Part shown: one piece after another, positions 1 to 64,000 of the stretch | Numbering within the stretch: the stretch's first letter is position 1 | How the letters are laid out: every line of letters begins with the position of its first letter | NCBI GenBank assembly: GCA_963712055.1 | Contig: CAVQGN010000002.1 | Span: forward strand, 134,784 to 198,783 | Direction of reading: 5' to 3' | Length of the DNA: 64,000 bases | From: an uncultured Chloroflexia bacterium | GTDB taxonomy: Bacteria > Chloroflexota > Chloroflexia > Thermomicrobiales > UBA6265 | The notes under the pieces: model-generated | Seen by the model: only the letters and a program-made list of their open reading frames with translations | Told to the model about the DNA's origin: nothing | Databases searched by the model: none | Made by a program: the position numbers and the translations under genes

Positions 1-1152
1 CTCAAACGCAGACTTCACCACTCCGTTGACTGCCGCAGGGTTGACCGATCCGTCTGATTGGACGAATTCGACTGCGATCATCAGTCCCTGCCCACGAACA
101 TCGCCGATCACCGGATACCGTTCCTGGAGCGACCGAAGTCCGGTCATCAGGTGGTCTCCGATTGCCTCAGCGTTTTCGACCAGATTTTCGTCCCGAATGA
201 CCTGCATGGTTGCCGCAACCGCTGCCGTCGCGACCGCATTGCCACCGTAGGTGCCTCCATGGGAGCCAGGAGGCCATTTGTCCATCGTTGCTCTACTGGA
301 AACGACAGCGCTAACAGGCATCCCCGAACCTAGACCCTTTGCAGCGGTCATGATGTCGGGAACCACATTGTGATGCTCGAAACCCCACATCTTGCCGGTG
401 CGACCGACACCAGTCTGAATCTCGTCCATGATCAGCATGATGCCGTGTTCGTCGCAAATGGCCCGCAGTTCCCGTGTCCACCGTGTTGAAGGAACGAAAT
501 AACCACCCTCGCCGGCAATAGTTTCGACAAGGATCGCCGCGACATCGTCGGGCATGACCATCTGGTCGAAGATTGAATGTAACTCACTGATATAGAACTC
601 ATCGGCTTCGTCGGTTGTCTGTCCGACAGGAGCGCGGTAGTAGTACGGGTACGGAGCGAAATAGACTCCGGGCAACAGCGGTTCGTAATGGCCCCGCACC
701 TTCGCTCGAGAAGACGTCAGGGTCATGGCTGCATGGGTGCGGCCATGGAACGCTCCCTTGAAGGCGATGACAGCCGGTCGGCGGGTCACGATCTTGGCGA
801 GCTTGATCGCGCCCTCGATCGCTTCGGCGCCGCTATTGGCCCAGAACACCTGATCGAGCGATTCCGGCAGGGTTGCGGTCACTTCAGCGGCTGCCCGCAG
901 CATCGATTCGTGAGCGAGGATGTTTTGTTGAGCATGAATGATCCGCGCTGCTTGTTCCTGAATCGCTTTGACAACGCGCGGATGGGAATGGCCGGTATTG
1001 ACGACGGCGATACCCGACGTGAAGTCGCTATAGCGTTGCCCGTCCCGATCCCAGAGGTAAATCCCTTCGCCATGATCAGCAAAAACGGGTGAGTACCGCC
1101 CAACAACCCGCGGGATCATGACCTGCGGATCGAGCACAATCTCACTGAGCAT
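1..1152 (-). CDS. Class-III PLP-dependent aminotransferase (GabT/ornithine aminotransferase-like); the C-terminus runs off the window start
   Basis: Not in the ORF track because it is open to the window edge. My translation from ATG 1152..1150 reads MLSEIVLDPQVMIPRVVGRYSPVFADHGEGIYLWDRDGQRYSDFTSGIAVVNTGHSHPRVV...ANSGAEAIEGAIKLAK...LIMDEIQTGVGRTGKMWGFEH...GGTYGGN. A GAGGAG Shine-Dalgarno (SD; rc of 1161-1166) lies 8 nt upstream. Confidence 0.85.
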   Translation of the reverse strand, partial: MLSEIVLDPQVMIPRVVGRYSPVFADHGEGIYLWDRDGQRYSDFTSGIAVVNTGHSHPRVVKAIQEQAARIIHAQQNILAHESMLRAAAEVTATLPESLDQVFWANSGAEAIEGAIKLAKIVTRRPAVIAFKGAFHGRTHAAMTLTSSRAKVRGHYEPLLPGVYFAPYPYYYRAPVGQTTDEADEFYISELHSIFDQMVMPDDVAAILVETIAGEGGYFVPSTRWTRELRAICDEHGIMLIMDEIQTGVGRTGKMWGFEHHNVVPDIMTAAKGLGSGMPVSAVVSSRATMDKWPPGSHGGTYGGNAVATAAVAATMQVIRDENLVENAEAIGDHLMTGLRSLQERYPVIGDVRGQGLMIAVEFVQSDGSVNPAAVNGVVKSAFE

Positions 1153-1200
1153 TTCGCTACCTCCTCATTTGACCATCAGAAGGAACACAACGCTTGGGGA

Positions 1201-1539
1201 CTATTTCTTTTCTTTGTCTTTGAGATCCTTGTAGTACTTTTTCGTTTTTGGAACTGGTTTCGAATCTTCAGCAGCGCGAACAGCCTGGGCTTTCGCAGAT
1301 GAAACCTCGATTTCCTCTTCCAGCCGAGCCAGATCGTTGTAGACATGGACGCTATTGTTGGCAGAAGCGGTCCTCATCAACATCCGCACCAGCTGCAACT
1401 GGCTGCCAGCGGCTGCGTTCTTGGCTGCTGGCAGCGAAGCCCGCTTGATGAACACATCGACCGCGTCCAGTGTGGACTGATCGGCATCGTTCTCTTGCAG
1501 TCTGACCCGGATGGTCTGCAAACCTTCAACTACATTCAT
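1201..1539 (-). CDS. Small hypothetical protein (~112 aa, helical, Lys-rich C-terminal tail)
   Basis: ORF 1201..1602. I prefer the internal ATG 1539 (MNVVEGLQTIRVRLQEND...), which has a GAAGG SD-like element about 8 nt upstream. I recognise no family. It would be co-directional with the downstream aminotransferase. Confidence 0.45.
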   Translation of the reverse strand: MNVVEGLQTIRVRLQENDADQSTLDAVDVFIKRASLPAAKNAAAGSQLQLVRMLMRTASANNSVHVYNDLARLEEEIEVSSAKAQAVRAAEDSKPVPKTKKYYKDLKDKEKK

Positions 1540-1642
1540 CGGGATTGCCTTCGCTTGGGAGTGAATGGCGGAAAACGCCGCGACGCACGCCGAGTATAGC
1601 ACCGGACGCGGTCGCTCCTGACCCGAAAACCTGTGCTCCTCG

Positions 1643-1651
1643 TGGTATCCT
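1643..1651 (+). promoter_or_regulatory. Putative extended -10 promoter element TGGTATCCT for the thiamin leader
   Basis: The TGnTAnnCT pattern ends about 7 nt before the first base of riboswitch helix P1 (1659). The same pattern recurs upstream of other + strand transcription units in this window. Confidence 0.35.
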
Positions 1652-1658
1652 CACGTTG

Positions 1659-1750
1659 GTTGCCAGGGGTGCGTTTGGCGCTGAGAGTGTGGTCTTCGAT
1701 CACCAACCCTCCGAACCTGATCCGGTTCGTACCGGCGAAGGGACGGCAAC
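1659..1750 (+). promoter_or_regulatory. TPP (THI-box) riboswitch
   Basis: Sequence gttgcc-aGGGGUGCgtttggcGCUGAGAgtgtggtcttcgatcaccaACCCtccGAACCUGAUCCGGUUCGUACCGGCGAAGGGAc-ggcaac. P1 arms are gttgcc and ggcaac. The CUGAGA and ACCUGAUCYGG..AAGGGA cores are present, and it lies directly upstream of thiD. Confidence 0.92.
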
Positions 1751-1830
1751 AGTCAACAGCGCTGGCCAGACCCTCGCTCGTGGACGGAATTGTCCATGGC
1801 GGTTTGTTTTTTCGACTCAATGGTCGGCGA

Positions 1831-2682
1831 ATGACGCAGAATCTTCCACTTCTCGGTTCGATACCAAAAGCTCTGACCGTTGCAGGTTCCGATTCTGGAG
1901 CGGGTGCCGGGATTCAGGCTGATCTGAAGACTTTCGCCGCTCTCGGAGTGTACGGCACGTCTGCGGTGACCGCGGTGACTGCCCAGAACACCCGCGGTGT
2001 CGTCGCGATTGCTGAAGTGCCGGAAGACATCGTCGGCATCCAGATGGATGCTGTGCTGGAAGATATCGGCGCAGACGCCGCCAAAACCGGGATGCTTTCG
2101 AGCAGTGAAATCGTCAAGGTAGTGGCGGATCGCTTGGCGGCATGGGGTGTGGGCAAGGTCGTGGTCGACCCGGTCATGGTCGCGAAGAGCGGCGATTTCC
2201 TGCTTCAGCCTGATGCAGTAGACGCAGTCAGGATGCAGCTACTTCCGGAAGCCCTGATCGTCACGCCGAACATCCCTGAAGCAGAAGAACTCGCGCAGTT
2301 GCAGATCACTGATCAACACTCCGCTCATCAAGCAGCGCGCCGAATCTCCGAGTTTGGGCCGCGATACGTCGTCATCAAGGGCGGTCACCTCGTTGGACCG
2401 CCAATCGATCTCGTTTTCGATGGCCGTGATTTCACCGAGTTTCCGGCCGAGCGGATCAGCACCCGGAACACCCATGGAACCGGATGCACCTTTTCGGCCG
2501 CGATCACTGCAGGTTTGGCCCACGGACTCGAACCGTTGGCCGCTATCGCCGCGGCAAAGGACTACATCTCGGGCGCGCTCGCCGCGAGTTATGCCATTGG
2601 TTCAGGACACTCACCCGTCAATCACTTCTTCGGCATCACAAGTAGCGTCCACGCTGCACCGCTCAAGGAGGCACAATCATGA
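1831..2682 (+). CDS. thiD: Hydroxymethylpyrimidine/phosphomethylpyrimidine kinase
   Basis: ORF 1633..2682. Its 5' part overlaps the riboswitch, so I moved the start to ATG 1831 (MTQNLPLLGSIPKALTVAGSDSGAGAGIQADLKTFAALGVYGTSAVTAVTAQN...). The stop overlaps the thiG start (ATGA). Confidence 0.9.
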   Translation: MTQNLPLLGSIPKALTVAGSDSGAGAGIQADLKTFAALGVYGTSAVTAVTAQNTRGVVAIAEVPEDIVGIQMDAVLEDIGADAAKTGMLSSSEIVKVVADRLAAWGVGKVVVDPVMVAKSGDFLLQPDAVDAVRMQLLPEALIVTPNIPEAEELAQLQITDQHSAHQAARRISEFGPRYVVIKGGHLVGPPIDLVFDGRDFTEFPAERISTRNTHGTGCTFSAAITAGLAHGLEPLAAIAAAKDYISGALAASYAIGSGHSPVNHFFGITSSVHAAPLKEAQS

Positions 2683-3473
2683 CCTCATCACTCGATACGC
2701 CTTTGGTCATCGCTGGCAAGACCTTTTCGAGTCGTCTCTTCCTCGGCACTGGCAAGTACCGATCGACTGACGAAATGCTGGCCGCGTTCGAAGCTGCCGA
2801 CACTGAGATGATCACCGTCGCGCTCCGTCGGATCGACTTCGACGATCCTAAGAGCCGGTCAGTGCTCGAGGACATTGACTGGAAACGCTACGCAATTCTG
2901 CCCAACACAGCTGGATGCCAAACGGCTGAGGAAGCGATTCGGGTTGCCCGACTCGCCCGCGCCCTCGAACTCTCGGATTGGATCAAACTCGAAGTCATCC
3001 CTGACCCGAAGTATCTCCTCCCCGATCCGATTGGGACCTTCGAAGCCGCCCGCGTCCTGATCGATGAAGGGTTCACCGTGCTCCCCTACATCGGCGCTGA
3101 CCCTGCGCTGGCTCTCCGTCTCCAGGAGATCGGCACCGCAACAGTCATGCCACTCGGTTCGCCAATCGGTTCAGGACAGGGTCTAGTCAGTATCGATTCG
3201 ATCAGAATCATCGTCGAGCAGGCGACCGTGCCGGTCGTCGTCGACGCCGGTATCGGTGTGCCTTCAGATGCCGCCCAGGCAATGGAAGCTGGCGCCGATG
3301 CGGTGCTCGCAAACACCGCGGTCGCGCTTTCGCCGAATCCCGCTTTAATGGCCGAAGCGATTGCTGACGGTGTTCGCGCTGGACGGAAGGCGTTTGTGGC
3401 TGGCAGGATTCCGCGAAAAGCCTACGCTACCGCCAGCAGTCCCGTCGAAGGTCTCGTCGGCTCCGTTTCCTGA
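2679..3473 (+). CDS. thiG: Thiazole synthase
   Basis: LFLGTGKY...ILPNTAGC.TAEEAIR.ARLA...WIKLEVIPD.KYLLPD...MPLGSPIGSGQG is a typical ThiG. Confidence 0.95.
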   Translation: MTSSLDTPLVIAGKTFSSRLFLGTGKYRSTDEMLAAFEAADTEMITVALRRIDFDDPKSRSVLEDIDWKRYAILPNTAGCQTAEEAIRVARLARALELSDWIKLEVIPDPKYLLPDPIGTFEAARVLIDEGFTVLPYIGADPALALRLQEIGTATVMPLGSPIGSGQGLVSIDSIRIIVEQATVPVVVDAGIGVPSDAAQAMEAGADAVLANTAVALSPNPALMAEAIADGVRAGRKAFVAGRIPRKAYATASSPVEGLVGSVS

Positions 3474-3494
3474 CGAATCAAGAGGAGGCTGAGC

Positions 3495-4130
3495 ATGGTT
3501 TTCGGTGCTACCCGACCGGTGCTTTACTTGGTGCTCGAACCTTCCACACCCACTGACGAGTTGATTGCGCTCGTCGAAGCATCGCTCGACGGGGGCGTCG
3601 ATGTCGTTCAGCTCCGCGAGAAATCTTTGACTGACCGGGAGATGCTCGAACGGGCCAGCAGACTGCGTCACCTGACCGATCTTTTCGGCGCAAAACTGAT
3701 CGTCAACGATAGGATCGATGTTGCTCTCGCCGCAGCCGCGGATGGTGTGCATCTCGGGGTCGATGACCTGCCGTTGGCTTCCGCTTTCGAAATCGCACCG
3801 ATCGGTTTTGAAATCGGCTATTCGCCCGAAGACCAGCACCAGGTCCACGCAGCGCAGACCGCCGGTGCAACCTATCTCGGACTTGGCCCGATCCACGTCA
3901 CGACATCCAAGACTGATGCTGGCGATCCGATCGGTGTGGCCGGTTTCGAGTTCCGTGCGGCGGGTTCGAAGTTACCCGCGATAGCCATTGGCGGCATCCA
4001 ACCGGCTGATGTCGCCCAACTCCTGACCTCAGGCGCGGCTGGCGTGGCGGTCATGAGTGCAATCACGCGATCGACCGATCCGCGGGAGATGGCGGCGCAA
4101 TTCAGAAGCGTTCTGGACGCCGCAGTCTGA
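3495..4130 (+). CDS. thiE: Thiamine-phosphate synthase
   Basis: VVQLREKSL...LIVNDRIDVALAAAADGVHLG.DDL...LGLGPIHVTTSK...AIAIGGI...GVAVMSAI. A GAGGAGG SD lies at 3483-3489. Confidence 0.9.
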   Translation: MVFGATRPVLYLVLEPSTPTDELIALVEASLDGGVDVVQLREKSLTDREMLERASRLRHLTDLFGAKLIVNDRIDVALAAAADGVHLGVDDLPLASAFEIAPIGFEIGYSPEDQHQVHAAQTAGATYLGLGPIHVTTSKTDAGDPIGVAGFEFRAAGSKLPAIAIGGIQPADVAQLLTSGAAGVAVMSAITRSTDPREMAAQFRSVLDAAV

Positions 4131-4972
4131 TGACTCTGGCGCGCCTGATGCTGGTGACGAATCGGCATCTCTCGAATCGGCCCGTAGCTGAGATCGTCGA
4201 CGCTGCTGTTCGTGGTGGCGTCGATTTCGTTCAGATACGGGAAAAGGACTTCGACTCTGTCGATCTTCTGAACCTTGTTCGTGAAGTGCAGGCGGTGGTT
4301 GGAGACCGAGCACTGATCTCGGTGAACGGAAGCGCCGACGTTGCGATCAACCTCGGTGTTGGTCTTCATCTGCCAGAGTTCGATCCGCTGCCTCCATACA
4401 TACGCTCGAATCTGGCGCATGGAGCGCTGATCGGACGGTCAGTGCATAGCATTGGGCATGCGTCTGGCGCTGAAGATTCACTCGACTATCTGGTGGCAGG
4501 TCATGTTTTTGCAACCAGCAGCAAACTTGGGCAAACACCGCTTGGCCTCGCCGGACTTCAGGCGATGACCAGCGTCGCTACCGCTCCAGTACTTGCGATC
4601 GGAGGTATCCTCCCGGAATCGGTCGGAGCGGTGATCGCTGCCGGATCACATGGGATTGCCGTGATGTCGGGAATCTATGCGGCAACGGACCCTGAAATCG
4701 CGGCGCGACGCTACCGCCAAGCGTTGGATCAAGCAGCAATGTACAACCAAACCCAGGAACCTAGCGAGATCGAGATTCAGGTAAACGGTAAACCGGCGTT
4801 GGTCATATCGGGCTGGACTCTTTCCGACTTCCTCGCCAGCAAAGAGCTGCATGAACGGATGGTCGTCATCGAACGTAACGGCACGATCCTCCGCTATCCG
4901 CAGTATCCGAAAACCATTATCGAGGCTGGTGACGTGCTCGAAATCGTCCATTTCGTCGGCGGCGGATCTTGA
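4130..4972 (+). CDS. TenI-like (ThiE paralogue, thiazole tautomerase-like) domain fused in frame to a C-terminal ThiS sulfur-carrier domain
   Basis: The N-terminal ~200 aa resemble B. subtilis TenI (IGRSVHS...GHVFATSSK...AIGGI...HGIAVMSGIYAATDPEIAARRYRQAL). The last ~66 aa (IEIQVNGKPALV...VVIERNGTILRYPQY...GDVLEIVHFVGGGS) resemble ThiS. There is no stop between the domains. An internal in-frame ATG lies at 4739. Confidence 0.8.
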   Translation: MTLARLMLVTNRHLSNRPVAEIVDAAVRGGVDFVQIREKDFDSVDLLNLVREVQAVVGDRALISVNGSADVAINLGVGLHLPEFDPLPPYIRSNLAHGALIGRSVHSIGHASGAEDSLDYLVAGHVFATSSKLGQTPLGLAGLQAMTSVATAPVLAIGGILPESVGAVIAAGSHGIAVMSGIYAATDPEIAARRYRQALDQAAMYNQTQEPSEIEIQVNGKPALVISGWTLSDFLASKELHERMVVIERNGTILRYPQYPKTIIEAGDVLEIVHFVGGGS

Positions 4973-5259
4973 AGCCAACGCTCAGCGCAACCTGGTGGCG
5001 AGGGTTGTGGGCCAGGTCCTGCAAGTTGCCGGCCCGTTGATGACCGTGTCGGGGTACGTTCTCGCCCAGATGGAGCGACTCAACCTGGAATCGCTCCCCT
5101 GTCTCCGTTTCAACTTCCTCAGCTCCGGAATCCTAGCGTTCTTGGCGCAGTCGGACCGACAATGGGAGTCTCTTTTGCTCGAACGGTTCTTGGGCGATGG
5201 TGTCGCTGGTAAGCCTGCTTCGCCTGACGGTTGTCGCCAAGGCGTGAGGGCAGCGACTT

Positions 5260-5610
5260 TCAGGATTCGTCTGGCCACCGGTGTTTGGCAAGATCGACTC
5301 GGAACTCGGACAGAAACGTGACACCTTCGTCTTCGAGCAAACCCTTCATGATGGCTGGATGACCAAATGCCCATCCTCCGGACAGTTCCCCGCGGGCGTT
5401 GACGACTCGGTGAGCGGGCAGATCAAGCTCTTCTGGCATCCTCGCCAGAATCCAACCAACCTGGCGGCCCCCACCGCGCACGCTGGCAAGTCGGGCGAGT
5501 CCACCATAGGTAATCACGCGACCAGTTGGTACCCGTGCCAGCACAAACCAGACGCGCTCCGCTGCCGTTGATTGTCGGGTCCAGGGGACCGCAGGATGTT
5601 CAGTCTCCAT
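5260..5610 (-). CDS. atl: Alkyltransferase-like (ATL) / MGMT-family DNA-binding protein lacking the acceptor Cys
   Basis: This is the 3' end of the 570-aa ORF 5260..6972. Only the last 116 aa look real (METEHPAVPW...VITYGGLARLA...GGRQVGWIL...LPAHRVVNARGELSG...). The motif PAHRV stands in place of PCHRV. Start ATG is 5610..5608. Confidence 0.85.
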   Translation of the reverse strand: METEHPAVPWTRQSTAAERVWFVLARVPTGRVITYGGLARLASVRGGGRQVGWILARMPEELDLPAHRVVNARGELSGGWAFGHPAIMKGLLEDEGVTFLSEFRVDLAKHRWPDES

Positions 5611-5760
5611 CGCGCTAAACGGTATACTGAAATGTTGTAGGTCGGCGAAACCACCTGCTGAACCATCCGCCTGAACCAGAGCCGAGGCGTTCCTTCTAGA
5701 ACCGCGCCGATTGTCACCACCCGTGAGACCTCGGTCGAACACCATCAGAACAGGACGAGC

Positions 5761-8355
5761 ATGCGATCCCTCTTCAAGAAGATTCTCGGAGACCCAAACG
5801 ACAAAGCCGTCAAGACCCTCTGGCCAGAGGTCGAGGAAGTTAACGCGCTTGAACAGGAATTCGTGGCCAAATCTGACGAAGAACTGAAACAAACGAAAGA
5901 GATCTACAGCGCTCGATACCGGAATGGCGAAACCCTCGACGATCTCCTGCCCGAGGTCTTTGCCGCTGTGCGAGAAGTCGCGCGGCGCAACCTCCATCAG
6001 CGTCACTTCGACGTGCAAATCCTTGGCGGTATTGTGCTTCACGACGGCAAGATCGCGGAAATGAAAACCGGTGAAGGCAAGACCCTGACCGCCACCAGTC
6101 CAGTTGCGCTCAATGCCCTGGCCGGTCGAGGCGTCCATGTCGTCACGGTCAACGACTACCTCGCCAAACGCGACACTCAGTGGATGGGCCGGGTCTACCA
6201 CGCGCTGGGTTTGAGCGTTGCCTGTATCCAGCACGACGAGGCGTTTCTCTACGACCCTGAATGGGAATCTCCCGACCCGCGTCTCGAACGTCTGCGCCCA
6301 ATCACGCGCCAGGAAGCCTACGCAGCCGACATTACGCACGGTACCAACAACGAATTCGGTTTCGATTATCTCCGCGACAACATGGTGGTGACCGCTGACC
6401 AATGTGTTCAACGGGATCTCTTCTACGCGGTGGTCGACGAAGTTGACAACATTCTCATCGACGAAGCGCGAACGCCATTGATCATTTCCGGACAGGCTGA
6501 GCAAGCAACCGACCGGTACTACCAGTTCGCGCAAATGGTCAAGCAGTTGCGTCCTGGACGCCATTACGAGGTCGACATCAAGCACAAAACCGTTTCGTTG
6601 ACCGAAGACGGAATCGACAAGATCGAGGAAATGGCCGGCATTCCCGAGGGCGAAAGCATCTACGACGATCGCTATATCGACCTCACCCACTATCTCGAGC
6701 AAGCGCTCAAAGCCGAAGCGATCTTCACGCGCGATAAGGACTACATCGTTCGTGATGGTGAAGTCATCATCGTCGACGAGTTCACCGGGCGGATGATGAC
6801 TGGTCGGCGCTACAGCGAAGGTCTCCACCAGGCGATCGAGGCAAAAGAAGGCGTTCGCGTTCGCCGGCAAAATGTCACCCTCGCCACGATCACATTCCAG
6901 AACTACTTCCGCCTGTACGACAAGCTCGCCGGTATGACTGGTACCGCCCAAACTGAATCCGAAGAGTTCCATCGAATCTATTCACTCGATGTCGTATCGA
7001 TCCCGACAAATCGAGATCTCGTTCGGGTGGATGCCGCCGATCTTGTCTATCGTTCCGAAGACGCCAAGTTCAATGCGGTCATCAAAGAAATCAACGATAT
7101 GCAATCTCAGGGTCGACCCGTGCTGGTCGGCACGGTTTCCATCGAGGCTTCCGAACGATTGAGCCAATTGTTGACCCGGGCCGGAGTCGATCACGAGGTT
7201 CTCAACGCCAAGCAGCACGAACGCGAAGCCGCGATTGTGGCGCGGGCAGGCGAACCGGGTGCGGTCACGATCGCGACCAACATGGCCGGTCGTGGTACCG
7301 ACATCGTGCTCGGGCAAGGTGTTTCTGAAGCCGGCGGCCTCCATATCATCGGCACAGAACGTCACGAAGCTCGCCGAATCGACAACCAGCTCCGTGGTCG
7401 CGCTGGGCGGCAGGGAGATCCTGGATCGACACGCTTCTATCTTTCACTCGACGACGATCTAATGCGGCGATTCGGCACTGATCGAGTCCGGGGTCTGATG
7501 GAACGCTTCGGGATGGACGACGACACGCCGATCGAGCATGGATTGATCTCCAAGACGATCGAGAACGCGCAAACCAAGGTCGAAGGGCACAACTTCGACA
7601 TCCGACGACACGTCGTGCAATACGACGACGTCATGAACCGCCATCGCGAAGTGATCTACGCCGATCGCCGCAAGATTGTCTCCGGCGATGACATGTCCGA
7701 CCGCGTCGACGAGATGATCTCGGACGAACTCGAGGCGATCGTCAATCGCTATTGCAACGAACGTGGCGATCAGATCGACTATGCCGGCATCGACGAAGAC
7801 TTCAACACGCTCGTTCCAGAATCAGAAGGCAGCCATGCGATTGACGAAGCGTCAATGGCGGGACGCAGCCGCGAAGATCTGATCGCGTACTTGCAGGAGG
7901 AGGTGGACCGCCGCTACGACCTCCTGGAGAGTCAGATCGGCGAGGAAGCGATGCGCGAGCTCGAGCGGCGCGTTCTCCTGCGCTCGATCGACCAGTTATG
8001 GGTCCAGCATCTGACCCGAATGGACGAACTCCGGGAAGGCGTCGGTCTCCAAGCCTACGGGCAGAAGGACCCGCTCGTTGTCTACAAAACCGAAGGCTAC
8101 CGGATGTTTGGAAAACTACTCGAGGATCTCCGCCATGACGTGGTCCGGACGATGTTCCGGGTCCGACCCGCGATTGCTGAACGACCGATCGAAACTGCCG
8201 TCACCAAGCAGCAGATGACTAACCTCGGCGAAGGCAGCGAGACGATGACCGTCACCAACAGCAAGAAAAAGGTCGGAGTAAACGATCCTTGCCCATGTGG
8301 CAGTGGTAAGAAGTACAAGCACTGTCACGGTCGCCGGGGCGCCAAGGCCGCCTGA
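5761..8355 (+). CDS. secA: Preprotein translocase ATPase SecA
   Basis: A full-length SecA-like sequence, including MKTGEGKTL, DEVD.ILIDEARTPLIISG and the C-terminal zinc motif CPCGSGKKYKHCHG. Confidence 0.97.
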   Translation: MRSLFKKILGDPNDKAVKTLWPEVEEVNALEQEFVAKSDEELKQTKEIYSARYRNGETLDDLLPEVFAAVREVARRNLHQRHFDVQILGGIVLHDGKIAEMKTGEGKTLTATSPVALNALAGRGVHVVTVNDYLAKRDTQWMGRVYHALGLSVACIQHDEAFLYDPEWESPDPRLERLRPITRQEAYAADITHGTNNEFGFDYLRDNMVVTADQCVQRDLFYAVVDEVDNILIDEARTPLIISGQAEQATDRYYQFAQMVKQLRPGRHYEVDIKHKTVSLTEDGIDKIEEMAGIPEGESIYDDRYIDLTHYLEQALKAEAIFTRDKDYIVRDGEVIIVDEFTGRMMTGRRYSEGLHQAIEAKEGVRVRRQNVTLATITFQNYFRLYDKLAGMTGTAQTESEEFHRIYSLDVVSIPTNRDLVRVDAADLVYRSEDAKFNAVIKEINDMQSQGRPVLVGTVSIEASERLSQLLTRAGVDHEVLNAKQHEREAAIVARAGEPGAVTIATNMAGRGTDIVLGQGVSEAGGLHIIGTERHEARRIDNQLRGRAGRQGDPGSTRFYLSLDDDLMRRFGTDRVRGLMERFGMDDDTPIEHGLISKTIENAQTKVEGHNFDIRRHVVQYDDVMNRHREVIYADRRKIVSGDDMSDRVDEMISDELEAIVNRYCNERGDQIDYAGIDEDFNTLVPESEGSHAIDEASMAGRSREDLIAYLQEEVDRRYDLLESQIGEEAMRELERRVLLRSIDQLWVQHLTRMDELREGVGLQAYGQKDPLVVYKTEGYRMFGKLLEDLRHDVVRTMFRVRPAIAERPIETAVTKQQMTNLGEGSETMTVTNSKKKVGVNDPCPCGSGKKYKHCHGRRGAKAA

Positions 8356-8408
8356 TTCATGACCTCGTCGCAAAGGAACCTGATCTGAACATCCCCACTT
8401 TCGATGTC

Positions 8409-10361
8409 GTGGTGATAGGCGCAGGCCACGCTGGCTGCGAAGCCGGCTTGGCGGCGGCACGTGCTGGCGTATCGGTGCTGGTTATCACCCCGAATGCTGA
8501 TCGCACTGGCTATATGCCATGCAATCCGTCCATCGGCGGACCGGGGAAATCGCACATCGTGGCCGAGGTCGACGCGTTGGGTGGAGAAATGGCGCGTGCG
8601 GCGGACACGACCAGTCTCCATATCCGCACGCTCAACACCAGCAAAGGACCGGCAGTCCGCGCAATTCGCTCGCAACAAGACAAGAGCCTCTATGCGATCG
8701 CGATGAAAGCCGCCCTCGAAACGCAACCGGGGCTCACGCTTCTCCAGGACGAAGTCGTCGGTTTGTCGATCACCACGAAACATGGCGAACCGACCGCTGT
8801 CGGCGTCACCTGCCGCCAGCGGGGAACCATTTCGTGCGGATCGGTTGTCGTCACCGCAGGAACATTCCTGCGAGCCGCGCTCATCTCCGGCGAATCACGA
8901 ACTCCGGGCGGTCGGGCCGGTGATCGCCAGGATGATCGCCTTGCTGGCGATCTGAACGCGCTCGGGTTCAAGCTGCGGCGACTCAAAACCGGCACCCCAC
9001 CGCGAATCGATGGTCGCACGATCGATTTTTCATTGCTCGATACACAGGAACCGTCGAATGAGCCGCTCTGGTTGAGCCGGGATGGCCAGCTTGGCGGAAT
9101 CGAGACGATGACGCTCCCCGCTCTTGAAGTTCACGTCCCAGCGTGCGATTCCGACTGGCGAGCACAGCTCGCGTGCTTCAGAACCGAAACCAATCCCGCC
9201 ACGCATGACCAAATCCGGGAGAATCTCGATCGCGCGCCGATGTTCAACGGGTCGATCGATGGCGTTGGACCACGCTATTGCCCATCGGTCGAGGACAAGG
9301 TCGCGCGATTCGCTGATAAGGAGTCTCATCCGGTCTTTCTCGAACCAGAGGGCTGGCAAACAGCGGAGTACTACGTGCAGGGAATGAGCACGAGTCTCCC
9401 CTACGATGTCCAGGACGCCGCGATCGCCTCGATTCGTGGTCTCGCCAATGCCCGCATCACCCGGTATGGCTATGCGGTCGAATACGACGCCATCGATCCG
9501 GCCGAGCTGACCAGCACGTTCGAATCGCGACGAATACGCAATCTCTTTTTGGCCGGCCAGGTCAACGGCACATCCGGCTATGAAGAGGCCGCTGGTCAGG
9601 GGTTGATGGCTGGTCTCAATGCAGCCAACGCGGTCGCTGGCAGACCGCTCGTTGTCCTTCCGCGAGACCTGGCCTATATCGGGGTGATGGTGGATGATCT
9701 GGTCACTCGTCCTTTCGACGAACCGTACCGGATGCTGACCTCGCGAGCGGAATTCAGGCTTACCTTGCGCCCCGAAACCAGCGATGAAAGGCTGGCGGCG
9801 ATCGCGTTTTCCCACGGTTTGATCTCGGCATCTCGCTATGCGGCCGTCCAGTCGGAAACGGAACAACTCGATCGCGCTGAAGCCGCGCTCGATGCACAGT
9901 CGATCTCTTCCAGTCCGCGGTTCGCCGGCATGCTGGATCAAGCCGGAATCGATCCTGTCAATCGATCAGTCACCCTCTTGCAACTCCTCCGACGCCCGGA
10001 CGTGGACGCTCGCCAAATGCAGACACTTTTCGTCGAGTTTGGGATGGCCGAACTGCTCGGTCTCGACGAACGCCTCCTCTCCCGACTTGAAGAGCGGGTG
10101 AAATACGGTGGTTTCGTTGAACGCGAAGCCAAAGCGATAGCCCGCGGCACCTCGAACGAGCGCCGACCGATCGACCGCAACACCCGGTATGACGATATCG
10201 TCGGTTTGAGGAATGAAGCGAGATCAAAACTCGCCTTGCATCGACCCGCCACCCTGGGAGAAGCGAGTCGTCTTTCTGGTGTCACGCCGGCCGACGTCGC
10301 GGTCCTTCTCGTCTATTTGAGCAGGCGGGAACGACCGATCGCTGAACCGACCTCTGCATGA
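8409..10361 (+). CDS. mnmG: tRNA uridine 5-carboxymethylaminomethyl modification enzyme MnmG (GidA)
   Basis: VIGAGHAGCEAGLAAAR...PCNPSIGG.GKSHIV.E.DALGG. The conserved FDVVVIG begins upstream of GTG 8409, so the true start may be a few codons earlier (for example CTG 8385). Confidence 0.93.
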   Translation: MVIGAGHAGCEAGLAAARAGVSVLVITPNADRTGYMPCNPSIGGPGKSHIVAEVDALGGEMARAADTTSLHIRTLNTSKGPAVRAIRSQQDKSLYAIAMKAALETQPGLTLLQDEVVGLSITTKHGEPTAVGVTCRQRGTISCGSVVVTAGTFLRAALISGESRTPGGRAGDRQDDRLAGDLNALGFKLRRLKTGTPPRIDGRTIDFSLLDTQEPSNEPLWLSRDGQLGGIETMTLPALEVHVPACDSDWRAQLACFRTETNPATHDQIRENLDRAPMFNGSIDGVGPRYCPSVEDKVARFADKESHPVFLEPEGWQTAEYYVQGMSTSLPYDVQDAAIASIRGLANARITRYGYAVEYDAIDPAELTSTFESRRIRNLFLAGQVNGTSGYEEAAGQGLMAGLNAANAVAGRPLVVLPRDLAYIGVMVDDLVTRPFDEPYRMLTSRAEFRLTLRPETSDERLAAIAFSHGLISASRYAAVQSETEQLDRAEAALDAQSISSSPRFAGMLDQAGIDPVNRSVTLLQLLRRPDVDARQMQTLFVEFGMAELLGLDERLLSRLEERVKYGGFVEREAKAIARGTSNERRPIDRNTRYDDIVGLRNEARSKLALHRPATLGEASRLSGVTPADVAVLLVYLSRRERPIAEPTSA

Positions 10362-11080
10362 CCGTGCTGATTGTGTCGGATATCCACGGGAATTTCGCCG
10401 CTCTCGAAGCGGTGCTGGCAGATGCTGGCTCCTTCGAGGAGGTTTGGAATCTCGGGGACACCGTCGGTTATGGGGCTGATCCAAATGAATGTGCAGAACT
10501 GATCCGATCTCAGCCGGCTGCGACGCATCTTGCCGGGAATCACGATTTGGCCGCCATCGGTGCCATCTCAACCCAGAATTTCAATCCAGTTGCCAGATTG
10601 GCGAACACGTGGACAAGCCAGATCCTCACTTCTGAAACAAGAACATGGCTTGGCAGTTTACGCAGCGTGTTTTCGACAGGTGACACCCGCCTTGTCCACG
10701 GTAGTCCCCGCGACCCAGTGAATGAGTATGTGCTCGACGGTGACCAGGTGGCCGAGAATTTGGCTTTCGTCGACGAGTCACTCGTCTTCATTGGTCACAG
10801 TCACCTTCCTCTTGTTTCTGGAGAAGCGAATGGCTTTCAAATCGAACGGCCAGATCCCGGCGCGACCTACGATCTGCATCACGGCCGCTGGATGGTCAAC
10901 CCAGGCAGTGTTGGCCAACCGCGAGATCATGATCCCCGGGCAGCGTATGCGTTATTGGATCAGGAGAACCGCACCTTGAATTTCGCTCGAGTTGCCTACG
11001 ATATTGCTCGGGCGCAGTCGCGAATCCGGGCGGCCGGTCTACCGGATGTTTTGGCCGCGAGGTTGATGCGCGGACAGTAA
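10358..11080 (+). CDS. Metallophosphoesterase (calcineurin-like, YfcE/MJ0936-type)
   Basis: VSDIHGN...LGD.VGYG...AGNHD...GHSH...NPGSVGQPRD. The start overlaps the mnmG stop (ATGA). Confidence 0.85.
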   Translation: MTVLIVSDIHGNFAALEAVLADAGSFEEVWNLGDTVGYGADPNECAELIRSQPAATHLAGNHDLAAIGAISTQNFNPVARLANTWTSQILTSETRTWLGSLRSVFSTGDTRLVHGSPRDPVNEYVLDGDQVAENLAFVDESLVFIGHSHLPLVSGEANGFQIERPDPGATYDLHHGRWMVNPGSVGQPRDHDPRAAYALLDQENRTLNFARVAYDIARAQSRIRAAGLPDVLAARLMRGQ

Positions 11081-11180
11081 GTGCACTGAGTTTGCGCGTT
11101 CGCTCAAACCGGCACATACTAGCGCGTCGAAGCAGTGATTCGGATTCCTGCATTGAGCGAGGATCAGGCGCTAGCAAACT

Positions 11181-11645
11181 ATGCCCGTTGATTACCGTCG
11201 CATCGTTATCCCCGTTACTGGCGGAGCCGAAGATATCAAGGTTCTGGGCTTGGCCCGGGAGCTCAGCGCGAACAATTCCGTCGCCATTACGCTGGTCTAT
11301 GTGGTTGAGGTTCCCCAGGCTCTCCGTCTCGAGGAAGAACTTCCTGACGAGCTCGATCGAGGTGAAGCAGTGCTGGCCGATGCGGAAGCGCGGGCCAGTG
11401 CCTTGCTCGAACCAGAAAGTGTTCATATCTCGACTGATCTGCTACAGGCTCGTTCAGCCGGCGCCGCGATTGTCGACGAGGCCATCGAGCTCAACGCTGA
11501 CGCCATCATGATGGCCTCTCATGTGCGTTTGCTCCATGGAAAAACCACCACCGGTGAAACCGCGACCTATGTAATGAAAAATGCGCCATGCGATGTCCTG
11601 ATTCTGCGCGTTTCTCCATCCAAGTCAGTCCTGGGAGGACGGTAA
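11181..11645 (+). CDS. Universal stress protein (UspA family)
   Basis: YRRIVIPV.G....VLGLARELS....ITLVYVVEV...ADAIMMASH......G.TATYVMKNAPCDVLILR. Confidence 0.85.
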   Translation: MPVDYRRIVIPVTGGAEDIKVLGLARELSANNSVAITLVYVVEVPQALRLEEELPDELDRGEAVLADAEARASALLEPESVHISTDLLQARSAGAAIVDEAIELNADAIMMASHVRLLHGKTTTGETATYVMKNAPCDVLILRVSPSKSVLGGR

Positions 11646-11649
11646 GAAC

Positions 11650-12060
11650 GTGAAAGTCATCATTATGGGTTGTGGCCGGGTTGGCGCCCGCGTTGCTTCA
11701 GTGCTCGATCATAACGGCCACGATGTCACCGTTATCGACACCGAATCTCGATCGTTTCGTCGATTGCCAGCGGACTTTTCCGGTCAAACGATTGTCGGTA
11801 CCGGCATCGATGCCGACGTGCTCCGGCAAGCCGGCATTGAGGAGGCAGATGCGTTCATCGCTGCTACGAACGGTGATAACCGCAACATCATGGCCGCGCA
11901 GGTTGCACAGAAGGTCTTCGAGGTTCCAGTCGTCGTCTGTAGGATTTACGATCCCGTCCGCGAAGACACCTACCGAAAACTTGGGTTGGCGACCGTTTGT
12001 CCCACCACCCTGATCTCGGCCCACATTCTTGATCATGTCATGTCGGCATCGGAAGGGTAA
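11650..12060 (+). CDS. TrkA-N (RCK N-terminal, NAD-binding) domain protein without a TrkA-C domain
   Basis: GTG start. MKVIIMGCGRVGARVASVLDHNGHDVTVID...ADAFIAATNGDN.N. The length covers only the N-domain. Confidence 0.85.
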   Translation: MKVIIMGCGRVGARVASVLDHNGHDVTVIDTESRSFRRLPADFSGQTIVGTGIDADVLRQAGIEEADAFIAATNGDNRNIMAAQVAQKVFEVPVVVCRIYDPVREDTYRKLGLATVCPTTLISAHILDHVMSASEG

Positions 12061-12062
12061 TC

Positions 12063-12719
12063 ATGTACATCATCGTCGTTGGCGGCGGAAAGGTTGGCTT
12101 CTATCTGACGAAAACGCTCCTATCAGAAGGGCATGAGGTCCTGCTGATCGAAAAGGAAGCCGACAAGAGCGAGCGGTATCTCGAGCATTTCGGCGCGGTC
12201 GTGGTCAATGGCGACGGTGCCGAGGCTGCCACGATGGCCGCCGCCGGTGCAGCACGGGCAGACGTCGTCATCGCCGTCACAGGTGAAGACGAAGACAACC
12301 TCGTCATCTCGCAGATGGCGAAACAGAAATTCAACGTCGACCGTACGATTGCACGGGTGAATAACCCCAAGAACGAGCAGCTCTTCCGCGCTCTTGGTAT
12401 AGACGTAACGGTCAGCCAGACGAACTTCATTCTCAATCTGATTGATCAGTCAATCCCGGATCAACCGTTCGTGCATCTGCTCAACCTGACTCATGAAGAC
12501 ATGGCGATCATCGACGCCAAGATCTCCGAAGGCTGTCCGGCCGCCAATCGTACAATCGAAAGCCTGCCGATCCCGGAGAAATGCAACATCGCGGCGATCA
12601 TCCGGGGTTCAGAACTGATTATCCCGACACCGGAAACGGTGCTGAAACCAGGAGATGATCTGATCGCGGTTGCGCATCGTGACGCGGAAAGCGCCCTGCG
12701 CGACCTTCTCTGCGACTAG
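12063..12719 (+). CDS. trkA: Trk/Ktr K+ uptake regulatory subunit (TrkA-N plus TrkA-C)
   Basis: MYIIVVGGGKVGFYLTKTLLSEGHEVLLIE...VIAVTGEDEDNL, plus a C-terminal RCK_C-like segment (ESLPIPEKCNIAAIIRGSELIIPTPETVLKPGDDLIAV). Confidence 0.9.
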   Translation: MYIIVVGGGKVGFYLTKTLLSEGHEVLLIEKEADKSERYLEHFGAVVVNGDGAEAATMAAAGAARADVVIAVTGEDEDNLVISQMAKQKFNVDRTIARVNNPKNEQLFRALGIDVTVSQTNFILNLIDQSIPDQPFVHLLNLTHEDMAIIDAKISEGCPAANRTIESLPIPEKCNIAAIIRGSELIIPTPETVLKPGDDLIAVAHRDAESALRDLLCD

Positions 12720-12729
12720 GCGCTTCCCG

Positions 12730-14019
12730 CTACGGGAAGATTCCGCGGAGTCTGGTGAATTCCGCAACCCGATCGATCGCTTTGATCAGAGCGGCTGTAC
12801 GCATGTTCACTTCGCGCGAGCGTGAGGTCTGATAAATCTCATGGAAAGACTGCTGCATAATCGTGCGAAGGCGAGCATTCACCTCCTCGAGCGTCCATGG
12901 GAACCATTGCAGTGATTGCACCCACTCGAAATAGGAAACCGTCACGCCTCCAGCGTTGGCGAAGATATCGGGAAGGATAAGCACTCCATTGTCATAGAGA
13001 ATCTCATCAGCGCCAGGTGTTGTCGGACCGTTGGCTGCTTCTGCGATCATCGTCGCTTTGACCCTGGCAGCGTTCTCTCTGGTGATGACCGTTTCGAGAG
13101 CGGCTGGGATGAGGATGTCGCAGTCGATCTCCAGCAATTCCTCGTTCGTGATGTTTTCCGCCTCCGGAAAATCCACCACTGACCCTGTCTGGAGCTTGTG
13201 CGCCACGACCGCAGCAATATCGAGGCCAGTCGGGTTGTAGATGCCACCACGTGAATCGCTGACCGCCACGACCAGTGAGCCATCCTCTTCCATGAGGCGC
13301 GCCGCCACCGAACCGGCGTTCCCGAATCCTTGAACAGCGGTTCGTGAACCTGCCAGATTCATCCCGATCGATTGGGACGCTTCTTCGATGGCATAGACGC
13401 AACCACGACCGGTCGCCTCGACTCTGCCCTGGGAGCCGCCAAGCGCCAACGGTTTACCGGTGACAATGCCTGGCACCGAATGGCCCACCATCATCGAGTA
13501 GGTATCCATGATCCAGGCCATGACTTGAGGATTGGTGTTGACGTCCGGCGCTGGAATGTCTTCATCGGGGCCAATCACCGCGGAAATATCGGTGGTATAG
13601 CGCCGCGTGAGATTCTGAAGTTCGTTTTGGGAGAGGAGTTTCGGATTAACGGTGACTCCACCTTTGGCACCGCCATAGGGCAAGCCCACCACCGCGCACT
13701 TCCATGTCATCCACATAGCCAGCGCTTTGACCTCGGAGAGATTCACCTGCTGATGGAAGCGGATGCCACCCTTTGTCGGTCCTGGGCCAGAATTGTGCTG
13801 GACTCGATGCCCAGTGAAAACGCGTACCGAACCGTCATCCATTTCGACGGGAAAATTGACCGTCAGCTCACGCTGGCAGGTGGCGAGAATCTCACGCATG
13901 CTCGCTTCAAGCTGCATGACGTCGGCGGCGACAAGAAACTGTTGCACAGCAACATCAAAAAGATCAGTATGCTCGATCATTTGAGCAGGAACGATCTCCA
14001 CTTCCGGCGCGATGATCAT
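12730..14019 (-). CDS. gdhA: Glutamate dehydrogenase (Glu/Leu/Phe/Val dehydrogenase family)
   Basis: KGGIRFH..VNLSEVKALAMWMTWKCAVVGLPYGGAKGG and GFGNAGS. Confidence 0.95.
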   Translation of the reverse strand: MIIAPEVEIVPAQMIEHTDLFDVAVQQFLVAADVMQLEASMREILATCQRELTVNFPVEMDDGSVRVFTGHRVQHNSGPGPTKGGIRFHQQVNLSEVKALAMWMTWKCAVVGLPYGGAKGGVTVNPKLLSQNELQNLTRRYTTDISAVIGPDEDIPAPDVNTNPQVMAWIMDTYSMMVGHSVPGIVTGKPLALGGSQGRVEATGRGCVYAIEEASQSIGMNLAGSRTAVQGFGNAGSVAARLMEEDGSLVVAVSDSRGGIYNPTGLDIAAVVAHKLQTGSVVDFPEAENITNEELLEIDCDILIPAALETVITRENAARVKATMIAEAANGPTTPGADEILYDNGVLILPDIFANAGGVTVSYFEWVQSLQWFPWTLEEVNARLRTIMQQSFHEIYQTSRSREVNMRTAALIKAIDRVAEFTRLRGIFP

Positions 14020-14084
14020 CTCGACTCCTTCTTGTGTTAGCGGAACGTCGGCGTTCCGTGCGGGTTCATTCCCTGACCGTGACC

Positions 14085-15554
14085 CTACTTCTGATTGAGT
14101 AACTCCTCCAGAATCGCACGGACCTGATCCGGACGAGCCCGTCCCCCCGTTCGCTTGATCGTTTCGCCCAGCAGGCGGCCAATCGCGGCCTGCTTGCCGC
14201 CACGATAGTCCTCGACCGCCGCCGGCAACGCTTCCATCGTCGCTACGGCCGCCGCGCGAATCTCGTCGGCGTCGTCGAGTGAAAGCAGATCAAGCCGGGT
14301 TGCCGCTTCTCGTGTCGTTTCATCCGGCTGAATGCGGGGAAGGAGCTCTTTCGCCCCTCTGCCGGTAATTTCCCCGGCCTCGATCAGATCGAGAAGATCG
14401 ATCAGCTGCTCAGCAGTCACCGGAAACACATCAGCGGCAAGACCGCGATCACGCTGCAACCCAAAGAGGTCATTCAGCACCCAGTTCGAAGCGGCCCGGG
14501 GACGCTGGTCCGACTCGCTGGAAATAGCGACCCGCTCGAAGAAATCTGCCGTTTGTCGCTCTGCTGTCAACGTCATCGCGTCTGCCGCAGAAAGGCCATA
14601 ATCGGTTTCGATCCGAGCTCGGCGGGCGGCTGGTAGCTCGACCAGTCGCTCTCGATAGGAAGCAACCATCTCCGGGGTCATGACGATTGGGGGCAGATCA
14701 GGCTCGGGGAAATAGCGATAGTCGTGCGCATATTCCTTCGAGCGCTGTCCGACCGTGATACCGGAAGCATCCATCCAGCCCCGGGTTTCCTGCTCGATCC
14801 GACCACCCTCGGCGAGGATGGCGCGCTGGCGTTCTTCTTCATACTTGAGCGCGCGCTCGACCGCCCGAAATGAGTTCATGTTCTTGATTTCGACTTTGTC
14901 GCCCACGATCGAACCGTCGGTCGAGCGAGTTGAGATATTGGCGTCGCAGCGAAACGCGCCTTCCTCCATGTTTCCGGTCGATGCACCGATATAGCGCAGC
15001 AATTGCCGCATCGCGATCAGATAGTCCCGAGCTTCCTCCGGGCTGTGCAGATCAGGCTCTCCGACGATTTCCATCAACGGGACCCCCGACCGGTTCAGAT
15101 CGACAAGGCTGACGTCCTGCCCATCACTTGTCACTCGATGCAGTAGACGACCAGTATCTTCCTCGATATGGACCCGGGTGATACCCGCCCTGACGACGCG
15201 TCCCTCACAGACGAAATCGAGATGACCACCGACACAGAGCGGCATATCGTATTGCGAGATCTGGTACCCCTTGGGAAGATCGGGATAGACATAGTTCTTG
15301 CGATCGAGTTTTGAAAAGGCTGAAATCGTCGAATCGAGCGCCAGCCCCGTAAGCACACACGCTTCGATCGCCGCGCGATTCGCGACCGGCATCGCGCCTG
15401 GAGCGCCCATGCAAACCGGGCAAACATGTGTATTCGGTTCGGTGGAGGCGTACTCGGCAGAGCAGCCGCAATACATCTTACTTTGGGTGAGAACTTGTGC
15501 GTGAACTTCGAGTCCAATGACGGTTTCGAACGCGACTGCAGGTGCACTTGCCAA
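14085..15554 (-). CDS. gatB: Asp-tRNA(Asn)/Glu-tRNA(Gln) amidotransferase subunit B
   Basis: FETVIGLEVHAQV...KMYCGCS...NTHVCPVCMG.PGAMPV.N. TTG start at 15554. Confidence 0.95.
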   Translation of the reverse strand: MASAPAVAFETVIGLEVHAQVLTQSKMYCGCSAEYASTEPNTHVCPVCMGAPGAMPVANRAAIEACVLTGLALDSTISAFSKLDRKNYVYPDLPKGYQISQYDMPLCVGGHLDFVCEGRVVRAGITRVHIEEDTGRLLHRVTSDGQDVSLVDLNRSGVPLMEIVGEPDLHSPEEARDYLIAMRQLLRYIGASTGNMEEGAFRCDANISTRSTDGSIVGDKVEIKNMNSFRAVERALKYEEERQRAILAEGGRIEQETRGWMDASGITVGQRSKEYAHDYRYFPEPDLPPIVMTPEMVASYRERLVELPAARRARIETDYGLSAADAMTLTAERQTADFFERVAISSESDQRPRAASNWVLNDLFGLQRDRGLAADVFPVTAEQLIDLLDLIEAGEITGRGAKELLPRIQPDETTREAATRLDLLSLDDADEIRAAAVATMEALPAAVEDYRGGKQAAIGRLLGETIKRTGGRARPDQVRAILEELLNQK

Positions 15555-15668
15555 CGATGCCTGTCCTTACGAGATTCGTCAGCCTACCGACGATGTTCAG
15601 AACCGCCGGATTGTACCATGATCGCTTACTCCATCTGTCTCGCTGACGACGGAAATTCCGTATGTCTA

Positions 15669-15677
15669 TGGTAGACT
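15669..15677 (+). promoter_or_regulatory. Putative extended -10 element TGGTAGACT upstream of nuoG
   Basis: Same TGnTAnnCT pattern as upstream of the thi leader, uvrA, aldH and the T-box leader. It lies in the gatB/nuoG divergent spacer. Confidence 0.3.
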
Positions 15678-15813
15678 CGCGGCGGGTAGAATTGCCGGAA
15701 ACGACGCGGTGATTCTCGGCTTAAATGGTCCGAAGTCAGGCAATTCAGACCAGTGTGCCAACGCACGGTGCGGTTCATCTGCCACCGCCGAATCTGGAGG
15801 CTGTCACTCGAAC

Positions 15814-18189
15814 ATGGTCACTCGCGCAGAGATAAAAATGGTCACCGGCAAGATCAATGGAACCGATGTCACCGTTCCAGCCGGGACGTCTATCCTTGAA
15901 GCCGCCCGGCTTGCCAACATCGAAGTCCCGAATCTCTGTTATCAACCCAAACTGCGAGCCTGGGGTTCGTGTCGGATCTGCACCGTAGAAGTTCTCGGCA
16001 AACGCGGTGGCTTGATTGAATCGTGCGCTACGCCACTCGGCGAGGGTATGGAGGTCCTCACCCACTCAGAACCAGTTGAGGATGCGCGGCAGTTCGTTCT
16101 GCAAATGTATCTCGTCGATCATGCTCTCGATTGCCCGACTTGTGACAAATCCGGTGAGTGTTATCTCCAGGACAACACCTATCTCAGCAATGTCAACGCG
16201 AATCCCTATCGACGGCCGAAGTTCGCCAAACCCTATGTCCATTTCAGCGATCTGATCGATTTCAAGCACGACCGCTGCATTATGTGCACTCGCTGCACAC
16301 GCGTTTGCGACGAGATGATCGGCGTGACCGCGATCGAAGCGACTCATCGCAGTATCGAAGCCACGATTGCCCCGGCATTTGGTGAAACGCTCGCCGATAC
16401 ACTGTGCACCAATTGTGGTATGTGCATCGCTGTCTGCCCGGTCGGGGCGTTAACCGACCGCCATTTCGCGCACCATCCCTGGGAACTTGACACCACCGAA
16501 ACTATCTGCGGGATGTGCGACGTCGGTTGCACGCTCAACGTCGAAACCAATAAGGGTGTCGTTCGCCGCGTGACCAATCTCTGGGAACGAGGTGTGAATC
16601 AAGGCTATCTCTGCTATCACGGGAAATGGGGACACGAAGCGGTTCAGTCCCCCGATCGGATCCGCTATCCCAAGATCAACACGGAACGTGACTTCGCCTA
16701 CGAGGTCACGTGGGACGACGCGATCCAGACTATCGCCGACACCTTCAGGAACTACCAGGGTAACCAGTTTGCCGCTCTGATCAGCCCAGATGGCACCAAC
16801 GAAGAAGCGTATGTGGCACAGAAATTCGTCCGCATGGCGATGCAATCGAACAGCATCGATCGCAACCTGACGGCGTCGCAATCCGCCGTTGAAGCGGCAA
16901 CGCGTTCGACCATGAATCAGGACGTCTCGTCGACCAACAGCATGCAGGAACTGCAGTCGGATGTACGTTCGGCGCTCGTTGTCGGTCCGAACATCGGCGA
17001 ACACGCTCCGATTGCATCCTACTGGCTCTACCACTCCCGGATTTATCGCGACAGTAAGACCGTGGTCATATCCCAGGACGAGTTTCCATTGTGTTGGCGA
17101 GCCGAGGTCTGGCTGAAACCGCGACCGGGATCCACTGCGGCACTGGTCAATGGCATGGCCAAACTCATCCTGGATCATGGCTGGACAGGTGACGGTGGAA
17201 ACATCGCCGGACTCTCTGATTGGCGGGAGTCAGTCTCCGGCACGACGCTGGGCGATCTCGCCGAATTGACTGGTTGCTCTGCGGACGACATTCACCAAGC
17301 TTGTGTGATCTACGCCACCGGCGGCGCTGGGCTCGATGGCCAGGTCGAAGGTGTCTTCCCACCCTCAGTGATCTATCAGACGGCGGCTCACATCGATGAA
17401 ACCGACGAGAGTCGTGATGACCCGCTCGAAGTGGCAGCGGCCTGTAACCATCTCGCCGCGGTGACCGGCAATGTTGGTCGCGCTGGTGGTGGTGTCCTTG
17501 CTCCTCGCGGACCGGCGAACTACCAGGGCACGACCGACATGGGCGCTGTCCCCTATGGGCTTCCTGGCGGGTCGACTTATCGCGATGCGTCCGAGCGCTC
17601 CGTACTCGAATCCGCCTGGGGTGCGTCTCTTCCCGCTTCGGCTGGTTTTCCAGGTTCCCAGATGGCGACAGCTATTCGCACCGGACAGATCAAGGCGATG
17701 TATATCGAAGGCAACGTTGGCCCGCATTCGGCAACAATCAGCGATGACCTGCTCGATGCCCTGGAGCAACTCGACTTTCTCGTGGTCGCCGAAGCCTTCG
17801 ACACCCCGCTTGCGCAAGCCGCTCACGTTGTGCTCCCGCGAGCGCTATCTCTTGAAACCGATGGAACGCTCACGAATTTCGATCGAACCGTTCAGCGCGT
17901 TCGCGCGACCGTTCCGGCCGCTGGAGAATCTCGTTCTCCAGTCGAATTTCTCCCAGCCATCGCTTCGGCCATGGGTATTCCAATGAAGATCGCCAGTTCG
18001 GCAAGCGTCATGGCGGAAATCTCTCGAGTCATTCCGGACTACTCCGGGGTTAACTACGCTCGACTCGAACGTGAAGGCCTGACTGTTCCGGTCGCCAGTT
18101 TCGCGGATCCGGGAACGGAGATTCTCTCGCCGAACGGTTCCAATGGACGCGGGTTTTCCCTTTCGATGATCAACGCCGCCGCCGACTAA
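15814..18189 (+). CDS. nuoG: NADH-quinone oxidoreductase subunit G (Nqo3-like; 2Fe-2S, 4Fe-4S and a non-catalytic molybdopterin-oxidoreductase fold)
   Basis: INGTDVTVPAGTSILEAAR...NLCY.P.L...GSCRICTVEV...DCPTCDKSGEC.LQD...CI.C.RC.R.C, then ICGMCDVGCTLNV. There is no Cys/Sec at the FDH Mo-ligand position. The start is ATG 15814 (GGAGG 13 nt upstream) or ATG 15838 (MVTGKINGT). Confidence 0.85.
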   Translation: MVTRAEIKMVTGKINGTDVTVPAGTSILEAARLANIEVPNLCYQPKLRAWGSCRICTVEVLGKRGGLIESCATPLGEGMEVLTHSEPVEDARQFVLQMYLVDHALDCPTCDKSGECYLQDNTYLSNVNANPYRRPKFAKPYVHFSDLIDFKHDRCIMCTRCTRVCDEMIGVTAIEATHRSIEATIAPAFGETLADTLCTNCGMCIAVCPVGALTDRHFAHHPWELDTTETICGMCDVGCTLNVETNKGVVRRVTNLWERGVNQGYLCYHGKWGHEAVQSPDRIRYPKINTERDFAYEVTWDDAIQTIADTFRNYQGNQFAALISPDGTNEEAYVAQKFVRMAMQSNSIDRNLTASQSAVEAATRSTMNQDVSSTNSMQELQSDVRSALVVGPNIGEHAPIASYWLYHSRIYRDSKTVVISQDEFPLCWRAEVWLKPRPGSTAALVNGMAKLILDHGWTGDGGNIAGLSDWRESVSGTTLGDLAELTGCSADDIHQACVIYATGGAGLDGQVEGVFPPSVIYQTAAHIDETDESRDDPLEVAAACNHLAAVTGNVGRAGGGVLAPRGPANYQGTTDMGAVPYGLPGGSTYRDASERSVLESAWGASLPASAGFPGSQMATAIRTGQIKAMYIEGNVGPHSATISDDLLDALEQLDFLVVAEAFDTPLAQAAHVVLPRALSLETDGTLTNFDRTVQRVRATVPAAGESRSPVEFLPAIASAMGIPMKIASSASVMAEISRVIPDYSGVNYARLEREGLTVPVASFADPGTEILSPNGSNGRGFSLSMINAAAD

Positions 18190-18214
18190 CGCCACGACGA
18201 AGGAGCAACGATCG

Positions 18215-18667
18215 ATGTTTGATGAAGTCAAAGGGTTCGGCGTCACGTTGCGGCGGATGTTTATGCCCAACCAGACGATCGAGTACCCGGAAGTCAAGCG
18301 GGAGATGGCACCACGGTTTCGCGGTCTCCCTTCACTGCGTTCAGATCCCGACACCGGTGAAGCCCTCTGCGTCGCGTGCGGCTTGTGCGCACGGATCTGC
18401 CCGACCACCTGTCTCGAGATGCATGTGATCCCGTCCGAAGAAGGCGACCGCGAACTCGGCGAGTTCATTCTTCGCGCCGGTCGCTGTATGTTTTGTGGTC
18501 TGTGCGCACAGGTCTGTCCTGTGGATGCCATCACTATGAGCTCGGAGTATGAGTTGTCGGTGATGGACCGCGATGGACTCGTCTATACGAAAACAGAACT
18601 CGCGCAGATCGGATCACAGGCGCCAATCTGGTGGGAAGCCGGCGCGGACGCACTGGTTCCGCGATAA
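18215..18667 (+). CDS. nuoI: NADH-quinone oxidoreductase subunit I (2x[4Fe-4S])
   Basis: TIEYPEVKREMAPRFRG...CVACGLCARICP...RCMFCGLCAQVCPVDAI. An AAGGAG SD is upstream. Confidence 0.9.
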   Translation: MFDEVKGFGVTLRRMFMPNQTIEYPEVKREMAPRFRGLPSLRSDPDTGEALCVACGLCARICPTTCLEMHVIPSEEGDRELGEFILRAGRCMFCGLCAQVCPVDAITMSSEYELSVMDRDGLVYTKTELAQIGSQAPIWWEAGADALVPR

Positions 18668-18690
18668 ACGCACCGATCAACATTGAACTC

Positions 18691-18716
18691 AGCGGACTGC
18701 CGATTGGCAGTCCGCT
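18691..18716 (+). terminator. Possible terminator hairpin after nuoI
   Basis: An 11-bp perfect stem, agcggactgcc-gatt-ggcagtccgct. The trailing tract (tctggttgg) is U-poor, so it is only a weak intrinsic-terminator candidate. Confidence 0.3.
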
Positions 18717-18731
18717 TCTGGTTGGTCGACG

Positions 18732-18740
18732 TGATACGCT
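18732..18740 (+). promoter_or_regulatory. Putative extended -10 element TGATACGCT upstream of the aldehyde dehydrogenase gene
   Basis: TGnTAnnCT pattern about 34 nt upstream of ATG 18774 and upstream of the AAGGAG SD. Confidence 0.3.
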
Positions 18741-18773
18741 GCAATCGATAGCCGGTAGCAAAGGAGACACGCA

Positions 18774-20216
18774 ATGACACAGTCCTACCCGATCTACCTG
18801 GCCGGTCAATGGGCACGATCTGATCGGGCGATGACGATCATCAATCCATACACCGGCGAACCCGTCGGCGAGACCTATCAGGCGACTGCGGAGCAGTACG
18901 ATCTGGCGGTCGAAAGTGCGGTAACTGTCTTTCCCGAACTGCGAGACATGCCCGTCTACGAACGCGTACGTCTTCTCGAGGCCTTGGCCACCCAGTTGCG
19001 CAACCGGCGCGACGAAGTCGCACGGATGATTACGCTCGAGTCAGGCAAGCCAATCCGCGACGCTGAAGTCGAAGCGGATCGGGGCGTTTTTACGGTCGAA
19101 ACGGCGGCTGAGGAAGCCAAGCGGATCGAAGGCGAGGTCATGCCGCTCGATCTCCTGCCCTCGTCTAAAGGACGCTTCGGGATCGTCCGACGCTTCCCGG
19201 TTGGCCCGGTCGCCGGGATCTCGCCGTTCAATTTCCCGCTCAATCTGGCTTTGCACAAGCTTGCGCCGGCGATGGCGGCCGGCTGCCCGATCGTGATCAA
19301 GCCACCATCCCGCGACCCATTGACCATGCTTCTCGTTGCCGAAATGCTCGACGAGATCGGAGTACCAGCTGGTTCGGTCAGCGTTCTCCCAATGGACCGG
19401 AAAACCGGCGACCGGATGGTCGAGGATGACCGCTTCAAGCTCCTGTCGTTCACTGGCTCGCCGGATGTCGGCTGGGATATGAAAGCGCGCGCCGGCCGCA
19501 AGCCTGTCGTGCTCGAACTCGGGGGCAACGCCGGGGTCATTGTCGACGAGGGTGCCGATCTCGCATTCGCCGCCCAACGCGTTCGGGTCGGCGCGTTCGC
19601 TTATGCCGGGCAGGTCTGTATCTCCGTCCAGCGCGTCTTTGTGCACGAAAAGGTCTATGACGAGTTCAGAGGACTTCTGGTCGCTGAAACAGCCAAAATG
19701 AAGCTCGGAGACCCATTGGATCGAGAAACCGATCTTGGGCCAATGATCGACGAAAAAGCCGCGACGCGCAGCCAGGGCTGGATCGCCGACGCGGTCGCTT
19801 CGGGTGCGACGGTGGTCACCGGCGGCAAAGCCGATGGGCGTTTCCTGGCACCGACGATCATCGAACACGCGCCGCTGGAGTCCTTTGTTTGTTCACGTGA
19901 GGCATTCGCACCGCTGGTAACGCTCTTCCCCGTGCCCGATTTCGGGTCGGCGGTGCGGGCCGTCAATGATTCGGTTTACGGCCTGCAGGCCGGTGTGTTC
20001 ACGAACTCACTCGAGCATGCGCTCTACGCTTTCGAAAATATCGAAGCCGGCGGAGTGATTCTGAACGACATCCCAACCTACCGGATCGACCACATGCCGT
20101 ACGGGGGCGTAAAGGATTCGGGATTGAGTCGTGAGGGCCTCAAATACGCCATCGAGGACATGACCGAAACCCGTCTGCTCGTGATCAACCGCCTGGAGAG
20201 CCAGCGCGTCCGCTAG
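18774..20216 (+). CDS. NAD(P)-dependent aldehyde dehydrogenase
   Basis: GISPFNFPLNLA.HK.APA.AAGC..V.KP......ELGGNAG.IV...GQVCISVQR (catalytic Cys and Glu motifs). Confidence 0.9.
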   Translation: MTQSYPIYLAGQWARSDRAMTIINPYTGEPVGETYQATAEQYDLAVESAVTVFPELRDMPVYERVRLLEALATQLRNRRDEVARMITLESGKPIRDAEVEADRGVFTVETAAEEAKRIEGEVMPLDLLPSSKGRFGIVRRFPVGPVAGISPFNFPLNLALHKLAPAMAAGCPIVIKPPSRDPLTMLLVAEMLDEIGVPAGSVSVLPMDRKTGDRMVEDDRFKLLSFTGSPDVGWDMKARAGRKPVVLELGGNAGVIVDEGADLAFAAQRVRVGAFAYAGQVCISVQRVFVHEKVYDEFRGLLVAETAKMKLGDPLDRETDLGPMIDEKAATRSQGWIADAVASGATVVTGGKADGRFLAPTIIEHAPLESFVCSREAFAPLVTLFPVPDFGSAVRAVNDSVYGLQAGVFTNSLEHALYAFENIEAGGVILNDIPTYRIDHMPYGGVKDSGLSREGLKYAIEDMTETRLLVINRLESQRVR

Positions 20217-21061
20217 TCGCGGAGCGCAATCAGGCGATCGAGGTTCATTCGGTCCTCGGTGTAGTCGTCATCCTTCGGGGTTTCGAGGATACCGGGGATA
20301 TCCTCGAGTCGTGGATCATTGACGAAGAACCCGAATGCCGCTTCTCCGATTTCGCCGTCACCAATATGGCTGTGGCGATCCCGGTGACTCCCGAACGGTT
20401 TCATCGAATCGTTGAGATGAACGACCTTGAGGTAGTCGAGACCAATCGTGTCATCGAACTGGCGCATAGTCGCATCGTAACTCTCTCCGTCGCGGATGTC
20501 GTAGCCGGCAGCGAAAACATGGCAGGTATCAAGGCAGACCGCGATCCGATTCTTGTCGTCGACTCCGTCGATCATCGCTGCGATTTCTTCGAATGTTCGG
20601 CCGAGTGTCGTGCCTTGACCGGCCGTGGTTTCGAGTGCGATCACCGCAGAACCAGCGGGCATTTCGGCATGAATCCGATTGATCGCTTCCGACACGCGCC
20701 GAATGCCTGCATCGACTCCGGACTCCATGTGGGCACCGGGATGTGACACGAGCAGTGGCACCGAAAGTGTGTCGCAGCGGTCGAGTTCGACTTTGAGCGC
20801 TTCCATAGACTTTTCCCAGGCGGTATCATCGGGCGATGCAATGTTAATGAGATAGGAGTCGTGGGCTACAACATCGCTGATGCCACTTTCTTCGAGCGCG
20901 AGGCGATACCGCTCAACGACTGCCGGGTCGAGCGGCTTGGCTTTCCACTGGTTGGCATTTTTGGTGAAGAGCTGAAAGGCACCCATATCCAGCGCTTTCG
21001 CTCGTCCAACGGCCGTATCGACGCCACCTGCCGTAGAAACATGTGATCCGAGTTTGCGCAC
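20213..21061 (-). CDS. nfo: Endonuclease IV (AP endonuclease, xylose isomerase-like TIM barrel)
   Basis: LGSHVSTAGG...AFQ.FTKN.NQW......AHDSYLINIASPD......SHPGAH....HLNDS. I moved the start to GTG 21061, which has an AGGAG SD 10 nt upstream. The longer ORF to 21145 would overlap the upstream gene. Confidence 0.9.
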   Translation of the reverse strand: MRKLGSHVSTAGGVDTAVGRAKALDMGAFQLFTKNANQWKAKPLDPAVVERYRLALEESGISDVVAHDSYLINIASPDDTAWEKSMEALKVELDRCDTLSVPLLVSHPGAHMESGVDAGIRRVSEAINRIHAEMPAGSAVIALETTAGQGTTLGRTFEEIAAMIDGVDDKNRIAVCLDTCHVFAAGYDIRDGESYDATMRQFDDTIGLDYLKVVHLNDSMKPFGSHRDRHSHIGDGEIGEAAFGFFVNDPRLEDIPGILETPKDDDYTEDRMNLDRLIALRD

Positions 21062-21068
21062 CGGTTTT

Positions 21069-21428
21069 CTACTCCTGCGAATCCGATTCAGCCATCGCGA
21101 TGAGCGCGTTCTTGTCGAAACCTGAAATGATCCCGTTCTTCCCAAGGACGAGCGGGCGTTTGATCAACGCTGGATGCTCCTGGATCAACGCGATCCACTC
21201 GGCTCGATTGATCTCGCGGGCTCCGAGACCAAGTTCGCGGTATGGGGTGCTTTTTGTCGATACGATGTCTTCAGCCCCCAACCCAAAACGGTCCAAGATA
21301 TCCCGGATCTCTTCGGTCGAAAGCGGTTCCTTGAAGAAGTCACGGTAGGTGAACTCGATCTCTTCGGAACGGAGGAACTCCTCCGTTTTTCGGCAAGTTG
21401 TTCAGGTTTTTCGGCAAAGGACTTCCAT
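21069..21428 (-). CDS. Spx/ArsC-family (PF03960-like) redox protein with in-frame TGA (21404..21402) at the first Cys of CxxC; candidate selenoprotein (alternatively a pseudogene)
   Basis: The ORF track gives only the 75-aa C-terminus (21069..21296). The frame stays open upstream: MEVLCRKT-TGA-TTCRKTEEFLRSEEIEFTYRDFFKEPLSTEEIRDILDRFG...IQEHPALIKRPLV. By eye this aligns with Spx ([46 protein letters not shown]...INEHPGLLRRPII). ATG 21428 has a GGAGA SD 5 nt upstream. Confidence 0.55.
21369..21386 (-). promoter_or_regulatory. SECIS-like stem-loop 15 nt downstream of the in-frame UGA
   Basis: On the minus strand: ACGGAGG-AGUU-CCUCCGU (7 bp, or 8 with flanking A-U). GU is in the apical loop. The UGA-to-loop distance is about 22 nt. 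Confidence 0.4.
21385..21417. repeat. 12-bp direct repeat (gtttttcggcaa x2) with 21-bp period flanking the in-frame TGA
   Basis: Copies lie at 21385-21396 and 21406-21417 (+ strand). On the coding strand each encodes CRKT, and the TGA lies between them. Confidence 0.8.
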
Positions 21429-21536
21429 CAATGTCTCCAGATCAGCGCAGAACATCGTGCTCCAGCCGCTATGCTAGCATTCGCGGTCGAGTCCAGGCTT
21501 TTCTGGTGTTGGCTGTTCGCATCGAGGACACACGGG

Positions 21537-22322
21537 TTGTTCACCATTCCCACATCGCAGCTAGCTGCGGCCCAGCCTTCCCAGACCGTCGTCATTCCTG
21601 CCTACAACGAAGAAGACCGCATCGCCGCGACTGTCACCTCGGTGGTGACTTTTCTGGAAGCGCAATCCTTCGAATGGGAAGTCATCGTGGTCGACGATGG
21701 CAGTACTGATGCCACGGCAAGCCGTGCCCGTGAAGCGATGCTGAACCACGACACCGTCCACGTTCTGACGGTTCCGCATGGTGGGAAAGCAGCGGCCGTG
21801 CGGACGGGTGTCGATGCGGCAGTCGGCGATCTCATCCTCTTCGCCGATGCCGATATGGCGACACCGATCGCCTACCTGTTGCCGTTCCGTGACGCCATCG
21901 CGGAGGGAGCCGACATCGCGATTGGTTCCCGTGAAGGAAACGGCGCGTCGCGCATCGGGGAACCGTCGTTTCGTCACGCCATGGGGCGGGTGTTTAACGG
22001 ACTGGTTCGTGTCTCACTGTTGCCAGGTATTCAGGACACCCAGTGCGGGTTCAAACTCTTCACCAGGGAATCAGCGACCGATATCTTCGCTTCCACGGTT
22101 CGCCACCAACCAGAACAGCGGGAAATCAACGGACCGCGGGTCACTGCGTTCGATGTTGAATTGCTCCTGATCGCGAAACGTCACGGCTATCGTGTTGTGA
22201 CACTACCGGTGACTTGGACCTTCGGCGAACAAAGCAAAGTCAACCCGATTGCCGACACGATCACCAACGCGTCTGACCTCGTCGCGATCAAATGGAACGA
22301 CTTGCGCGGTCGCTATGACTGA
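21537..22322 (+). CDS. Family-2 glycosyltransferase (polyprenyl-phosphate glycosyltransferase-like)
   Basis: VVIPAYNEEDRI...VIVVDDGSTD.T...FADADMATP...QCGFKLF. ORF 21174..22322 is clearly over-extended, being antisense to the Spx-like gene. I prefer TTG 21537, which has a GAGGA SD 8 nt upstream. ATG 21471 is the alternative. Confidence 0.85.
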   Translation: MFTIPTSQLAAAQPSQTVVIPAYNEEDRIAATVTSVVTFLEAQSFEWEVIVVDDGSTDATASRAREAMLNHDTVHVLTVPHGGKAAAVRTGVDAAVGDLILFADADMATPIAYLLPFRDAIAEGADIAIGSREGNGASRIGEPSFRHAMGRVFNGLVRVSLLPGIQDTQCGFKLFTRESATDIFASTVRHQPEQREINGPRVTAFDVELLLIAKRHGYRVVTLPVTWTFGEQSKVNPIADTITNASDLVAIKWNDLRGRYD

Positions 22323-22394
22323 ACCGAGCCTTCGTCTCGTCGTTGATGTACGTATACTATGTCCGTACGTTTGTATCGCTGACAGGTTTTTTCG

Positions 22395-23102
22395 ATGACC
22401 ATCCGCATTCTCATCGTCGATGAACACTCACTGTATCGCAAAGGTGTGGCCGTCAGCTGCGCCAGTGAGCGCGATCTCACGATCGTCGGTGAAGCAGAAA
22501 ACGGCGATCACGCATTGGCGCTGTCCGACACCTACCTCCCCGATGTGATCCTTGTCGACGCCGACTTGGGAGGAGATGCCGGGATCGAGCTCACACGCAA
22601 TCTCAAACGACGTCATCCCCAGACCGGGGTGCTTGTGCTTTCGGCTCGTTTCGACGACGAGCAGCTCTTCCAGGCGATCCGCGCCGGCGCCGCCGCGTAC
22701 GTCGCCAAGGATATCGATGCGGCCGGTTTGGCTGATCTGATTCGTCGAGTCGCTCGCGGCGATTATGTCATCAACGAAAGCGTGCTCTCGCGTCCCCACG
22801 TCGCGTCTCGAGTGCTGAATCAGTTTCGCGAGATTTCTGAACTGGACGAATCGACGGACGGCGTGTTTTCGCCTTTGACGCCGCGGGAAATCGAGATTCT
22901 CGATCGCGTTGCGCAGGGAAACAGTAACAAGGAAATCGCCTACGGTCTCGGCATCTCGGACCAGACTGTCAAAAACCACATCACGTCGATTCTGCGGAAA
23001 CTCGCAGTCAACGACCGCACCCAGGCGGTGATCTACGCGCTTAGACAGGGGTGGATCAAGCTCGAGGACTATGGCGAGCCTGATCAACGCTCCAGACGCT
23101 GA
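22395..23102 (+). CDS. NarL/FixJ (LuxR-type HTH) response regulator
   Basis: A receiver domain (RILIVDEH...DVILVDADL...VLVLSA) plus LTPREIEILDRVAQGNSNKEIAYGLGISDQTVKNHITSILRKL. Confidence 0.9.
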   Translation: MTIRILIVDEHSLYRKGVAVSCASERDLTIVGEAENGDHALALSDTYLPDVILVDADLGGDAGIELTRNLKRRHPQTGVLVLSARFDDEQLFQAIRAGAAAYVAKDIDAAGLADLIRRVARGDYVINESVLSRPHVASRVLNQFREISELDESTDGVFSPLTPREIEILDRVAQGNSNKEIAYGLGISDQTVKNHITSILRKLAVNDRTQAVIYALRQGWIKLEDYGEPDQRSRR

Positions 23103-23106
23103 CGCT

Positions 23107-24822
23107 CTACTTCCGGGAAAACTGCTTTTCCAGTTCGAGTTGGGTCAAACTGAGCATGGTTGGACGACCATGTCCGCACGCACGCGGATGCTCGGTTGAC
23201 TCGAGCTGTTCGACCAGCTCCCGCATCTCGGTCAGACTGAGGGCTTGGCCAGCGCGGATCGAGGTGTGACAGGCCACCGAAATCGCGACCGAATCGAGCC
23301 ACGAATCTCCGACACCACCATCGGCAAGCTCTGCCAGAATCAATCCGAGGCGCTCGGCAATGTCGACGCCCACGGCATTGGTCGGGATCGCTCGCACCAG
23401 CACTGCTTGATCGCCGAATGGCTCAACATCGAATCCGAGTTCACGCAATTCCTCGACTGATCGATCGAGAACTGCTCGCTGTTCCGGTGGCAGTTCGATC
23501 ACGATTGGATCGAGCATCGGTTGCGAATCGGCTGATTTTCCGGCGAGATGAGCGAGATAGCGCTCATAGACGATACGTTCATGAGCCGCGTGCTGGTCGA
23601 TCAGATAGAGCCCCTCCGGACCCTCCGCGATAATGTATGTCGCCGCCACCTGTCCCAGCACCCGCAACGCCGGCAACGACCGTGTCCGGATGATCGCAGC
23701 TGACTTATCTGGCTCGCTGCCTCGGACAGGTTCACCCCAGGTCGTGCTTGGCAGTGGCTCGGTCGAATGGACTATCTGCGGTGCGCCCCCGCCGAAAGAA
23801 ATCTGCGGAATTGGTGGACTCGGCATGCTCGAAAGCGTCGCATGAGCCGCTCTCGACACCACACGCGTCACCTGGCGCTCGTCCGCGAACTTGACTTCGG
23901 CTTTGGTGGGATGAACATTGATATCGACCAGCGCCGGATCGATATCGATCCGGATCATCGCCAGGGGATGCCGACCGACCATCAGAAGTGAGTGATAGGC
24001 ATCCTCGAGCGCATAGGACAACGGTCGGTTCTGCACCTGCCGCCCGTTGACAAAGAAAAGCATGTGCTGCCGAGTGGCCCGACTCACCGCGGGAGCCGTC
24101 AACCAGCCGCTGACCGCCACTGCAGCACCGGGAACCGGCAGATCGCTTTCGACGAGCGGCAACACGGCGTTGCCGATTTCGCTCCCATGCAAGGCGACTA
24201 CAGAATCGATCAGTTCACCGTTCCCGCTAGTAGCCATCACTTTGCGCCCATCGATGATCAATTGAAACGCGATACCCGGATAGGCTAGCGCATACGATTC
24301 GACCACTCTGACGATCGCGGAGGTTTCGGTCGAAGGCTGCTTCAGAAACTTCCGCCGCGCCGGCACATTCCCAAAGAGATCGGTCACTGAAACCGTGGTA
24401 CCGAAATCGGTGCCCGTTCGCTCTGGTCTCCCGAGAGCGCCGTAATCGCAAACGAGCCGGATTCCGGCGGCATCGCTCGACTGACGCGACGTGATCGTCA
24501 CGTGCGCAACGGCGCCAATACTCGGCAAGGCTTCTCCCCGGAACCCGAGGGTGCCGAGATGGTCGAGATCCTCGAACAGCGTCAATTTCGAGGTGGCATG
24601 GCGCTCGAAAGCCAGCGGAATTTCGTCCGATGACATCCCGGCGCCATTGTCGTTGACCTCCAGCTGCGCTAAACCGCCGCCACCAACGCTGATCCGGATC
24701 CGGGTGGCGCCGGCGTCGATCGCATTTTCGACCAGTTCCTTCGCGACTGACGCTGGTCGCTCGACGACCTCGCCGGCGCATATCTTGCCGATGGTCCGTT
24801 CGTCCAGAAGTCGGATCGTCAT
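23107..24822 (-). CDS. mutL: DNA mismatch repair endonuclease MutL
   Basis: IAAGEVVERPASV.KELVENAIDAG-type N-terminus, DQHAAHERI.YE, and C-terminal ACH.S.RAG and CGHGRPT motifs. Confidence 0.95.
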   Translation of the reverse strand: MTIRLLDERTIGKICAGEVVERPASVAKELVENAIDAGATRIRISVGGGGLAQLEVNDNGAGMSSDEIPLAFERHATSKLTLFEDLDHLGTLGFRGEALPSIGAVAHVTITSRQSSDAAGIRLVCDYGALGRPERTGTDFGTTVSVTDLFGNVPARRKFLKQPSTETSAIVRVVESYALAYPGIAFQLIIDGRKVMATSGNGELIDSVVALHGSEIGNAVLPLVESDLPVPGAAVAVSGWLTAPAVSRATRQHMLFFVNGRQVQNRPLSYALEDAYHSLLMVGRHPLAMIRIDIDPALVDINVHPTKAEVKFADERQVTRVVSRAAHATLSSMPSPPIPQISFGGGAPQIVHSTEPLPSTTWGEPVRGSEPDKSAAIIRTRSLPALRVLGQVAATYIIAEGPEGLYLIDQHAAHERIVYERYLAHLAGKSADSQPMLDPIVIELPPEQRAVLDRSVEELRELGFDVEPFGDQAVLVRAIPTNAVGVDIAERLGLILAELADGGVGDSWLDSVAISVACHTSIRAGQALSLTEMRELVEQLESTEHPRACGHGRPTMLSLTQLELEKQFSRK

Positions 24823-25466
24823 CTCACCGGTTCCAGCCGTGCCGTTTTCCTGGCCGGTACCCGCGACACATAGCGATTTCCAGTGGCGAAGAATCTCAAG
24901 GGTAGCTCGACCGATTTCGAGATTCCGATCCGAGGACCAGTAGAAACTTCAAGGATTTGTGACCCACGCCGAACCTGAATTGCGCTTTCTACGACGAGAT
25001 CGACCCCGTTCAGGCTGCCATCGATTGCCAATGCCTGACAGACCTTCCCGGGACCGGAGCAGAGCGACACCAGCGCTTCCTGACCGCGCCGCTCTCTCAT
25101 CAATTCGATGCCCGTGAGTGGTTCCAGGGCACGGATCAGAATCGCACCGTGCTCTGCACTGCTGTCTCTGGCAACGATGTTGAACATCTGGTGAATCCCA
25201 TATGAACGATAGACATAGATCGTACCCGGAGCACGAGCCATGATCGCCCGCCCTGCTCGGAGCCAGACAGCATGGGAAGCGAGGTCGTGAGAACCGAGAT
25301 ACGCCTCGGTTTCGACAATCATGCCCGATGTCTCTTGCCCACCTACCGTTGAGACAAGGTGACAGCCGATCAATTCGCGAGCGACGGTCTCCGTCGGGCG
25401 GTCGAAAAAGGCTCGACCGAGGAGTGTCTCAGTTGCCAGCGCCATCGAGAGCAGCCAATCGATCAT
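24819..25466 (-). CDS. mpg: DNA-3-methyladenine glycosylase (Mpg/AAG family)
   Basis: FFDRPT..VARELIGC.LV......GMIVETEAYLG..D.ASHA......R...M....G..YVYRSYGIH.MFN. The start may be ATG 25445 (17-nt overlap with the valS end) rather than 25466. Confidence 0.85.
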   Translation of the reverse strand: MIDWLLSMALATETLLGRAFFDRPTETVARELIGCHLVSTVGGQETSGMIVETEAYLGSHDLASHAVWLRAGRAIMARAPGTIYVYRSYGIHQMFNIVARDSSAEHGAILIRALEPLTGIELMRERRGQEALVSLCSGPGKVCQALAIDGSLNGVDLVVESAIQVRRGSQILEVSTGPRIGISKSVELPLRFFATGNRYVSRVPARKTARLEPVR

Positions 25467-28203
25467 TGAGCACGCCGATCAACTCCTCGGCAGCAATTAG
25501 TCGGTCGCGCTGAACCTGAACCACTGCAGCGGGCGCTCGCGCGACAAAGGCCTCGTTACTGACCTGGGCGGTGGCGCGATCGCGTTCTTTCATCGCTTCG
25601 GCGAGTTCTTTTTCGAGCCGTTCACGCTCGACATCCAGATCAACCGCCTCAGCCGCTACGACCGCAACGATGTCACCTGACGCAACCACCAGATCCCGCT
25701 CGCCGGGGTTCGCTTCGGTTGCGGAAATTGTCAGGTCATCCAGTCCAAGACGGGCCAGCGCTGACAGTTCCCGTTTTGCATTTTCCAGCACCGGCGCCAG
25801 ACTCGGCGAATGCACGGAAGCGGTCAACCACGAACCGGCTTCCATTCCATTTTCCGCGCGAGCGTTGCGAATTCTGGTCACCAGGTCCATCAGATTCCCC
25901 CAGTCCGCTTCGGCTTGGGGATTCCGCTCACCGGGAGTCGGCCAGGGTGCCACCATCACGCTCTCACCGGTATGCGGCAACGCTTGCCACATGACTTCGG
26001 TCGCGAATGGTATGAAGGGATGGAGTATACGCATTGTTCGCTCGAGCAGAAATGCGAGTGTCTGCGCAACCTCCTGCTTTTCGCGCTCATCGGCACGCAA
26101 GCGGACCTTGGCGGCTTCGATGTACCAGTCGCACACCTCCGACCACACGAACTCACGCATTTGCCTTCCCGCTTCACCATAGAGATTTGCTGCCAGCAAT
26201 CTATCGACGTCGGCGTTGACTTGATCGAGACGACTCAAAATCCAGCGGTCAGCGAGCGCAAGCTCTCCGTTAGGTCTCGTAATCCCGTTCTCGTCGAGAT
26301 CGACCTCGACAGATTCGATGGCCTTCAGCGCAAAGCGGGTAGCGTTCCAGAGTTTGTTGACGAAGTTCCGACTCGATTCGACCAAGGTCATACTCAAACG
26401 CATGTCGAGACCTGGCGATCCTTGAGTCACCAGCGCAAAGCGAAGTGCATCCGCGCCGTACTGAGCAGTGATCTCGGTTGGATCGAGGACATTGCCCTTG
26501 GTCTTGGACATCTTCATTCCGTCGGTATCGCGCACCGTACCATGCAGATAAACGGTATGGAAAGGCGAAGTACCCATCATTTCGATGCCGAAAAAAACCA
26601 TTCTTGCGACCCAGAAAAAGAGGATCTCGTAACCGGTTTCCATGATGTGCGAGGGATAAAAGCGACGGAGATCGTCGGTTTCCTCTGGCCAGCCGAGCGC
26701 GGAAAAAGGCCACAGCCCGGAGCTGAACCAAGTGTCGAGCACGTCCGGATCCTGCACGACCTCGCCGCCACAATCCGGACAGGCGGCAATCACCTCGTCG
26801 GTGGTCACGATGGTCGAACCGCATCCCTGGCAATACCAGACCGGAATCCGATGCCCCCACCAGAGTTGGCGGGAAATGCACCAGTCATGGATGTTTTCCA
26901 TCCAATTGAGATAGACGCCCTGAAATCGGTCCGGAACAAACGACACGTCGCCCGATTTCGCAACAGCGATCGCCGGATCGGCGAGCGGCTGCATCCGCAC
27001 AAACCACTGTTCGCTGACGATTGGTTCAACCACCGTTCCGCAGCGATCACAATGCCCGACCGGATGGTTGTGGACGCTGATGCTAACGAGCGCGCCGTCC
27101 TGCTCGAGGCGCGCCACCACCTGCTTGCGGCCATCCGCCATGGTCAGCCCGACAAACGGACCCGCGGCAGCATTCAGCGTCCCATCCGCGTTCATGATGC
27201 TGATCGATGCGAGATCGTGGCGGCGTCCGATCAAGAAGTCGTTGGGGTCGTGTGCCGGGGTGACCTTAACGGCGCCAGTGCCGAACGTGGGATCAACGGC
27301 GTCATCAGCTACGATCGGAATTGAACGCCCAAGTATTGGCAGGATCACCGACTGCCCGATCAGGTCGCGGTAGCGTTCGTCTTCAGGATGAACCGCGACA
27401 CCGCTGTCACCGAGCATCGTTTCCGGACGTGTCGTCGCGACTTTGATCGACCGCGACGGATCGCTTTCGAGCGGATAGGCAATATGCCAGAGGTGGCCAT
27501 CGACATCCTTGTGGACCACTTCGAGATCAGACAGCGCTGTCATACAGCGGGGACACCAGGATATCAGCCGATTGTCGCGGTAGATGAGGCCTTTGTCGAA
27601 CAGGTGCTTGAAAACGACACGGACTGCCTGCGACGGTCCTGGATCCATGGTGAACATGAACCGTGACCAGTCCGCAGACGCGCCCAGGATTCGCATCTGT
27701 TCGCGAATTCTGCCCCGGGTCAGGGTCATGTATTCCCAGACCCGCAGGAGAAAGGCCTCACGGCCGAGATCATGACGAGTCAGCCCTTCAGCGGCCAATT
27801 GCTTTTCGACGACCCATTGACCGGCAATACCGGCATGGTCGGCGCCTGGCAACCAGAGAGCCGCATCGCCTGCCATCCGTCGCCACCGGATCATCAGATC
27901 CTGGAGCGAAACGAACAACGCGTGCCCGACGTGCAGCTCACCAGTCACATTCGGTGGCGGCATGACGACGACAAACGGTCGTTTGGCGGGATCGTCGTCC
28001 GGTCGAAAATAGCCGGCCTCGTCCCACCAATCATAAAGACCTTGTTCGACGAGCGTAGGATCGAAATTGCGATCGAGCGCCTGGCTTGCTGGCGGTCCTG
28101 AACTGGTTTCTGGCTTGGAAAGAGTGGCCACGCGCACATCCTGTTGAGGGTCAGAAAATTCTCCGGCTGCACCCGCAGTCGGTTTGCCTTCAGATTTTGC
28201 CAC
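25429..28203 (-). CDS. valS: Valyl-tRNA synthetase
   Basis: PPPNVTGELHVGHAL, KMSKTKGN, and a C-terminal coiled coil. Confidence 0.97.
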   Translation of the reverse strand: MAKSEGKPTAGAAGEFSDPQQDVRVATLSKPETSSGPPASQALDRNFDPTLVEQGLYDWWDEAGYFRPDDDPAKRPFVVVMPPPNVTGELHVGHALFVSLQDLMIRWRRMAGDAALWLPGADHAGIAGQWVVEKQLAAEGLTRHDLGREAFLLRVWEYMTLTRGRIREQMRILGASADWSRFMFTMDPGPSQAVRVVFKHLFDKGLIYRDNRLISWCPRCMTALSDLEVVHKDVDGHLWHIAYPLESDPSRSIKVATTRPETMLGDSGVAVHPEDERYRDLIGQSVILPILGRSIPIVADDAVDPTFGTGAVKVTPAHDPNDFLIGRRHDLASISIMNADGTLNAAAGPFVGLTMADGRKQVVARLEQDGALVSISVHNHPVGHCDRCGTVVEPIVSEQWFVRMQPLADPAIAVAKSGDVSFVPDRFQGVYLNWMENIHDWCISRQLWWGHRIPVWYCQGCGSTIVTTDEVIAACPDCGGEVVQDPDVLDTWFSSGLWPFSALGWPEETDDLRRFYPSHIMETGYEILFFWVARMVFFGIEMMGTSPFHTVYLHGTVRDTDGMKMSKTKGNVLDPTEITAQYGADALRFALVTQGSPGLDMRLSMTLVESSRNFVNKLWNATRFALKAIESVEVDLDENGITRPNGELALADRWILSRLDQVNADVDRLLAANLYGEAGRQMREFVWSEVCDWYIEAAKVRLRADEREKQEVAQTLAFLLERTMRILHPFIPFATEVMWQALPHTGESVMVAPWPTPGERNPQAEADWGNLMDLVTRIRNARAENGMEAGSWLTASVHSPSLAPVLENAKRELSALARLGLDDLTISATEANPGERDLVVASGDIVAVVAAEAVDLDVERERLEKELAEAMKERDRATAQVSNEAFVARAPAAVVQVQRDRLIAAEELIGVLNDRLAALDGAGN

Positions 28204-28309
28204 GAACCGCTCTGACCGGCTCTATTCAGGGAGAAACTGGAGACGATCCAGCCTGATTAGGTCGCACCTTGAGCTGGTGGCCAGCAATCAAAATAGCGCC
28301 CTGCCATCA

Positions 28310-28318
28310 TGGTAAACT
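28310..28318 (+). promoter_or_regulatory. Putative extended -10 element TGGTAAACT upstream of uvrA
   Basis: TGnTAnnCT pattern about 50 nt upstream of ATG 28368, in the valS/uvrA divergent spacer. Confidence 0.3.
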
Positions 28319-28367
28319 GGGAAGAGTCGATCATCCGTTCGCCTTTTTCCACAGGTGCTCTGCTTCC

Positions 28368-31283
28368 ATGCCTTTGTACGACAAGATCATCGTTCGCGGT
28401 GCCCGCGAACACAACCTTAAGAACGTCGATCTCGAGATTCCGCGGGAAAAACTTGTGGTCTTTACCGGTCTGTCGGGGTCGGGCAAGTCATCGTTGGCTT
28501 TTGACACGATCTTCGCCGAAGGTCAGCGCCGCTACGTCGAATCCCTATCAGCCTATGCCCGTCAGTTCCTCGGTCAGATGGAAAAACCCGATGTCGACCA
28601 TATCGACGGACTTTCCCCGGCAATCTCGATCGACCAGAAAGGCACGAGTCGCAACCCCCGTTCGACGGTCGGGACGGTCACAGAGATCTATGACTATCTC
28701 CGCCTTCTCTATGCGCGGGTCGGACGGCCACATTGTCCAAAATGCGGCAAGCCAATCGAGCAGCAGTCGGTCCAGCAGATGGCTGAACAGGTCATGGCGC
28801 TGCCGGATGGCACCCGCCTGATGGTTCTGGGACCGGTGATTCGCGATCGCAAAGGCGAGCACCTGGCGGTTTTCGATGAAATCCGCAAACAGGGCTTTGC
28901 GCGAGTGCGGGTCGATGGCGATGTCCGCGAGCTCGACGAAACGATCAAACTCGCCAAAACCAAGAAACACAAGATCGAGGTGGTCGTCGACCGTCTCGTC
29001 GTCCGCCATCCCGACGACGAAATCGACAATCCGCTCGACAATCCAGACCGGATCAGACTGATCGAAGCGCTTGAAACCGCACTCAAGATCGGCGAAGGAG
29101 TGGCGCTCGTTCAGATCATCGATGGCGAGGAACTCGTTTTCAGCGAGCAGTTTGCCTGCGCTGATTGTGGCATCAGCATTGGCGAAATCGAACCACGGAA
29201 CTTCTCGTTCAACTCACCTCACGGCGCCTGCCCAGAGTGTTCGGGTTTGGGGGTCAAGCTCGAGTTTGATCCCGAACTCGTGATTCCCAATCCGCGTTTG
29301 AGCATCGATCAGGGCGCCATCGCGCCATGGGTGAAGTCAACAGGCGAAGGGTATAGCTGGTATGCCGCCATGCTGACCGCGCTGGCCGAACGGGGCGGAT
29401 TCACCATTGACCAGCCATTCAACACCATATCGCCAGCCATGCAGGAAACGCTGCTCTACGGCAGAAACGCCGGCGAAGTTACCGTGAAATACCGAAACAA
29501 ATATGGGCGAGAGCGCTCCTACAAGACACCGTTCGAAGGCGTCCTGCCGAGTTTGCAGCGACATTTCGACCGATCGTCCTCGGACTACGTCCGCGAAGAG
29601 CTGAGCAAGTATCAGGCTGCTCGCCCCTGTCCCTCCTGCAACGGCAATCGCCTGCGCAAGGAATCGCTGGCCGTGCTTGTCAGCGACAAGAACATTGTCG
29701 ATGTCACGCGCCAGCCAATCCGGATCGCCGAAGCCTGGGCGAAGCGATTGGCGGAAGATCCGAGCGAAAGCACAAACGCGGTATTGACGGGTCGCGAGTT
29801 CATCATTAGTCGTCAGATCGTCAAGGAAATCCGTGAACGTCTAGGATTTCTAATCGACGTCGGTCTCGACTACCTCACGCTCGATCGAGCGGCCAACACC
29901 CTGTCCGGAGGCGAAGCCCAGCGCATTCGGCTTGCCACCCAGATTGGTTCGGGTTTGATGGGTGTGCTCTACATTCTCGACGAACCGAGTATCGGGCTGC
30001 ATCAGCGGGACAATGCGCGCCTGATCCAGACCCTCCAGCGACTTCGCGATCTCGGCAACACCCTCATCGTCGTCGAACATGATGAGGACATGATGCGGGC
30101 GGCCGACTGGATTGTCGACATCGGTCCGCATGCCGGGATTCATGGTGGCCATATCATCGCCGAAGGTCCACTCGCAACGATTGCCGCGGCACCGGATTCG
30201 ATCACCGGGCAATTCCTGAGCGGACGGCGCGAGATAACCATGCCGAAGCAACGACGGACCGGAAGCGGAAACACGCTGACGATCGTCGGAGCCAGGGAGA
30301 ACAACCTCCAGAATGTGACTGTTGATCTGCCGCTCGGAACCTTTGTTGCGGTGACCGGCGTTTCCGGTTCTGGTAAGAGCTCGCTTATCACCGACACGTT
30401 ATACCCGCGGCTCGCACAGGAGTTCCATCACGCAAAGGCCCGACCGGGCGCACATGATGCGATCGAAGGGATGGAGTTTCTGGATAAGGTGATCGACATC
30501 GACCAGAGCCCGATTGGTCGAACGCCCCGGTCGAATCCAGCCACCTACACCGGGATGTTCACTCCGATTCGCGAACTCTTCGCGTCGCTCCCAGAGGCTA
30601 AAGCACGCGGCTACAAAGCCGGACGTTTCTCGTTCAACGTCAAGGGCGGACGCTGCGAAGCCTGCAAGGGCGAAGGGATCATCCAGATCGAGATGAACTT
30701 CCTTCCCGATGTCTTTGTTCCGTGCGAGGTCTGTCAGGGCAAGCGCTACAACCGGGAAGCACTGGAGATCACCTTCAAAGGCAAATCGATCGCGGATGTT
30801 CTCGAAATGACGGTCACCCAGGCGCTTGAGTTCTTCGACAATATCCCGGCCGTGCGGAACAAGCTGCAAACACTCGAGGATGTCGGCCTCGGCTATATCC
30901 ATCTCGGGCAACCGGCAACCCAGTTGTCGGGTGGAGAAGCCCAGCGCGTGAAACTCTCGACTGAGTTGTCGCGGCGTGCAACCGGGCGAACGATGTACAT
31001 CCTCGACGAACCGACAACCGGTCTCCATTTCGCCGATATCGAACGTTTGCTCGGCGTCCTCCAGCGTCTGGCCGATGGCGGCAACACGATCGTCGTGATC
31101 GAACACAACCTCGACGTGATCAAATGCGCCGACTGGTTGATCGACATGGGTCCCGAAGGCGGCAACGGTGGTGGTCGCGTGGTCGCGATTGGAACACCGG
31201 AAACCGTTGCTGAGAATCCGGAGTCGTTCACGGGGCACTATCTCCGCCCGATCCTGGCGCCAACGGCCGTTGCAGCCGACTGA
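28368..31283 (+). CDS. uvrA: Excinuclease ABC subunit A
   Basis: [56 protein letters not shown], with a second ABC module [10 protein letters not shown]. The ORF-track start 28269 is an upstream extension. Confidence 0.97.
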
Positions 31284-31411
31284 AGACTCGCTTCGGCTGA
31301 CGGCTCTATTTTCAGCGTGATACCATCCTCACTGCTTGCCGGAAAAGCGTTGGTGTCGGTAAGCGGTCACCTGGTGCGAGGGCGACGTTCGATCAGCTGA
31401 CTCCGTAAGGA

Positions 31412-31978
31412 ATGCCTGTCGTCGTGAACCGCGCGGTCCTGGTCCTTAATCAGAACTATGAACCCCTGAACATCTGCAACGGTCGTCGGGCAATCGTGCT
31501 TGTCTTTTCGGGCAAAGCCGAAGTCCTCGAGCACCACGATACCGTAATCACGACAACAACCCAGGAATTCCTTTTCCCTTCCGTGATCCGACTCGTCTAT
31601 CTCATCCGCAGCCCGCGTGCGCGAGTCAAACTCACGCGGCGTGAGGTGTTCGCCAGGGATGGCTTCACCTGTCAGTACTGCGGTCGTATGACCCACGATC
31701 TCACCCTCGATCACATCATCCCCCGCTCTCGCGGGGGTCTTCATACCTGGGACAATCTGACCTCTGCTTGCCGGTCCTGCAATCACCGCAAAGGCGGAAA
31801 ATCTCTGCACGAAGCGCGGATGAGACTCAACCGGCCACCATTCGAACCGAATCCAGGTCGGTACTATTCGATCGAGCGGCGCCTCGAATCCGGGGTTCAT
31901 GAAGCGTGGTACAAATTCCTGCCGGGCTGGAACGGCGACCATGGGTCAGACGGTATCACCCGCATGACTGCTGACTGA
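31412..31978 (+). CDS. HNH endonuclease-domain protein (McrA-like, stand-alone)
   Basis: FTCQYCG.....LTLDHIIPRSRGG.HTWDNLTSACRSCNHRKG. Confidence 0.85.
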   Translation: MPVVVNRAVLVLNQNYEPLNICNGRRAIVLVFSGKAEVLEHHDTVITTTTQEFLFPSVIRLVYLIRSPRARVKLTRREVFARDGFTCQYCGRMTHDLTLDHIIPRSRGGLHTWDNLTSACRSCNHRKGGKSLHEARMRLNRPPFEPNPGRYYSIERRLESGVHEAWYKFLPGWNGDHGSDGITRMTAD

Positions 31979-32056
31979 ACGCCGACTCAATCTTCCCGGG
32001 CGACTTGGCCCGGAAACGACTGCAGGTTTTGCTGAACATCTGAAAGGGATCTTCCC

Positions 32057-33355
32057 GTGCTCGATATTCGCCTGATTCGAGAGCAACCGGACATGATCCG
32101 GGAGGCCCTCAAAACGCTGAACGCGACGGCGCCAATCGATGACATTCTGGCCGTCGATGTGTCCCGCCGCGAACTCCTCGGTCGTGTCGAGGGACTCAAA
32201 GCGCAACGCAACGAAGGCTCAAAAGCGGTATCGACGACGAAGGATCCGGCCGAACGCGAGCGGTTGATCACCACGATGCGGACGCTTGGCGATGAAATTG
32301 CCAAACTCGATGACGAATTGCGCCTGATCGACCAGCATCAGCAAGATCTCTTGCTGAGTGTGCCGAATCTGCCGCTTCCAGAGGTGCCAGTCGGCGCTGA
32401 CGAAAGCGAGAATGTGGTTGCCTACGAGCGGGGCGACAAACCCGAGTTCGAGTTTGCCCCGAAACCACACTGGGAGATCGGCGAAGAGCTGGGCATCATC
32501 GATTTCGAACGCGGGACGAAGATTTCCGGTGCTCGATTCTACGTACTTCGCGGTGATGGAGCCCGATTGCAGCGGGCATTGATCGCCTGGATGCTTGACC
32601 TGCACGTGAAGAAACATCATTACCAGGAGGTCTATCCGCCGTATCTCGTGCTTGGCGAGATGATGGTCGGGACGGGCCAGCTACCGAAATTCGCCGACGC
32701 CCAGTTTCGTGACATCTCCGAGGACAAATGGCTCATTCCGACGGCCGAAGTCCCAGTTACCAATCTCTATCGCGAAGAGATCTTGGATGAGAGCCTGCTT
32801 CCGATTTACCACGTCGCCTATACCGCCTGCTTTCGGCGAGAGCAGATCTCCGGCGGCAAAGAAGTGCGAGGCATCAAACGGGGATATCAGTTCGACAAAG
32901 TTGAAATGGTGAAATTCGTCCACCCGGACAATTCAGCCGACGAGCACAAACGTTTGATCAGCGAAGCCGAGGATGTCCTGATTCAGCTCGAACTTCCTTA
33001 TCGACTACTGCAAATGTGCACTGGAGACCTCTCCTTTACCGCAGCCAGCAAATACGATCTCGAAGTATGGTCACCAGGTGTCTCGGAATGGTTGGAAGTC
33101 TCATCCTGCTCGAATTTCGGCGATTTCCAGGCTCGACGGGCGAACATCCGCTATCGCCCCGAGGGCGGCGGACGACCGCAGTTTCTCCATACACTGAATG
33201 GATCCGGTCTGGCATTGCCACGTACGATGATTGCGATCATGGAGAATTACCAACAGGCAGACGGAAGTTTCCGGGTGCCGACGGTCCTGCAACCCTATCT
33301 TGGAGGCCAGGAGGTAATCGGCGCTCAACCTCCGATCGGGCCGGCCGTCTCCTGA
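32057..33355 (+). CDS. serS: Seryl-tRNA synthetase
   Basis: GTG start. MLDIRLIRE.PD.I...L, an N-terminal coiled coil, and class-II motifs (FRRE, GSGLA.PR). Confidence 0.95.
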   Translation: MLDIRLIREQPDMIREALKTLNATAPIDDILAVDVSRRELLGRVEGLKAQRNEGSKAVSTTKDPAERERLITTMRTLGDEIAKLDDELRLIDQHQQDLLLSVPNLPLPEVPVGADESENVVAYERGDKPEFEFAPKPHWEIGEELGIIDFERGTKISGARFYVLRGDGARLQRALIAWMLDLHVKKHHYQEVYPPYLVLGEMMVGTGQLPKFADAQFRDISEDKWLIPTAEVPVTNLYREEILDESLLPIYHVAYTACFRREQISGGKEVRGIKRGYQFDKVEMVKFVHPDNSADEHKRLISEAEDVLIQLELPYRLLQMCTGDLSFTAASKYDLEVWSPGVSEWLEVSSCSNFGDFQARRANIRYRPEGGGRPQFLHTLNGSGLALPRTMIAIMENYQQADGSFRVPTVLQPYLGGQEVIGAQPPIGPAVS

Positions 33356-33358
33356 AGA

Positions 33359-34357
33359 TCAGGCCGCAGACTCGGGCAGGTCACGGAGAATCCGTTCGAG
33401 TACGTCATCAGGCGTGATTCCGGAGGCTTCCGCTTCGAAGTTGAGAATGATCCGATGCCGCAGAGCCGGGATCGCGACCGCGCGGATATCGTCGAACGCC
33501 ACGTTTAGCCGACCTTCGAGCAACGCCCGAATCTTTGAACCGAGAACGATAGATTGCGCTCCGCGAGGGCTCGCGCCATAGCGCACGTAGCGGTTGACAT
33601 CCGCCGTGGCTCGCGGATTTCCCGGATGGGTCGCCATGACGAGTCGCACGACATAGTCAGTCACGCTGGTGGCAATCGGCACCGTACGAGCGAGATCGCC
33701 CAACTGAACGATCGCCTCACCAGTGGCTACGGATATCGCACTGAGATGCAATCCGGCCGTCGTTCGGCGAAGTATTTCAGCCATATCCGGTTCAGTCGGA
33801 AATGGCACGATCAACTTGAAGAAGAACCGGTCGAGTTGGGCTTCCGGTAACGGATAGGTTCCTTCCATCTCGAGTGGGTTCTGCGTCGCCAGGACGAAAA
33901 ACGGTGCTCGCAGCGGATGGATCGTGTTCGCCACCGACACGGTTTTGTCCTGCATCGCTTCGAGCAATGCAGACTGCGTTTTCGGCGTAGCGCGGTTGAT
34001 CTCGTCTGCCAGCACGAGGTTGGCAAAAATCGGACCGGGCTGAAACGCAAACTGCCGTTCTCCCGCATCAGACTCCATCAGGATGTTCGTACCTGTGATA
34101 TCCGCAGGCATCAGATCAGGTGTGAACTGAATCCGGCTGAAATCAAGCTCGAGCGAATCGGCCAGCGTTTTCACCAGCATCGTTTTGCCAAGACCAGGTA
34201 CACCTTCGAGCAACGCATGTCCACCGGCGATGATGCAGATCAGGACCTCGCGGACGATTTCCTGCTGGCCTACCATCACTCGACTGATTTCGGTTTCGAT
34301 TGCCGTCGCGACCTCGGCAAACGCGGCAGTGGTCATCGTCGATTCGGATGTGCTCAT
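33359..34357 (-). CDS. MoxR-family AAA+ ATPase
   Basis: VGQQEIVREVLICIIAGGHALLEGVPGLGKT.LVKTLA......RIQFTPDLMPADITG. I prefer start ATG 34357, which has a GAGGAG SD 10 nt upstream. Confidence 0.9.
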   Translation of the reverse strand: MSTSESTMTTAAFAEVATAIETEISRVMVGQQEIVREVLICIIAGGHALLEGVPGLGKTMLVKTLADSLELDFSRIQFTPDLMPADITGTNILMESDAGERQFAFQPGPIFANLVLADEINRATPKTQSALLEAMQDKTVSVANTIHPLRAPFFVLATQNPLEMEGTYPLPEAQLDRFFFKLIVPFPTEPDMAEILRRTTAGLHLSAISVATGEAIVQLGDLARTVPIATSVTDYVVRLVMATHPGNPRATADVNRYVRYGASPRGAQSIVLGSKIRALLEGRLNVAFDDIRAVAIPALRHRIILNFEAEASGITPDDVLERILRDLPESAA

Positions 34358-34398
34358 GTCTGGAAAACTCCTCTGAACTATCGCCGTTAGCCGAGGTA

Positions 34399-34575
34399 CT
34401 ACCGACTCAGCAGATAAACCGCCAGCACGGCCAAACACATGGCGCCAAGGATCAGATAGGCGACTCCGGCCACTGCCAGAATTGACCATTTCTCCCGCCG
34501 AGTCGGCGCTCGGACCGGAAGCACTTCTTCGTCGGGCATTGCTTCTTCGATTTCGACCACTGTCTCGTCAGTCAT
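34399..34575 (-). CDS. Candidate 58-aa single-pass membrane micro-protein
   Basis: Below the ORF-track cutoff; my translation is MTDETVVEIEEAMPDEEVLPVRAPTRREKWSILAVAGVAYLILGAMCLAVLAVYLLSR. Its ATG lies 3 nt after the GT4 stop (TGAccgATG). It has an acidic N-terminus and one hydrophobic helix. Confidence 0.4.
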   Translation of the reverse strand: MTDETVVEIEEAMPDEEVLPVRAPTRREKWSILAVAGVAYLILGAMCLAVLAVYLLSR

Positions 34576-34578
34576 CGG

Positions 34579-35673
34579 TCAATCCGCGACCATTCTGATG
34601 GCCTGGCTGGCCGCCAATGCACTGCTATCCCAACTGTAACGTCTCGCCCGCGCTTGGCGGTGTTCGCTGCGCCCAGGTGGTGTCACCGTTGGATCCAGTA
34701 GCAACGCGATTCCTGCCATCACCGCTTGGATGGAGGCGGGATTCGTATATACCGCCTGCTCAGCGGCTACCTCGTGATGAACCGGAAGGTCGCTGGCCAG
34801 TACAGGAATGCCGGTGGCCAATGCCTCGATCAAGGGTAGATTGAAACCTTCGTACCACGACAGCGCAAGTAGCCCGCTCGCTCCAGCATACAGGGAGGGG
34901 AGATCACGCTCTGGTACATAGCCGACATAGCGAACTCTGCCACTAGCGCTCGCGCGCGCGATTTCCGCCCAGATCGGTTCGGAGTCCCATCCGGCGCCGC
35001 CAACAATGACCAGCGGAAGATCCGAACCGTTTATCACGGCCCGGATTGCGGTGACCTGGTTCTTACGCGGTTCGAGGGTGCCGACAGACAAAAGATAGTT
35101 TCCTGGCAGTTTCAACCGCCGCCGCAAGGCGGTTGTCGGTTCTTCGGCGTGAAAGAAACGCTCGTCGGCCGCGTTCGCCGCGACCGTGATCATCCTGTCT
35201 GGAAGTCGATACAGCTCGATGATCTCCTGTTTCACGCTCTCGGAAACCGTCACTACATGGGCAGCCCTGTGCAGCTGGTCAGCCACCGCCTGGTCGAGAA
35301 AGCGTCTGAGCCCTTCCGGCATCCGTTCAGGCGCCTTTCTCCAGGCAAGATCGTGAATCGTCACAATCTCCCGGTTCCCTCTCGGAGTGGTGAAATCGGG
35401 CGAATAGGAAACGGTTGCGCTGCGAGTGTTCATCAGGAATCTCGGGAGGGACATACCACGTCGAAACAGAATCCGATCGACAGTCAGCCGTGAAACTCTC
35501 GAACGGAGAATAGGCCGACTCTGATCTTCTGGAGACAACCATTCGCTCGGCTCAAGACCCAGAGGATCGTCATCCATCGCGACCCAGAGGGTTGGATCAA
35601 GATCATCGATCAAGGGCAACAGGCGCGACACCAGCGAACGGCTGTATCGCCCGATTCCGGCTCGTTGGTTCAC
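34579..35673 (-). CDS. Family-4 (GT-B, RfaG-like) glycosyltransferase
   Basis: GIGRY......LLSVGTLEPRKN......YEGFNLPLIEALATGIPVLASD. The conserved N-terminal strand ...AILIDASAAV lies upstream of GTG 35673, so the true start may be CTG 35694. Confidence 0.85.
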   Translation of the reverse strand: MNQRAGIGRYSRSLVSRLLPLIDDLDPTLWVAMDDDPLGLEPSEWLSPEDQSRPILRSRVSRLTVDRILFRRGMSLPRFLMNTRSATVSYSPDFTTPRGNREIVTIHDLAWRKAPERMPEGLRRFLDQAVADQLHRAAHVVTVSESVKQEIIELYRLPDRMITVAANAADERFFHAEEPTTALRRRLKLPGNYLLSVGTLEPRKNQVTAIRAVINGSDLPLVIVGGAGWDSEPIWAEIARASASGRVRYVGYVPERDLPSLYAGASGLLALSWYEGFNLPLIEALATGIPVLASDLPVHHEVAAEQAVYTNPASIQAVMAGIALLLDPTVTPPGRSEHRQARARRYSWDSSALAASQAIRMVAD

Positions 35674-35690
35674 GGCCGCGCTGGCGTCTA

Positions 35691-36785
35691 TCAGGATAGC
35701 GATGAAACGTTTCCTTCACTCAAAGCTGGCACGGTGCGTTGCGCCGACCTGCGCGCCATTACGATATACGCCACCAGTCCAAACAGAATAACCAACCAAT
35801 ACGTGATAAAGCGATCGAGAAGTGCCACCGCGCCAGCGGTGTCGGCTGGGACATCGACAAGCTTCAACGCCGTGATGATGGCAATCTCCACGACGCCAAG
35901 ACCAGCTGGAGTGAACGGCAACGTTGTCAGCAGCGCGCTGATGAGGGCGACGAAAACCGCCATCTGAAACGAGATGCCAGCGTCGACCGAACGCGAAACA
36001 AAATAGACCCGCCCGCCTTCTCCCAACCAGATCACCAGCGCCAGGCTCGCCGGAATCCACGGGCGGCGAACGATCGAAAAAAGGGTTTCCTGAAACGACG
36101 TGTAGGTGGCGCGAAACCGCTCCGGGACCCGAGAGATGATGTGCGCCCGCGCAAACCACATGACCAAGAGCGCAATCATCAGCACTAGAGCCAAACCGAA
36201 ACCGAGATAGATGGCCTCGTTTGCCTGGGATGGAATCCTGCCGTGAAATGCCAGCAAACCTGACAACCCCAGGAGAACGACCAGTACCATTAGATCGAAA
36301 AAGCGCTCAGAAACAATCGTACCGAACCCAATCGAATAACGAATGCCATCATCTTGCTTGAGCCGGTAGGCCCTGTAACCATCCCCGAGTTTTGCGGGCA
36401 CAAGGCAGTTGATTGACCAGGAGATGGTGTAGATGCCGAGGAGATATGGAAGTGCTGGTGCGGATGGACTGCGGTTCTCATCGGATTCAAGTTGCAGCAT
36501 CCAGCGCCAGCGATAGGTTCGAACAACGAGCGACAAGTAGTAGATAACAATCGCCAGAAGGAGATCCGTCCGATCCGCATTCTTGACCGCGCTGATCACC
36601 TCGCCAAGGTCGATATCGGTGGTGACGAAGAAAACAGCCAGAAGCGTGGCCGCCAACGCGAACGACAACCAGGTACGTGGACGCCGAAGTTGCGCGGAAA
36701 GCACACCGGATGGTCGAGCATCGGCGTTGCTATCATTTTCAAGAGCCTCCGGATCCTGCCCGGGAGGAAGCAGCTGGTCGGTCAT
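35691..36785 (-). CDS. Flippase-like / lysylphosphatidylglycerol-synthase-TM-region family (UPF0104) membrane protein
   Basis: A polytopic hydrophobic protein with LSLVVRTYRWRWML and PAGLGVVE motifs typical of this family. Its ATG overlaps the upstream stop (ATGA). Confidence 0.75.
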   Translation of the reverse strand: MTDQLLPPGQDPEALENDSNADARPSGVLSAQLRRPRTWLSFALAATLLAVFFVTTDIDLGEVISAVKNADRTDLLLAIVIYYLSLVVRTYRWRWMLQLESDENRSPSAPALPYLLGIYTISWSINCLVPAKLGDGYRAYRLKQDDGIRYSIGFGTIVSERFFDLMVLVVLLGLSGLLAFHGRIPSQANEAIYLGFGLALVLMIALLVMWFARAHIISRVPERFRATYTSFQETLFSIVRRPWIPASLALVIWLGEGGRVYFVSRSVDAGISFQMAVFVALISALLTTLPFTPAGLGVVEIAIITALKLVDVPADTAGAVALLDRFITYWLVILFGLVAYIVMARRSAQRTVPALSEGNVSSLS

Positions 36786-38209
36786 GAGTCCGGAATTCCA
36801 TATCTGCGCGCACGCACGCCCAGCGCGGCGGCTAAACCCCAGCCAATCATGAGCTGCAGGTTCAGGCTCAGCACATGAATGTACTCAAAAAACGCGTGAG
36901 CAGACAGAGCGGCGGTCACTGCGATGATTCCGATGACGACGGCATGACTGACGGCAGACCTCGCAGCGAGAAAGGACCCCCATAGGGTTCTTGCTGCCAC
37001 AAGGATCATGCCAAGATAGGCAACGAGACCCACGATTCCCGCTTGAGCAAGCATTTGCAGATGAGTATTGTGAGCGTGCCCACGGCCGATCCGAAATCGC
37101 CACGTATGGGTTGAGTCCCGGAAGTTCAAATCGAAGTTGCCGGCGCCGACTCCGAACCAGATGTGACGCACAGCCATCTCGGTACCGGCGACCCAGTGAG
37201 CAATTCGTTCTTCAACTGCGAAATTCGCTGGCGTTACCTGGACAGAGCGATTGTCCAGATCGAACCAGCCAGCCGCAACGGCAAGTGTCAGACCACTTAC
37301 AACCAACACGAGAACGATAGCTACTGGATAGAATTGAACCGGCAGGAATGCGCGTGGAGGAAGAATCAACAAGGCCAGAACAACCACCATTCCGACAACA
37401 ATCCCGACTCCGCCGCCTCGAGACTGGGAAAGAAACAGCCCGCCCAGACCAACCATTCCTGCCAGAGTCAGCAGCAATCCTGACCTGCGCGACCATTGAG
37501 CGGCACTTTCGCCAGTCTGCAACAGTATCGTGAGTCCAACTGCAATCAGTAGCGGAGTGGTCGTTTCGAGGTAAAGCGCAAGCTGATTCGGGTGCGTAAA
37601 CGGTCCAGAAGCGCGCATCAGCCCACGACTCTCGAACGACGGTGGGCCAATTTCCGCAATCACTTGCCAGCCTGCGTAGAGTCCACACCAGACAGTGCCT
37701 AGCGCCGATCCAAACAAGAATGGCCTGAACGACGCTCGATTCATATATGTGTTGTAGGCCATGACCAGAACGGGTAGTCCCGCCATCCACCGGTACGTCT
37801 CACCGATCCAGAGTCCGCCATCCCGAGCGTTCCAGCCAGAAATCACCAGGACGAACACCAGGAAGGCCACTGAAACAATCATCGGATTGACCCTGACGGG
37901 ACGGCGTTCGAACCATGCACGGAGAAACCACGCTCCGCACACCGCCCAGAGCACGATTTTCGTCACGGTGACGGCTGTGTCTCCAAATCCAAGCAACAGT
38001 GTTCGCTGGATGGGCACGCTCAGGGCGATTGCAGCCAGACCGAGGTCAGGACGGGAGAAACCCATCCACGCCGACAGGAACGCGATCACTATTGCAAGTG
38101 ACGTTTCCCACGGCAGGATCCCAATCGTCAGACCGGTCGCGACAGTCGCTACAACCAGAAGAAGCGTCGATTGTCGTGGTTGCAAAGAGAAGATGCTTGG
38201 CGACATCAT
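36782..38209 (-). CDS. O-antigen ligase/polymerase-like (Wzy_C) membrane protein, copy 1
   Basis: A polytopic protein with GPFTHPNQLALYL, LSQSRGG, GVGAGNF and HAHNTHLQMLAQAGIVG. Confidence 0.8.
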   Translation of the reverse strand: MMSPSIFSLQPRQSTLLLVVATVATGLTIGILPWETSLAIVIAFLSAWMGFSRPDLGLAAIALSVPIQRTLLLGFGDTAVTVTKIVLWAVCGAWFLRAWFERRPVRVNPMIVSVAFLVFVLVISGWNARDGGLWIGETYRWMAGLPVLVMAYNTYMNRASFRPFLFGSALGTVWCGLYAGWQVIAEIGPPSFESRGLMRASGPFTHPNQLALYLETTTPLLIAVGLTILLQTGESAAQWSRRSGLLLTLAGMVGLGGLFLSQSRGGGVGIVVGMVVVLALLILPPRAFLPVQFYPVAIVLVLVVSGLTLAVAAGWFDLDNRSVQVTPANFAVEERIAHWVAGTEMAVRHIWFGVGAGNFDLNFRDSTHTWRFRIGRGHAHNTHLQMLAQAGIVGLVAYLGMILVAARTLWGSFLAARSAVSHAVVIGIIAVTAALSAHAFFEYIHVLSLNLQLMIGWGLAAALGVRARRYGIPDS

Positions 38210-39624
38210 CGTGAAGCCCCGGATCGCCGTAGCCCCATTGTGGCTGGATGAGACGAATTCGCCCCAGATCGACGGCCCATCAGCAGCAACGCAACGAACA
38301 CCCAGGTCAAGAATGCAAGATCAGGCAGAAAATAGCTGTTATCAAGGAGACCGTGCAGGGTTCCTGCCGCAAGTGCCGAGACCGCTCCGGCCTGCCATGG
38401 TGAATACCGAGGCCGCCGCCAAACACCATTCCATATCGCTACACCCAGCAGGATGAGAGCAAGTGTCAATGTGACGAGTCCCATCACCCCCAGGCTCAAC
38501 CAGAAATCGAGCGCAATGTTGTGCGGATGAGAAACATAACGTTCGGTCCAATTCTCAGGCACGATGTAGCGGACCGGATGCCAGTAAAGAAACTGATCGA
38601 GCCCGATACCAGAAACAGGAAAGTCCCGAACCATCGCAAAGCCGGAGCGCCAGAGATCGATGCGGGTGCGGCCAACCCCGGAACTGGTCGAGCCGCCAAA
38701 TCGATCTGACGCAAAGACGGCGAAAACCGCAGTAGCTCCCAGGCCGACGCCAACGCCGAGCATGAGTGCACGTCGCTTTTCTGCAATAATCGTCAGGACA
38801 ACCCATCCACCCAGAACCGCCAGCAACGCCCCTCGGGAGAACGTCGCTAGCACGCCAGCCAGTATGATCAGCGCCGACGCTTCCCAGATTCGCGAAATCT
38901 TCGTGGTCGCCATCAGAACGGGAGCAGCCGCCAGAAAGAAGACCCGCTCGAGAAAGAGTGCGAGGTTGTTCGGATGCAGATAAGGTCCAGTGGCCCGGAC
39001 AACATCGTCAGCCCGAAATCCTGCAGACGTCGAGAGTTGATCGAGGATTGCGGTGATACTGACGAGGCTGCCGATAGTGGCAAATACGGTAGCTACCGGT
39101 CTTGCACCCCGTCGGAAAATTGCCAGCAAAGCCGCTGGAAACACAAACAGCGGTTCAACAATGGTCCAGCGAAACAGCCGCAGCGCTTCGCTGCGGTGCG
39201 CTTCGTCCGGCATGTACAGGATTGAGAGCCCACCGGCAATCACGAAACTGACTCCCAGCACGCCGACGCCGAGCCATTTCGGAGCCAGATCCAGTCGATC
39301 CATCTCTGCCGATAGCCCGATTCGGACAATCGCGATCAGAGCAGAAATACCGGCGATCAGGATCGCAATCTCGAGCAGGCTGATCGAGCGGTCCCCTACG
39401 GCCACCGGATGCTGCCAAAAGGGAACAGCGGCACAGGCAGCCCAGAAAGCAGCTGTTGGTGCGAGCAGACCGAGCGCTCCAGCAACCAGAACCGCACTTA
39501 TCGCCGCTACCTGTGGCAGACCGGCCTGGAGCAGAAAACCAATGATAATGAAAACAGTCAAGCTGAAAAGATCGCGATCGGCGCGCAACTCCGTGTCTTG
39601 CGGCCAGGCCAGCCGTTGCTTCAT
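38206..39624 (-). CDS. O-antigen ligase/polymerase-like (Wzy_C) membrane protein, copy 2
   Basis: A polytopic protein with GPYLHPNNLALFL, TFSRGALL, GIGLDQF and HPHNIALDFWLSLGVMG. Confidence 0.8.
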   Translation of the reverse strand: MKQRLAWPQDTELRADRDLFSLTVFIIIGFLLQAGLPQVAAISAVLVAGALGLLAPTAAFWAACAAVPFWQHPVAVGDRSISLLEIAILIAGISALIAIVRIGLSAEMDRLDLAPKWLGVGVLGVSFVIAGGLSILYMPDEAHRSEALRLFRWTIVEPLFVFPAALLAIFRRGARPVATVFATIGSLVSITAILDQLSTSAGFRADDVVRATGPYLHPNNLALFLERVFFLAAAPVLMATTKISRIWEASALIILAGVLATFSRGALLAVLGGWVVLTIIAEKRRALMLGVGVGLGATAVFAVFASDRFGGSTSSGVGRTRIDLWRSGFAMVRDFPVSGIGLDQFLYWHPVRYIVPENWTERYVSHPHNIALDFWLSLGVMGLVTLTLALILLGVAIWNGVWRRPRYSPWQAGAVSALAAGTLHGLLDNSYFLPDLAFLTWVFVALLLMGRRSGANSSHPATMGLRRSGASR

Positions 39625-41390
39625 GTACGGAATGACGGTCGCCAGTCAGGCAGAGTTGGTAGCGCTGGCGATCCGTCGCCTTCCGTTTCCGGTTTGAGCA
39701 ATCCGCTGGTTTGAGCGGCTAACAAAGCAAGATCACGAATGGCATAGATCAGCAACACCAGCGCGGAAACCAGCGCGACCACGATCGGCCATCGCAAAGG
39801 CGGATTCCGGGAAACCACTGCTCCACCGAGCGTGACCCGGCCAGGTGTGGCCAGCGTCATCGTCACCTCATGAACACCTTCCTCGAGATCGTCGGCCAGT
39901 GTGACTGAGATATCCTCGGCTTGATAGAACGAGAGATCGATAACTGAAACGCCATTCTCGACCGGCCAGCCGGGTAGCGGTTGCCCATCGACCGTGGCCT
40001 CGAGCAAGCCGGCTTCCGGACTGACACGCAAGAAGCCGACCAATCCCGTGCCCTTGAACCGAATACTGACGCTCGCGCCGACCTCGCTGGTAGTCTCGAA
40101 GATCACTCCGTTCAAATGTTGATTCGCCCATGATCCCTGCAACGTAACCGGACTGGTATCGGTCGGGACGAATCCAGTCGGGGCAACGTTCGCAAACGTC
40201 GAGTCCTCAAGCGCTGTCACAGCCAGAAACGACGCTGAAGCGGTGCCATCACTATTCAGCAGGGCATAGCCTGTCTGGTCCGGCGGCAGTGTGGCTGGTT
40301 GCAAGCCCCACTGGAAGACCGGACCTGCCCATGGCCACTCCTCCCTGATGCGATCGAGACCAGCCACAAGGTAATCGGCCTGTTGATCCGGGGAAACCGA
40401 ACCAGACGCATCCCAACCGTAGTGTGTCAACCAGATTGGCTTTGCTTCGTCTCCCTCGGCTCGCATCAGCTCGCGAAACAGGATCGCCCGAGAGAGATTT
40501 GCTGAACCTGAGTTCACACGACGGTTGAACGGAGACGTTGTTCCACCGCTGATGCTGGCGGCGACGACATCGAAATACGGCGTTCCGTCGGCATCGTAGA
40601 TTCCCTGCAGAAAAGCAAGATCGGCACCATAGCTGCCATTCTGATCCATCGGATTGAACTCAGCCAACAATACGAACGCGTCAGGGTCCGCTGTGCGAAC
40701 AGCGTTGAACGACGGCGCTAGTACGGTCAAGTACTCGCTGGGGGTTGCAGGTGCTCCGCCCCAGTTCGCAGCGAGATTCGGTTGATCACCAATCTGGTAG
40801 TAATTGACGTACTGACCGTATCGACCCGCGAAGGCAGCCACAAAATCCCCGAAATCGCGAGAATCGTCGGGCGGGGCATCGGCGCTTCCGATCTGATCCT
40901 GGCTACGTGCCCAGTCTGGAGTGCCAGATATCACAGCGATGATCTCCAGTCCGGCGTCATCAAGCGACGTCACAATTGCATCGAAAGGTTCCCAGTTGTA
41001 CTGACCTCGATTCGGTTCAAGCTCGGACCAGAGAAACGGATGTCGGACATAGCGGAAGCCATTCGCCCGAAGCGTACTGGCAATCGTTTCGACCTGAACC
41101 GATGGAAAATCACGGAGGTCGACGTTAGTTGCCAGATCTCTCCCCGACACCTGCAGGACAAACGGCGGATCGGCGCTCGTTTCAATTCCACGATGCAGGT
41201 AAGCGTCGGCAACTGCTGCCGCCAGCGCCAGGACAAGACCTAACGCGATTAAGACGAGAGACCGCGACAGGGATCTAGATGACGACTGACCGTCCGATCC
41301 GGATGATGGGGAGCCTTTTCCGCGGGCTGCAACCCCGCCGCGATATTTCTCGGGTATTTTTGACGATGTTGATGGTGAGTTGTCGGCCAT
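39621..41390 (-). CDS. Membrane-anchored clan GH-A (TIM-barrel glycoside-hydrolase-like) protein with a C-terminal beta-rich domain; both canonical catalytic Glu are substituted
   Basis: FRYVRHPFLWSELEPNRGQYNWEPFDAIV...YYQIGDQPN (expected NEP)...PIWLTHYGW (expected TE.G). N-terminal and C-terminal hydrophobic helices are present. I prefer start ATG 41390, leaving a 90-bp divergent spacer to the kinase gene. Confidence 0.7.
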   Translation of the reverse strand: MADNSPSTSSKIPEKYRGGVAARGKGSPSSGSDGQSSSRSLSRSLVLIALGLVLALAAAVADAYLHRGIETSADPPFVLQVSGRDLATNVDLRDFPSVQVETIASTLRANGFRYVRHPFLWSELEPNRGQYNWEPFDAIVTSLDDAGLEIIAVISGTPDWARSQDQIGSADAPPDDSRDFGDFVAAFAGRYGQYVNYYQIGDQPNLAANWGGAPATPSEYLTVLAPSFNAVRTADPDAFVLLAEFNPMDQNGSYGADLAFLQGIYDADGTPYFDVVAASISGGTTSPFNRRVNSGSANLSRAILFRELMRAEGDEAKPIWLTHYGWDASGSVSPDQQADYLVAGLDRIREEWPWAGPVFQWGLQPATLPPDQTGYALLNSDGTASASFLAVTALEDSTFANVAPTGFVPTDTSPVTLQGSWANQHLNGVIFETTSEVGASVSIRFKGTGLVGFLRVSPEAGLLEATVDGQPLPGWPVENGVSVIDLSFYQAEDISVTLADDLEEGVHEVTMTLATPGRVTLGGAVVSRNPPLRWPIVVALVSALVLLIYAIRDLALLAAQTSGLLKPETEGDGSPALPTLPDWRPSFRT

Positions 41391-41480
41391 CTGACTCTCT
41401 GGTTGCGTGGAGCGACACCGACGGTTGGCGTCCGAGTTGCTGGCTACGCGCTGCCCCTCGCAGGATTGTGAAGTATAGAC

Positions 41481-43475
41481 ATGACAGCCGCCGAAACACC
41501 GCTCAGTCTCCGTGAGGTTGCGAGTGACCTGCGTCACCGCCTGGCTCAGTCAGCGAATCACGATCTGAACGATGATGCCTCCTTGCACCAGCAACTTCGC
41601 GACGAGTTTCATGAGTTCGGCGTCGCCGCCCGACTAGCAGGCGCGGATCTGGAGGAGTCAATGGCGATCGCGGTCGCCATTCTCCAGGAGACCCTCGACG
41701 ATTCACCGGCTTTCCCTCATGTTGTGCCAACAACCATCGTCGCTGGTTCCGTGTTCGCCGCCGTAGCACACGGCTTTCAATTCGGCAGGGTGCAAGGCGA
41801 GGCTCCAGTAAGCAATGGATCGCTCGATAGTCGCCTCGCCCAACTGACCGCGCTGCACCAGATTGGACGCGCCGCCACTGGGAGTTCGAGTCCCGGAGAC
41901 CTACTCGATCTGGCCGTGCGCGCAATTGGATCAGCCACCGAGAGCGATGCGGCGGCAGTGTTTCTTTTCGATCCCGCCAGCGAACGCTTGGCGCTTTGGG
42001 CCGCGACCGGGCTGAATCCGGCGTCAATTGGCGCCCTCGCGATTCCGCTGAGTGAAGGCCTGACCGGGCTCGCGGCGAGTGAACGGCGGCCGGTCGTCGT
42101 CGAGGATGCTCAACGCCATCCGGCTTGGGTGACTTCGCACAATTTCGGTGACACGGTCTATGCGTCGCAAGCTTCGATACCGATGATCCTTGAATCGCAG
42201 GACAAACTCGTCGGAGTGCTCAACGTGCTCACGGTAAATCGGCGCTCGTTCAGCAGCGAAGAGATCGATTTCCTTCAGACCGCGGCAAACGAACTCGCGA
42301 TTAGTGTCGAGTTTGCGCGCCTTCACGATCAAACCGATGAACGCTTGCGCCAGAAAATCGCCGAACTTGGAACACTCCAGCGCGTTTCTCGATCGGTCGC
42401 GTCATCGCTGGCCGTTTCGGATGTTCTGCGCTTGGTAGCAGCGTCGGCGACTGAAATTTGCCAAGCGGAAGCCACCGCTCTCTTTCGCCTTCATCGCCGG
42501 GAAACGGGCGGACAGATCGAGGAACGGCCGATTGTGGAGCACCGTATCGGCCAGGCCCGGCAGGCAACGGATGTCGTAATTCGCGACGATTTCGTCCGTT
42601 CGGTCATCGAATCCGGTTCCGCCAGTACGATGAACCTTGATTATGTCGACGGTTCAAGTCGGCTCTATTGCATCCCGCTCCGCTCGGCCCGCGAAATCTG
42701 GGGCGCTCTGTGCGTGCGTTTGCCATCAGGAAATACGTTGTCGGAAGATCAGCTGGGATTGCTGCAGTCCTTCACCGATTCTGCTTCGATCGCAATCGAG
42801 AATGCCGAACTCTTCGAGCATGCGCAGGCAAACGCGGCGATTTCCGCCACCCTGCTGCAGGAAATGCATCACCGGGTCCGGAACAACCTGCAAACCGTGG
42901 CTGCGCTCTTGTCACTGCAAATGCGGCAAGTCGACGACGAAGAAACCAGTCGACACTTGATGGAGGCCGCTGGTCGGGTCCAATCGATCGCAGCCGTCCA
43001 CGATCTGCTGAGCGATGAGAGTCGGTTGAGTGGTGCGTCGATAGCCGATGTCGCGAACCTTGTGGTCGATGAAACAAGAAACACCGTCCACAAACCGGGT
43101 CTCGCCGTCACATTCGATGTCGTGCCCAATGACCTGGTGGTTCCATCGAGGCATGCCACCATCCTGGCGCTATTGATCAACGAATTGATCTCGAACGCGA
43201 TCAGTCATGGTTTCAGGGATCGGGAAAAGGGTTCGATCACGATCGCTGCCACACGGGAGGGCTCAAACATCTGCCTTGTGGTCGAAAATGATGGTGAGCA
43301 GGTGCCGACTGGCTTCAACCCGTCGATGAGTTCTGGTCTGGGTTTGCGAATCGTCGAACGGCTCGCGCAATTCGATCTTGGTGGCACCTTCAAGGTTATC
43401 GCGACGGGCAGCGGTACACGCGCGGAAATCAGATTCCCATCGACCGCAATTGCCGAGATCGAGGCGGGAACTTAG
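41481..43475 (+). CDS. GAF-domain sensor histidine kinase (HisKA_2-type H-box plus HATPase_c)
   Basis: Two GAF-like regions, an H-box EMHHRVRNNLQTVAALLSLQ, NELISNAISHG and SGLGLRIV. Confidence 0.85.
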   Translation: MTAAETPLSLREVASDLRHRLAQSANHDLNDDASLHQQLRDEFHEFGVAARLAGADLEESMAIAVAILQETLDDSPAFPHVVPTTIVAGSVFAAVAHGFQFGRVQGEAPVSNGSLDSRLAQLTALHQIGRAATGSSSPGDLLDLAVRAIGSATESDAAAVFLFDPASERLALWAATGLNPASIGALAIPLSEGLTGLAASERRPVVVEDAQRHPAWVTSHNFGDTVYASQASIPMILESQDKLVGVLNVLTVNRRSFSSEEIDFLQTAANELAISVEFARLHDQTDERLRQKIAELGTLQRVSRSVASSLAVSDVLRLVAASATEICQAEATALFRLHRRETGGQIEERPIVEHRIGQARQATDVVIRDDFVRSVIESGSASTMNLDYVDGSSRLYCIPLRSAREIWGALCVRLPSGNTLSEDQLGLLQSFTDSASIAIENAELFEHAQANAAISATLLQEMHHRVRNNLQTVAALLSLQMRQVDDEETSRHLMEAAGRVQSIAAVHDLLSDESRLSGASIADVANLVVDETRNTVHKPGLAVTFDVVPNDLVVPSRHATILALLINELISNAISHGFRDREKGSITIAATREGSNICLVVENDGEQVPTGFNPSMSSGLGLRIVERLAQFDLGGTFKVIATGSGTRAEIRFPSTAIAEIEAGT

Positions 43476-44798
43476 TCCCCCACGCGGTCGATTGACCGAT
43501 TTGCATAGGCCTCCGCCATCAGATCGGCAAGGTGGGTCACCGGAATCGGTGTTTCGTTCCGGTCGAGCGCGCTCGTAACCTGGATCGCGCACCCCGGGTT
43601 CGCGGTGACGACGACTGCGGCAGCTGTCTCGGCTGCGTTCCCAGCTTTGCGATCACCAAGCTCCCTTGCCATTTTTGGTCGAAGGAGGTTGTAGATTCCG
43701 GCACTGCCACAGCAGAGCGAAGACTCGCGCATTTCGACAAGTTCGAGTCCAGGAATCGATCGCATAAGCCTGCGTGGTTCCTCAGATATGCGCTGAGCAT
43801 GAACGAGGTGACAAGGTTCCTGGTAGGTCACTCGTTTCTTCAACGGTCCAGGCTCGACTACGAGGTTGGCAGCCATGATTTCGGTGAAATCGCAGACGCG
43901 ATCTGAAAACGCTCGTGCTCGCTCGGCGTAGGTCGGATCGTCCTTGAGGAGATGACCGTATTCTTTGAGCGTCGATCCGCATCCAGCAGCCGTCACGACA
44001 ATCGGATTCGAATCAGTCGCCTCGAAGGCGTCGATGTTCTTTCGGGCGAGTTCACGCGCTTCGCTTGCCATGCCGCTGTGGACCAGCAATGCACCGCAGC
44101 ATCCCTGCGATTTCGGAACTTCGACAGCGATGCCATTGATTGCCATCACTGACGCCGCTGAGCGATTGGTGGTTGGAAAGACGGTTCCCATCATGCAGCC
44201 ATTGAAGAGGTCAGCGGATAGTCGCGGCTCGACCGGCGTCCAGGACTCCTCACCCGGGATCAATCTTGCTCCAACCGCTGCCGGCGCCAGTTTTTCTGCG
44301 TCCGCCATACCGATCCGGTCGAGCAATCCACTTCTACGTGCCAGCGATTGCAAACCAGAATCGCTGGTACAGGGTGGTCGCCCGTGCGACGAGCGAGATT
44401 CGGCGGACGTCGCCGAAGAGCCAGTCAAGCATGACCTTTCTGATCGCCCGCTCGGGAACTGACCGTTCGATGTGCTGCTCGATCTGGCTGCGACTCGATT
44501 CGACCAAAATACCGTACTGGACTCCGGAAGGACACACCGCCTCGCAGGCGCGGCAATCGAGGCACTCGTACATTTGATCTTTGAAGACCGGGTCATCGAT
44601 CGACATCCGGCCTTCGCCGACTGCGCTCATCAACCAGAGCCGTCCGCGCGGTGAGGAGATTTCCTGTCCGGTAATCCGATAGGTGGGACAGGAGGAGAGA
44701 CACATACCGCAGTGGACACAAGCCCGCAGAAGATCCTCCTCCGGGACATCGTATCCAGCGAATCCGCGTATGACTCCGTTTTGGGTTGCGTTCTGCAC
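43472..44798 (-). pseudogene. glcF: Glycolate oxidase Fe-S subunit GlcF, interrupted by a 1-nt frameshift near 44359-44360
   Basis: The N-terminal part is ORF 44334..44798 (CVHCGMCLSSCP, CLDCRACEAVCP). The C-terminal CCG domains are in ORF 43472..44596 (CCGA, CCGSAG), in the +1 frame. Deleting one T from cgaTTctgg restores ...TTLYQRSGLQSLARRSGLL.... Confidence 0.8.
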
Positions 44799-44811
44799 GA
44801 TTCTCTCCAGG

Positions 44812-46038
44812 TCAGACGGCAGCTGATGGTTGACGTTCGAGAAGCCGCCCAGGGTTCAGCGTGTCGGTCGGATCGAACTCCTGTTTCATGCGGCGCATCA
44901 GATCGACCGATTCGAGTCCTTCACCGAACGCATCGACTTTCGACCGCACCACAAGAGGCGCGGTCATAACGGTCGTGCGTGGGTAGACGTGGCGAATCAG
45001 ACCGAACGTATCGACCAGGTCCTGGTCGGAGAGCCGTCCGCGTGCGAATTTGAAATCGATAGAACCCAACGCGGGGTTGAAACGTATCTCGAGATCACGA
45101 AACTCATGTGGCGGCAGCATCCCGGCCAAGTTGTCGACAGTCTGGACTGATTCCGACGGCAACGCCCTAACCCTGAGCCAGATATACGGTTCATCGCCCC
45201 GTGCCGTGAAGGCGGTGAGATTGTGCGACCAGAACATCTCGCTGTCATCGTGGCCGAGTTCTGTCGTCGGCGTCGAGAGACATTGCTTGACCGAGGTCAT
45301 CACTCGCTGAACTGTTGCTGGGCGTCCTTCAAATCGGGCTGCCACCGCCCATCCTGGTGAGTGACTCCTGACCTCGAGCGAGATCGGCCGCAGCGCTGAC
45401 GTCAGGATCGACGCCGACACGCGACTCGCTTCGGCTAGCGAGGTACAGGCTGCGATCAACGTCGCTTCAGTCCGTGCTGCCGGTATGACCTTCAGATTGA
45501 TCGACGTGATGATCGCGAGTGTGCCCAGCGATCCATGCAGCATTCTCATCATGTCGAAACCGCTGACGTTCTTGACGACCATTCCACCGGCCTTGGCCAC
45601 GGTTCCATTTGGATAAGCGGCTTCGATACCGATGAGATAATCACGGAGCGTCCCCGAACCGAACCGTCGCGGTCCGTAGATCGCTGCCGCGGCGATACCG
45701 CCAATCGTGGCGGACGCCGAATCCCAGGTTTCGATCGGCATCGCCTGCCCCTTCGACGCCAGGAGATCGTGCAGTTCGGCCAATGTCACTCCTGCACCCA
45801 CGGATATGGTCATATCGTCTGGTTCGTAGTCAAGAATCTGGTTCAGGGAAGTCGTCGAAACGATCCAATCGGGCGCGATGACCGGGTTGCCATAGCTCAA
45901 TCTCGTCTCTCCCCCGACTGGCATCACCCGTTTTCTCTGCGAGGATGCCTGGCCAAGGAGTTCTGCCATCGCCTGCGGCGTCGGCGGCTGAAGGCGTACC
46001 GCGTTACTCATGTGCTCATTGCTCACGACGGCTGTCAC
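44812..46038 (-). CDS. glcE: Glycolate oxidase FAD-binding subunit GlcE
   Basis: An FAD_PCMH-type domain (V.PVGG.T.......ISVGAGVTLAEL...G......TIGG......G.......G..RD...G.......G.......VKNV.G.D) located between glcD and glcF. Confidence 0.85.
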   Translation of the reverse strand: MTAVVSNEHMSNAVRLQPPTPQAMAELLGQASSQRKRVMPVGGETRLSYGNPVIAPDWIVSTTSLNQILDYEPDDMTISVGAGVTLAELHDLLASKGQAMPIETWDSASATIGGIAAAAIYGPRRFGSGTLRDYLIGIEAAYPNGTVAKAGGMVVKNVSGFDMMRMLHGSLGTLAIITSINLKVIPAARTEATLIAACTSLAEASRVSASILTSALRPISLEVRSHSPGWAVAARFEGRPATVQRVMTSVKQCLSTPTTELGHDDSEMFWSHNLTAFTARGDEPYIWLRVRALPSESVQTVDNLAGMLPPHEFRDLEIRFNPALGSIDFKFARGRLSDQDLVDTFGLIRHVYPRTTVMTAPLVVRSKVDAFGEGLESVDLMRRMKQEFDPTDTLNPGRLLERQPSAAV

Positions 46039-46059
46039 TTTTCCGCCCAGACGGGCTGA

Positions 46060-47520
46060 TCACAGTGCGTAGATACCGTATTTTTGCGCCATAGCTTGCT
46101 GGTGCAACGACCGGACTTCGCCGCAAACATAGCCTTGCGGGAACATCTTTTCGGGATTAAACATCGCGCCGGGATCGAACGCATTCTTGATCCCCGCCAT
46201 GGCCGCCAAATCCTCGCCGGTAAACACCAAATCCATGTATTCCCGCTTTTCCGTGCCGATGCCATGTTCGCCAGTGAGCGCGCCACCGATCTGCACGCAA
46301 TACGCGATGAGATCCTTGCTCGCTTCCATGACCCGCTCGACGTCGCGAACGTTATGACGATCAAACAACATCAGCGGATGGAGATTGCCGTCGCCAGCAT
46401 GAAACATGTTCGCGATTGGTAACGAATACGAATCAGAAATCCGCTGAACCTCGGTCAATGTCTGTGCTAGCTTGGTTCGCGGTACGACGGTGTCATGCAG
46501 GTAATAACTCGGCGCCAGGCGACCCATGGCCGCGATCGCCATCTTGCGACCCTTCCAGAGCAGATCACGATCTTTTTTCGCGGTCGCAGCACGTACCTCG
46601 GACGCCCCAGCCTTCAGACAAATTTGCCCGATCTCCTCGGCTGTTTCGGCTACATCCTCGTTCAATCCATCGACCTCGATCAGGAGGACTGCCCCCGCAT
46701 CCATCGGATAGCCGGCATGGTAGGCCGGCTCGACCGCCTGGATCGTAAGGTTGTCCATCATTTCGAGCGCCGCCGGCAGAATCCCCGCCTTGATCACCTC
46801 AGAAACGGCTTGGGACGCATCAGAAACCGTGGGGAACGCGGTCATCTGCACCGAGATCGCCTCTGGCACCGGGAGCAATCGCACGAGCGCTTTCGTGACA
46901 ACACCGAGCATCCCCTCCGAACCAACATAGATGCCGGTAAGGTCATACCCTGACGATTCTTCGCCTCGGCTGCCGATCCATCGAACCTCGCCGTCGTTCC
47001 CGACGACTTCGAGACCGAGGATATGGTTGGTCGTCACTCCGTATTTCAGGCAATGGGGACCGCCGGAGTTTTCTGCGACATTCCCGCCGATCGTACACGC
47101 GCGCTGGCTCGATGGGTCAGGAGCGAAAAAGAGTCCTTGCGGCTGAACCCACTCGGACAATTCAAGATTGATGACCCCGGGTTCGACCAACGCCGTCCGA
47201 TTTCCGGCATCGACTCGGAGAATCCGATTCATCCGGGTGGTGGCGACAACGATGCCGCCTTTTTGGGCCACCGAGCCGCCGCTCAGACCCGTGCCAGCGC
47301 CACGAGGAACCACCGGAACACCGTAGCGCAATGCCAGCGAAACGATCGCGGCAACCTGTTCTGCGGTTTCTGGTAGCACCACTGCAGCCGGCCGGGCGGT
47401 TTCGACTGCAGCATCAACTGAGCCGTCGTATTCGTAGACAATCAGGTCGCTAGGATGGAAAAAGACGTTTTCCGTTCCCACGATGCGCTGAAGATCGTCG
47501 ACAAGACTCTGCATCTGCAT
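46060..47520 (-). CDS. glcD: Glycolate oxidase subunit GlcD (FAD-linked oxidase)
   Basis: VVPRGAGTGLSGGSV, CTIGGNVAENSGG, and a C-terminal HAGDGNLHP...GG.LTGEHG.G. Confidence 0.92.
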   Translation of the reverse strand: MQMQSLVDDLQRIVGTENVFFHPSDLIVYEYDGSVDAAVETARPAAVVLPETAEQVAAIVSLALRYGVPVVPRGAGTGLSGGSVAQKGGIVVATTRMNRILRVDAGNRTALVEPGVINLELSEWVQPQGLFFAPDPSSQRACTIGGNVAENSGGPHCLKYGVTTNHILGLEVVGNDGEVRWIGSRGEESSGYDLTGIYVGSEGMLGVVTKALVRLLPVPEAISVQMTAFPTVSDASQAVSEVIKAGILPAALEMMDNLTIQAVEPAYHAGYPMDAGAVLLIEVDGLNEDVAETAEEIGQICLKAGASEVRAATAKKDRDLLWKGRKMAIAAMGRLAPSYYLHDTVVPRTKLAQTLTEVQRISDSYSLPIANMFHAGDGNLHPLMLFDRHNVRDVERVMEASKDLIAYCVQIGGALTGEHGIGTEKREYMDLVFTGEDLAAMAGIKNAFDPGAMFNPEKMFPQGYVCGEVRSLHQQAMAQKYGIYAL

Positions 47521-47587
47521 GAAGAATGGCCCGCTACGAATCCGAATACCTGACCCTCAGTATCGCCTGCATTTCCGTCGTGGGCAA

Positions 47588-47616
47588 TTGACGCGAGGTA
47601 GCCTGACACCTATCTT
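47588..47616 (+). promoter_or_regulatory. Putative sigma-70-type promoter TTGACG-N17-TATCTT
   Basis: Lies in the glcD/oxidoreductase divergent spacer, with the -10 about 44 nt upstream of ATG 47660. Confidence 0.3.
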
Positions 47617-47659
47617 GGCCGCAGCAAGGGTGGCGTTCATTCAAGCGAGGGTCAGATCG

Positions 47660-48868
47660 ATGCAGCACGTTGACACAGTGGTCATTGGCGGAGGCATCGT
47701 CGGCAACTCAACAGCGTTTTTCATGGCGATGCAGGGCGCTGCCAAGGTCGCTCTGTTTGAACGCGCAACCATCGCCTCGGAAGCGAGCGGCCGGACCGGC
47801 GCATTGCTTCGTCGGCACTACACCAACGAACCAGAAGCGCGTCTCGCAACGCGGGGTTACGAGATCTATCGCGACTGGGAGACGTTCACTGGTGAGCCGT
47901 CGGCTCACACACCGCATCCGGTTGTGGTCACCGTCGATACCGCTGGAGAAAGCGAAGGAAACATCGAGAAAATACGCCGCAATGTCGCCATGCTCAATGG
48001 CCTCGGTATCGAAATCGAGATGGTCACCCAGGCTGATCTGCAGCGACTGCAACCCTTCGCCGACTGGAGCGATATCGACGTCGCCACCCTCGAACCCCAG
48101 AGCGGCTATGTCGATGCGGTCCAAGCAACCCGGTCGATGGCACGGGCAGCGGAACGAGCGGGAGTCATCGTGCACGATCATCAACCGGTCCTGGAGATTC
48201 TTGTGACCGGCGGTCGTGTCACCGGCGTCCGCACCGCTTCCGGCGATATCGCGTGCGACACTGTTGTCTGTGCGGCCGGTCCCTGGTCGAACGGCTTGCT
48301 CACCCCACATGGGATCGACGTGCCGGTGACAGCGCTACGTGTGCAAGTCGCCATCCTGCACCGACCGCTCATCTTGCAGGAAGATCACTTTGTCTACCTG
48401 GATGTTGCAGCTGGAGTCTTCACCCGACCCTGGGGCGATGGTCGTTCACTGGTCGGCGTTGGTGGCGGTGATCAGCATGATGAGGTTGATCCGGACGGCT
48501 ACGATCCTCGCAACGACCTCGGATACGCGGATTTGGCGATCGAGGCCATCGCGAAACGAATTCCGGACATGCGCCACGCCGCCTATCTCCACGGGCATGC
48601 AGGGTTGTATGACATGAGTCCCGATACCCACCCGATCATTGGAGAAACCGGGATCGCTGGCCTCTATCTGGCGGCAGGTTTTAGCGGAGCAGGGTTCAAA
48701 AAGGGACCAGCCGTCGGCGAAGCACTAGCGAAGATGATCTCCGGCCAATCTCCTGAAGAAACGGGGCTCGCGCCATTTGCGTTAGGTCGGTTCGAAACCG
48801 AATCATGGCGCGAGCCATGGAGTGAAACCGAATACATCTTTAGTAGCGATTTCGGGCACCGCCTCTAG
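47660..48868 (+). CDS. FAD-dependent oxidoreductase (DAO family; sarcosine/D-amino-acid oxidase-like)
   Basis: MQHVDTVVIGGGIVGNSTAFFMA (Rossmann GxGxxG), with a GAGGG SD 7 nt upstream. The ORF-track start 47519 is an extension. Confidence 0.85.
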   Translation: MQHVDTVVIGGGIVGNSTAFFMAMQGAAKVALFERATIASEASGRTGALLRRHYTNEPEARLATRGYEIYRDWETFTGEPSAHTPHPVVVTVDTAGESEGNIEKIRRNVAMLNGLGIEIEMVTQADLQRLQPFADWSDIDVATLEPQSGYVDAVQATRSMARAAERAGVIVHDHQPVLEILVTGGRVTGVRTASGDIACDTVVCAAGPWSNGLLTPHGIDVPVTALRVQVAILHRPLILQEDHFVYLDVAAGVFTRPWGDGRSLVGVGGGDQHDEVDPDGYDPRNDLGYADLAIEAIAKRIPDMRHAAYLHGHAGLYDMSPDTHPIIGETGIAGLYLAAGFSGAGFKKGPAVGEALAKMISGQSPEETGLAPFALGRFETESWREPWSETEYIFSSDFGHRL

Positions 48869-48873
48869 CGGCT

Positions 48874-49980
48874 CTACATCGCGGCGATAATCGCCTCGGT
48901 CATCTCAGTGGTGGTCGCAGCTTTGGCGGGATCACGATCGAGCCTGAGATCGTAGGTGACCTTCTCACCGTCCGCTATCACACTCGACACCGCTTGCTCG
49001 ACCGATCGGGCCGCGTTGATCTCGCCAAAATGGCGGAGCATCAACGCACCGGAAAGAACCATGGCGGTTGGATTGGCTTCGTTCTTGCCCGCGTGCGTCG
49101 GAGCGGAACCATGGATCGGCTCGAAGACTGAGAAATCTGTGCCAATGTTGCCACCGGGTGCGACACCGAGTCCGCCAACCATTCCGGCGACCAGGTCACT
49201 GACGATATCTCCATAGAGATTCGCCATAACCATGACGTCGTACTCATCCGGTTTCTGCATGAGTTGCATGCACATGTTGTCGATGATCCGGTCGTTGACC
49301 TCGATGTCTGGATAATCGGCGGCGACTTCCTGGGCGATCCGCAAAAAAAGACCGTCCGTGAACTTCATGATGTTCGCCTTGTGAACGATTGTCACCTTTT
49401 TGCGGCCATTGGCGCGGGCATACTCAAACGCGAATTTGGCGATACGGCGGGAGCCTTCTGGCGTAATCAGTTTGATCGAAAGCGCGGCATCAGCGCCGAT
49501 CTGGCGTTTGCTGTAGCCATTGATCTGCTGAATGATGTCTGCCGTGTCGTCGGCGCCGGTATCGAACTCGATCCCGGAATACATCCCTTCCATGTTTTCG
49601 CGCACGATCACGAGATCGATATCATCGAAATAGGACTGCACACCCGGGATTGTCCGACCCGGGCGGATGTTCGCGTAGAGCCCAAGTTCCTGGCGAAGAC
49701 CGACGTTGACGCTGCGAAAACCGGTGCCGATGGGGGTTGTGATCGGTCCTTTGAGCCCGGTTCCGTTCTTGCGGATCGAGGCAAGGGTCGCTTCGGGCAG
49801 GAGTTCGCCAGTTTGCTCGTAGGCAATGAGACCAGCCTGCTGATAGTCCCAGTCGAAGTCAAGACCGGTTGCCTCAAGAACGGCAATCGTCGCCGCGGTG
49901 ACTTCCGGTCCGATGCCATCGCCCGGGATGACGGTGACGTTGTACACGTGTTTTCCCCTTCTTGTTGCCTCGAATACCAT
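48874..49980 (-). CDS. Isocitrate/isopropylmalate dehydrogenase-family enzyme, most like NAD-dependent isocitrate dehydrogenase
   Basis: VIPGDGIGPEV...FRSVNVGLRQELGLYANIRP...IVRENMEGMYSG...NLYGDI.SD...GG.G.APG.N. Confidence 0.85.
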   Translation of the reverse strand: MVFEATRRGKHVYNVTVIPGDGIGPEVTAATIAVLEATGLDFDWDYQQAGLIAYEQTGELLPEATLASIRKNGTGLKGPITTPIGTGFRSVNVGLRQELGLYANIRPGRTIPGVQSYFDDIDLVIVRENMEGMYSGIEFDTGADDTADIIQQINGYSKRQIGADAALSIKLITPEGSRRIAKFAFEYARANGRKKVTIVHKANIMKFTDGLFLRIAQEVAADYPDIEVNDRIIDNMCMQLMQKPDEYDVMVMANLYGDIVSDLVAGMVGGLGVAPGGNIGTDFSVFEPIHGSAPTHAGKNEANPTAMVLSGALMLRHFGEINAARSVEQAVSSVIADGEKVTYDLRLDRDPAKAATTTEMTEAIIAAM

Positions 49981-50096
49981 TTGGCGAATTGTCGCACGGA
50001 CAACGCCACCCGAATTGGCCAGCAGCGCGGGAGTTCACATGGCACACTCATGGTGATGGCGCATTCGCTTAAGCGAAAGAACAGGACTGATAATCC

Positions 50097-53293
<3,197 letters not shown>

Positions 53294-53315
53294 GTGTGCG
53301 AAATGAGCTGACACT

Positions 53316-54392
53316 ATGGATCTGAAGACCTTCCTGGCAGACCTCGATCGAATAGCTGCCGCGGCCAAAGCCGAACTCCCATTGATCGAAACGACAGCCG
53401 ATCTGCAAGCCTGGGATAGACAGTTTCTCGGCAGTCAGGGCGAGATAACGCTGTTGATGAAAAGTCTCGGTGGCGTCGACAAGGACGCTCGCCCGGAAGC
53501 AGGCAAACGCGCCAACATTGAGAAGACGGCGCTGGTGGCGAGCGAAGCTGAACGCAAGGCCTCACTCGAGCGCCGGGAGATCGGGCAACGCCTCGAAACA
53601 GACGCCGTCGACATCACCATGCCGGGACGTCAGCCGGTGCTTGGCTACGCCCATCCGGTCTGGTTGATGATTGAAGAGATCAGCGAAATCATGGGTTTAC
53701 TCGGTTTCCAGACGATGTTTGGCGACGAAGTCGAAACCGGGAAATACAATTTCGATCTGCTGAACATTCCCTCAGACCATCCAGCGCGCGATGTCTGGGA
53801 CACGATCATCGTCGACACGCCATCCGAGGAAATCGTGCTACGCACCCACACTTCGCCAATGCAGGCGCGGGTGATGGAAACGACTCCTCCACCGATTCGG
53901 GTGATCGTGCCCGGTCGTTGCTACCGGTACGAAGCACAGGACGCTTCCCACGAATGGATGTTTCACCAGATCGAAGGCCTCGCTGTTGATACCAATATCA
54001 CGATGAGTGATCTCAAGGGAGTGCTGGGAGAACTTGCCCGACAGCTTTTCGGTCCAAACCGGAAGATCAGGTTCCGCTGCGATTTCTTCCCGTTTGTCGA
54101 ACCGGGTGTCGACTTCGCCGTCGACTGCGCACTCTGCAATGGCTCCGGCTGCCGCGTTTGCAAACAGAGCGGCTGGCTGGAGATGGGAGGGGCCGGGATG
54201 GTTCATCCAAAGGTGCTGCAGGGTGTCGGGATCGATCCCGAGGAATACACCGGTTTTGCCTTCGGGCTCGGTGTCGAACGCCTGGTGATGATGAAATACG
54301 GAATCAACGACATCCGCGCCTTCGCCGGCAACGATCAGCGATTTCTCGAGTCCTATGCGATGGCCGCTGCCGCGCCCGGCTGGTTGAGGTAA
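53316..54392 (+). CDS. pheS: Phenylalanyl-tRNA synthetase alpha subunit
   Basis: HP......I..IF..MGF.......E.....NFD.LN.P.DHPARD..DT......LRTHTS..Q.R......P.R...PGR.YR-type class-II motifs are present. Confidence 0.95.
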   Translation: MDLKTFLADLDRIAAAAKAELPLIETTADLQAWDRQFLGSQGEITLLMKSLGGVDKDARPEAGKRANIEKTALVASEAERKASLERREIGQRLETDAVDITMPGRQPVLGYAHPVWLMIEEISEIMGLLGFQTMFGDEVETGKYNFDLLNIPSDHPARDVWDTIIVDTPSEEIVLRTHTSPMQARVMETTPPPIRVIVPGRCYRYEAQDASHEWMFHQIEGLAVDTNITMSDLKGVLGELARQLFGPNRKIRFRCDFFPFVEPGVDFAVDCALCNGSGCRVCKQSGWLEMGGAGMVHPKVLQGVGIDPEEYTGFAFGLGVERLVMMKYGINDIRAFAGNDQRFLESYAMAAAAPGWLR

Positions 54393-54399
54393 CGCGACT

Positions 54400-56853
54400 A
54401 TGAATGTCCCCATGAAATGGCTGCACGATTTCGTCAACCCAGGCGTCACACCGCAGGAGTTGGCTTACCGGTTGACAATGGCTGGACTCGAGGTCGAAAA
54501 GATCGACGAGGTCGGCGCCGAGTGGAACCAGGTTTTTGTTGGTCGAGTTCTCGATGTTTCGCAACATCCCGATGCTGACCGACTCGTTCTCGCTGATGTC
54601 GAAGCCGGCGAGCATCGGCTAACCGTAGTCACCGGCGCGCCTAACATCTACGCCGGCCAGACGGTGGCACTAGCATTGGCAGGCGCTGCCTTGATCGATG
54701 GCTATTCCGATTCAGGCGAACGCAAAGTCCTGAAGCCAACCAAGATGCGCGGAATCCTTTCCGCGGGTATGGTCTGTTCGGAAAAGGAACTTGGGCTTTC
54801 GGGTGAACACGAAGGAATTCTTTCGCTGGATGATGATGCCCCGGTCGGCGCTCCATTGCAGGAGTGGCTCGGCGATACGGTCCTCGAATTCGAGATCACG
54901 CCAAATCTAGTTCACGACTTCTCGGTCTACGGTATCGCTCGTGAAACTGCCGCACTATACGGTCTGGCGATCAAATCGCCTGAAGGAGTGGATCTTTGGT
55001 CGTTTCCTGATAGTGGTGCCGATCTCGTTCAGATCGAAGACGACGCTCTTTGTCCCCGCTATATCGGCATCGCGATCGACGGTGTGACCGTCGGACCGTC
55101 TCCCGGTTGGATGGCGAGACGGTTACAGCAGGCCGGTTTACGCACGATCAACAACATCGTCGACGTGACGAATTTCGTCATGCTCGAACTCGGTCAGCCA
55201 CTCCACGCTTTCGACTCCGCGCTCCTGGACGAAGGACGTGTGGTGATTCGACGCGCGCATGAAGGCGAAACTATCGAAACGCTCGATCATGAGAAACGCG
55301 ACCTGACTCCTGACATGCTCGTGATCGCCGATGCGAACAAAGCTGTTGCGGTAGCAGGGGTCATGGGCGGCGTCGATTCCGAAGTTTCTGAAGCCACGAC
55401 CTCGATCCTCCTTGAAGGCGCCAACTTCGACATGAAATCAATTCGCCACACCGCCAGACAGTTGCGATTGCGCACTGATGCCTCGGTCAGATTCGAGCGT
55501 GGTCTTGATCCCAATCTCGCCGGTCCGGCGATGAGTCGCGCTGCTGCCCTGATTCTTCAGATCTGTCCCAACGCCATGATCACGAAGATCACTGACGCCT
55601 ATCCAGGACCGGTCGGTCGGCGATCGCTTGAGATGGCCTTTTCCCGAATCGAGCGGGTCCTCGGTATCGGCTTTCCGGAAGAACAGGTGCTCGATGTACT
55701 CGCCCGTCTCGAATTCGAACCGTCGTTAAGTGGACCAGCAGACAAACGCCGCCTGACAGTTTCGATTCCCACCTATCGCAACGATGTTTCGATCCCGGAC
55801 GATATCGTAGAAGAAGTCGCCCGGGTTGTCGGATATGACGCGCTCCCGAGTACATTGCCAACCGGGGAATCAACACCTGTTTTCCGGGATGACGTTTTCA
55901 TGCTCCAGCGCACGCTTCGTGCCGTCCTCGTCGGTTGCGGTCTCTCGGAAGCGGTCACCTATGTCACGATCTCAAGCGAAACGCTTGATCGCTTCCTGGA
56001 TGTCGAGTCGGGCGAGTCCGGACTTGCGACCAAGGTCAAGGCGGGGAACGTCGTGCGACTCGTCAATCCACTACAGGCCGAGCGCTCGCTCTTGCGACCG
56101 ACTGTCGTCCCTTCGCTGCTCGAATCGGTTTCCCAGAATCTCAAACATGAAACCTCGTCACGACTGTTCGAGTTCGCCAAGTTCTTTCTGCCGCCGACTG
56201 AGAGCGAGCGCCCATCGGAGCGCAACGGCCTTGCGATAGCGATGGCTGGCCAGCGTGACGATGTGTCGCGATTCGGTTCGAGCGGTGATCTCGATTTCTT
56301 CGATCTCAAAGGCGTCGTCGAGGTCGTCCTTGAACGATCAGGACTTGGGTCGTGGGAGTTCAATCCGCTCGTTCATTCCGCTCTTCATCCGCATCGTGCC
56401 GCCATGATCACCAGTGGTGAAAATCGAATCGGTGTGATTGGGGAGCTTCATCCTGACACGATTGCCGCCTTCGGGATCAGCGGAACGCGGGCAATGGTCG
56501 CCGAAATCGATCTCGATACCGTTCTGGCTTGCCGCTCTGTCGCCCAAGCAGCCAGGGTCGGAGTCCCACGATTTCTGCCGGTCGAGCAGGATTTCGCGAT
56601 CGTTGTCGATACTGAGATTCCCAGCGCTACGGTCGAAGCTGCGCTCCGTCAGGGAGGCGGACCGCTGGTCAGCCGCGTCGTTCTTTTCGATGTCTACGAA
56701 GGAGAGCAAATCGGGGCGGGCAAACGGAGTCTGGCGTTCCGCGTCACGTTCACCGCGCCAGACCGGGCGTTGACCGATGCCGACCTTATCAAGATCCGGA
56801 AAAAGATCGAGAAAACCGTAGCTGCTCAAGCCAACGGAACCCTGCGAGCATGA
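54400..56853 (+). CDS. pheT: Phenylalanyl-tRNA synthetase beta subunit
   Basis: MNVPMKWLHDFV..., an N-terminal tRNA-binding (OB) domain (HPDADRL.L..V), B3/4, B5, and a C-terminal FDX-ACB-like end. Confidence 0.95.
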   Translation: MNVPMKWLHDFVNPGVTPQELAYRLTMAGLEVEKIDEVGAEWNQVFVGRVLDVSQHPDADRLVLADVEAGEHRLTVVTGAPNIYAGQTVALALAGAALIDGYSDSGERKVLKPTKMRGILSAGMVCSEKELGLSGEHEGILSLDDDAPVGAPLQEWLGDTVLEFEITPNLVHDFSVYGIARETAALYGLAIKSPEGVDLWSFPDSGADLVQIEDDALCPRYIGIAIDGVTVGPSPGWMARRLQQAGLRTINNIVDVTNFVMLELGQPLHAFDSALLDEGRVVIRRAHEGETIETLDHEKRDLTPDMLVIADANKAVAVAGVMGGVDSEVSEATTSILLEGANFDMKSIRHTARQLRLRTDASVRFERGLDPNLAGPAMSRAAALILQICPNAMITKITDAYPGPVGRRSLEMAFSRIERVLGIGFPEEQVLDVLARLEFEPSLSGPADKRRLTVSIPTYRNDVSIPDDIVEEVARVVGYDALPSTLPTGESTPVFRDDVFMLQRTLRAVLVGCGLSEAVTYVTISSETLDRFLDVESGESGLATKVKAGNVVRLVNPLQAERSLLRPTVVPSLLESVSQNLKHETSSRLFEFAKFFLPPTESERPSERNGLAIAMAGQRDDVSRFGSSGDLDFFDLKGVVEVVLERSGLGSWEFNPLVHSALHPHRAAMITSGENRIGVIGELHPDTIAAFGISGTRAMVAEIDLDTVLACRSVAQAARVGVPRFLPVEQDFAIVVDTEIPSATVEAALRQGGGPLVSRVVLFDVYEGEQIGAGKRSLAFRVTFTAPDRALTDADLIKIRKKIEKTVAAQANGTLRA

Positions 56854-58205
56854 TGAGCCCACCAGAAGAAATCTCGATCGACACGATTTCCGGCTACGAG
56901 GCGGCGTCGAAAACTCTCACACGCCGCCGAGGCTTCGAAGAAACCGAGCTCTCCGCATCGGCTCGGCACGGCATCCGCGAGTTCTGGGGCGAAGATCTCA
57001 GCGCCGACGAGGTCGTCGCCCGGATCCTGGATCAGGTCCGGAGAGAAGGCGATCCAACCCTCTACCGGTTAACGGCAGCCTTCGATCGGGCCAAAGTGGA
57101 TCGTCTCGAGGTTCCGAAATCCGCATGGGAAACGGCTTTTCAGTCGCTGTCGTCGGATCTGCAAGACGCTTTGACTCTTGCCGCCGAGCAGATCGAGCGA
57201 TTTCATCGCCATCAGATCCGGACCTCGTGGATTGAATTCACTGACGAAGGTGCGCTCGGACAGTTGATCCGACCTCTCGAACGGGTTGGGATATACGCTC
57301 CGGGTGGATCGGCGGCTTATCCGTCTTCGCTGCTGATGGCCTCAGTCCCGGCGCGGGTGGCTGGCGTTGGTGAGATTTTCGTTTGCTCACCACCTACAGG
57401 CGGCGCGGTGTCGCCACTTGTACTGGCGGCAGCGCATGTCGCCGGTGTTGATAGGGTGTTTCAGGTGGGTGGAGCACAAGCAATCGGGGCAATGGCGTAC
57501 GGAACGAACGAAGTTCCGCATGTCGACAAGATCTTCGGTCCGGGCAATATCTTCGTCGTCCTGGCGAAAAAACAGGTCTACGGCGTCGTCGCGATCGATC
57601 AGTTGCCAGGTCCGACCGAAACCATGATCGTTGCTGACGATAGCGCCGATCCCGCCATCACGGCTGCGGATATGCTTGCCCAGGCCGAACATGACCCGAT
57701 GGCGTCGGCGATTCTGATTACAACGTCAGCGACGCTGGCCGAACGAGTCAGGGGCGAACTCGAGCTCCAGGCGTCGAAACTCCCGCGCCAAGCAATCGTC
57801 CGTGCTTCGCTGGGTCAAAACGGCGCGATCGTGACAGTCGATAGCATCGAACAGGCGATCGATCTGGCCAACCGGTATGCGCCGGAGCATCTCTGTCTCT
57901 TGATCGCGAATCCATGGTCGGTTCTCGACCAGGTCAAGCACGCTGGCGGGGTCTTTCTTGGTGAATCGAGTCCAGAAGCGCTTGGCGACTACACCGCCGG
58001 TCCAAGTCACGTGATGCCCACCGGCGGAACTGCCCGCTTTTTTTCGCCAATCCATGTTGGCGATTTCACCAAAGTTATCAGTGTCATCGGCGCGAACGAA
58101 AAAGCCGTCGCTCGATTGGGTCCATCTACTATTGCCCTCGCTCACGCTGAAGGGCTAGACGCCCATGCCGAAGCGATCTGCAAGCGGCTGGAAAAACGCG
58201 ACTAG
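56850..58205 (+). CDS. hisD: Histidinol dehydrogenase
   Basis: VGIYAPGG.AAYPSS.LM...PA.VAGV......VGGAQAI.AMAYGT......GPGN.FV...K......ID..PGP.E......QAEHD. The ATG overlaps the pheT stop (ATGA). Confidence 0.93.
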   Translation: MMSPPEEISIDTISGYEAASKTLTRRRGFEETELSASARHGIREFWGEDLSADEVVARILDQVRREGDPTLYRLTAAFDRAKVDRLEVPKSAWETAFQSLSSDLQDALTLAAEQIERFHRHQIRTSWIEFTDEGALGQLIRPLERVGIYAPGGSAAYPSSLLMASVPARVAGVGEIFVCSPPTGGAVSPLVLAAAHVAGVDRVFQVGGAQAIGAMAYGTNEVPHVDKIFGPGNIFVVLAKKQVYGVVAIDQLPGPTETMIVADDSADPAITAADMLAQAEHDPMASAILITTSATLAERVRGELELQASKLPRQAIVRASLGQNGAIVTVDSIEQAIDLANRYAPEHLCLLIANPWSVLDQVKHAGGVFLGESSPEALGDYTAGPSHVMPTGGTARFFSPIHVGDFTKVISVIGANEKAVARLGPSTIALAHAEGLDAHAEAICKRLEKRD

Positions 58206-58780
58206 CCCTCGCCAAGCTGCTGGAGCGCACGCAGAATGCGATCTTCGACACTCTCCGATGACCGAGGCGGCAACTGCGAAAGCGCGAGCGTCGCTTCGCC
58301 GATCGTGTACCCGAGTGATTGCAGCGCTTCTATCACGTCTGGTTCTCCGGTGGCGCCGGATGAACCGGAGGATCCGGTCGATGGGAGTTTGCCCCTCAGA
58401 TCGACGATCAAGCGCGCAGCGGTTTTCTTGCCCACGCCCGGAACAGTTGCCAGCAGATCAGCGTTCCCCGCTTCAATGGCTACCGAAAGATCGCCCACCG
58501 AAAGCCGCGAGAGGATTGTGCACGCCATCCGCGGACCGATCCCGCTGACCGTGATCAGCGTTTCGAAGAGCGTCAACTCCTCGATGCTCCCGAATCCGAA
58601 CAACGCAAGCTGGTCTTCACGCACAACCAGGTGCGTGTAGAGACGGACCGACTCGCCAATATCGCCGAGATCGGAAACGGTGGTCGAGGACGTGCCGACG
58701 CGATAGGTCACACCATGAACGTCGACCAGAACGACATCAGCCGACTTCTGAACCAGGTTTCCCGATACTCCAGCGATCAT
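58202..58780 (-). CDS. ruvA: Holliday junction DNA helicase subunit RuvA
   Basis: MIAGVSGNLV......V.VDV.GV.Y.V.......L......V.L.THLVVRED...LFGF....E...F..LI.VSGIGP..A..ILS. Confidence 0.93.
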   Translation of the reverse strand: MIAGVSGNLVQKSADVVLVDVHGVTYRVGTSSTTVSDLGDIGESVRLYTHLVVREDQLALFGFGSIEELTLFETLITVSGIGPRMACTILSRLSVGDLSVAIEAGNADLLATVPGVGKKTAARLIVDLRGKLPSTGSSGSSGATGEPDVIEALQSLGYTIGEATLALSQLPPRSSESVEDRILRALQQLGEG

Positions 58781-59697
58781 GTCTTGCTCCCGATTGGATC
58801 GACGAAAAGACGGCGTGCGTTTGCGCCGAGTACGGCGAGTCGCTCTTCATCGGAGCGCCAAGGGATCGCCTCGACTCGTTCGAGAAATCGTTTTTGCCGG
58901 AGCACCGGGTAATCGGACCCAAAGAGCACCCGATCATGGCCGACCAGATCGAGCACGGTTCGGAAAACGTTGAAGTCATAGAGGTAGGTCGAGGCCGCGC
59001 TATCGTAAACGGTGTTTATTGTGGCGGAGCGAATTTCTGGCATCAGTTCGTAAAACGGAAGTCCGCCCCCCCAATGTGCTGCGATCACGTGAAGGTCCCG
59101 ATGCCTTTCGAGAAATGGCACCAGCTTCTGCGGCCAGACCGTGCCTTTGCCTGGATAGGGATGACCAACGGGCTCCGATACATGGAACATTATCGGGAGA
59201 TTCCATGCCTTGCACACTTCCGCGACATCGTTGATCCATGAGGGTGACGCGAAGTCAAAACCCTGGGCGTCGGCATTCAGTTCACCACAACCGATGGCGC
59301 CAAGCTCAACCGCATCCGCAAGATCCCGTTCGATCCCGACAGAGTCCTCGCCATGTGGGGCAATGGCCGCCAGCCATCGAATCCTGTCTGGGAATCGTTT
59401 CTGGGATTCGCTCATGTAGGCATTGTGGTCTCGACACAAACCAGGATCAGTCCAGGGGAATCCGCAGAGTATTGCGCCACCGATTCCGGCGTCGTCCATG
59501 CTGGCGATGAGATCGTCGATCGTGACCAGTCCGGCTTTTTCGTTCGCGTAGAGATATCCAAACCACCGGTCGCGGTTACAGAACGCCGTCCTCTTCGCGC
59601 AGACCTCAGGCCAAAAGACATGTGTGTGCGCATCGATAACTCCGGTTGCAAAGGATAGCGGCGCGCGATCGCTAGACAAGGAGAAGCAAGCCGGCAA
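58777..59697 (-). CDS. Amidohydrolase-2 family (TIM-barrel metal-dependent hydrolase)
   Basis: VIDAHTHVF......MFHVSEP......AAHWGGG......FGSDYP. TTG start; TTG 59679 is an alternative. Confidence 0.8.
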   Translation of the reverse strand: MPACFSLSSDRAPLSFATGVIDAHTHVFWPEVCAKRTAFCNRDRWFGYLYANEKAGLVTIDDLIASMDDAGIGGAILCGFPWTDPGLCRDHNAYMSESQKRFPDRIRWLAAIAPHGEDSVGIERDLADAVELGAIGCGELNADAQGFDFASPSWINDVAEVCKAWNLPIMFHVSEPVGHPYPGKGTVWPQKLVPFLERHRDLHVIAAHWGGGLPFYELMPEIRSATINTVYDSAASTYLYDFNVFRTVLDLVGHDRVLFGSDYPVLRQKRFLERVEAIPWRSDEERLAVLGANARRLFVDPIGSKT

Positions 59698-60544
59698 TGA
59701 CCAGCATGGTCAGAAGAAGTATCAGCACAACGACTATCGTCCGATTCGGCCCGCTCGCGGGGCGCTGGTAATCTGCCGCTTTCATTTCTCTGGCGGGACC
59801 GGCAGCGAGTACTGCCGCCATCACTGGCGCATCTGAATCGGCGCGCGCCAACTGAACGAGATTCGCCGCCGCTTGTTCGGCGTTGGGTACGAGCGCACCG
59901 GTCATGTCGACGTCGGCGAGCAGATCAGCCAGGCCGCGGCTGATAAATGCCAGTTCATCGTCTGGTAGCACCGTAAGTTCAAATATCGCTGGAAATCGCG
60001 AATCGAGCCGATCCCGTTCTCCCAGAAGCGCCACCGGTTGACTCGAGGCTTTGTCGGCACTTTGGCCGCTGGCGGCTAGATTTCGCTGACCTTTGACTTT
60101 GTCGACACGCATGTCCCTGGTAAGTGGCGTCACCCGCCCAGAGCGAAGCAGATAGCCTCGATGATCACCGAGCAACGCGATACTCAAGTACTTTCCCCTG
60201 AGAACAGCGACCAGCATCGACACACCCCGATCATCGGCGGTTTCGTCATCAAGATGCCCTCCTACTACCGCATTGGCCTCCCGAAAGGCCTGTTGGAGTG
60301 CTTCGGCGGCAACGTCGGAACAATGACTCTCCAGATACTCCTCGACCGTCCGCGCTGCGGCATGCGCACGCGTCTGACCCTCGGCGCCACTTGAGGTCGC
60401 GAGCACCACGACCTTGTACGGCTCAACAGGATCGGCGACACAGACAATCGGTTCGACTGCTGCGATCCCTCCCGATAGGGGAGCGGCGGCGGCAGCTGAC
60501 GTCACCGCGAGCGATTGTTCACCAATTTGAGCGAGAGCACTCAT
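59672..60544 (-). CDS. PP2C-like domain protein with degenerate catalytic motifs and a C-terminal membrane anchor (probable pseudophosphatase)
   Basis: SMLVAVLRGKYLSIALLGDHRGYLLRSGRVTPLTRD matches the PP2C core (T.v.a.....l.vanvGDSRaYl.r.g....lT.D). However, DGMGG is replaced by TSSGAE and SDGL by SRGL. The C-terminus NRTIVVVLILLLTMLVIAGLLLLV is a TM helix. Confidence 0.6.
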   Translation of the reverse strand: MSALAQIGEQSLAVTSAAAAAPLSGGIAAVEPIVCVADPVEPYKVVVLATSSGAEGQTRAHAAARTVEEYLESHCSDVAAEALQQAFREANAVVGGHLDDETADDRGVSMLVAVLRGKYLSIALLGDHRGYLLRSGRVTPLTRDMRVDKVKGQRNLAASGQSADKASSQPVALLGERDRLDSRFPAIFELTVLPDDELAFISRGLADLLADVDMTGALVPNAEQAAANLVQLARADSDAPVMAAVLAAGPAREMKAADYQRPASGPNRTIVVVLILLLTMLVIAGLLLLV

Positions 60545-60581
60545 CTGTTCATTCCTGATTCTCTAAACAGCATCGGACCAC

Positions 60582-61277
60582 CTACGCTGAAACGTCGCGT
60601 ACAGCAGCGCGCAACGCAGCCACGCCGTCAGCGACAGAAAACTCATTCGAGAATATCGCCGATCCGGCGACGACCATCGTGGCTCCAGCGTCAACAACCC
60701 GAGCCAGATTCGACGGTTTGATTCCGCCATCAACCTCGAGACGACAGTGCGGGTTCAAGTCATCGATAACCTTCCGCAGTGCTTCAATGCGTCGCAGCGA
60801 AAACGGCAGAAACGTTTGGCCTCCAAACCCGGGGTTGACGCTCATGACCAGAATCTGCTCTACAAAGGGAATAGCAGGAATGATCGCTTCAAGCGAGGTC
60901 AACGGATTCAGCGTGACCCCAGGCGCCGCGCCGCTCTCACGGATTTGTGTCAGCGCAGCGTGCAGGTGATCGGTAGTTTCCACGTGAATCGTGATGATCG
61001 TCGCGCCGGCGTTGGCATAGGCAGTCAGGTAAGATTCCGGATCCTCGATCATCAGATGAACATCGAGCGGGAGTTCCGTCATCCCGCGAACGGCTTCCAC
61101 GACGACTGGACCGAAACTCAGGTTCGGCACGAAATGCCCGTCCATGATGTCGAGATGAATGAAATCCACGCCGGCTGCTTCCGCGCGCGCGATTTCGGCA
61201 GCGAGATTACCAAAATCAGCGGTAAGGAGCGACGGACCGATCAGAACCGGACGCTGGTTAGGTTCAGTTGTGTTCAC
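60582..61277 (-). CDS. rpe: Ribulose-phosphate 3-epimerase
   Basis: IGPSLLTADF.NL......G.D.IHLDIMDGHFVPNL.FGP......DVHLMI..P......V.LNP.T......MSVNPGFGGQ.F. I moved the start to GTG 61277, because the ORF-track start 61400 would overlap the divergent FHA gene and its putative promoter. Confidence 0.88.
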   Translation of the reverse strand: MNTTEPNQRPVLIGPSLLTADFGNLAAEIARAEAAGVDFIHLDIMDGHFVPNLSFGPVVVEAVRGMTELPLDVHLMIEDPESYLTAYANAGATIITIHVETTDHLHAALTQIRESGAAPGVTLNPLTSLEAIIPAIPFVEQILVMSVNPGFGGQTFLPFSLRRIEALRKVIDDLNPHCRLEVDGGIKPSNLARVVDAGATMVVAGSAIFSNEFSVADGVAALRAAVRDVSA

Positions 61278-61372
61278 GCTTCTATCCCAGCTCACATCAA
61301 TGTCCGCTTTCGAACTGACTATACTCTGCGAAAGATCGTTCGGTTGGCGCTCGGTGTCGACCGCATTCACGC

Positions 61373-62179
61373 ATGACCGGAACTCGCCCCGTGAGATCAT
61401 TTCGCCCTTTCCGCAAACTCGAGACTTCGCTCGAAGCCTTGGTCGAAAAACCCCTCAATCGCGTGTTTCGGACGTCGATCCAGCCAGTGGAAATCGCCCG
61501 GCAGCTCGAAAAAGAGATGCTTGATCGTCGGCTGGTTGGGCCAAACGGAACGATGGTACCAAACCGGTATCTGGTGCTGATCAGCACCGCTGATATGAGT
61601 GGATACGCCGATTCGGTCGATTCTGTGATCGAGGAACTCGAGGCATCGTTGTCCGAGTTTGCCGCCGGGAAGCGACTAGTCTCCAATGGAGACCTTTTCG
61701 TAACGTTTTCAGCCACCGACGAAAAGGCGCCAGGTTTTCTGCAGATAGAATCACGCTTTGATCGGGACGAGGCCGTCCGTATTCCGGCCCGACCTGAGCC
61801 AGTTTTAGATCAGACCCAACGCTTCTCTATCTACCAGGGCGGTGGTCCGGATGGAGATCTCGCGTTGAAAGTACTCGAAGGACCGATGGAAGGCATCTCG
61901 TTTTCCTTGACGAAACGCAAGACGAGCATTGGCCGATCGATCGACGGTGACATTGTCTTGCAATCACCGGATGTCTCGCGGAATCACGCGATCATCGAGT
62001 ACGTCGACGGAGTGATTCGGGTGATCGATCTGGGCAGCCTGAATGGCACCTGGGTCAACGGCCGCCAGGTTCACGATTGGGCCATGGTCAGACCTGGCGA
62101 TATCATTCAGTTCGGCGAAGTCAGGGCCTCAATCGATCTCGGGTATGCCGCCTACCGGCCGCCGTGGTCGGTCACTTGA
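61373..62179 (+). CDS. FhaA-like protein (DUF3662-type N-domain plus C-terminal FHA domain)
   Basis: FRKLETSLEALVEKPLNRVFRTSIQPVEIARQLEKEM... is followed by the FHA core TSIGRS.DGDIVL....VSRNHA.I......V.DLGSLNGT.VNG. The alternative start is GTG 61391. Confidence 0.85.
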   Translation: MTGTRPVRSFRPFRKLETSLEALVEKPLNRVFRTSIQPVEIARQLEKEMLDRRLVGPNGTMVPNRYLVLISTADMSGYADSVDSVIEELEASLSEFAAGKRLVSNGDLFVTFSATDEKAPGFLQIESRFDRDEAVRIPARPEPVLDQTQRFSIYQGGGPDGDLALKVLEGPMEGISFSLTKRKTSIGRSIDGDIVLQSPDVSRNHAIIEYVDGVIRVIDLGSLNGTWVNGRQVHDWAMVRPGDIIQFGEVRASIDLGYAAYRPPWSVT

Positions 62180-62194
62180 CTCTGATCATCTACT

Positions 62195-62638
62195 GTGAGT
62201 GATTCTGCCGACCTCCTCTACTTTGCTTTCAGAGTCGGTTTGGCGTTGACGCTCCTTTTGTTTGTGGTCGTGGCAGTCGTGATGATTCACAAGGACGTGG
62301 TTCGCAGCGCGGAACCCGCTAAGACACCACAAGATTTGCAGGAACTTCATCTTTATGTACTCGAACCTGGCGGATCCGGCTACGGCCGCGGCGATGTCAT
62401 TATCGTCAAGCGGAGAGCCAAGTTCGGTCGAGCGGAGGAGTCTGACGTGCGTCTCGATGATCCCTCCGTTTCGCTGAACCACGCCAGAATCGAACGAGCG
62501 AAAGGAATATGGCTCTTGAGAGATCTGCAAAGCACCAACGGAACGTTTATAGGATCGGCGCCTGTAATCGAGCCTACGGCGGTAGCATGCGGTGATTCAC
62601 TAGCATTTGGGAGAGTTCGACTGAGGGTTGTGTGCTAA
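62195..62638 (+). CDS. FhaB/FipA-like membrane-anchored FHA-domain protein
   Basis: GTG start. N-terminal TM helix (VGLALTLLLFVVVAVVMI), then an FHA core (FGRAEESDVRLDDPSVSLNHARIE......L.DL.STNGTF). Confidence 0.8.
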   Translation: MSDSADLLYFAFRVGLALTLLLFVVVAVVMIHKDVVRSAEPAKTPQDLQELHLYVLEPGGSGYGRGDVIIVKRRAKFGRAEESDVRLDDPSVSLNHARIERAKGIWLLRDLQSTNGTFIGSAPVIEPTAVACGDSLAFGRVRLRVVC

Positions 62639-62720
62639 CATCAACTGTCAAACCCTCGGGAGTTGAGGAGGGAGTTTTGCTCTCCAGCCCGCCCCGTTTT
62701 GCTGAACTGAGGGTACTGAA

Positions 62721-64000
62721 TTGGCTGAAAATCTGCTTTCTGGGCGGCACGGTTTGCTGTCCGCCCCTTCGTCACGGACCGGCGAACCAAGTTCGCGCAA
62801 TTTGAAACTGTCTCGAATCGCGTCCCGAGTCGTTCTTGCGGTTGCCATTCTCGGCTTGATCGCGGCCACTTCGCTTTATGGTTTTCGGTTCAAGTACGAC
62901 GACAATGTCTATCCAGGTGTGAATGTTTCCGGTGTCAGTCTCGGCGGTTTGTCCGAGGCGGATGCTCGCTCGGAGCTGGAAGCAGAAGCCAATCGAATCG
63001 AATCGACTCGGGCTTACTTTGATTATGGTAGCCAGCACTGGGCTCCGACTCTGGCTGAACTCGGCGTCAGCGTTGATGTGGATACGACGCTTGCAAATGC
63101 CATGCAAGTCGGACGTGAAGCCGATGGCAACGCCAGGTTGTCAAGTTCTATTGATACGCTTCGCCAGACCACGACCATTCCGTTGGAGATTTCTGTGTCA
63201 ACGGACGCGCTTGAGGCATGGGCGCTCGATGTCGATGACCAACTTGGTATTCGCCCTCGGAACGCAAGTCTGGTGGTGGAAAACGGTGCCACGGTACTGA
63301 CTGAAGAGGCGAACGGCACAGTCGTCGACCTCGAAAGTTTGCAGCAAATCGTCGACCAGAGTGTTCGGTCGCTGACCGCTCCAACGGCTCCCCTGCCAGT
63401 TGAGGATTTCCTGCCGACTGTCTACGCGGCTGACTTGCAGAACGCGAAAGCGACCCTTGACCAGGCTCTGGCCAAATCAGTAGCGGTCAAGTGGGATGAG
63501 TCGACGTGGGAGATCCCAGCAGCCGAATTTGGTTCCTTCGTCTCTATCGCCGTCGATCAGGATTCAAGCGGTTCGGAGGCAGTGTCGATCGAGATCGACA
63601 AGCGTGGGCTCGCAAACTATCTGAACGATCTCGTGTCAGACAGCGTGGCCAAAGAACCGCTGAACGCCAAGGTCGCCTGGAATGGCGATTCACTCACGAT
63701 CATTCGACCGGCTGCAGATGGGATCAGAGTCCTTCCGTCCTCACTCGCCGACAACGTGTCGTCATCCTTTCTCGGTGGTCACACCCCTGTCGAAGTGCCC
63801 GTACAGGTGCTCGCCGCTGAAGTCAACGGTTCCAATCTCGATAGCCTTGGAATCACGACGAAGTTAGCGGCTGGAAGCTCCAACTTCGATGGTTCGGACG
63901 ACGCCCGATCTACCAACATCATGGTTGGCGCCAATCTCTTGAATGGCACCCTCATCCCGCCTGGCGGTGAATTCTCGTTCAATCACTCAGTGGGCATCAT
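62721..64000 (+). CDS. VanW-family protein (N-terminal TM anchor, PG_binding_4-like region, VanW domain); the 3' end is beyond the window
   Basis: Not in the ORF track because it is open to the window edge. My translation reads ...LKLSRIASRVVLAVAILGLIAATSLYGFRFKYDDNVYPGVNVSGVSLGGLSEADARSELE...SSNFDGSDDARSTNIMVGANLLNGTLIPPGGEFSFNHSVGI. I prefer TTG 62721 (GAGGG SD 7 nt upstream); TTG 62754 and 62802 are alternatives. Confidence 0.8.
   Translation, partial: MAENLLSGRHGLLSAPSSRTGEPSSRNLKLSRIASRVVLAVAILGLIAATSLYGFRFKYDDNVYPGVNVSGVSLGGLSEADARSELEAEANRIESTRAYFDYGSQHWAPTLAELGVSVDVDTTLANAMQVGREADGNARLSSSIDTLRQTTTIPLEISVSTDALEAWALDVDDQLGIRPRNASLVVENGATVLTEEANGTVVDLESLQQIVDQSVRSLTAPTAPLPVEDFLPTVYAADLQNAKATLDQALAKSVAVKWDESTWEIPAAEFGSFVSIAVDQDSSGSEAVSIEIDKRGLANYLNDLVSDSVAKEPLNAKVAWNGDSLTIIRPAADGIRVLPSSLADNVSSSFLGGHTPVEVPVQVLAAEVNGSNLDSLGITTKLAAGSSNFDGSDDARSTNIMVGANLLNGTLIPPGGEFSFNHSVGI

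Follow-up and report, generated by a model that had tools for sequence, protein, structure and literature searches.

An in-frame TGA in an nfo-linked gene of the ArsC/Spx family points to a divergent selenoprotein in a Chloroflexota lineage

A small redox-protein gene that gene finders skip for its internal TGA is very probably a real selenoprotein gene. It lies on the minus strand of the window, the 64,000-nucleotide stretch of Chloroflexota DNA that was analysed as a whole. The preferred reading, to which we assign a probability of roughly 0.8, is that of an intact 119-residue thioredoxin-fold gene of the ArsC/Spx family, in which the first residue of the CxxC motif would be selenocysteine (U9-T-T-C12). 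A UxxC selenoprotein of this family had been proposed in an earlier note on the same DNA. The proposal now draws support from a TGA in the same column of about 19 relatives, from a covarying helix confined to the TGA-type genes and from a hairpin that satisfies the constraints on bacterial SECIS elements.

The gene and its reading frame

The gene and its immediate signals are the following.

21069..21428, minus strand: candidate coding sequence of an ArsC/Spx-family selenoprotein, 119 sense codons including one UGA, plus a TAG stop (translation, PF03960, TIGR01617, gapless alignment to the Spx structures 3gfk and 1z3e)
21434..21438, minus strand: Shine-Dalgarno-like GGAGA, 5 nt upstream of the ATG at 21428..21426 (direct reading)
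21402..21404, minus strand: in-frame TGA, the proposed Sec codon, residue 9, in the first-Cys column of CxxC
21393..21395, minus strand: TGC codon of Cys12, the second UxxC residue and presumed selenenylsulfide partner

The minus strand from 21428 to 21069 translates as MEVLCRKT*TTCRKTEEF...SQE*, with a single internal TGA at 21404..21402, and the active site of the product reads U9-T-T-C12. Every coordinate of the earlier description, namely an uninterrupted frame with one TGA, an ATG at 21428 and GGAGA 5 nt upstream, was reproduced from the sequence. The same is true of the statement that an ORF track reports only a C-terminal fragment of 75 aa: the mechanical ORF list holds nothing at this locus except that TTG-initiated piece (21069..21296). 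No gene is called here in two public assemblies, and the relatives are represented only by 5'-truncated ORFs of 91-105 aa. Apart from the TGA, the gene is free of lesions across its 119 codons, and both the Shine-Dalgarno sequence and the ATG are intact.

A global reassignment of TGA was ruled out, as TGA is the commonest normal stop in the window and ends 22 of its 40 genes. The plus-strand ORF 21174..22322 was considered as the true gene in place of the minus-strand frame and was rejected. Its GT2 domain starts only at residue 138 and its relatives match from about residue 130, which places the true GT2 start close to 21471 or beyond it and makes the overlap an artefact of the open frame.

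Family assignment and the TGA column

With U read as C, the predicted protein matches PF03960 (Pfam ArsC) at 7e-18, with 65.2 bits for a cut-off of 24, and TIGR01617 (Spx/MgsR subfamily) with 90.9 bits for a cut-off of 75.05. Both scores lie above the curated cut-offs and place the protein in the ArsC/Spx superfamily. HMMER aligned residues 7-107 without a gap to residues 8-108 of B. subtilis Spx (3gfk, E 5e-18), and the kinship along the whole 119-aa product, which had been seen by eye, is borne out. In this alignment the TGA falls on Spx Cys10 and C12 on Spx Cys13. In E. coli ArsC, aligned without gaps, the residue opposite the TGA is the catalytic Cys12, and in full-length homologues it is the first C of C[ST][ST]C, so the position of the TGA exactly on the first redox Cys, as first claimed, is correct.

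An alignment of homologues had been named in advance as a check on this position. It has either Cys or TGA in the column: the TGA recurs in about 19 distinct homologues from public assemblies, and about 12 others have Cys. All six truncated database homologues that were looked up have the TGA in that column, and about 13 metagenome loci add to them. A start codon lies 6-21 codons upstream of the TGA at each of the 17 TGA-type loci checked, and 8-14 codons upstream at 14 of these. The same UGA is thus found in independent homologues, with conserved residues before it and coding conservation on both sides, and it alternates with Cys as in the Sec/Cys pairs of selenoprotein genes. A close pair of this kind is YVHPT-TGA-TSCKK (locus L013) and YVHPTCTSCRK (locus L012). 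The full-length protein, used as query in a word-indexed search for homologues, gave no match, and the sole match in a scan of genome contigs was a distant Marinicaulis ArsC-family gene.

The recurrence of the codon bears on the possibility that the window gene is a pseudogene or a truncated gene, in which a TGC or TGT Cys codon has become TGA, translation stops after 8 residues and the TTG at 21296 yields a 75-residue fragment at most. One third-position change (TGY to TGA) would be enough to bring this about. Such decay is nevertheless unlikely. A nonsense codon shared in one column by about 19 distinct, divergent homologues cannot have arisen by independent decay, and the absence of a second lesion in the 119 codons and the intact start signals argue against it as well. 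The 75-residue fragment, as judged from the Spx alignment, would be without strand beta1, the active site and helix alpha1.

The N-terminus of the window protein departs from the family pattern. The residues before the TGA are L-C-R-K-T, where the nearest clade has the pattern Y-[VI]-H-P-T, and the departure coincides with a 12-nt exact direct repeat that brackets the TGA and is unique to the window gene.

21406..21417, minus strand: upstream copy of the repeat TTGCCGAAAAAC, encoding C5-R-K-T
21385..21396, minus strand: downstream copy of the repeat TTGCCGAAAAAC, encoding C12-R-K-T

The last 3 nt of the downstream copy form the start of the 5' arm of the hairpin described below. Together, the repeat and the atypical residues hint at a recent local rearrangement; an N-terminus of this kind is also what may be said in favour of a pseudogene.

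The SECIS-like hairpin

One hairpin follows the UGA at the appropriate distance.

21368..21387, minus strand: SECIS-like hairpin AACGGAGG-AGUU-CCUCCGUU, 8 bp with a 4-nt loop and GU at loop positions 2-3

Its core, ACGGAGG-AGUU-CCUCCGU, extends to 8 bp as AACGGAGG/CCUCCGUU. From the UGA it is 14 nt to the stem and 22 nt to the loop; the energy is -12.0 kcal/mol. The bacterial SECIS model, as given in excerpts of PMC13188914, has a loop of 3-9 nt with a G among its first two nucleotides, a stem of 4-16 bp, a distance of 16-37 nt from the UGA and an MFE of -7.5 kcal/mol or lower. The window hairpin falls within all four constraints as excerpted, in agreement with the earlier view that its geometry, with GU in a loop about 22 nt after the UGA, is that of a SECIS element.

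Perfect hairpins of at least 8 bp number 28 in 128 kb (both strands), which gives the permitted interval of 22 nt a p of about 0.005. The window has 2195 TGA trinucleotides, of which 5.2% pass a simplified filter for bacterial SECIS elements and 0.36% do so at -12 kcal/mol or better. The whole-segment fold of the hairpin region has a z-score of only about -2, and folding energy alone is therefore weak evidence; across the homologues, whole-segment folding energies were non-significant for most.

The TGA-type genes (n = 20 sequences) have a helix between positions +16..+23 and +27..+34 after the UGA, in which 75% of the cells are paired, compared with 60% in shuffles and 38-57% in slid positions. 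Both sides have changed in 29 cells, and the covariation, 0.444 versus 0.214, was reached by none of 500 shuffles. The same helix in 11 Cys-type genes is 41% paired, which is the background level. With the hairpin restricted in position, the median energy is -7.65 kcal/mol in the TGA-type genes and -2.0 kcal/mol in the Cys-type genes (Mann-Whitney p = 1e-4, uncorrected for phylogeny), and the energy of the best hairpin anywhere does not separate the two types (p = 0.2). The loop of the covarying helix lies about 22-24 nt after the UGA. The window helix is one nucleotide off the family consensus register, in a register common only to locus L003.

A covariance-model search, also named in advance as a check, upheld the site in part. 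A family model built without the window ranked the window site first, with 21.3 bits and an E-value of about 5e-4, and aligned it without gaps; since the helix of the window is out of register by one nucleotide, this match comes mainly from the primary sequence. Rfam, where bacterial SECIS elements are poorly covered, gave no match to a SECIS family at either gathering or permissive thresholds.

In a pseudogene, neither a covarying helix specific to the TGA-type genes nor a strong, correctly spaced hairpin would have a role. The argument made at the outset, that a TGA landing on a redox Cys ahead of a hairpin is not random decay, is reinforced by the TGA-only helix and by the divergent homologues that share the codon.

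The nfo locus

The ArsC-like gene is followed closely by nfo.

20213..21061, minus strand: nfo (endonuclease IV, AP_endonuc_2), with a GTG start 7 nt after the TAG of the ArsC-like gene; probable operon partner

The nfo product is 100% identical to a homologue of 282 aa (P0151). The ArsC-like/nfo pair is conserved in 13 distinct loci, both TGA- and Cys-type, and the order GT2 (divergent), ArsC-like gene, nfo is kept at loci of the two types alike. The 7-nt gap and the conservation of the pair support the suggestion of the earlier note that the two genes are probably co-transcribed. Linkage to nfo is absent from the other TGA-type clade recovered (motif FYTWPR-U-STCRK). In one syntenic relative (L048) the ArsC-like gene is missing altogether, a loss that favours a pseudogene. 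In the closest relatives (L047 and L049, with Nfo 84-85% identical) the contigs start inside the ArsC-like gene and are without the TGA region. A consensus scan for promoters and terminators found no promoter-like site and two terminator-like matches, no more than in shuffles. Elsewhere in the window, glcF is apparently broken by a 1-nt frameshift.

Selection and reliability of the sequence

A relative with an 84%-identical Nfo retains the C-terminal 80 codons of the ArsC-like gene, with 36 synonymous-only versus 20 non-synonymous codon differences (dN 0.15). By this codon comparison, the C-terminal two-thirds of the predicted protein is shown to be under purifying selection. The measurement covers mostly codons downstream of the TTG at 21296 and to that extent is compatible with a truncated gene; the presence of another apparently broken gene, glcF, in the window points the same way.

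A sequencing or assembly error, with TGC or TGT as the true codon and an ordinary CxxC protein as the product, is highly improbable. The contig is public in a second version (ENA ERZ25039603 contig_15591), which has the TGA and is identical over the whole gene; elsewhere, 14 substitutions and 1 indel in 3.5 kb (0.4%) set it apart from the window. An error would be in keeping with the substitutions and the indel between the two versions, with the 1-nt frameshift in glcF, with the Cys-type orthologues at the same locus in relatives and with the source name contig_15591, which we take to be in the style of a long-read assembler. It would, however, leave a correctly spaced, SECIS-compliant 8-bp hairpin unexplained. 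As weak evidence against error, no gene is called in ENA L046 and in a short Logan contig (run ERR12037369), where an intact 119-aa ORF would be expected.

Sec machinery and the identity of the inserted residue

None of selA, selB, selD and tRNA-Sec was found within the 64 kb by a tRNA scan and a Pfam search of 39 ORFs, and no Sec machinery was found in the flanks of related loci (the tRNA scan covered the window and 33 loci). The window was also scanned for TGA-interrupted genes with a redox motif and a SECIS-like hairpin, and no further selenoprotein gene was detected: among 10 candidates only that at 21404 is credible. The candidates at 31976 and 42871 were examined and judged not credible.

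The search for the machinery covered the window and the flanks of related loci, a span too small to be informative for a whole genome, and it leaves some room for a pseudogene. It leaves room as well for a hairpin that directs recoding of the UGA to a non-Sec residue, for example Cys, or for low-level near-cognate read-through. Systems that insert Cys in this way, with a SelB-like factor and a tRNA(Cys) resembling tRNA(Sec), have been described in some anaerobes. Non-Sec recoding is nonetheless very unlikely. Sec/Cys interchange in a thioredoxin-fold motif combined with a bacterial SECIS is the standard selenoprotein signature (excerpts of PMC9312934 and PMC13188914), and catalogues of selenoproteins already include ArsC-like proteins with UxxC (PMC2398784, PMC9312934 and PMC13188914, in the excerpted text).

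Relation to known families

The predicted product is a new, divergent member of the known UxxC ArsC/Spx-like selenoproteins, which were catalogued in 2006-2008. One form of these is listed under cd03032, presumably the Spx-subfamily model of CDD. Two genomes, those of Desulfotalea psychrophila and Desulfuromonas acetoxidans, were reported in 2006 to encode 'ArsC-like' selenoproteins (excerpts of PMC1794560); the earlier statement that such proteins were known only from metagenome surveys was thus mistaken. 'Arsenate reductase 2', a UxxC protein assigned to cd03032, came from marine metagenomes (Zhang and Gladyshev 2008, PMC2398784, in excerpt). As the UxxC cd03032 form was tabulated in 2008, the novelty of the window gene is lower than first estimated. 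The window protein shares with the 2006 and 2008 proteins the superfamily PF03960 and a UxxC with Sec for the first Cys, and, like them, it has been identified by sequence only. It shares with the cd03032 selenoproteins the Spx-like branch, in which it is placed by TIGR01617 and by Spx being its best PDB match. It differs in that its identity to the representatives in a library of 1.84 billion proteins does not exceed about 41% and in that it belongs to an nfo-linked lineage, of which the excerpted selenoproteome literature (PMC1794560, PMC2398784, PMC9312934 and PMC13188914) makes no mention.

The UxxC 'arsenate reductase-like protein' of a 2026 review is the NF041106 family (PMC13188914, in excerpt). 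The window protein resembles this 'ArsC family (seleno)protein' (ArsC_rel_Se_1) in the ArsC fold, the UxxC and the length of about 107-120 aa. It scores, however, only 25.4 bits with the model, for a cut-off of 85, and six other TGA-type homologues score 24.6-42 bits. Scores so far below the cut-off indicate that the nfo-linked clade is distinct from the curated selenoprotein family and that pipelines relying on the model would miss it.

Spx of B. subtilis, a regulator with a CxxC redox switch, binds RNA polymerase at the alpha C-terminal domain. It is the best solved-structure match of the window protein (PDB 1Z3E, 3GFK, 6GHB and 7F75; E 5e-18, gapless over 101 residues). U9 and C12 fall on Spx C10 and C13, a Gly occupies the position of Spx Gly52, and the motifs EPLS..EI, ST[RK]S and [RK]RP are common to the two proteins. 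The models of Spx proper were nevertheless failed (NF002459, 77.6 versus 123; NF009210, 55.8 versus 159; NF009885, 52.3 versus 152). Unlike Spx, the window protein is without the C-terminal tail of about 15 residues (119 versus 131 aa), and the Gly52 column is variable in its clade, with R, K or S in other members. Judged by the models, the tail and the Gly52 column, the protein would fall outside Spx proper, the RNA-polymerase-binding regulator. Spx proper belongs to Firmicutes, whereas the names carried by Nfo homologues suggest that the window host is probably a Thermomicrobiales-like member of Chloroflexota.

ArsC of E. coli plasmid R773 (PDB 1I9D) has the same fold, with U9 of the window protein on its catalytic Cys12 and R91 on its Arg94. 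In contrast to that enzyme, the window protein has Ser57 in place of Arg60, is unaligned in the Arg107 region and has UxxC rather than CxxS. The model of the glutaredoxin-coupled arsenate reductases, TIGR00014, gives 57 bits for a cut-off of 106.05. With this score, the loss of Arg60 and Arg107 and the UxxC, arsenate reduction is unlikely, and an arsenate reductase function was rejected on the TIGR00014 score, the Arg60 to Ser replacement and the unaligned Arg107.

Proposed mechanism and function

In the selenoprotein reading, translation would begin at the ATG at 21428. At the UGA (21404..21402), the hairpin, with its loop 22 nt downstream, would recruit SelB carrying Sec-tRNA(Sec), and insertion of Sec would replace termination. 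The product would be a redox protein of the selenol/thiol kind, cycling by way of a selenenylsulfide bond between U9 and C12, and may be either a small oxidoreductase or a redox switch. The ArsC-like protein and endonuclease IV would be made from one transcript, which suggests a role in the response to oxidative damage.

A more specific and improbable idea is that the protein is a functional analogue of Spx, a Sec redox switch that would bind RNA polymerase and control an oxidative-damage regulon including nfo in this Chloroflexota lineage. It would then, to our knowledge, be the first transcription regulator among the selenoproteins, and Sec/Cys interchange among the orthologues would tune the sensitivity of the switch.

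The result is the correction of an annotation and not the discovery of a new class of system: the curated NCBIfam model of ArsC-like selenoproteins misses the gene. The analysis also yields a SECIS alignment specific to the family, in which the loop sits at +24 from the UGA. If the Sec reading is true, this probably Thermomicrobiales-like lineage would decode Sec, and the nfo-linked Spx/ArsC-like clade, whose orthologues switch between Sec and Cys, offers material for asking what Sec buys in a CxxC centre.

The reading frame and its TGA codon

The ArsC-like gene is on the minus strand of the window and is interrupted by a single TGA. The features of the locus are as follows.

21428 (ATG) to 21069 (TAG), minus strand: ArsC-like frame, translated as MEVLCRKT*TTCRKTEEFLRSEEIEFTYRDFFKEPLS...IKRPLVLG...SQE*
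21404..21402, minus strand: TGA, the sole internal stop of the frame, seen in sequence and translation
21387..21368, minus strand: perfect hairpin AACGGAGG-AGUU-CCUCCGUU, with the stem from 14 nt and the loop from 22 nt after the UGA
21385-21396 and 21406-21417, minus strand: 12-nt exact direct repeat TTGCCGAAAAAC, copies 21 nt apart with the TGA between them

The frame and its single stop are as the earlier note had described them, and so is the Shine-Dalgarno sequence, GGAGA, 5 nt upstream of ATG 21428. The mechanical ORF list indeed contains only a 75-aa TTG-initiated tail at this locus (21069..21296). The plus-strand ORF 21174..22322 was considered as a rival gene and rejected. Its glycosyltransferase domain only starts at residue 138, about where the matches of relatives also begin, so that the true, divergent glycosyltransferase gene (GT2) starts near or after 21471 and the overlap with the ArsC-like region presents no rival.

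The TGA encodes selenocysteine (Sec, U) with a probability of roughly 0.8. Reassignment of TGA is ruled out, since it terminates 22 of the 40 confidently identified genes of the window. A second public version of the contig (L046; ENA ERZ25039603 contig_15591, 102104-105952) is 99.6% identical to window positions 19640-23200, with 14 substitutions and one indel (near 21494) in 3.5 kb. The segment 21069..21428 is identical throughout while the versions differ elsewhere, and this speaks against miscalling of the TGA. The differences suggest that a long-read assembly exists in two consensus or polishing versions, or that two strains are represented; Aldh is called as 422 aa in L046 instead of 480 aa.

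The TGA column among homologues

The product was compared exhaustively, without profiles, with 1.84 billion representative proteins; 872 homologues came up, the best only about 40% identical. Full-length homologues have C[ST][ST]C at the aligned position, and many others, of 90-105 aa, start after the motif. In all six 5'-truncated representatives whose DNA was fetched, TGA is in frame exactly at the first-Cys column of CxxC, with a start codon and a short conserved N-terminal stretch ahead of it.

L001: MDVYIHPT-TGA-TSCRR
L003: MELYVHPT-TGA-SSCRR
L002: LVLYQKPT-TGA-TSCVR
L005: IEIYVHPT-TGA-SSCQK
L008: VLYLYRS-TGA-TSCRN
L011: VKVYLRAT-TGA-STCRS

A metagenome scan added 34 loci: 14 (about 13 distinct) with TGA in the column (TGA-type), 13 with a CxxC (Cys-type) and seven more distant ArsC-family genes without the motif. 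Close Sec/Cys pairs exist, for example L013 and L012. The start codon is 6-21 codons upstream of the TGA in all 17 TGA-type loci checked, and 8-14 codons upstream in 14 of them. The alignment proposed in the earlier note shows both Cys and TGA in the column, TGA never falling off it in the six truncated homologues. Sec/Cys pairing is the classical signature for defining selenoprotein families (PMC9312934), and the distribution among the ArsC-like homologues matches it.

The main rival explanation, decay or truncation of the ArsC-like gene, is improbable. No selA, selB, selD or tRNA-Sec gene was found in the 64-kb window or in the fetched flanks of related loci, and no second selenoprotein gene is evident within the window. 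The frame itself is intact and carries the Sec/Cys column. Comparison with a relative whose Nfo is 84% identical, and which retains the C-terminal 80 codons (its contig begins inside the gene, downstream of the TGA region), gave 36 synonymous-only and 20 non-synonymous codon differences, with dN 0.15 and dS saturated, pointing to purifying selection on these codons.

The hairpin downstream of the TGA

The GC-rich hairpin reported in the earlier note, with its perfect stem, was recovered, and its geometry does fit a bacterial SECIS (selenocysteine insertion sequence). The published model, as given in PMC13188914, allows 3-9 nt in the loop and 4-16 bp in the stem, puts the element 16-37 nt from the UGA at an MFE of -7.5 or lower, and calls for G at loop position 1 or 2, in most cases with G or U next. 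The window hairpin falls within all four constraints (4 nt, 8 bp, AGUU, 22 nt, -12.0 kcal/mol). A simplified SECIS filter was passed by 5.2% of the 2195 TGA trinucleotides in the window, and by 0.36% when a hairpin of at least equal stability was required; perfect hairpins with stems of 8 bp or more number 28 in 128 kb.

Whole-segment folding energy gave no discrimination in this GC-rich coding sequence, and taking the best hairpin at any position gave TGA-type genes no advantage in strength over Cys-type ones (p = 0.2). Of the 20 TGA-type sequences, 18 have an apical loop that begins 20-24 nt past the UGA and contains G at +24 (loops GUU, AGUU, AGUUG, GGC, GUA, GUC and others), whereas the best hairpins of Cys-type genes are scattered from +11 to +46. 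To test for a position-specific helix, the 20 TGA-type sequences were aligned without gaps over 57 columns, and 11 Cys-type genes were examined afterwards. Helix cells are paired in 75% of cases in the TGA-type (shuffled 60%, slid 38-57%) and in 41%, equal to background, in the Cys-type. Cells changed on both sides number 29 against 11 in shuffled TGA-type alignments, and 5 against 3.6 for the Cys-type. The covariation score is 0.444 against 0.214 shuffled (0 of 500 shuffles reach 0.444) and 0.093 against 0.070, respectively. The median position-restricted hairpin energy is -7.65 kcal/mol for TGA-type versus -2.0 kcal/mol for Cys-type genes (Mann-Whitney p = 1e-4, uncorrected for relatedness). 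The helix is specific to TGA-bearing genes.

The register of the window hairpin, with its 4-nt loop, is off by one nucleotide from the TGA-type helix, and L003 is the only other sequence in this register (CCAGC-AGUU-GCUGG). With the window left out of its training set, a covariance model puts the site at the top (21.3 bits, E ~5e-4) but aligns it by sequence and not by pairs because of the shift.

The copies of the 12-nt repeat encode C5-R-K-T and C12-R-K-T. No other direct repeat of 12 nt or longer has its copies within 40 nt of each other in the 64 kb, the pattern has no further copy, and the repeat is absent from the 19 other aligned TGA-type sequences. It coincides with a departure of the N-terminus, L-C-R-K-T in the window and Y-[VI]-H-P-T or similar in relatives, and may reflect local copying of a short stretch over the end of strand beta1.

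Protein family

For profile and structure comparisons the TGA was read as Cys. Pfam ArsC recognises the product (PF03960, 7e-18), which also scores above the curated threshold of the NCBIfam model for the Spx/MgsR subfamily, TIGR01617 (90.9 vs 75.05 bits). It does not reach the models of Spx proper (NF002459, 77.6 vs 123; NF009210, 55.8 vs 159), arsenate reductase (TIGR00014, 57 vs 106) or the curated 'ArsC family (seleno)protein' (NF041106, 25.4 vs 85). The best solved-structure matches are B. subtilis Spx entries (3gfk, 1z3e, 6ghb, 7f75; E ~5e-18).

The family alignment that had been made by eye is borne out: the alignment with Spx is gapless over residues 7-107, the TGA falling on Spx Cys10 and C12 on Cys13. 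Gly occupies the Spx Gly52 position, but this column varies (R, K, S) in the clade of the window protein, which lacks the Spx C-terminal tail. A role as an Spx-like regulator binding RNA polymerase seems doubtful. In the comparison with E. coli R773 ArsC, the catalytic Cys12 is matched by the TGA and Arg94 by R91. Ser stands in place of Arg60 and the region of Arg107 is unaligned, which makes arsenate reduction unlikely.

Linkage to nfo and gene order

The endonuclease IV gene, nfo, starts at GTG 21061, 7 nt past the TAG of the ArsC-like gene. The pair is also present in 13 distinct loci of relatives (17 fetched), TGA or Cys alike, so the nfo-linked genes are orthologues in which Sec and Cys interchange. 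This operon-like linkage agrees with the co-transcription suggested in the earlier note. The linkage is absent from the other recovered TGA-type clade (FYTWPR-U-STCRK and similar). The locus runs from the divergent GT2 through the ArsC-like gene and nfo to convergent Aldh, Fer4 and NuoG-like genes, some loci holding only part. The last two correspond in the window to a small ORF (18215-18667, plus strand), at the place of a small ferredoxin-like (Fer4) gene in relatives, and a NuoG/formate-dehydrogenase-like protein of 826 aa (15709-18189, plus strand) with 2Fe-2S, 4Fe-4S and molybdopterin domains; both belong to the conserved order.

In L048 (GCA_964461025.1, CAYWSE010000002.1; Nfo 72% identical) the order MutL, response regulator, GT2, nfo, Aldh, Fer4, NuoG-like is the same, and the ArsC-like gene is absent, only 219 nt separating GT2 from nfo (positions 2783-3000). 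The gene is thus dispensable or has been lost in that lineage. Two contigs of one sample from the closest relative found (L047 and L049, Logan ERR11523668, positions 1-250; Nfo 84-85% identical) both begin at the same point, near codon 40 of the ArsC-like gene. That both break at one point suggests strain variation or faulty assembly just upstream, at the TGA/hairpin region.

Nfo homologues 66-68% identical carry Thermomicrobiales MAG names. An FhaA-like gene (FhaA_N + FHA; 61373-62179, plus strand) is followed by a second small FHA gene, an arrangement typical of cell-division/kinase clusters of Actinomycetota and Chloroflexota and consistent with these names. Both observations make Chloroflexota the probable affiliation of the organism.

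Other features of the window

A TPP riboswitch (Rfam RF00059, 68 bits; 1655-1761, plus strand) precedes a thiamine operon of thiD-like, thiG, one unassigned ORF and a thiE-thiS fusion. For the first ORF the listed start, GTG at 1633, falls ahead of the riboswitch, which means that translation must really begin beyond 1761. A glcF-like Fe-S subunit gene, flanked by glcD-like and glcE-like genes, is split (43472-44798, minus strand; junction near 44355-44362), with the N-terminal Fer4 in ORF 44334-44798 and two CCG domains in ORF 43472-44596, in another frame. Removal of one A from 'CAG CGA TTC TGG' would restore the usual GlcF junction, LYQR-SGLQSLARRSGLL. The split reflects a true frameshift or else an indel error of long-read sequencing.

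Probable function and known relatives

SelB with Sec-tRNA(Sec) would bind the hairpin and insert Sec at codon 9. The product would be a thioredoxin-fold oxidoreductase or redox switch acting through a U9-C12 selenenylsulfide couple, and co-expression with endonuclease IV may place it in oxidative-damage defence.

The statement in the earlier note that ArsC-like Sec proteins are known only from metagenome surveys is incorrect. They were reported from Desulfotalea psychrophila and Desulfuromonas acetoxidans as early as 2006 (PMC1794560), as 'Arsenate reductase 2, cd03032, UxxC' with 42 Sec and 238 Cys sequences in a 2008 ocean survey (PMC2398784), and as UxxS (TIGR00014) and UxxC (NF041106) forms in reviews of 2022 and 2026 (PMC9312934, PMC13188914). 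The window gene thus adds a rather divergent member, not a new kind, and it belongs to an nfo-linked clade beyond the reach of the curated NF041106 model. While no surprise to a selenoprotein specialist, it provides a solid correction of the annotation and a comparative SECIS data set.
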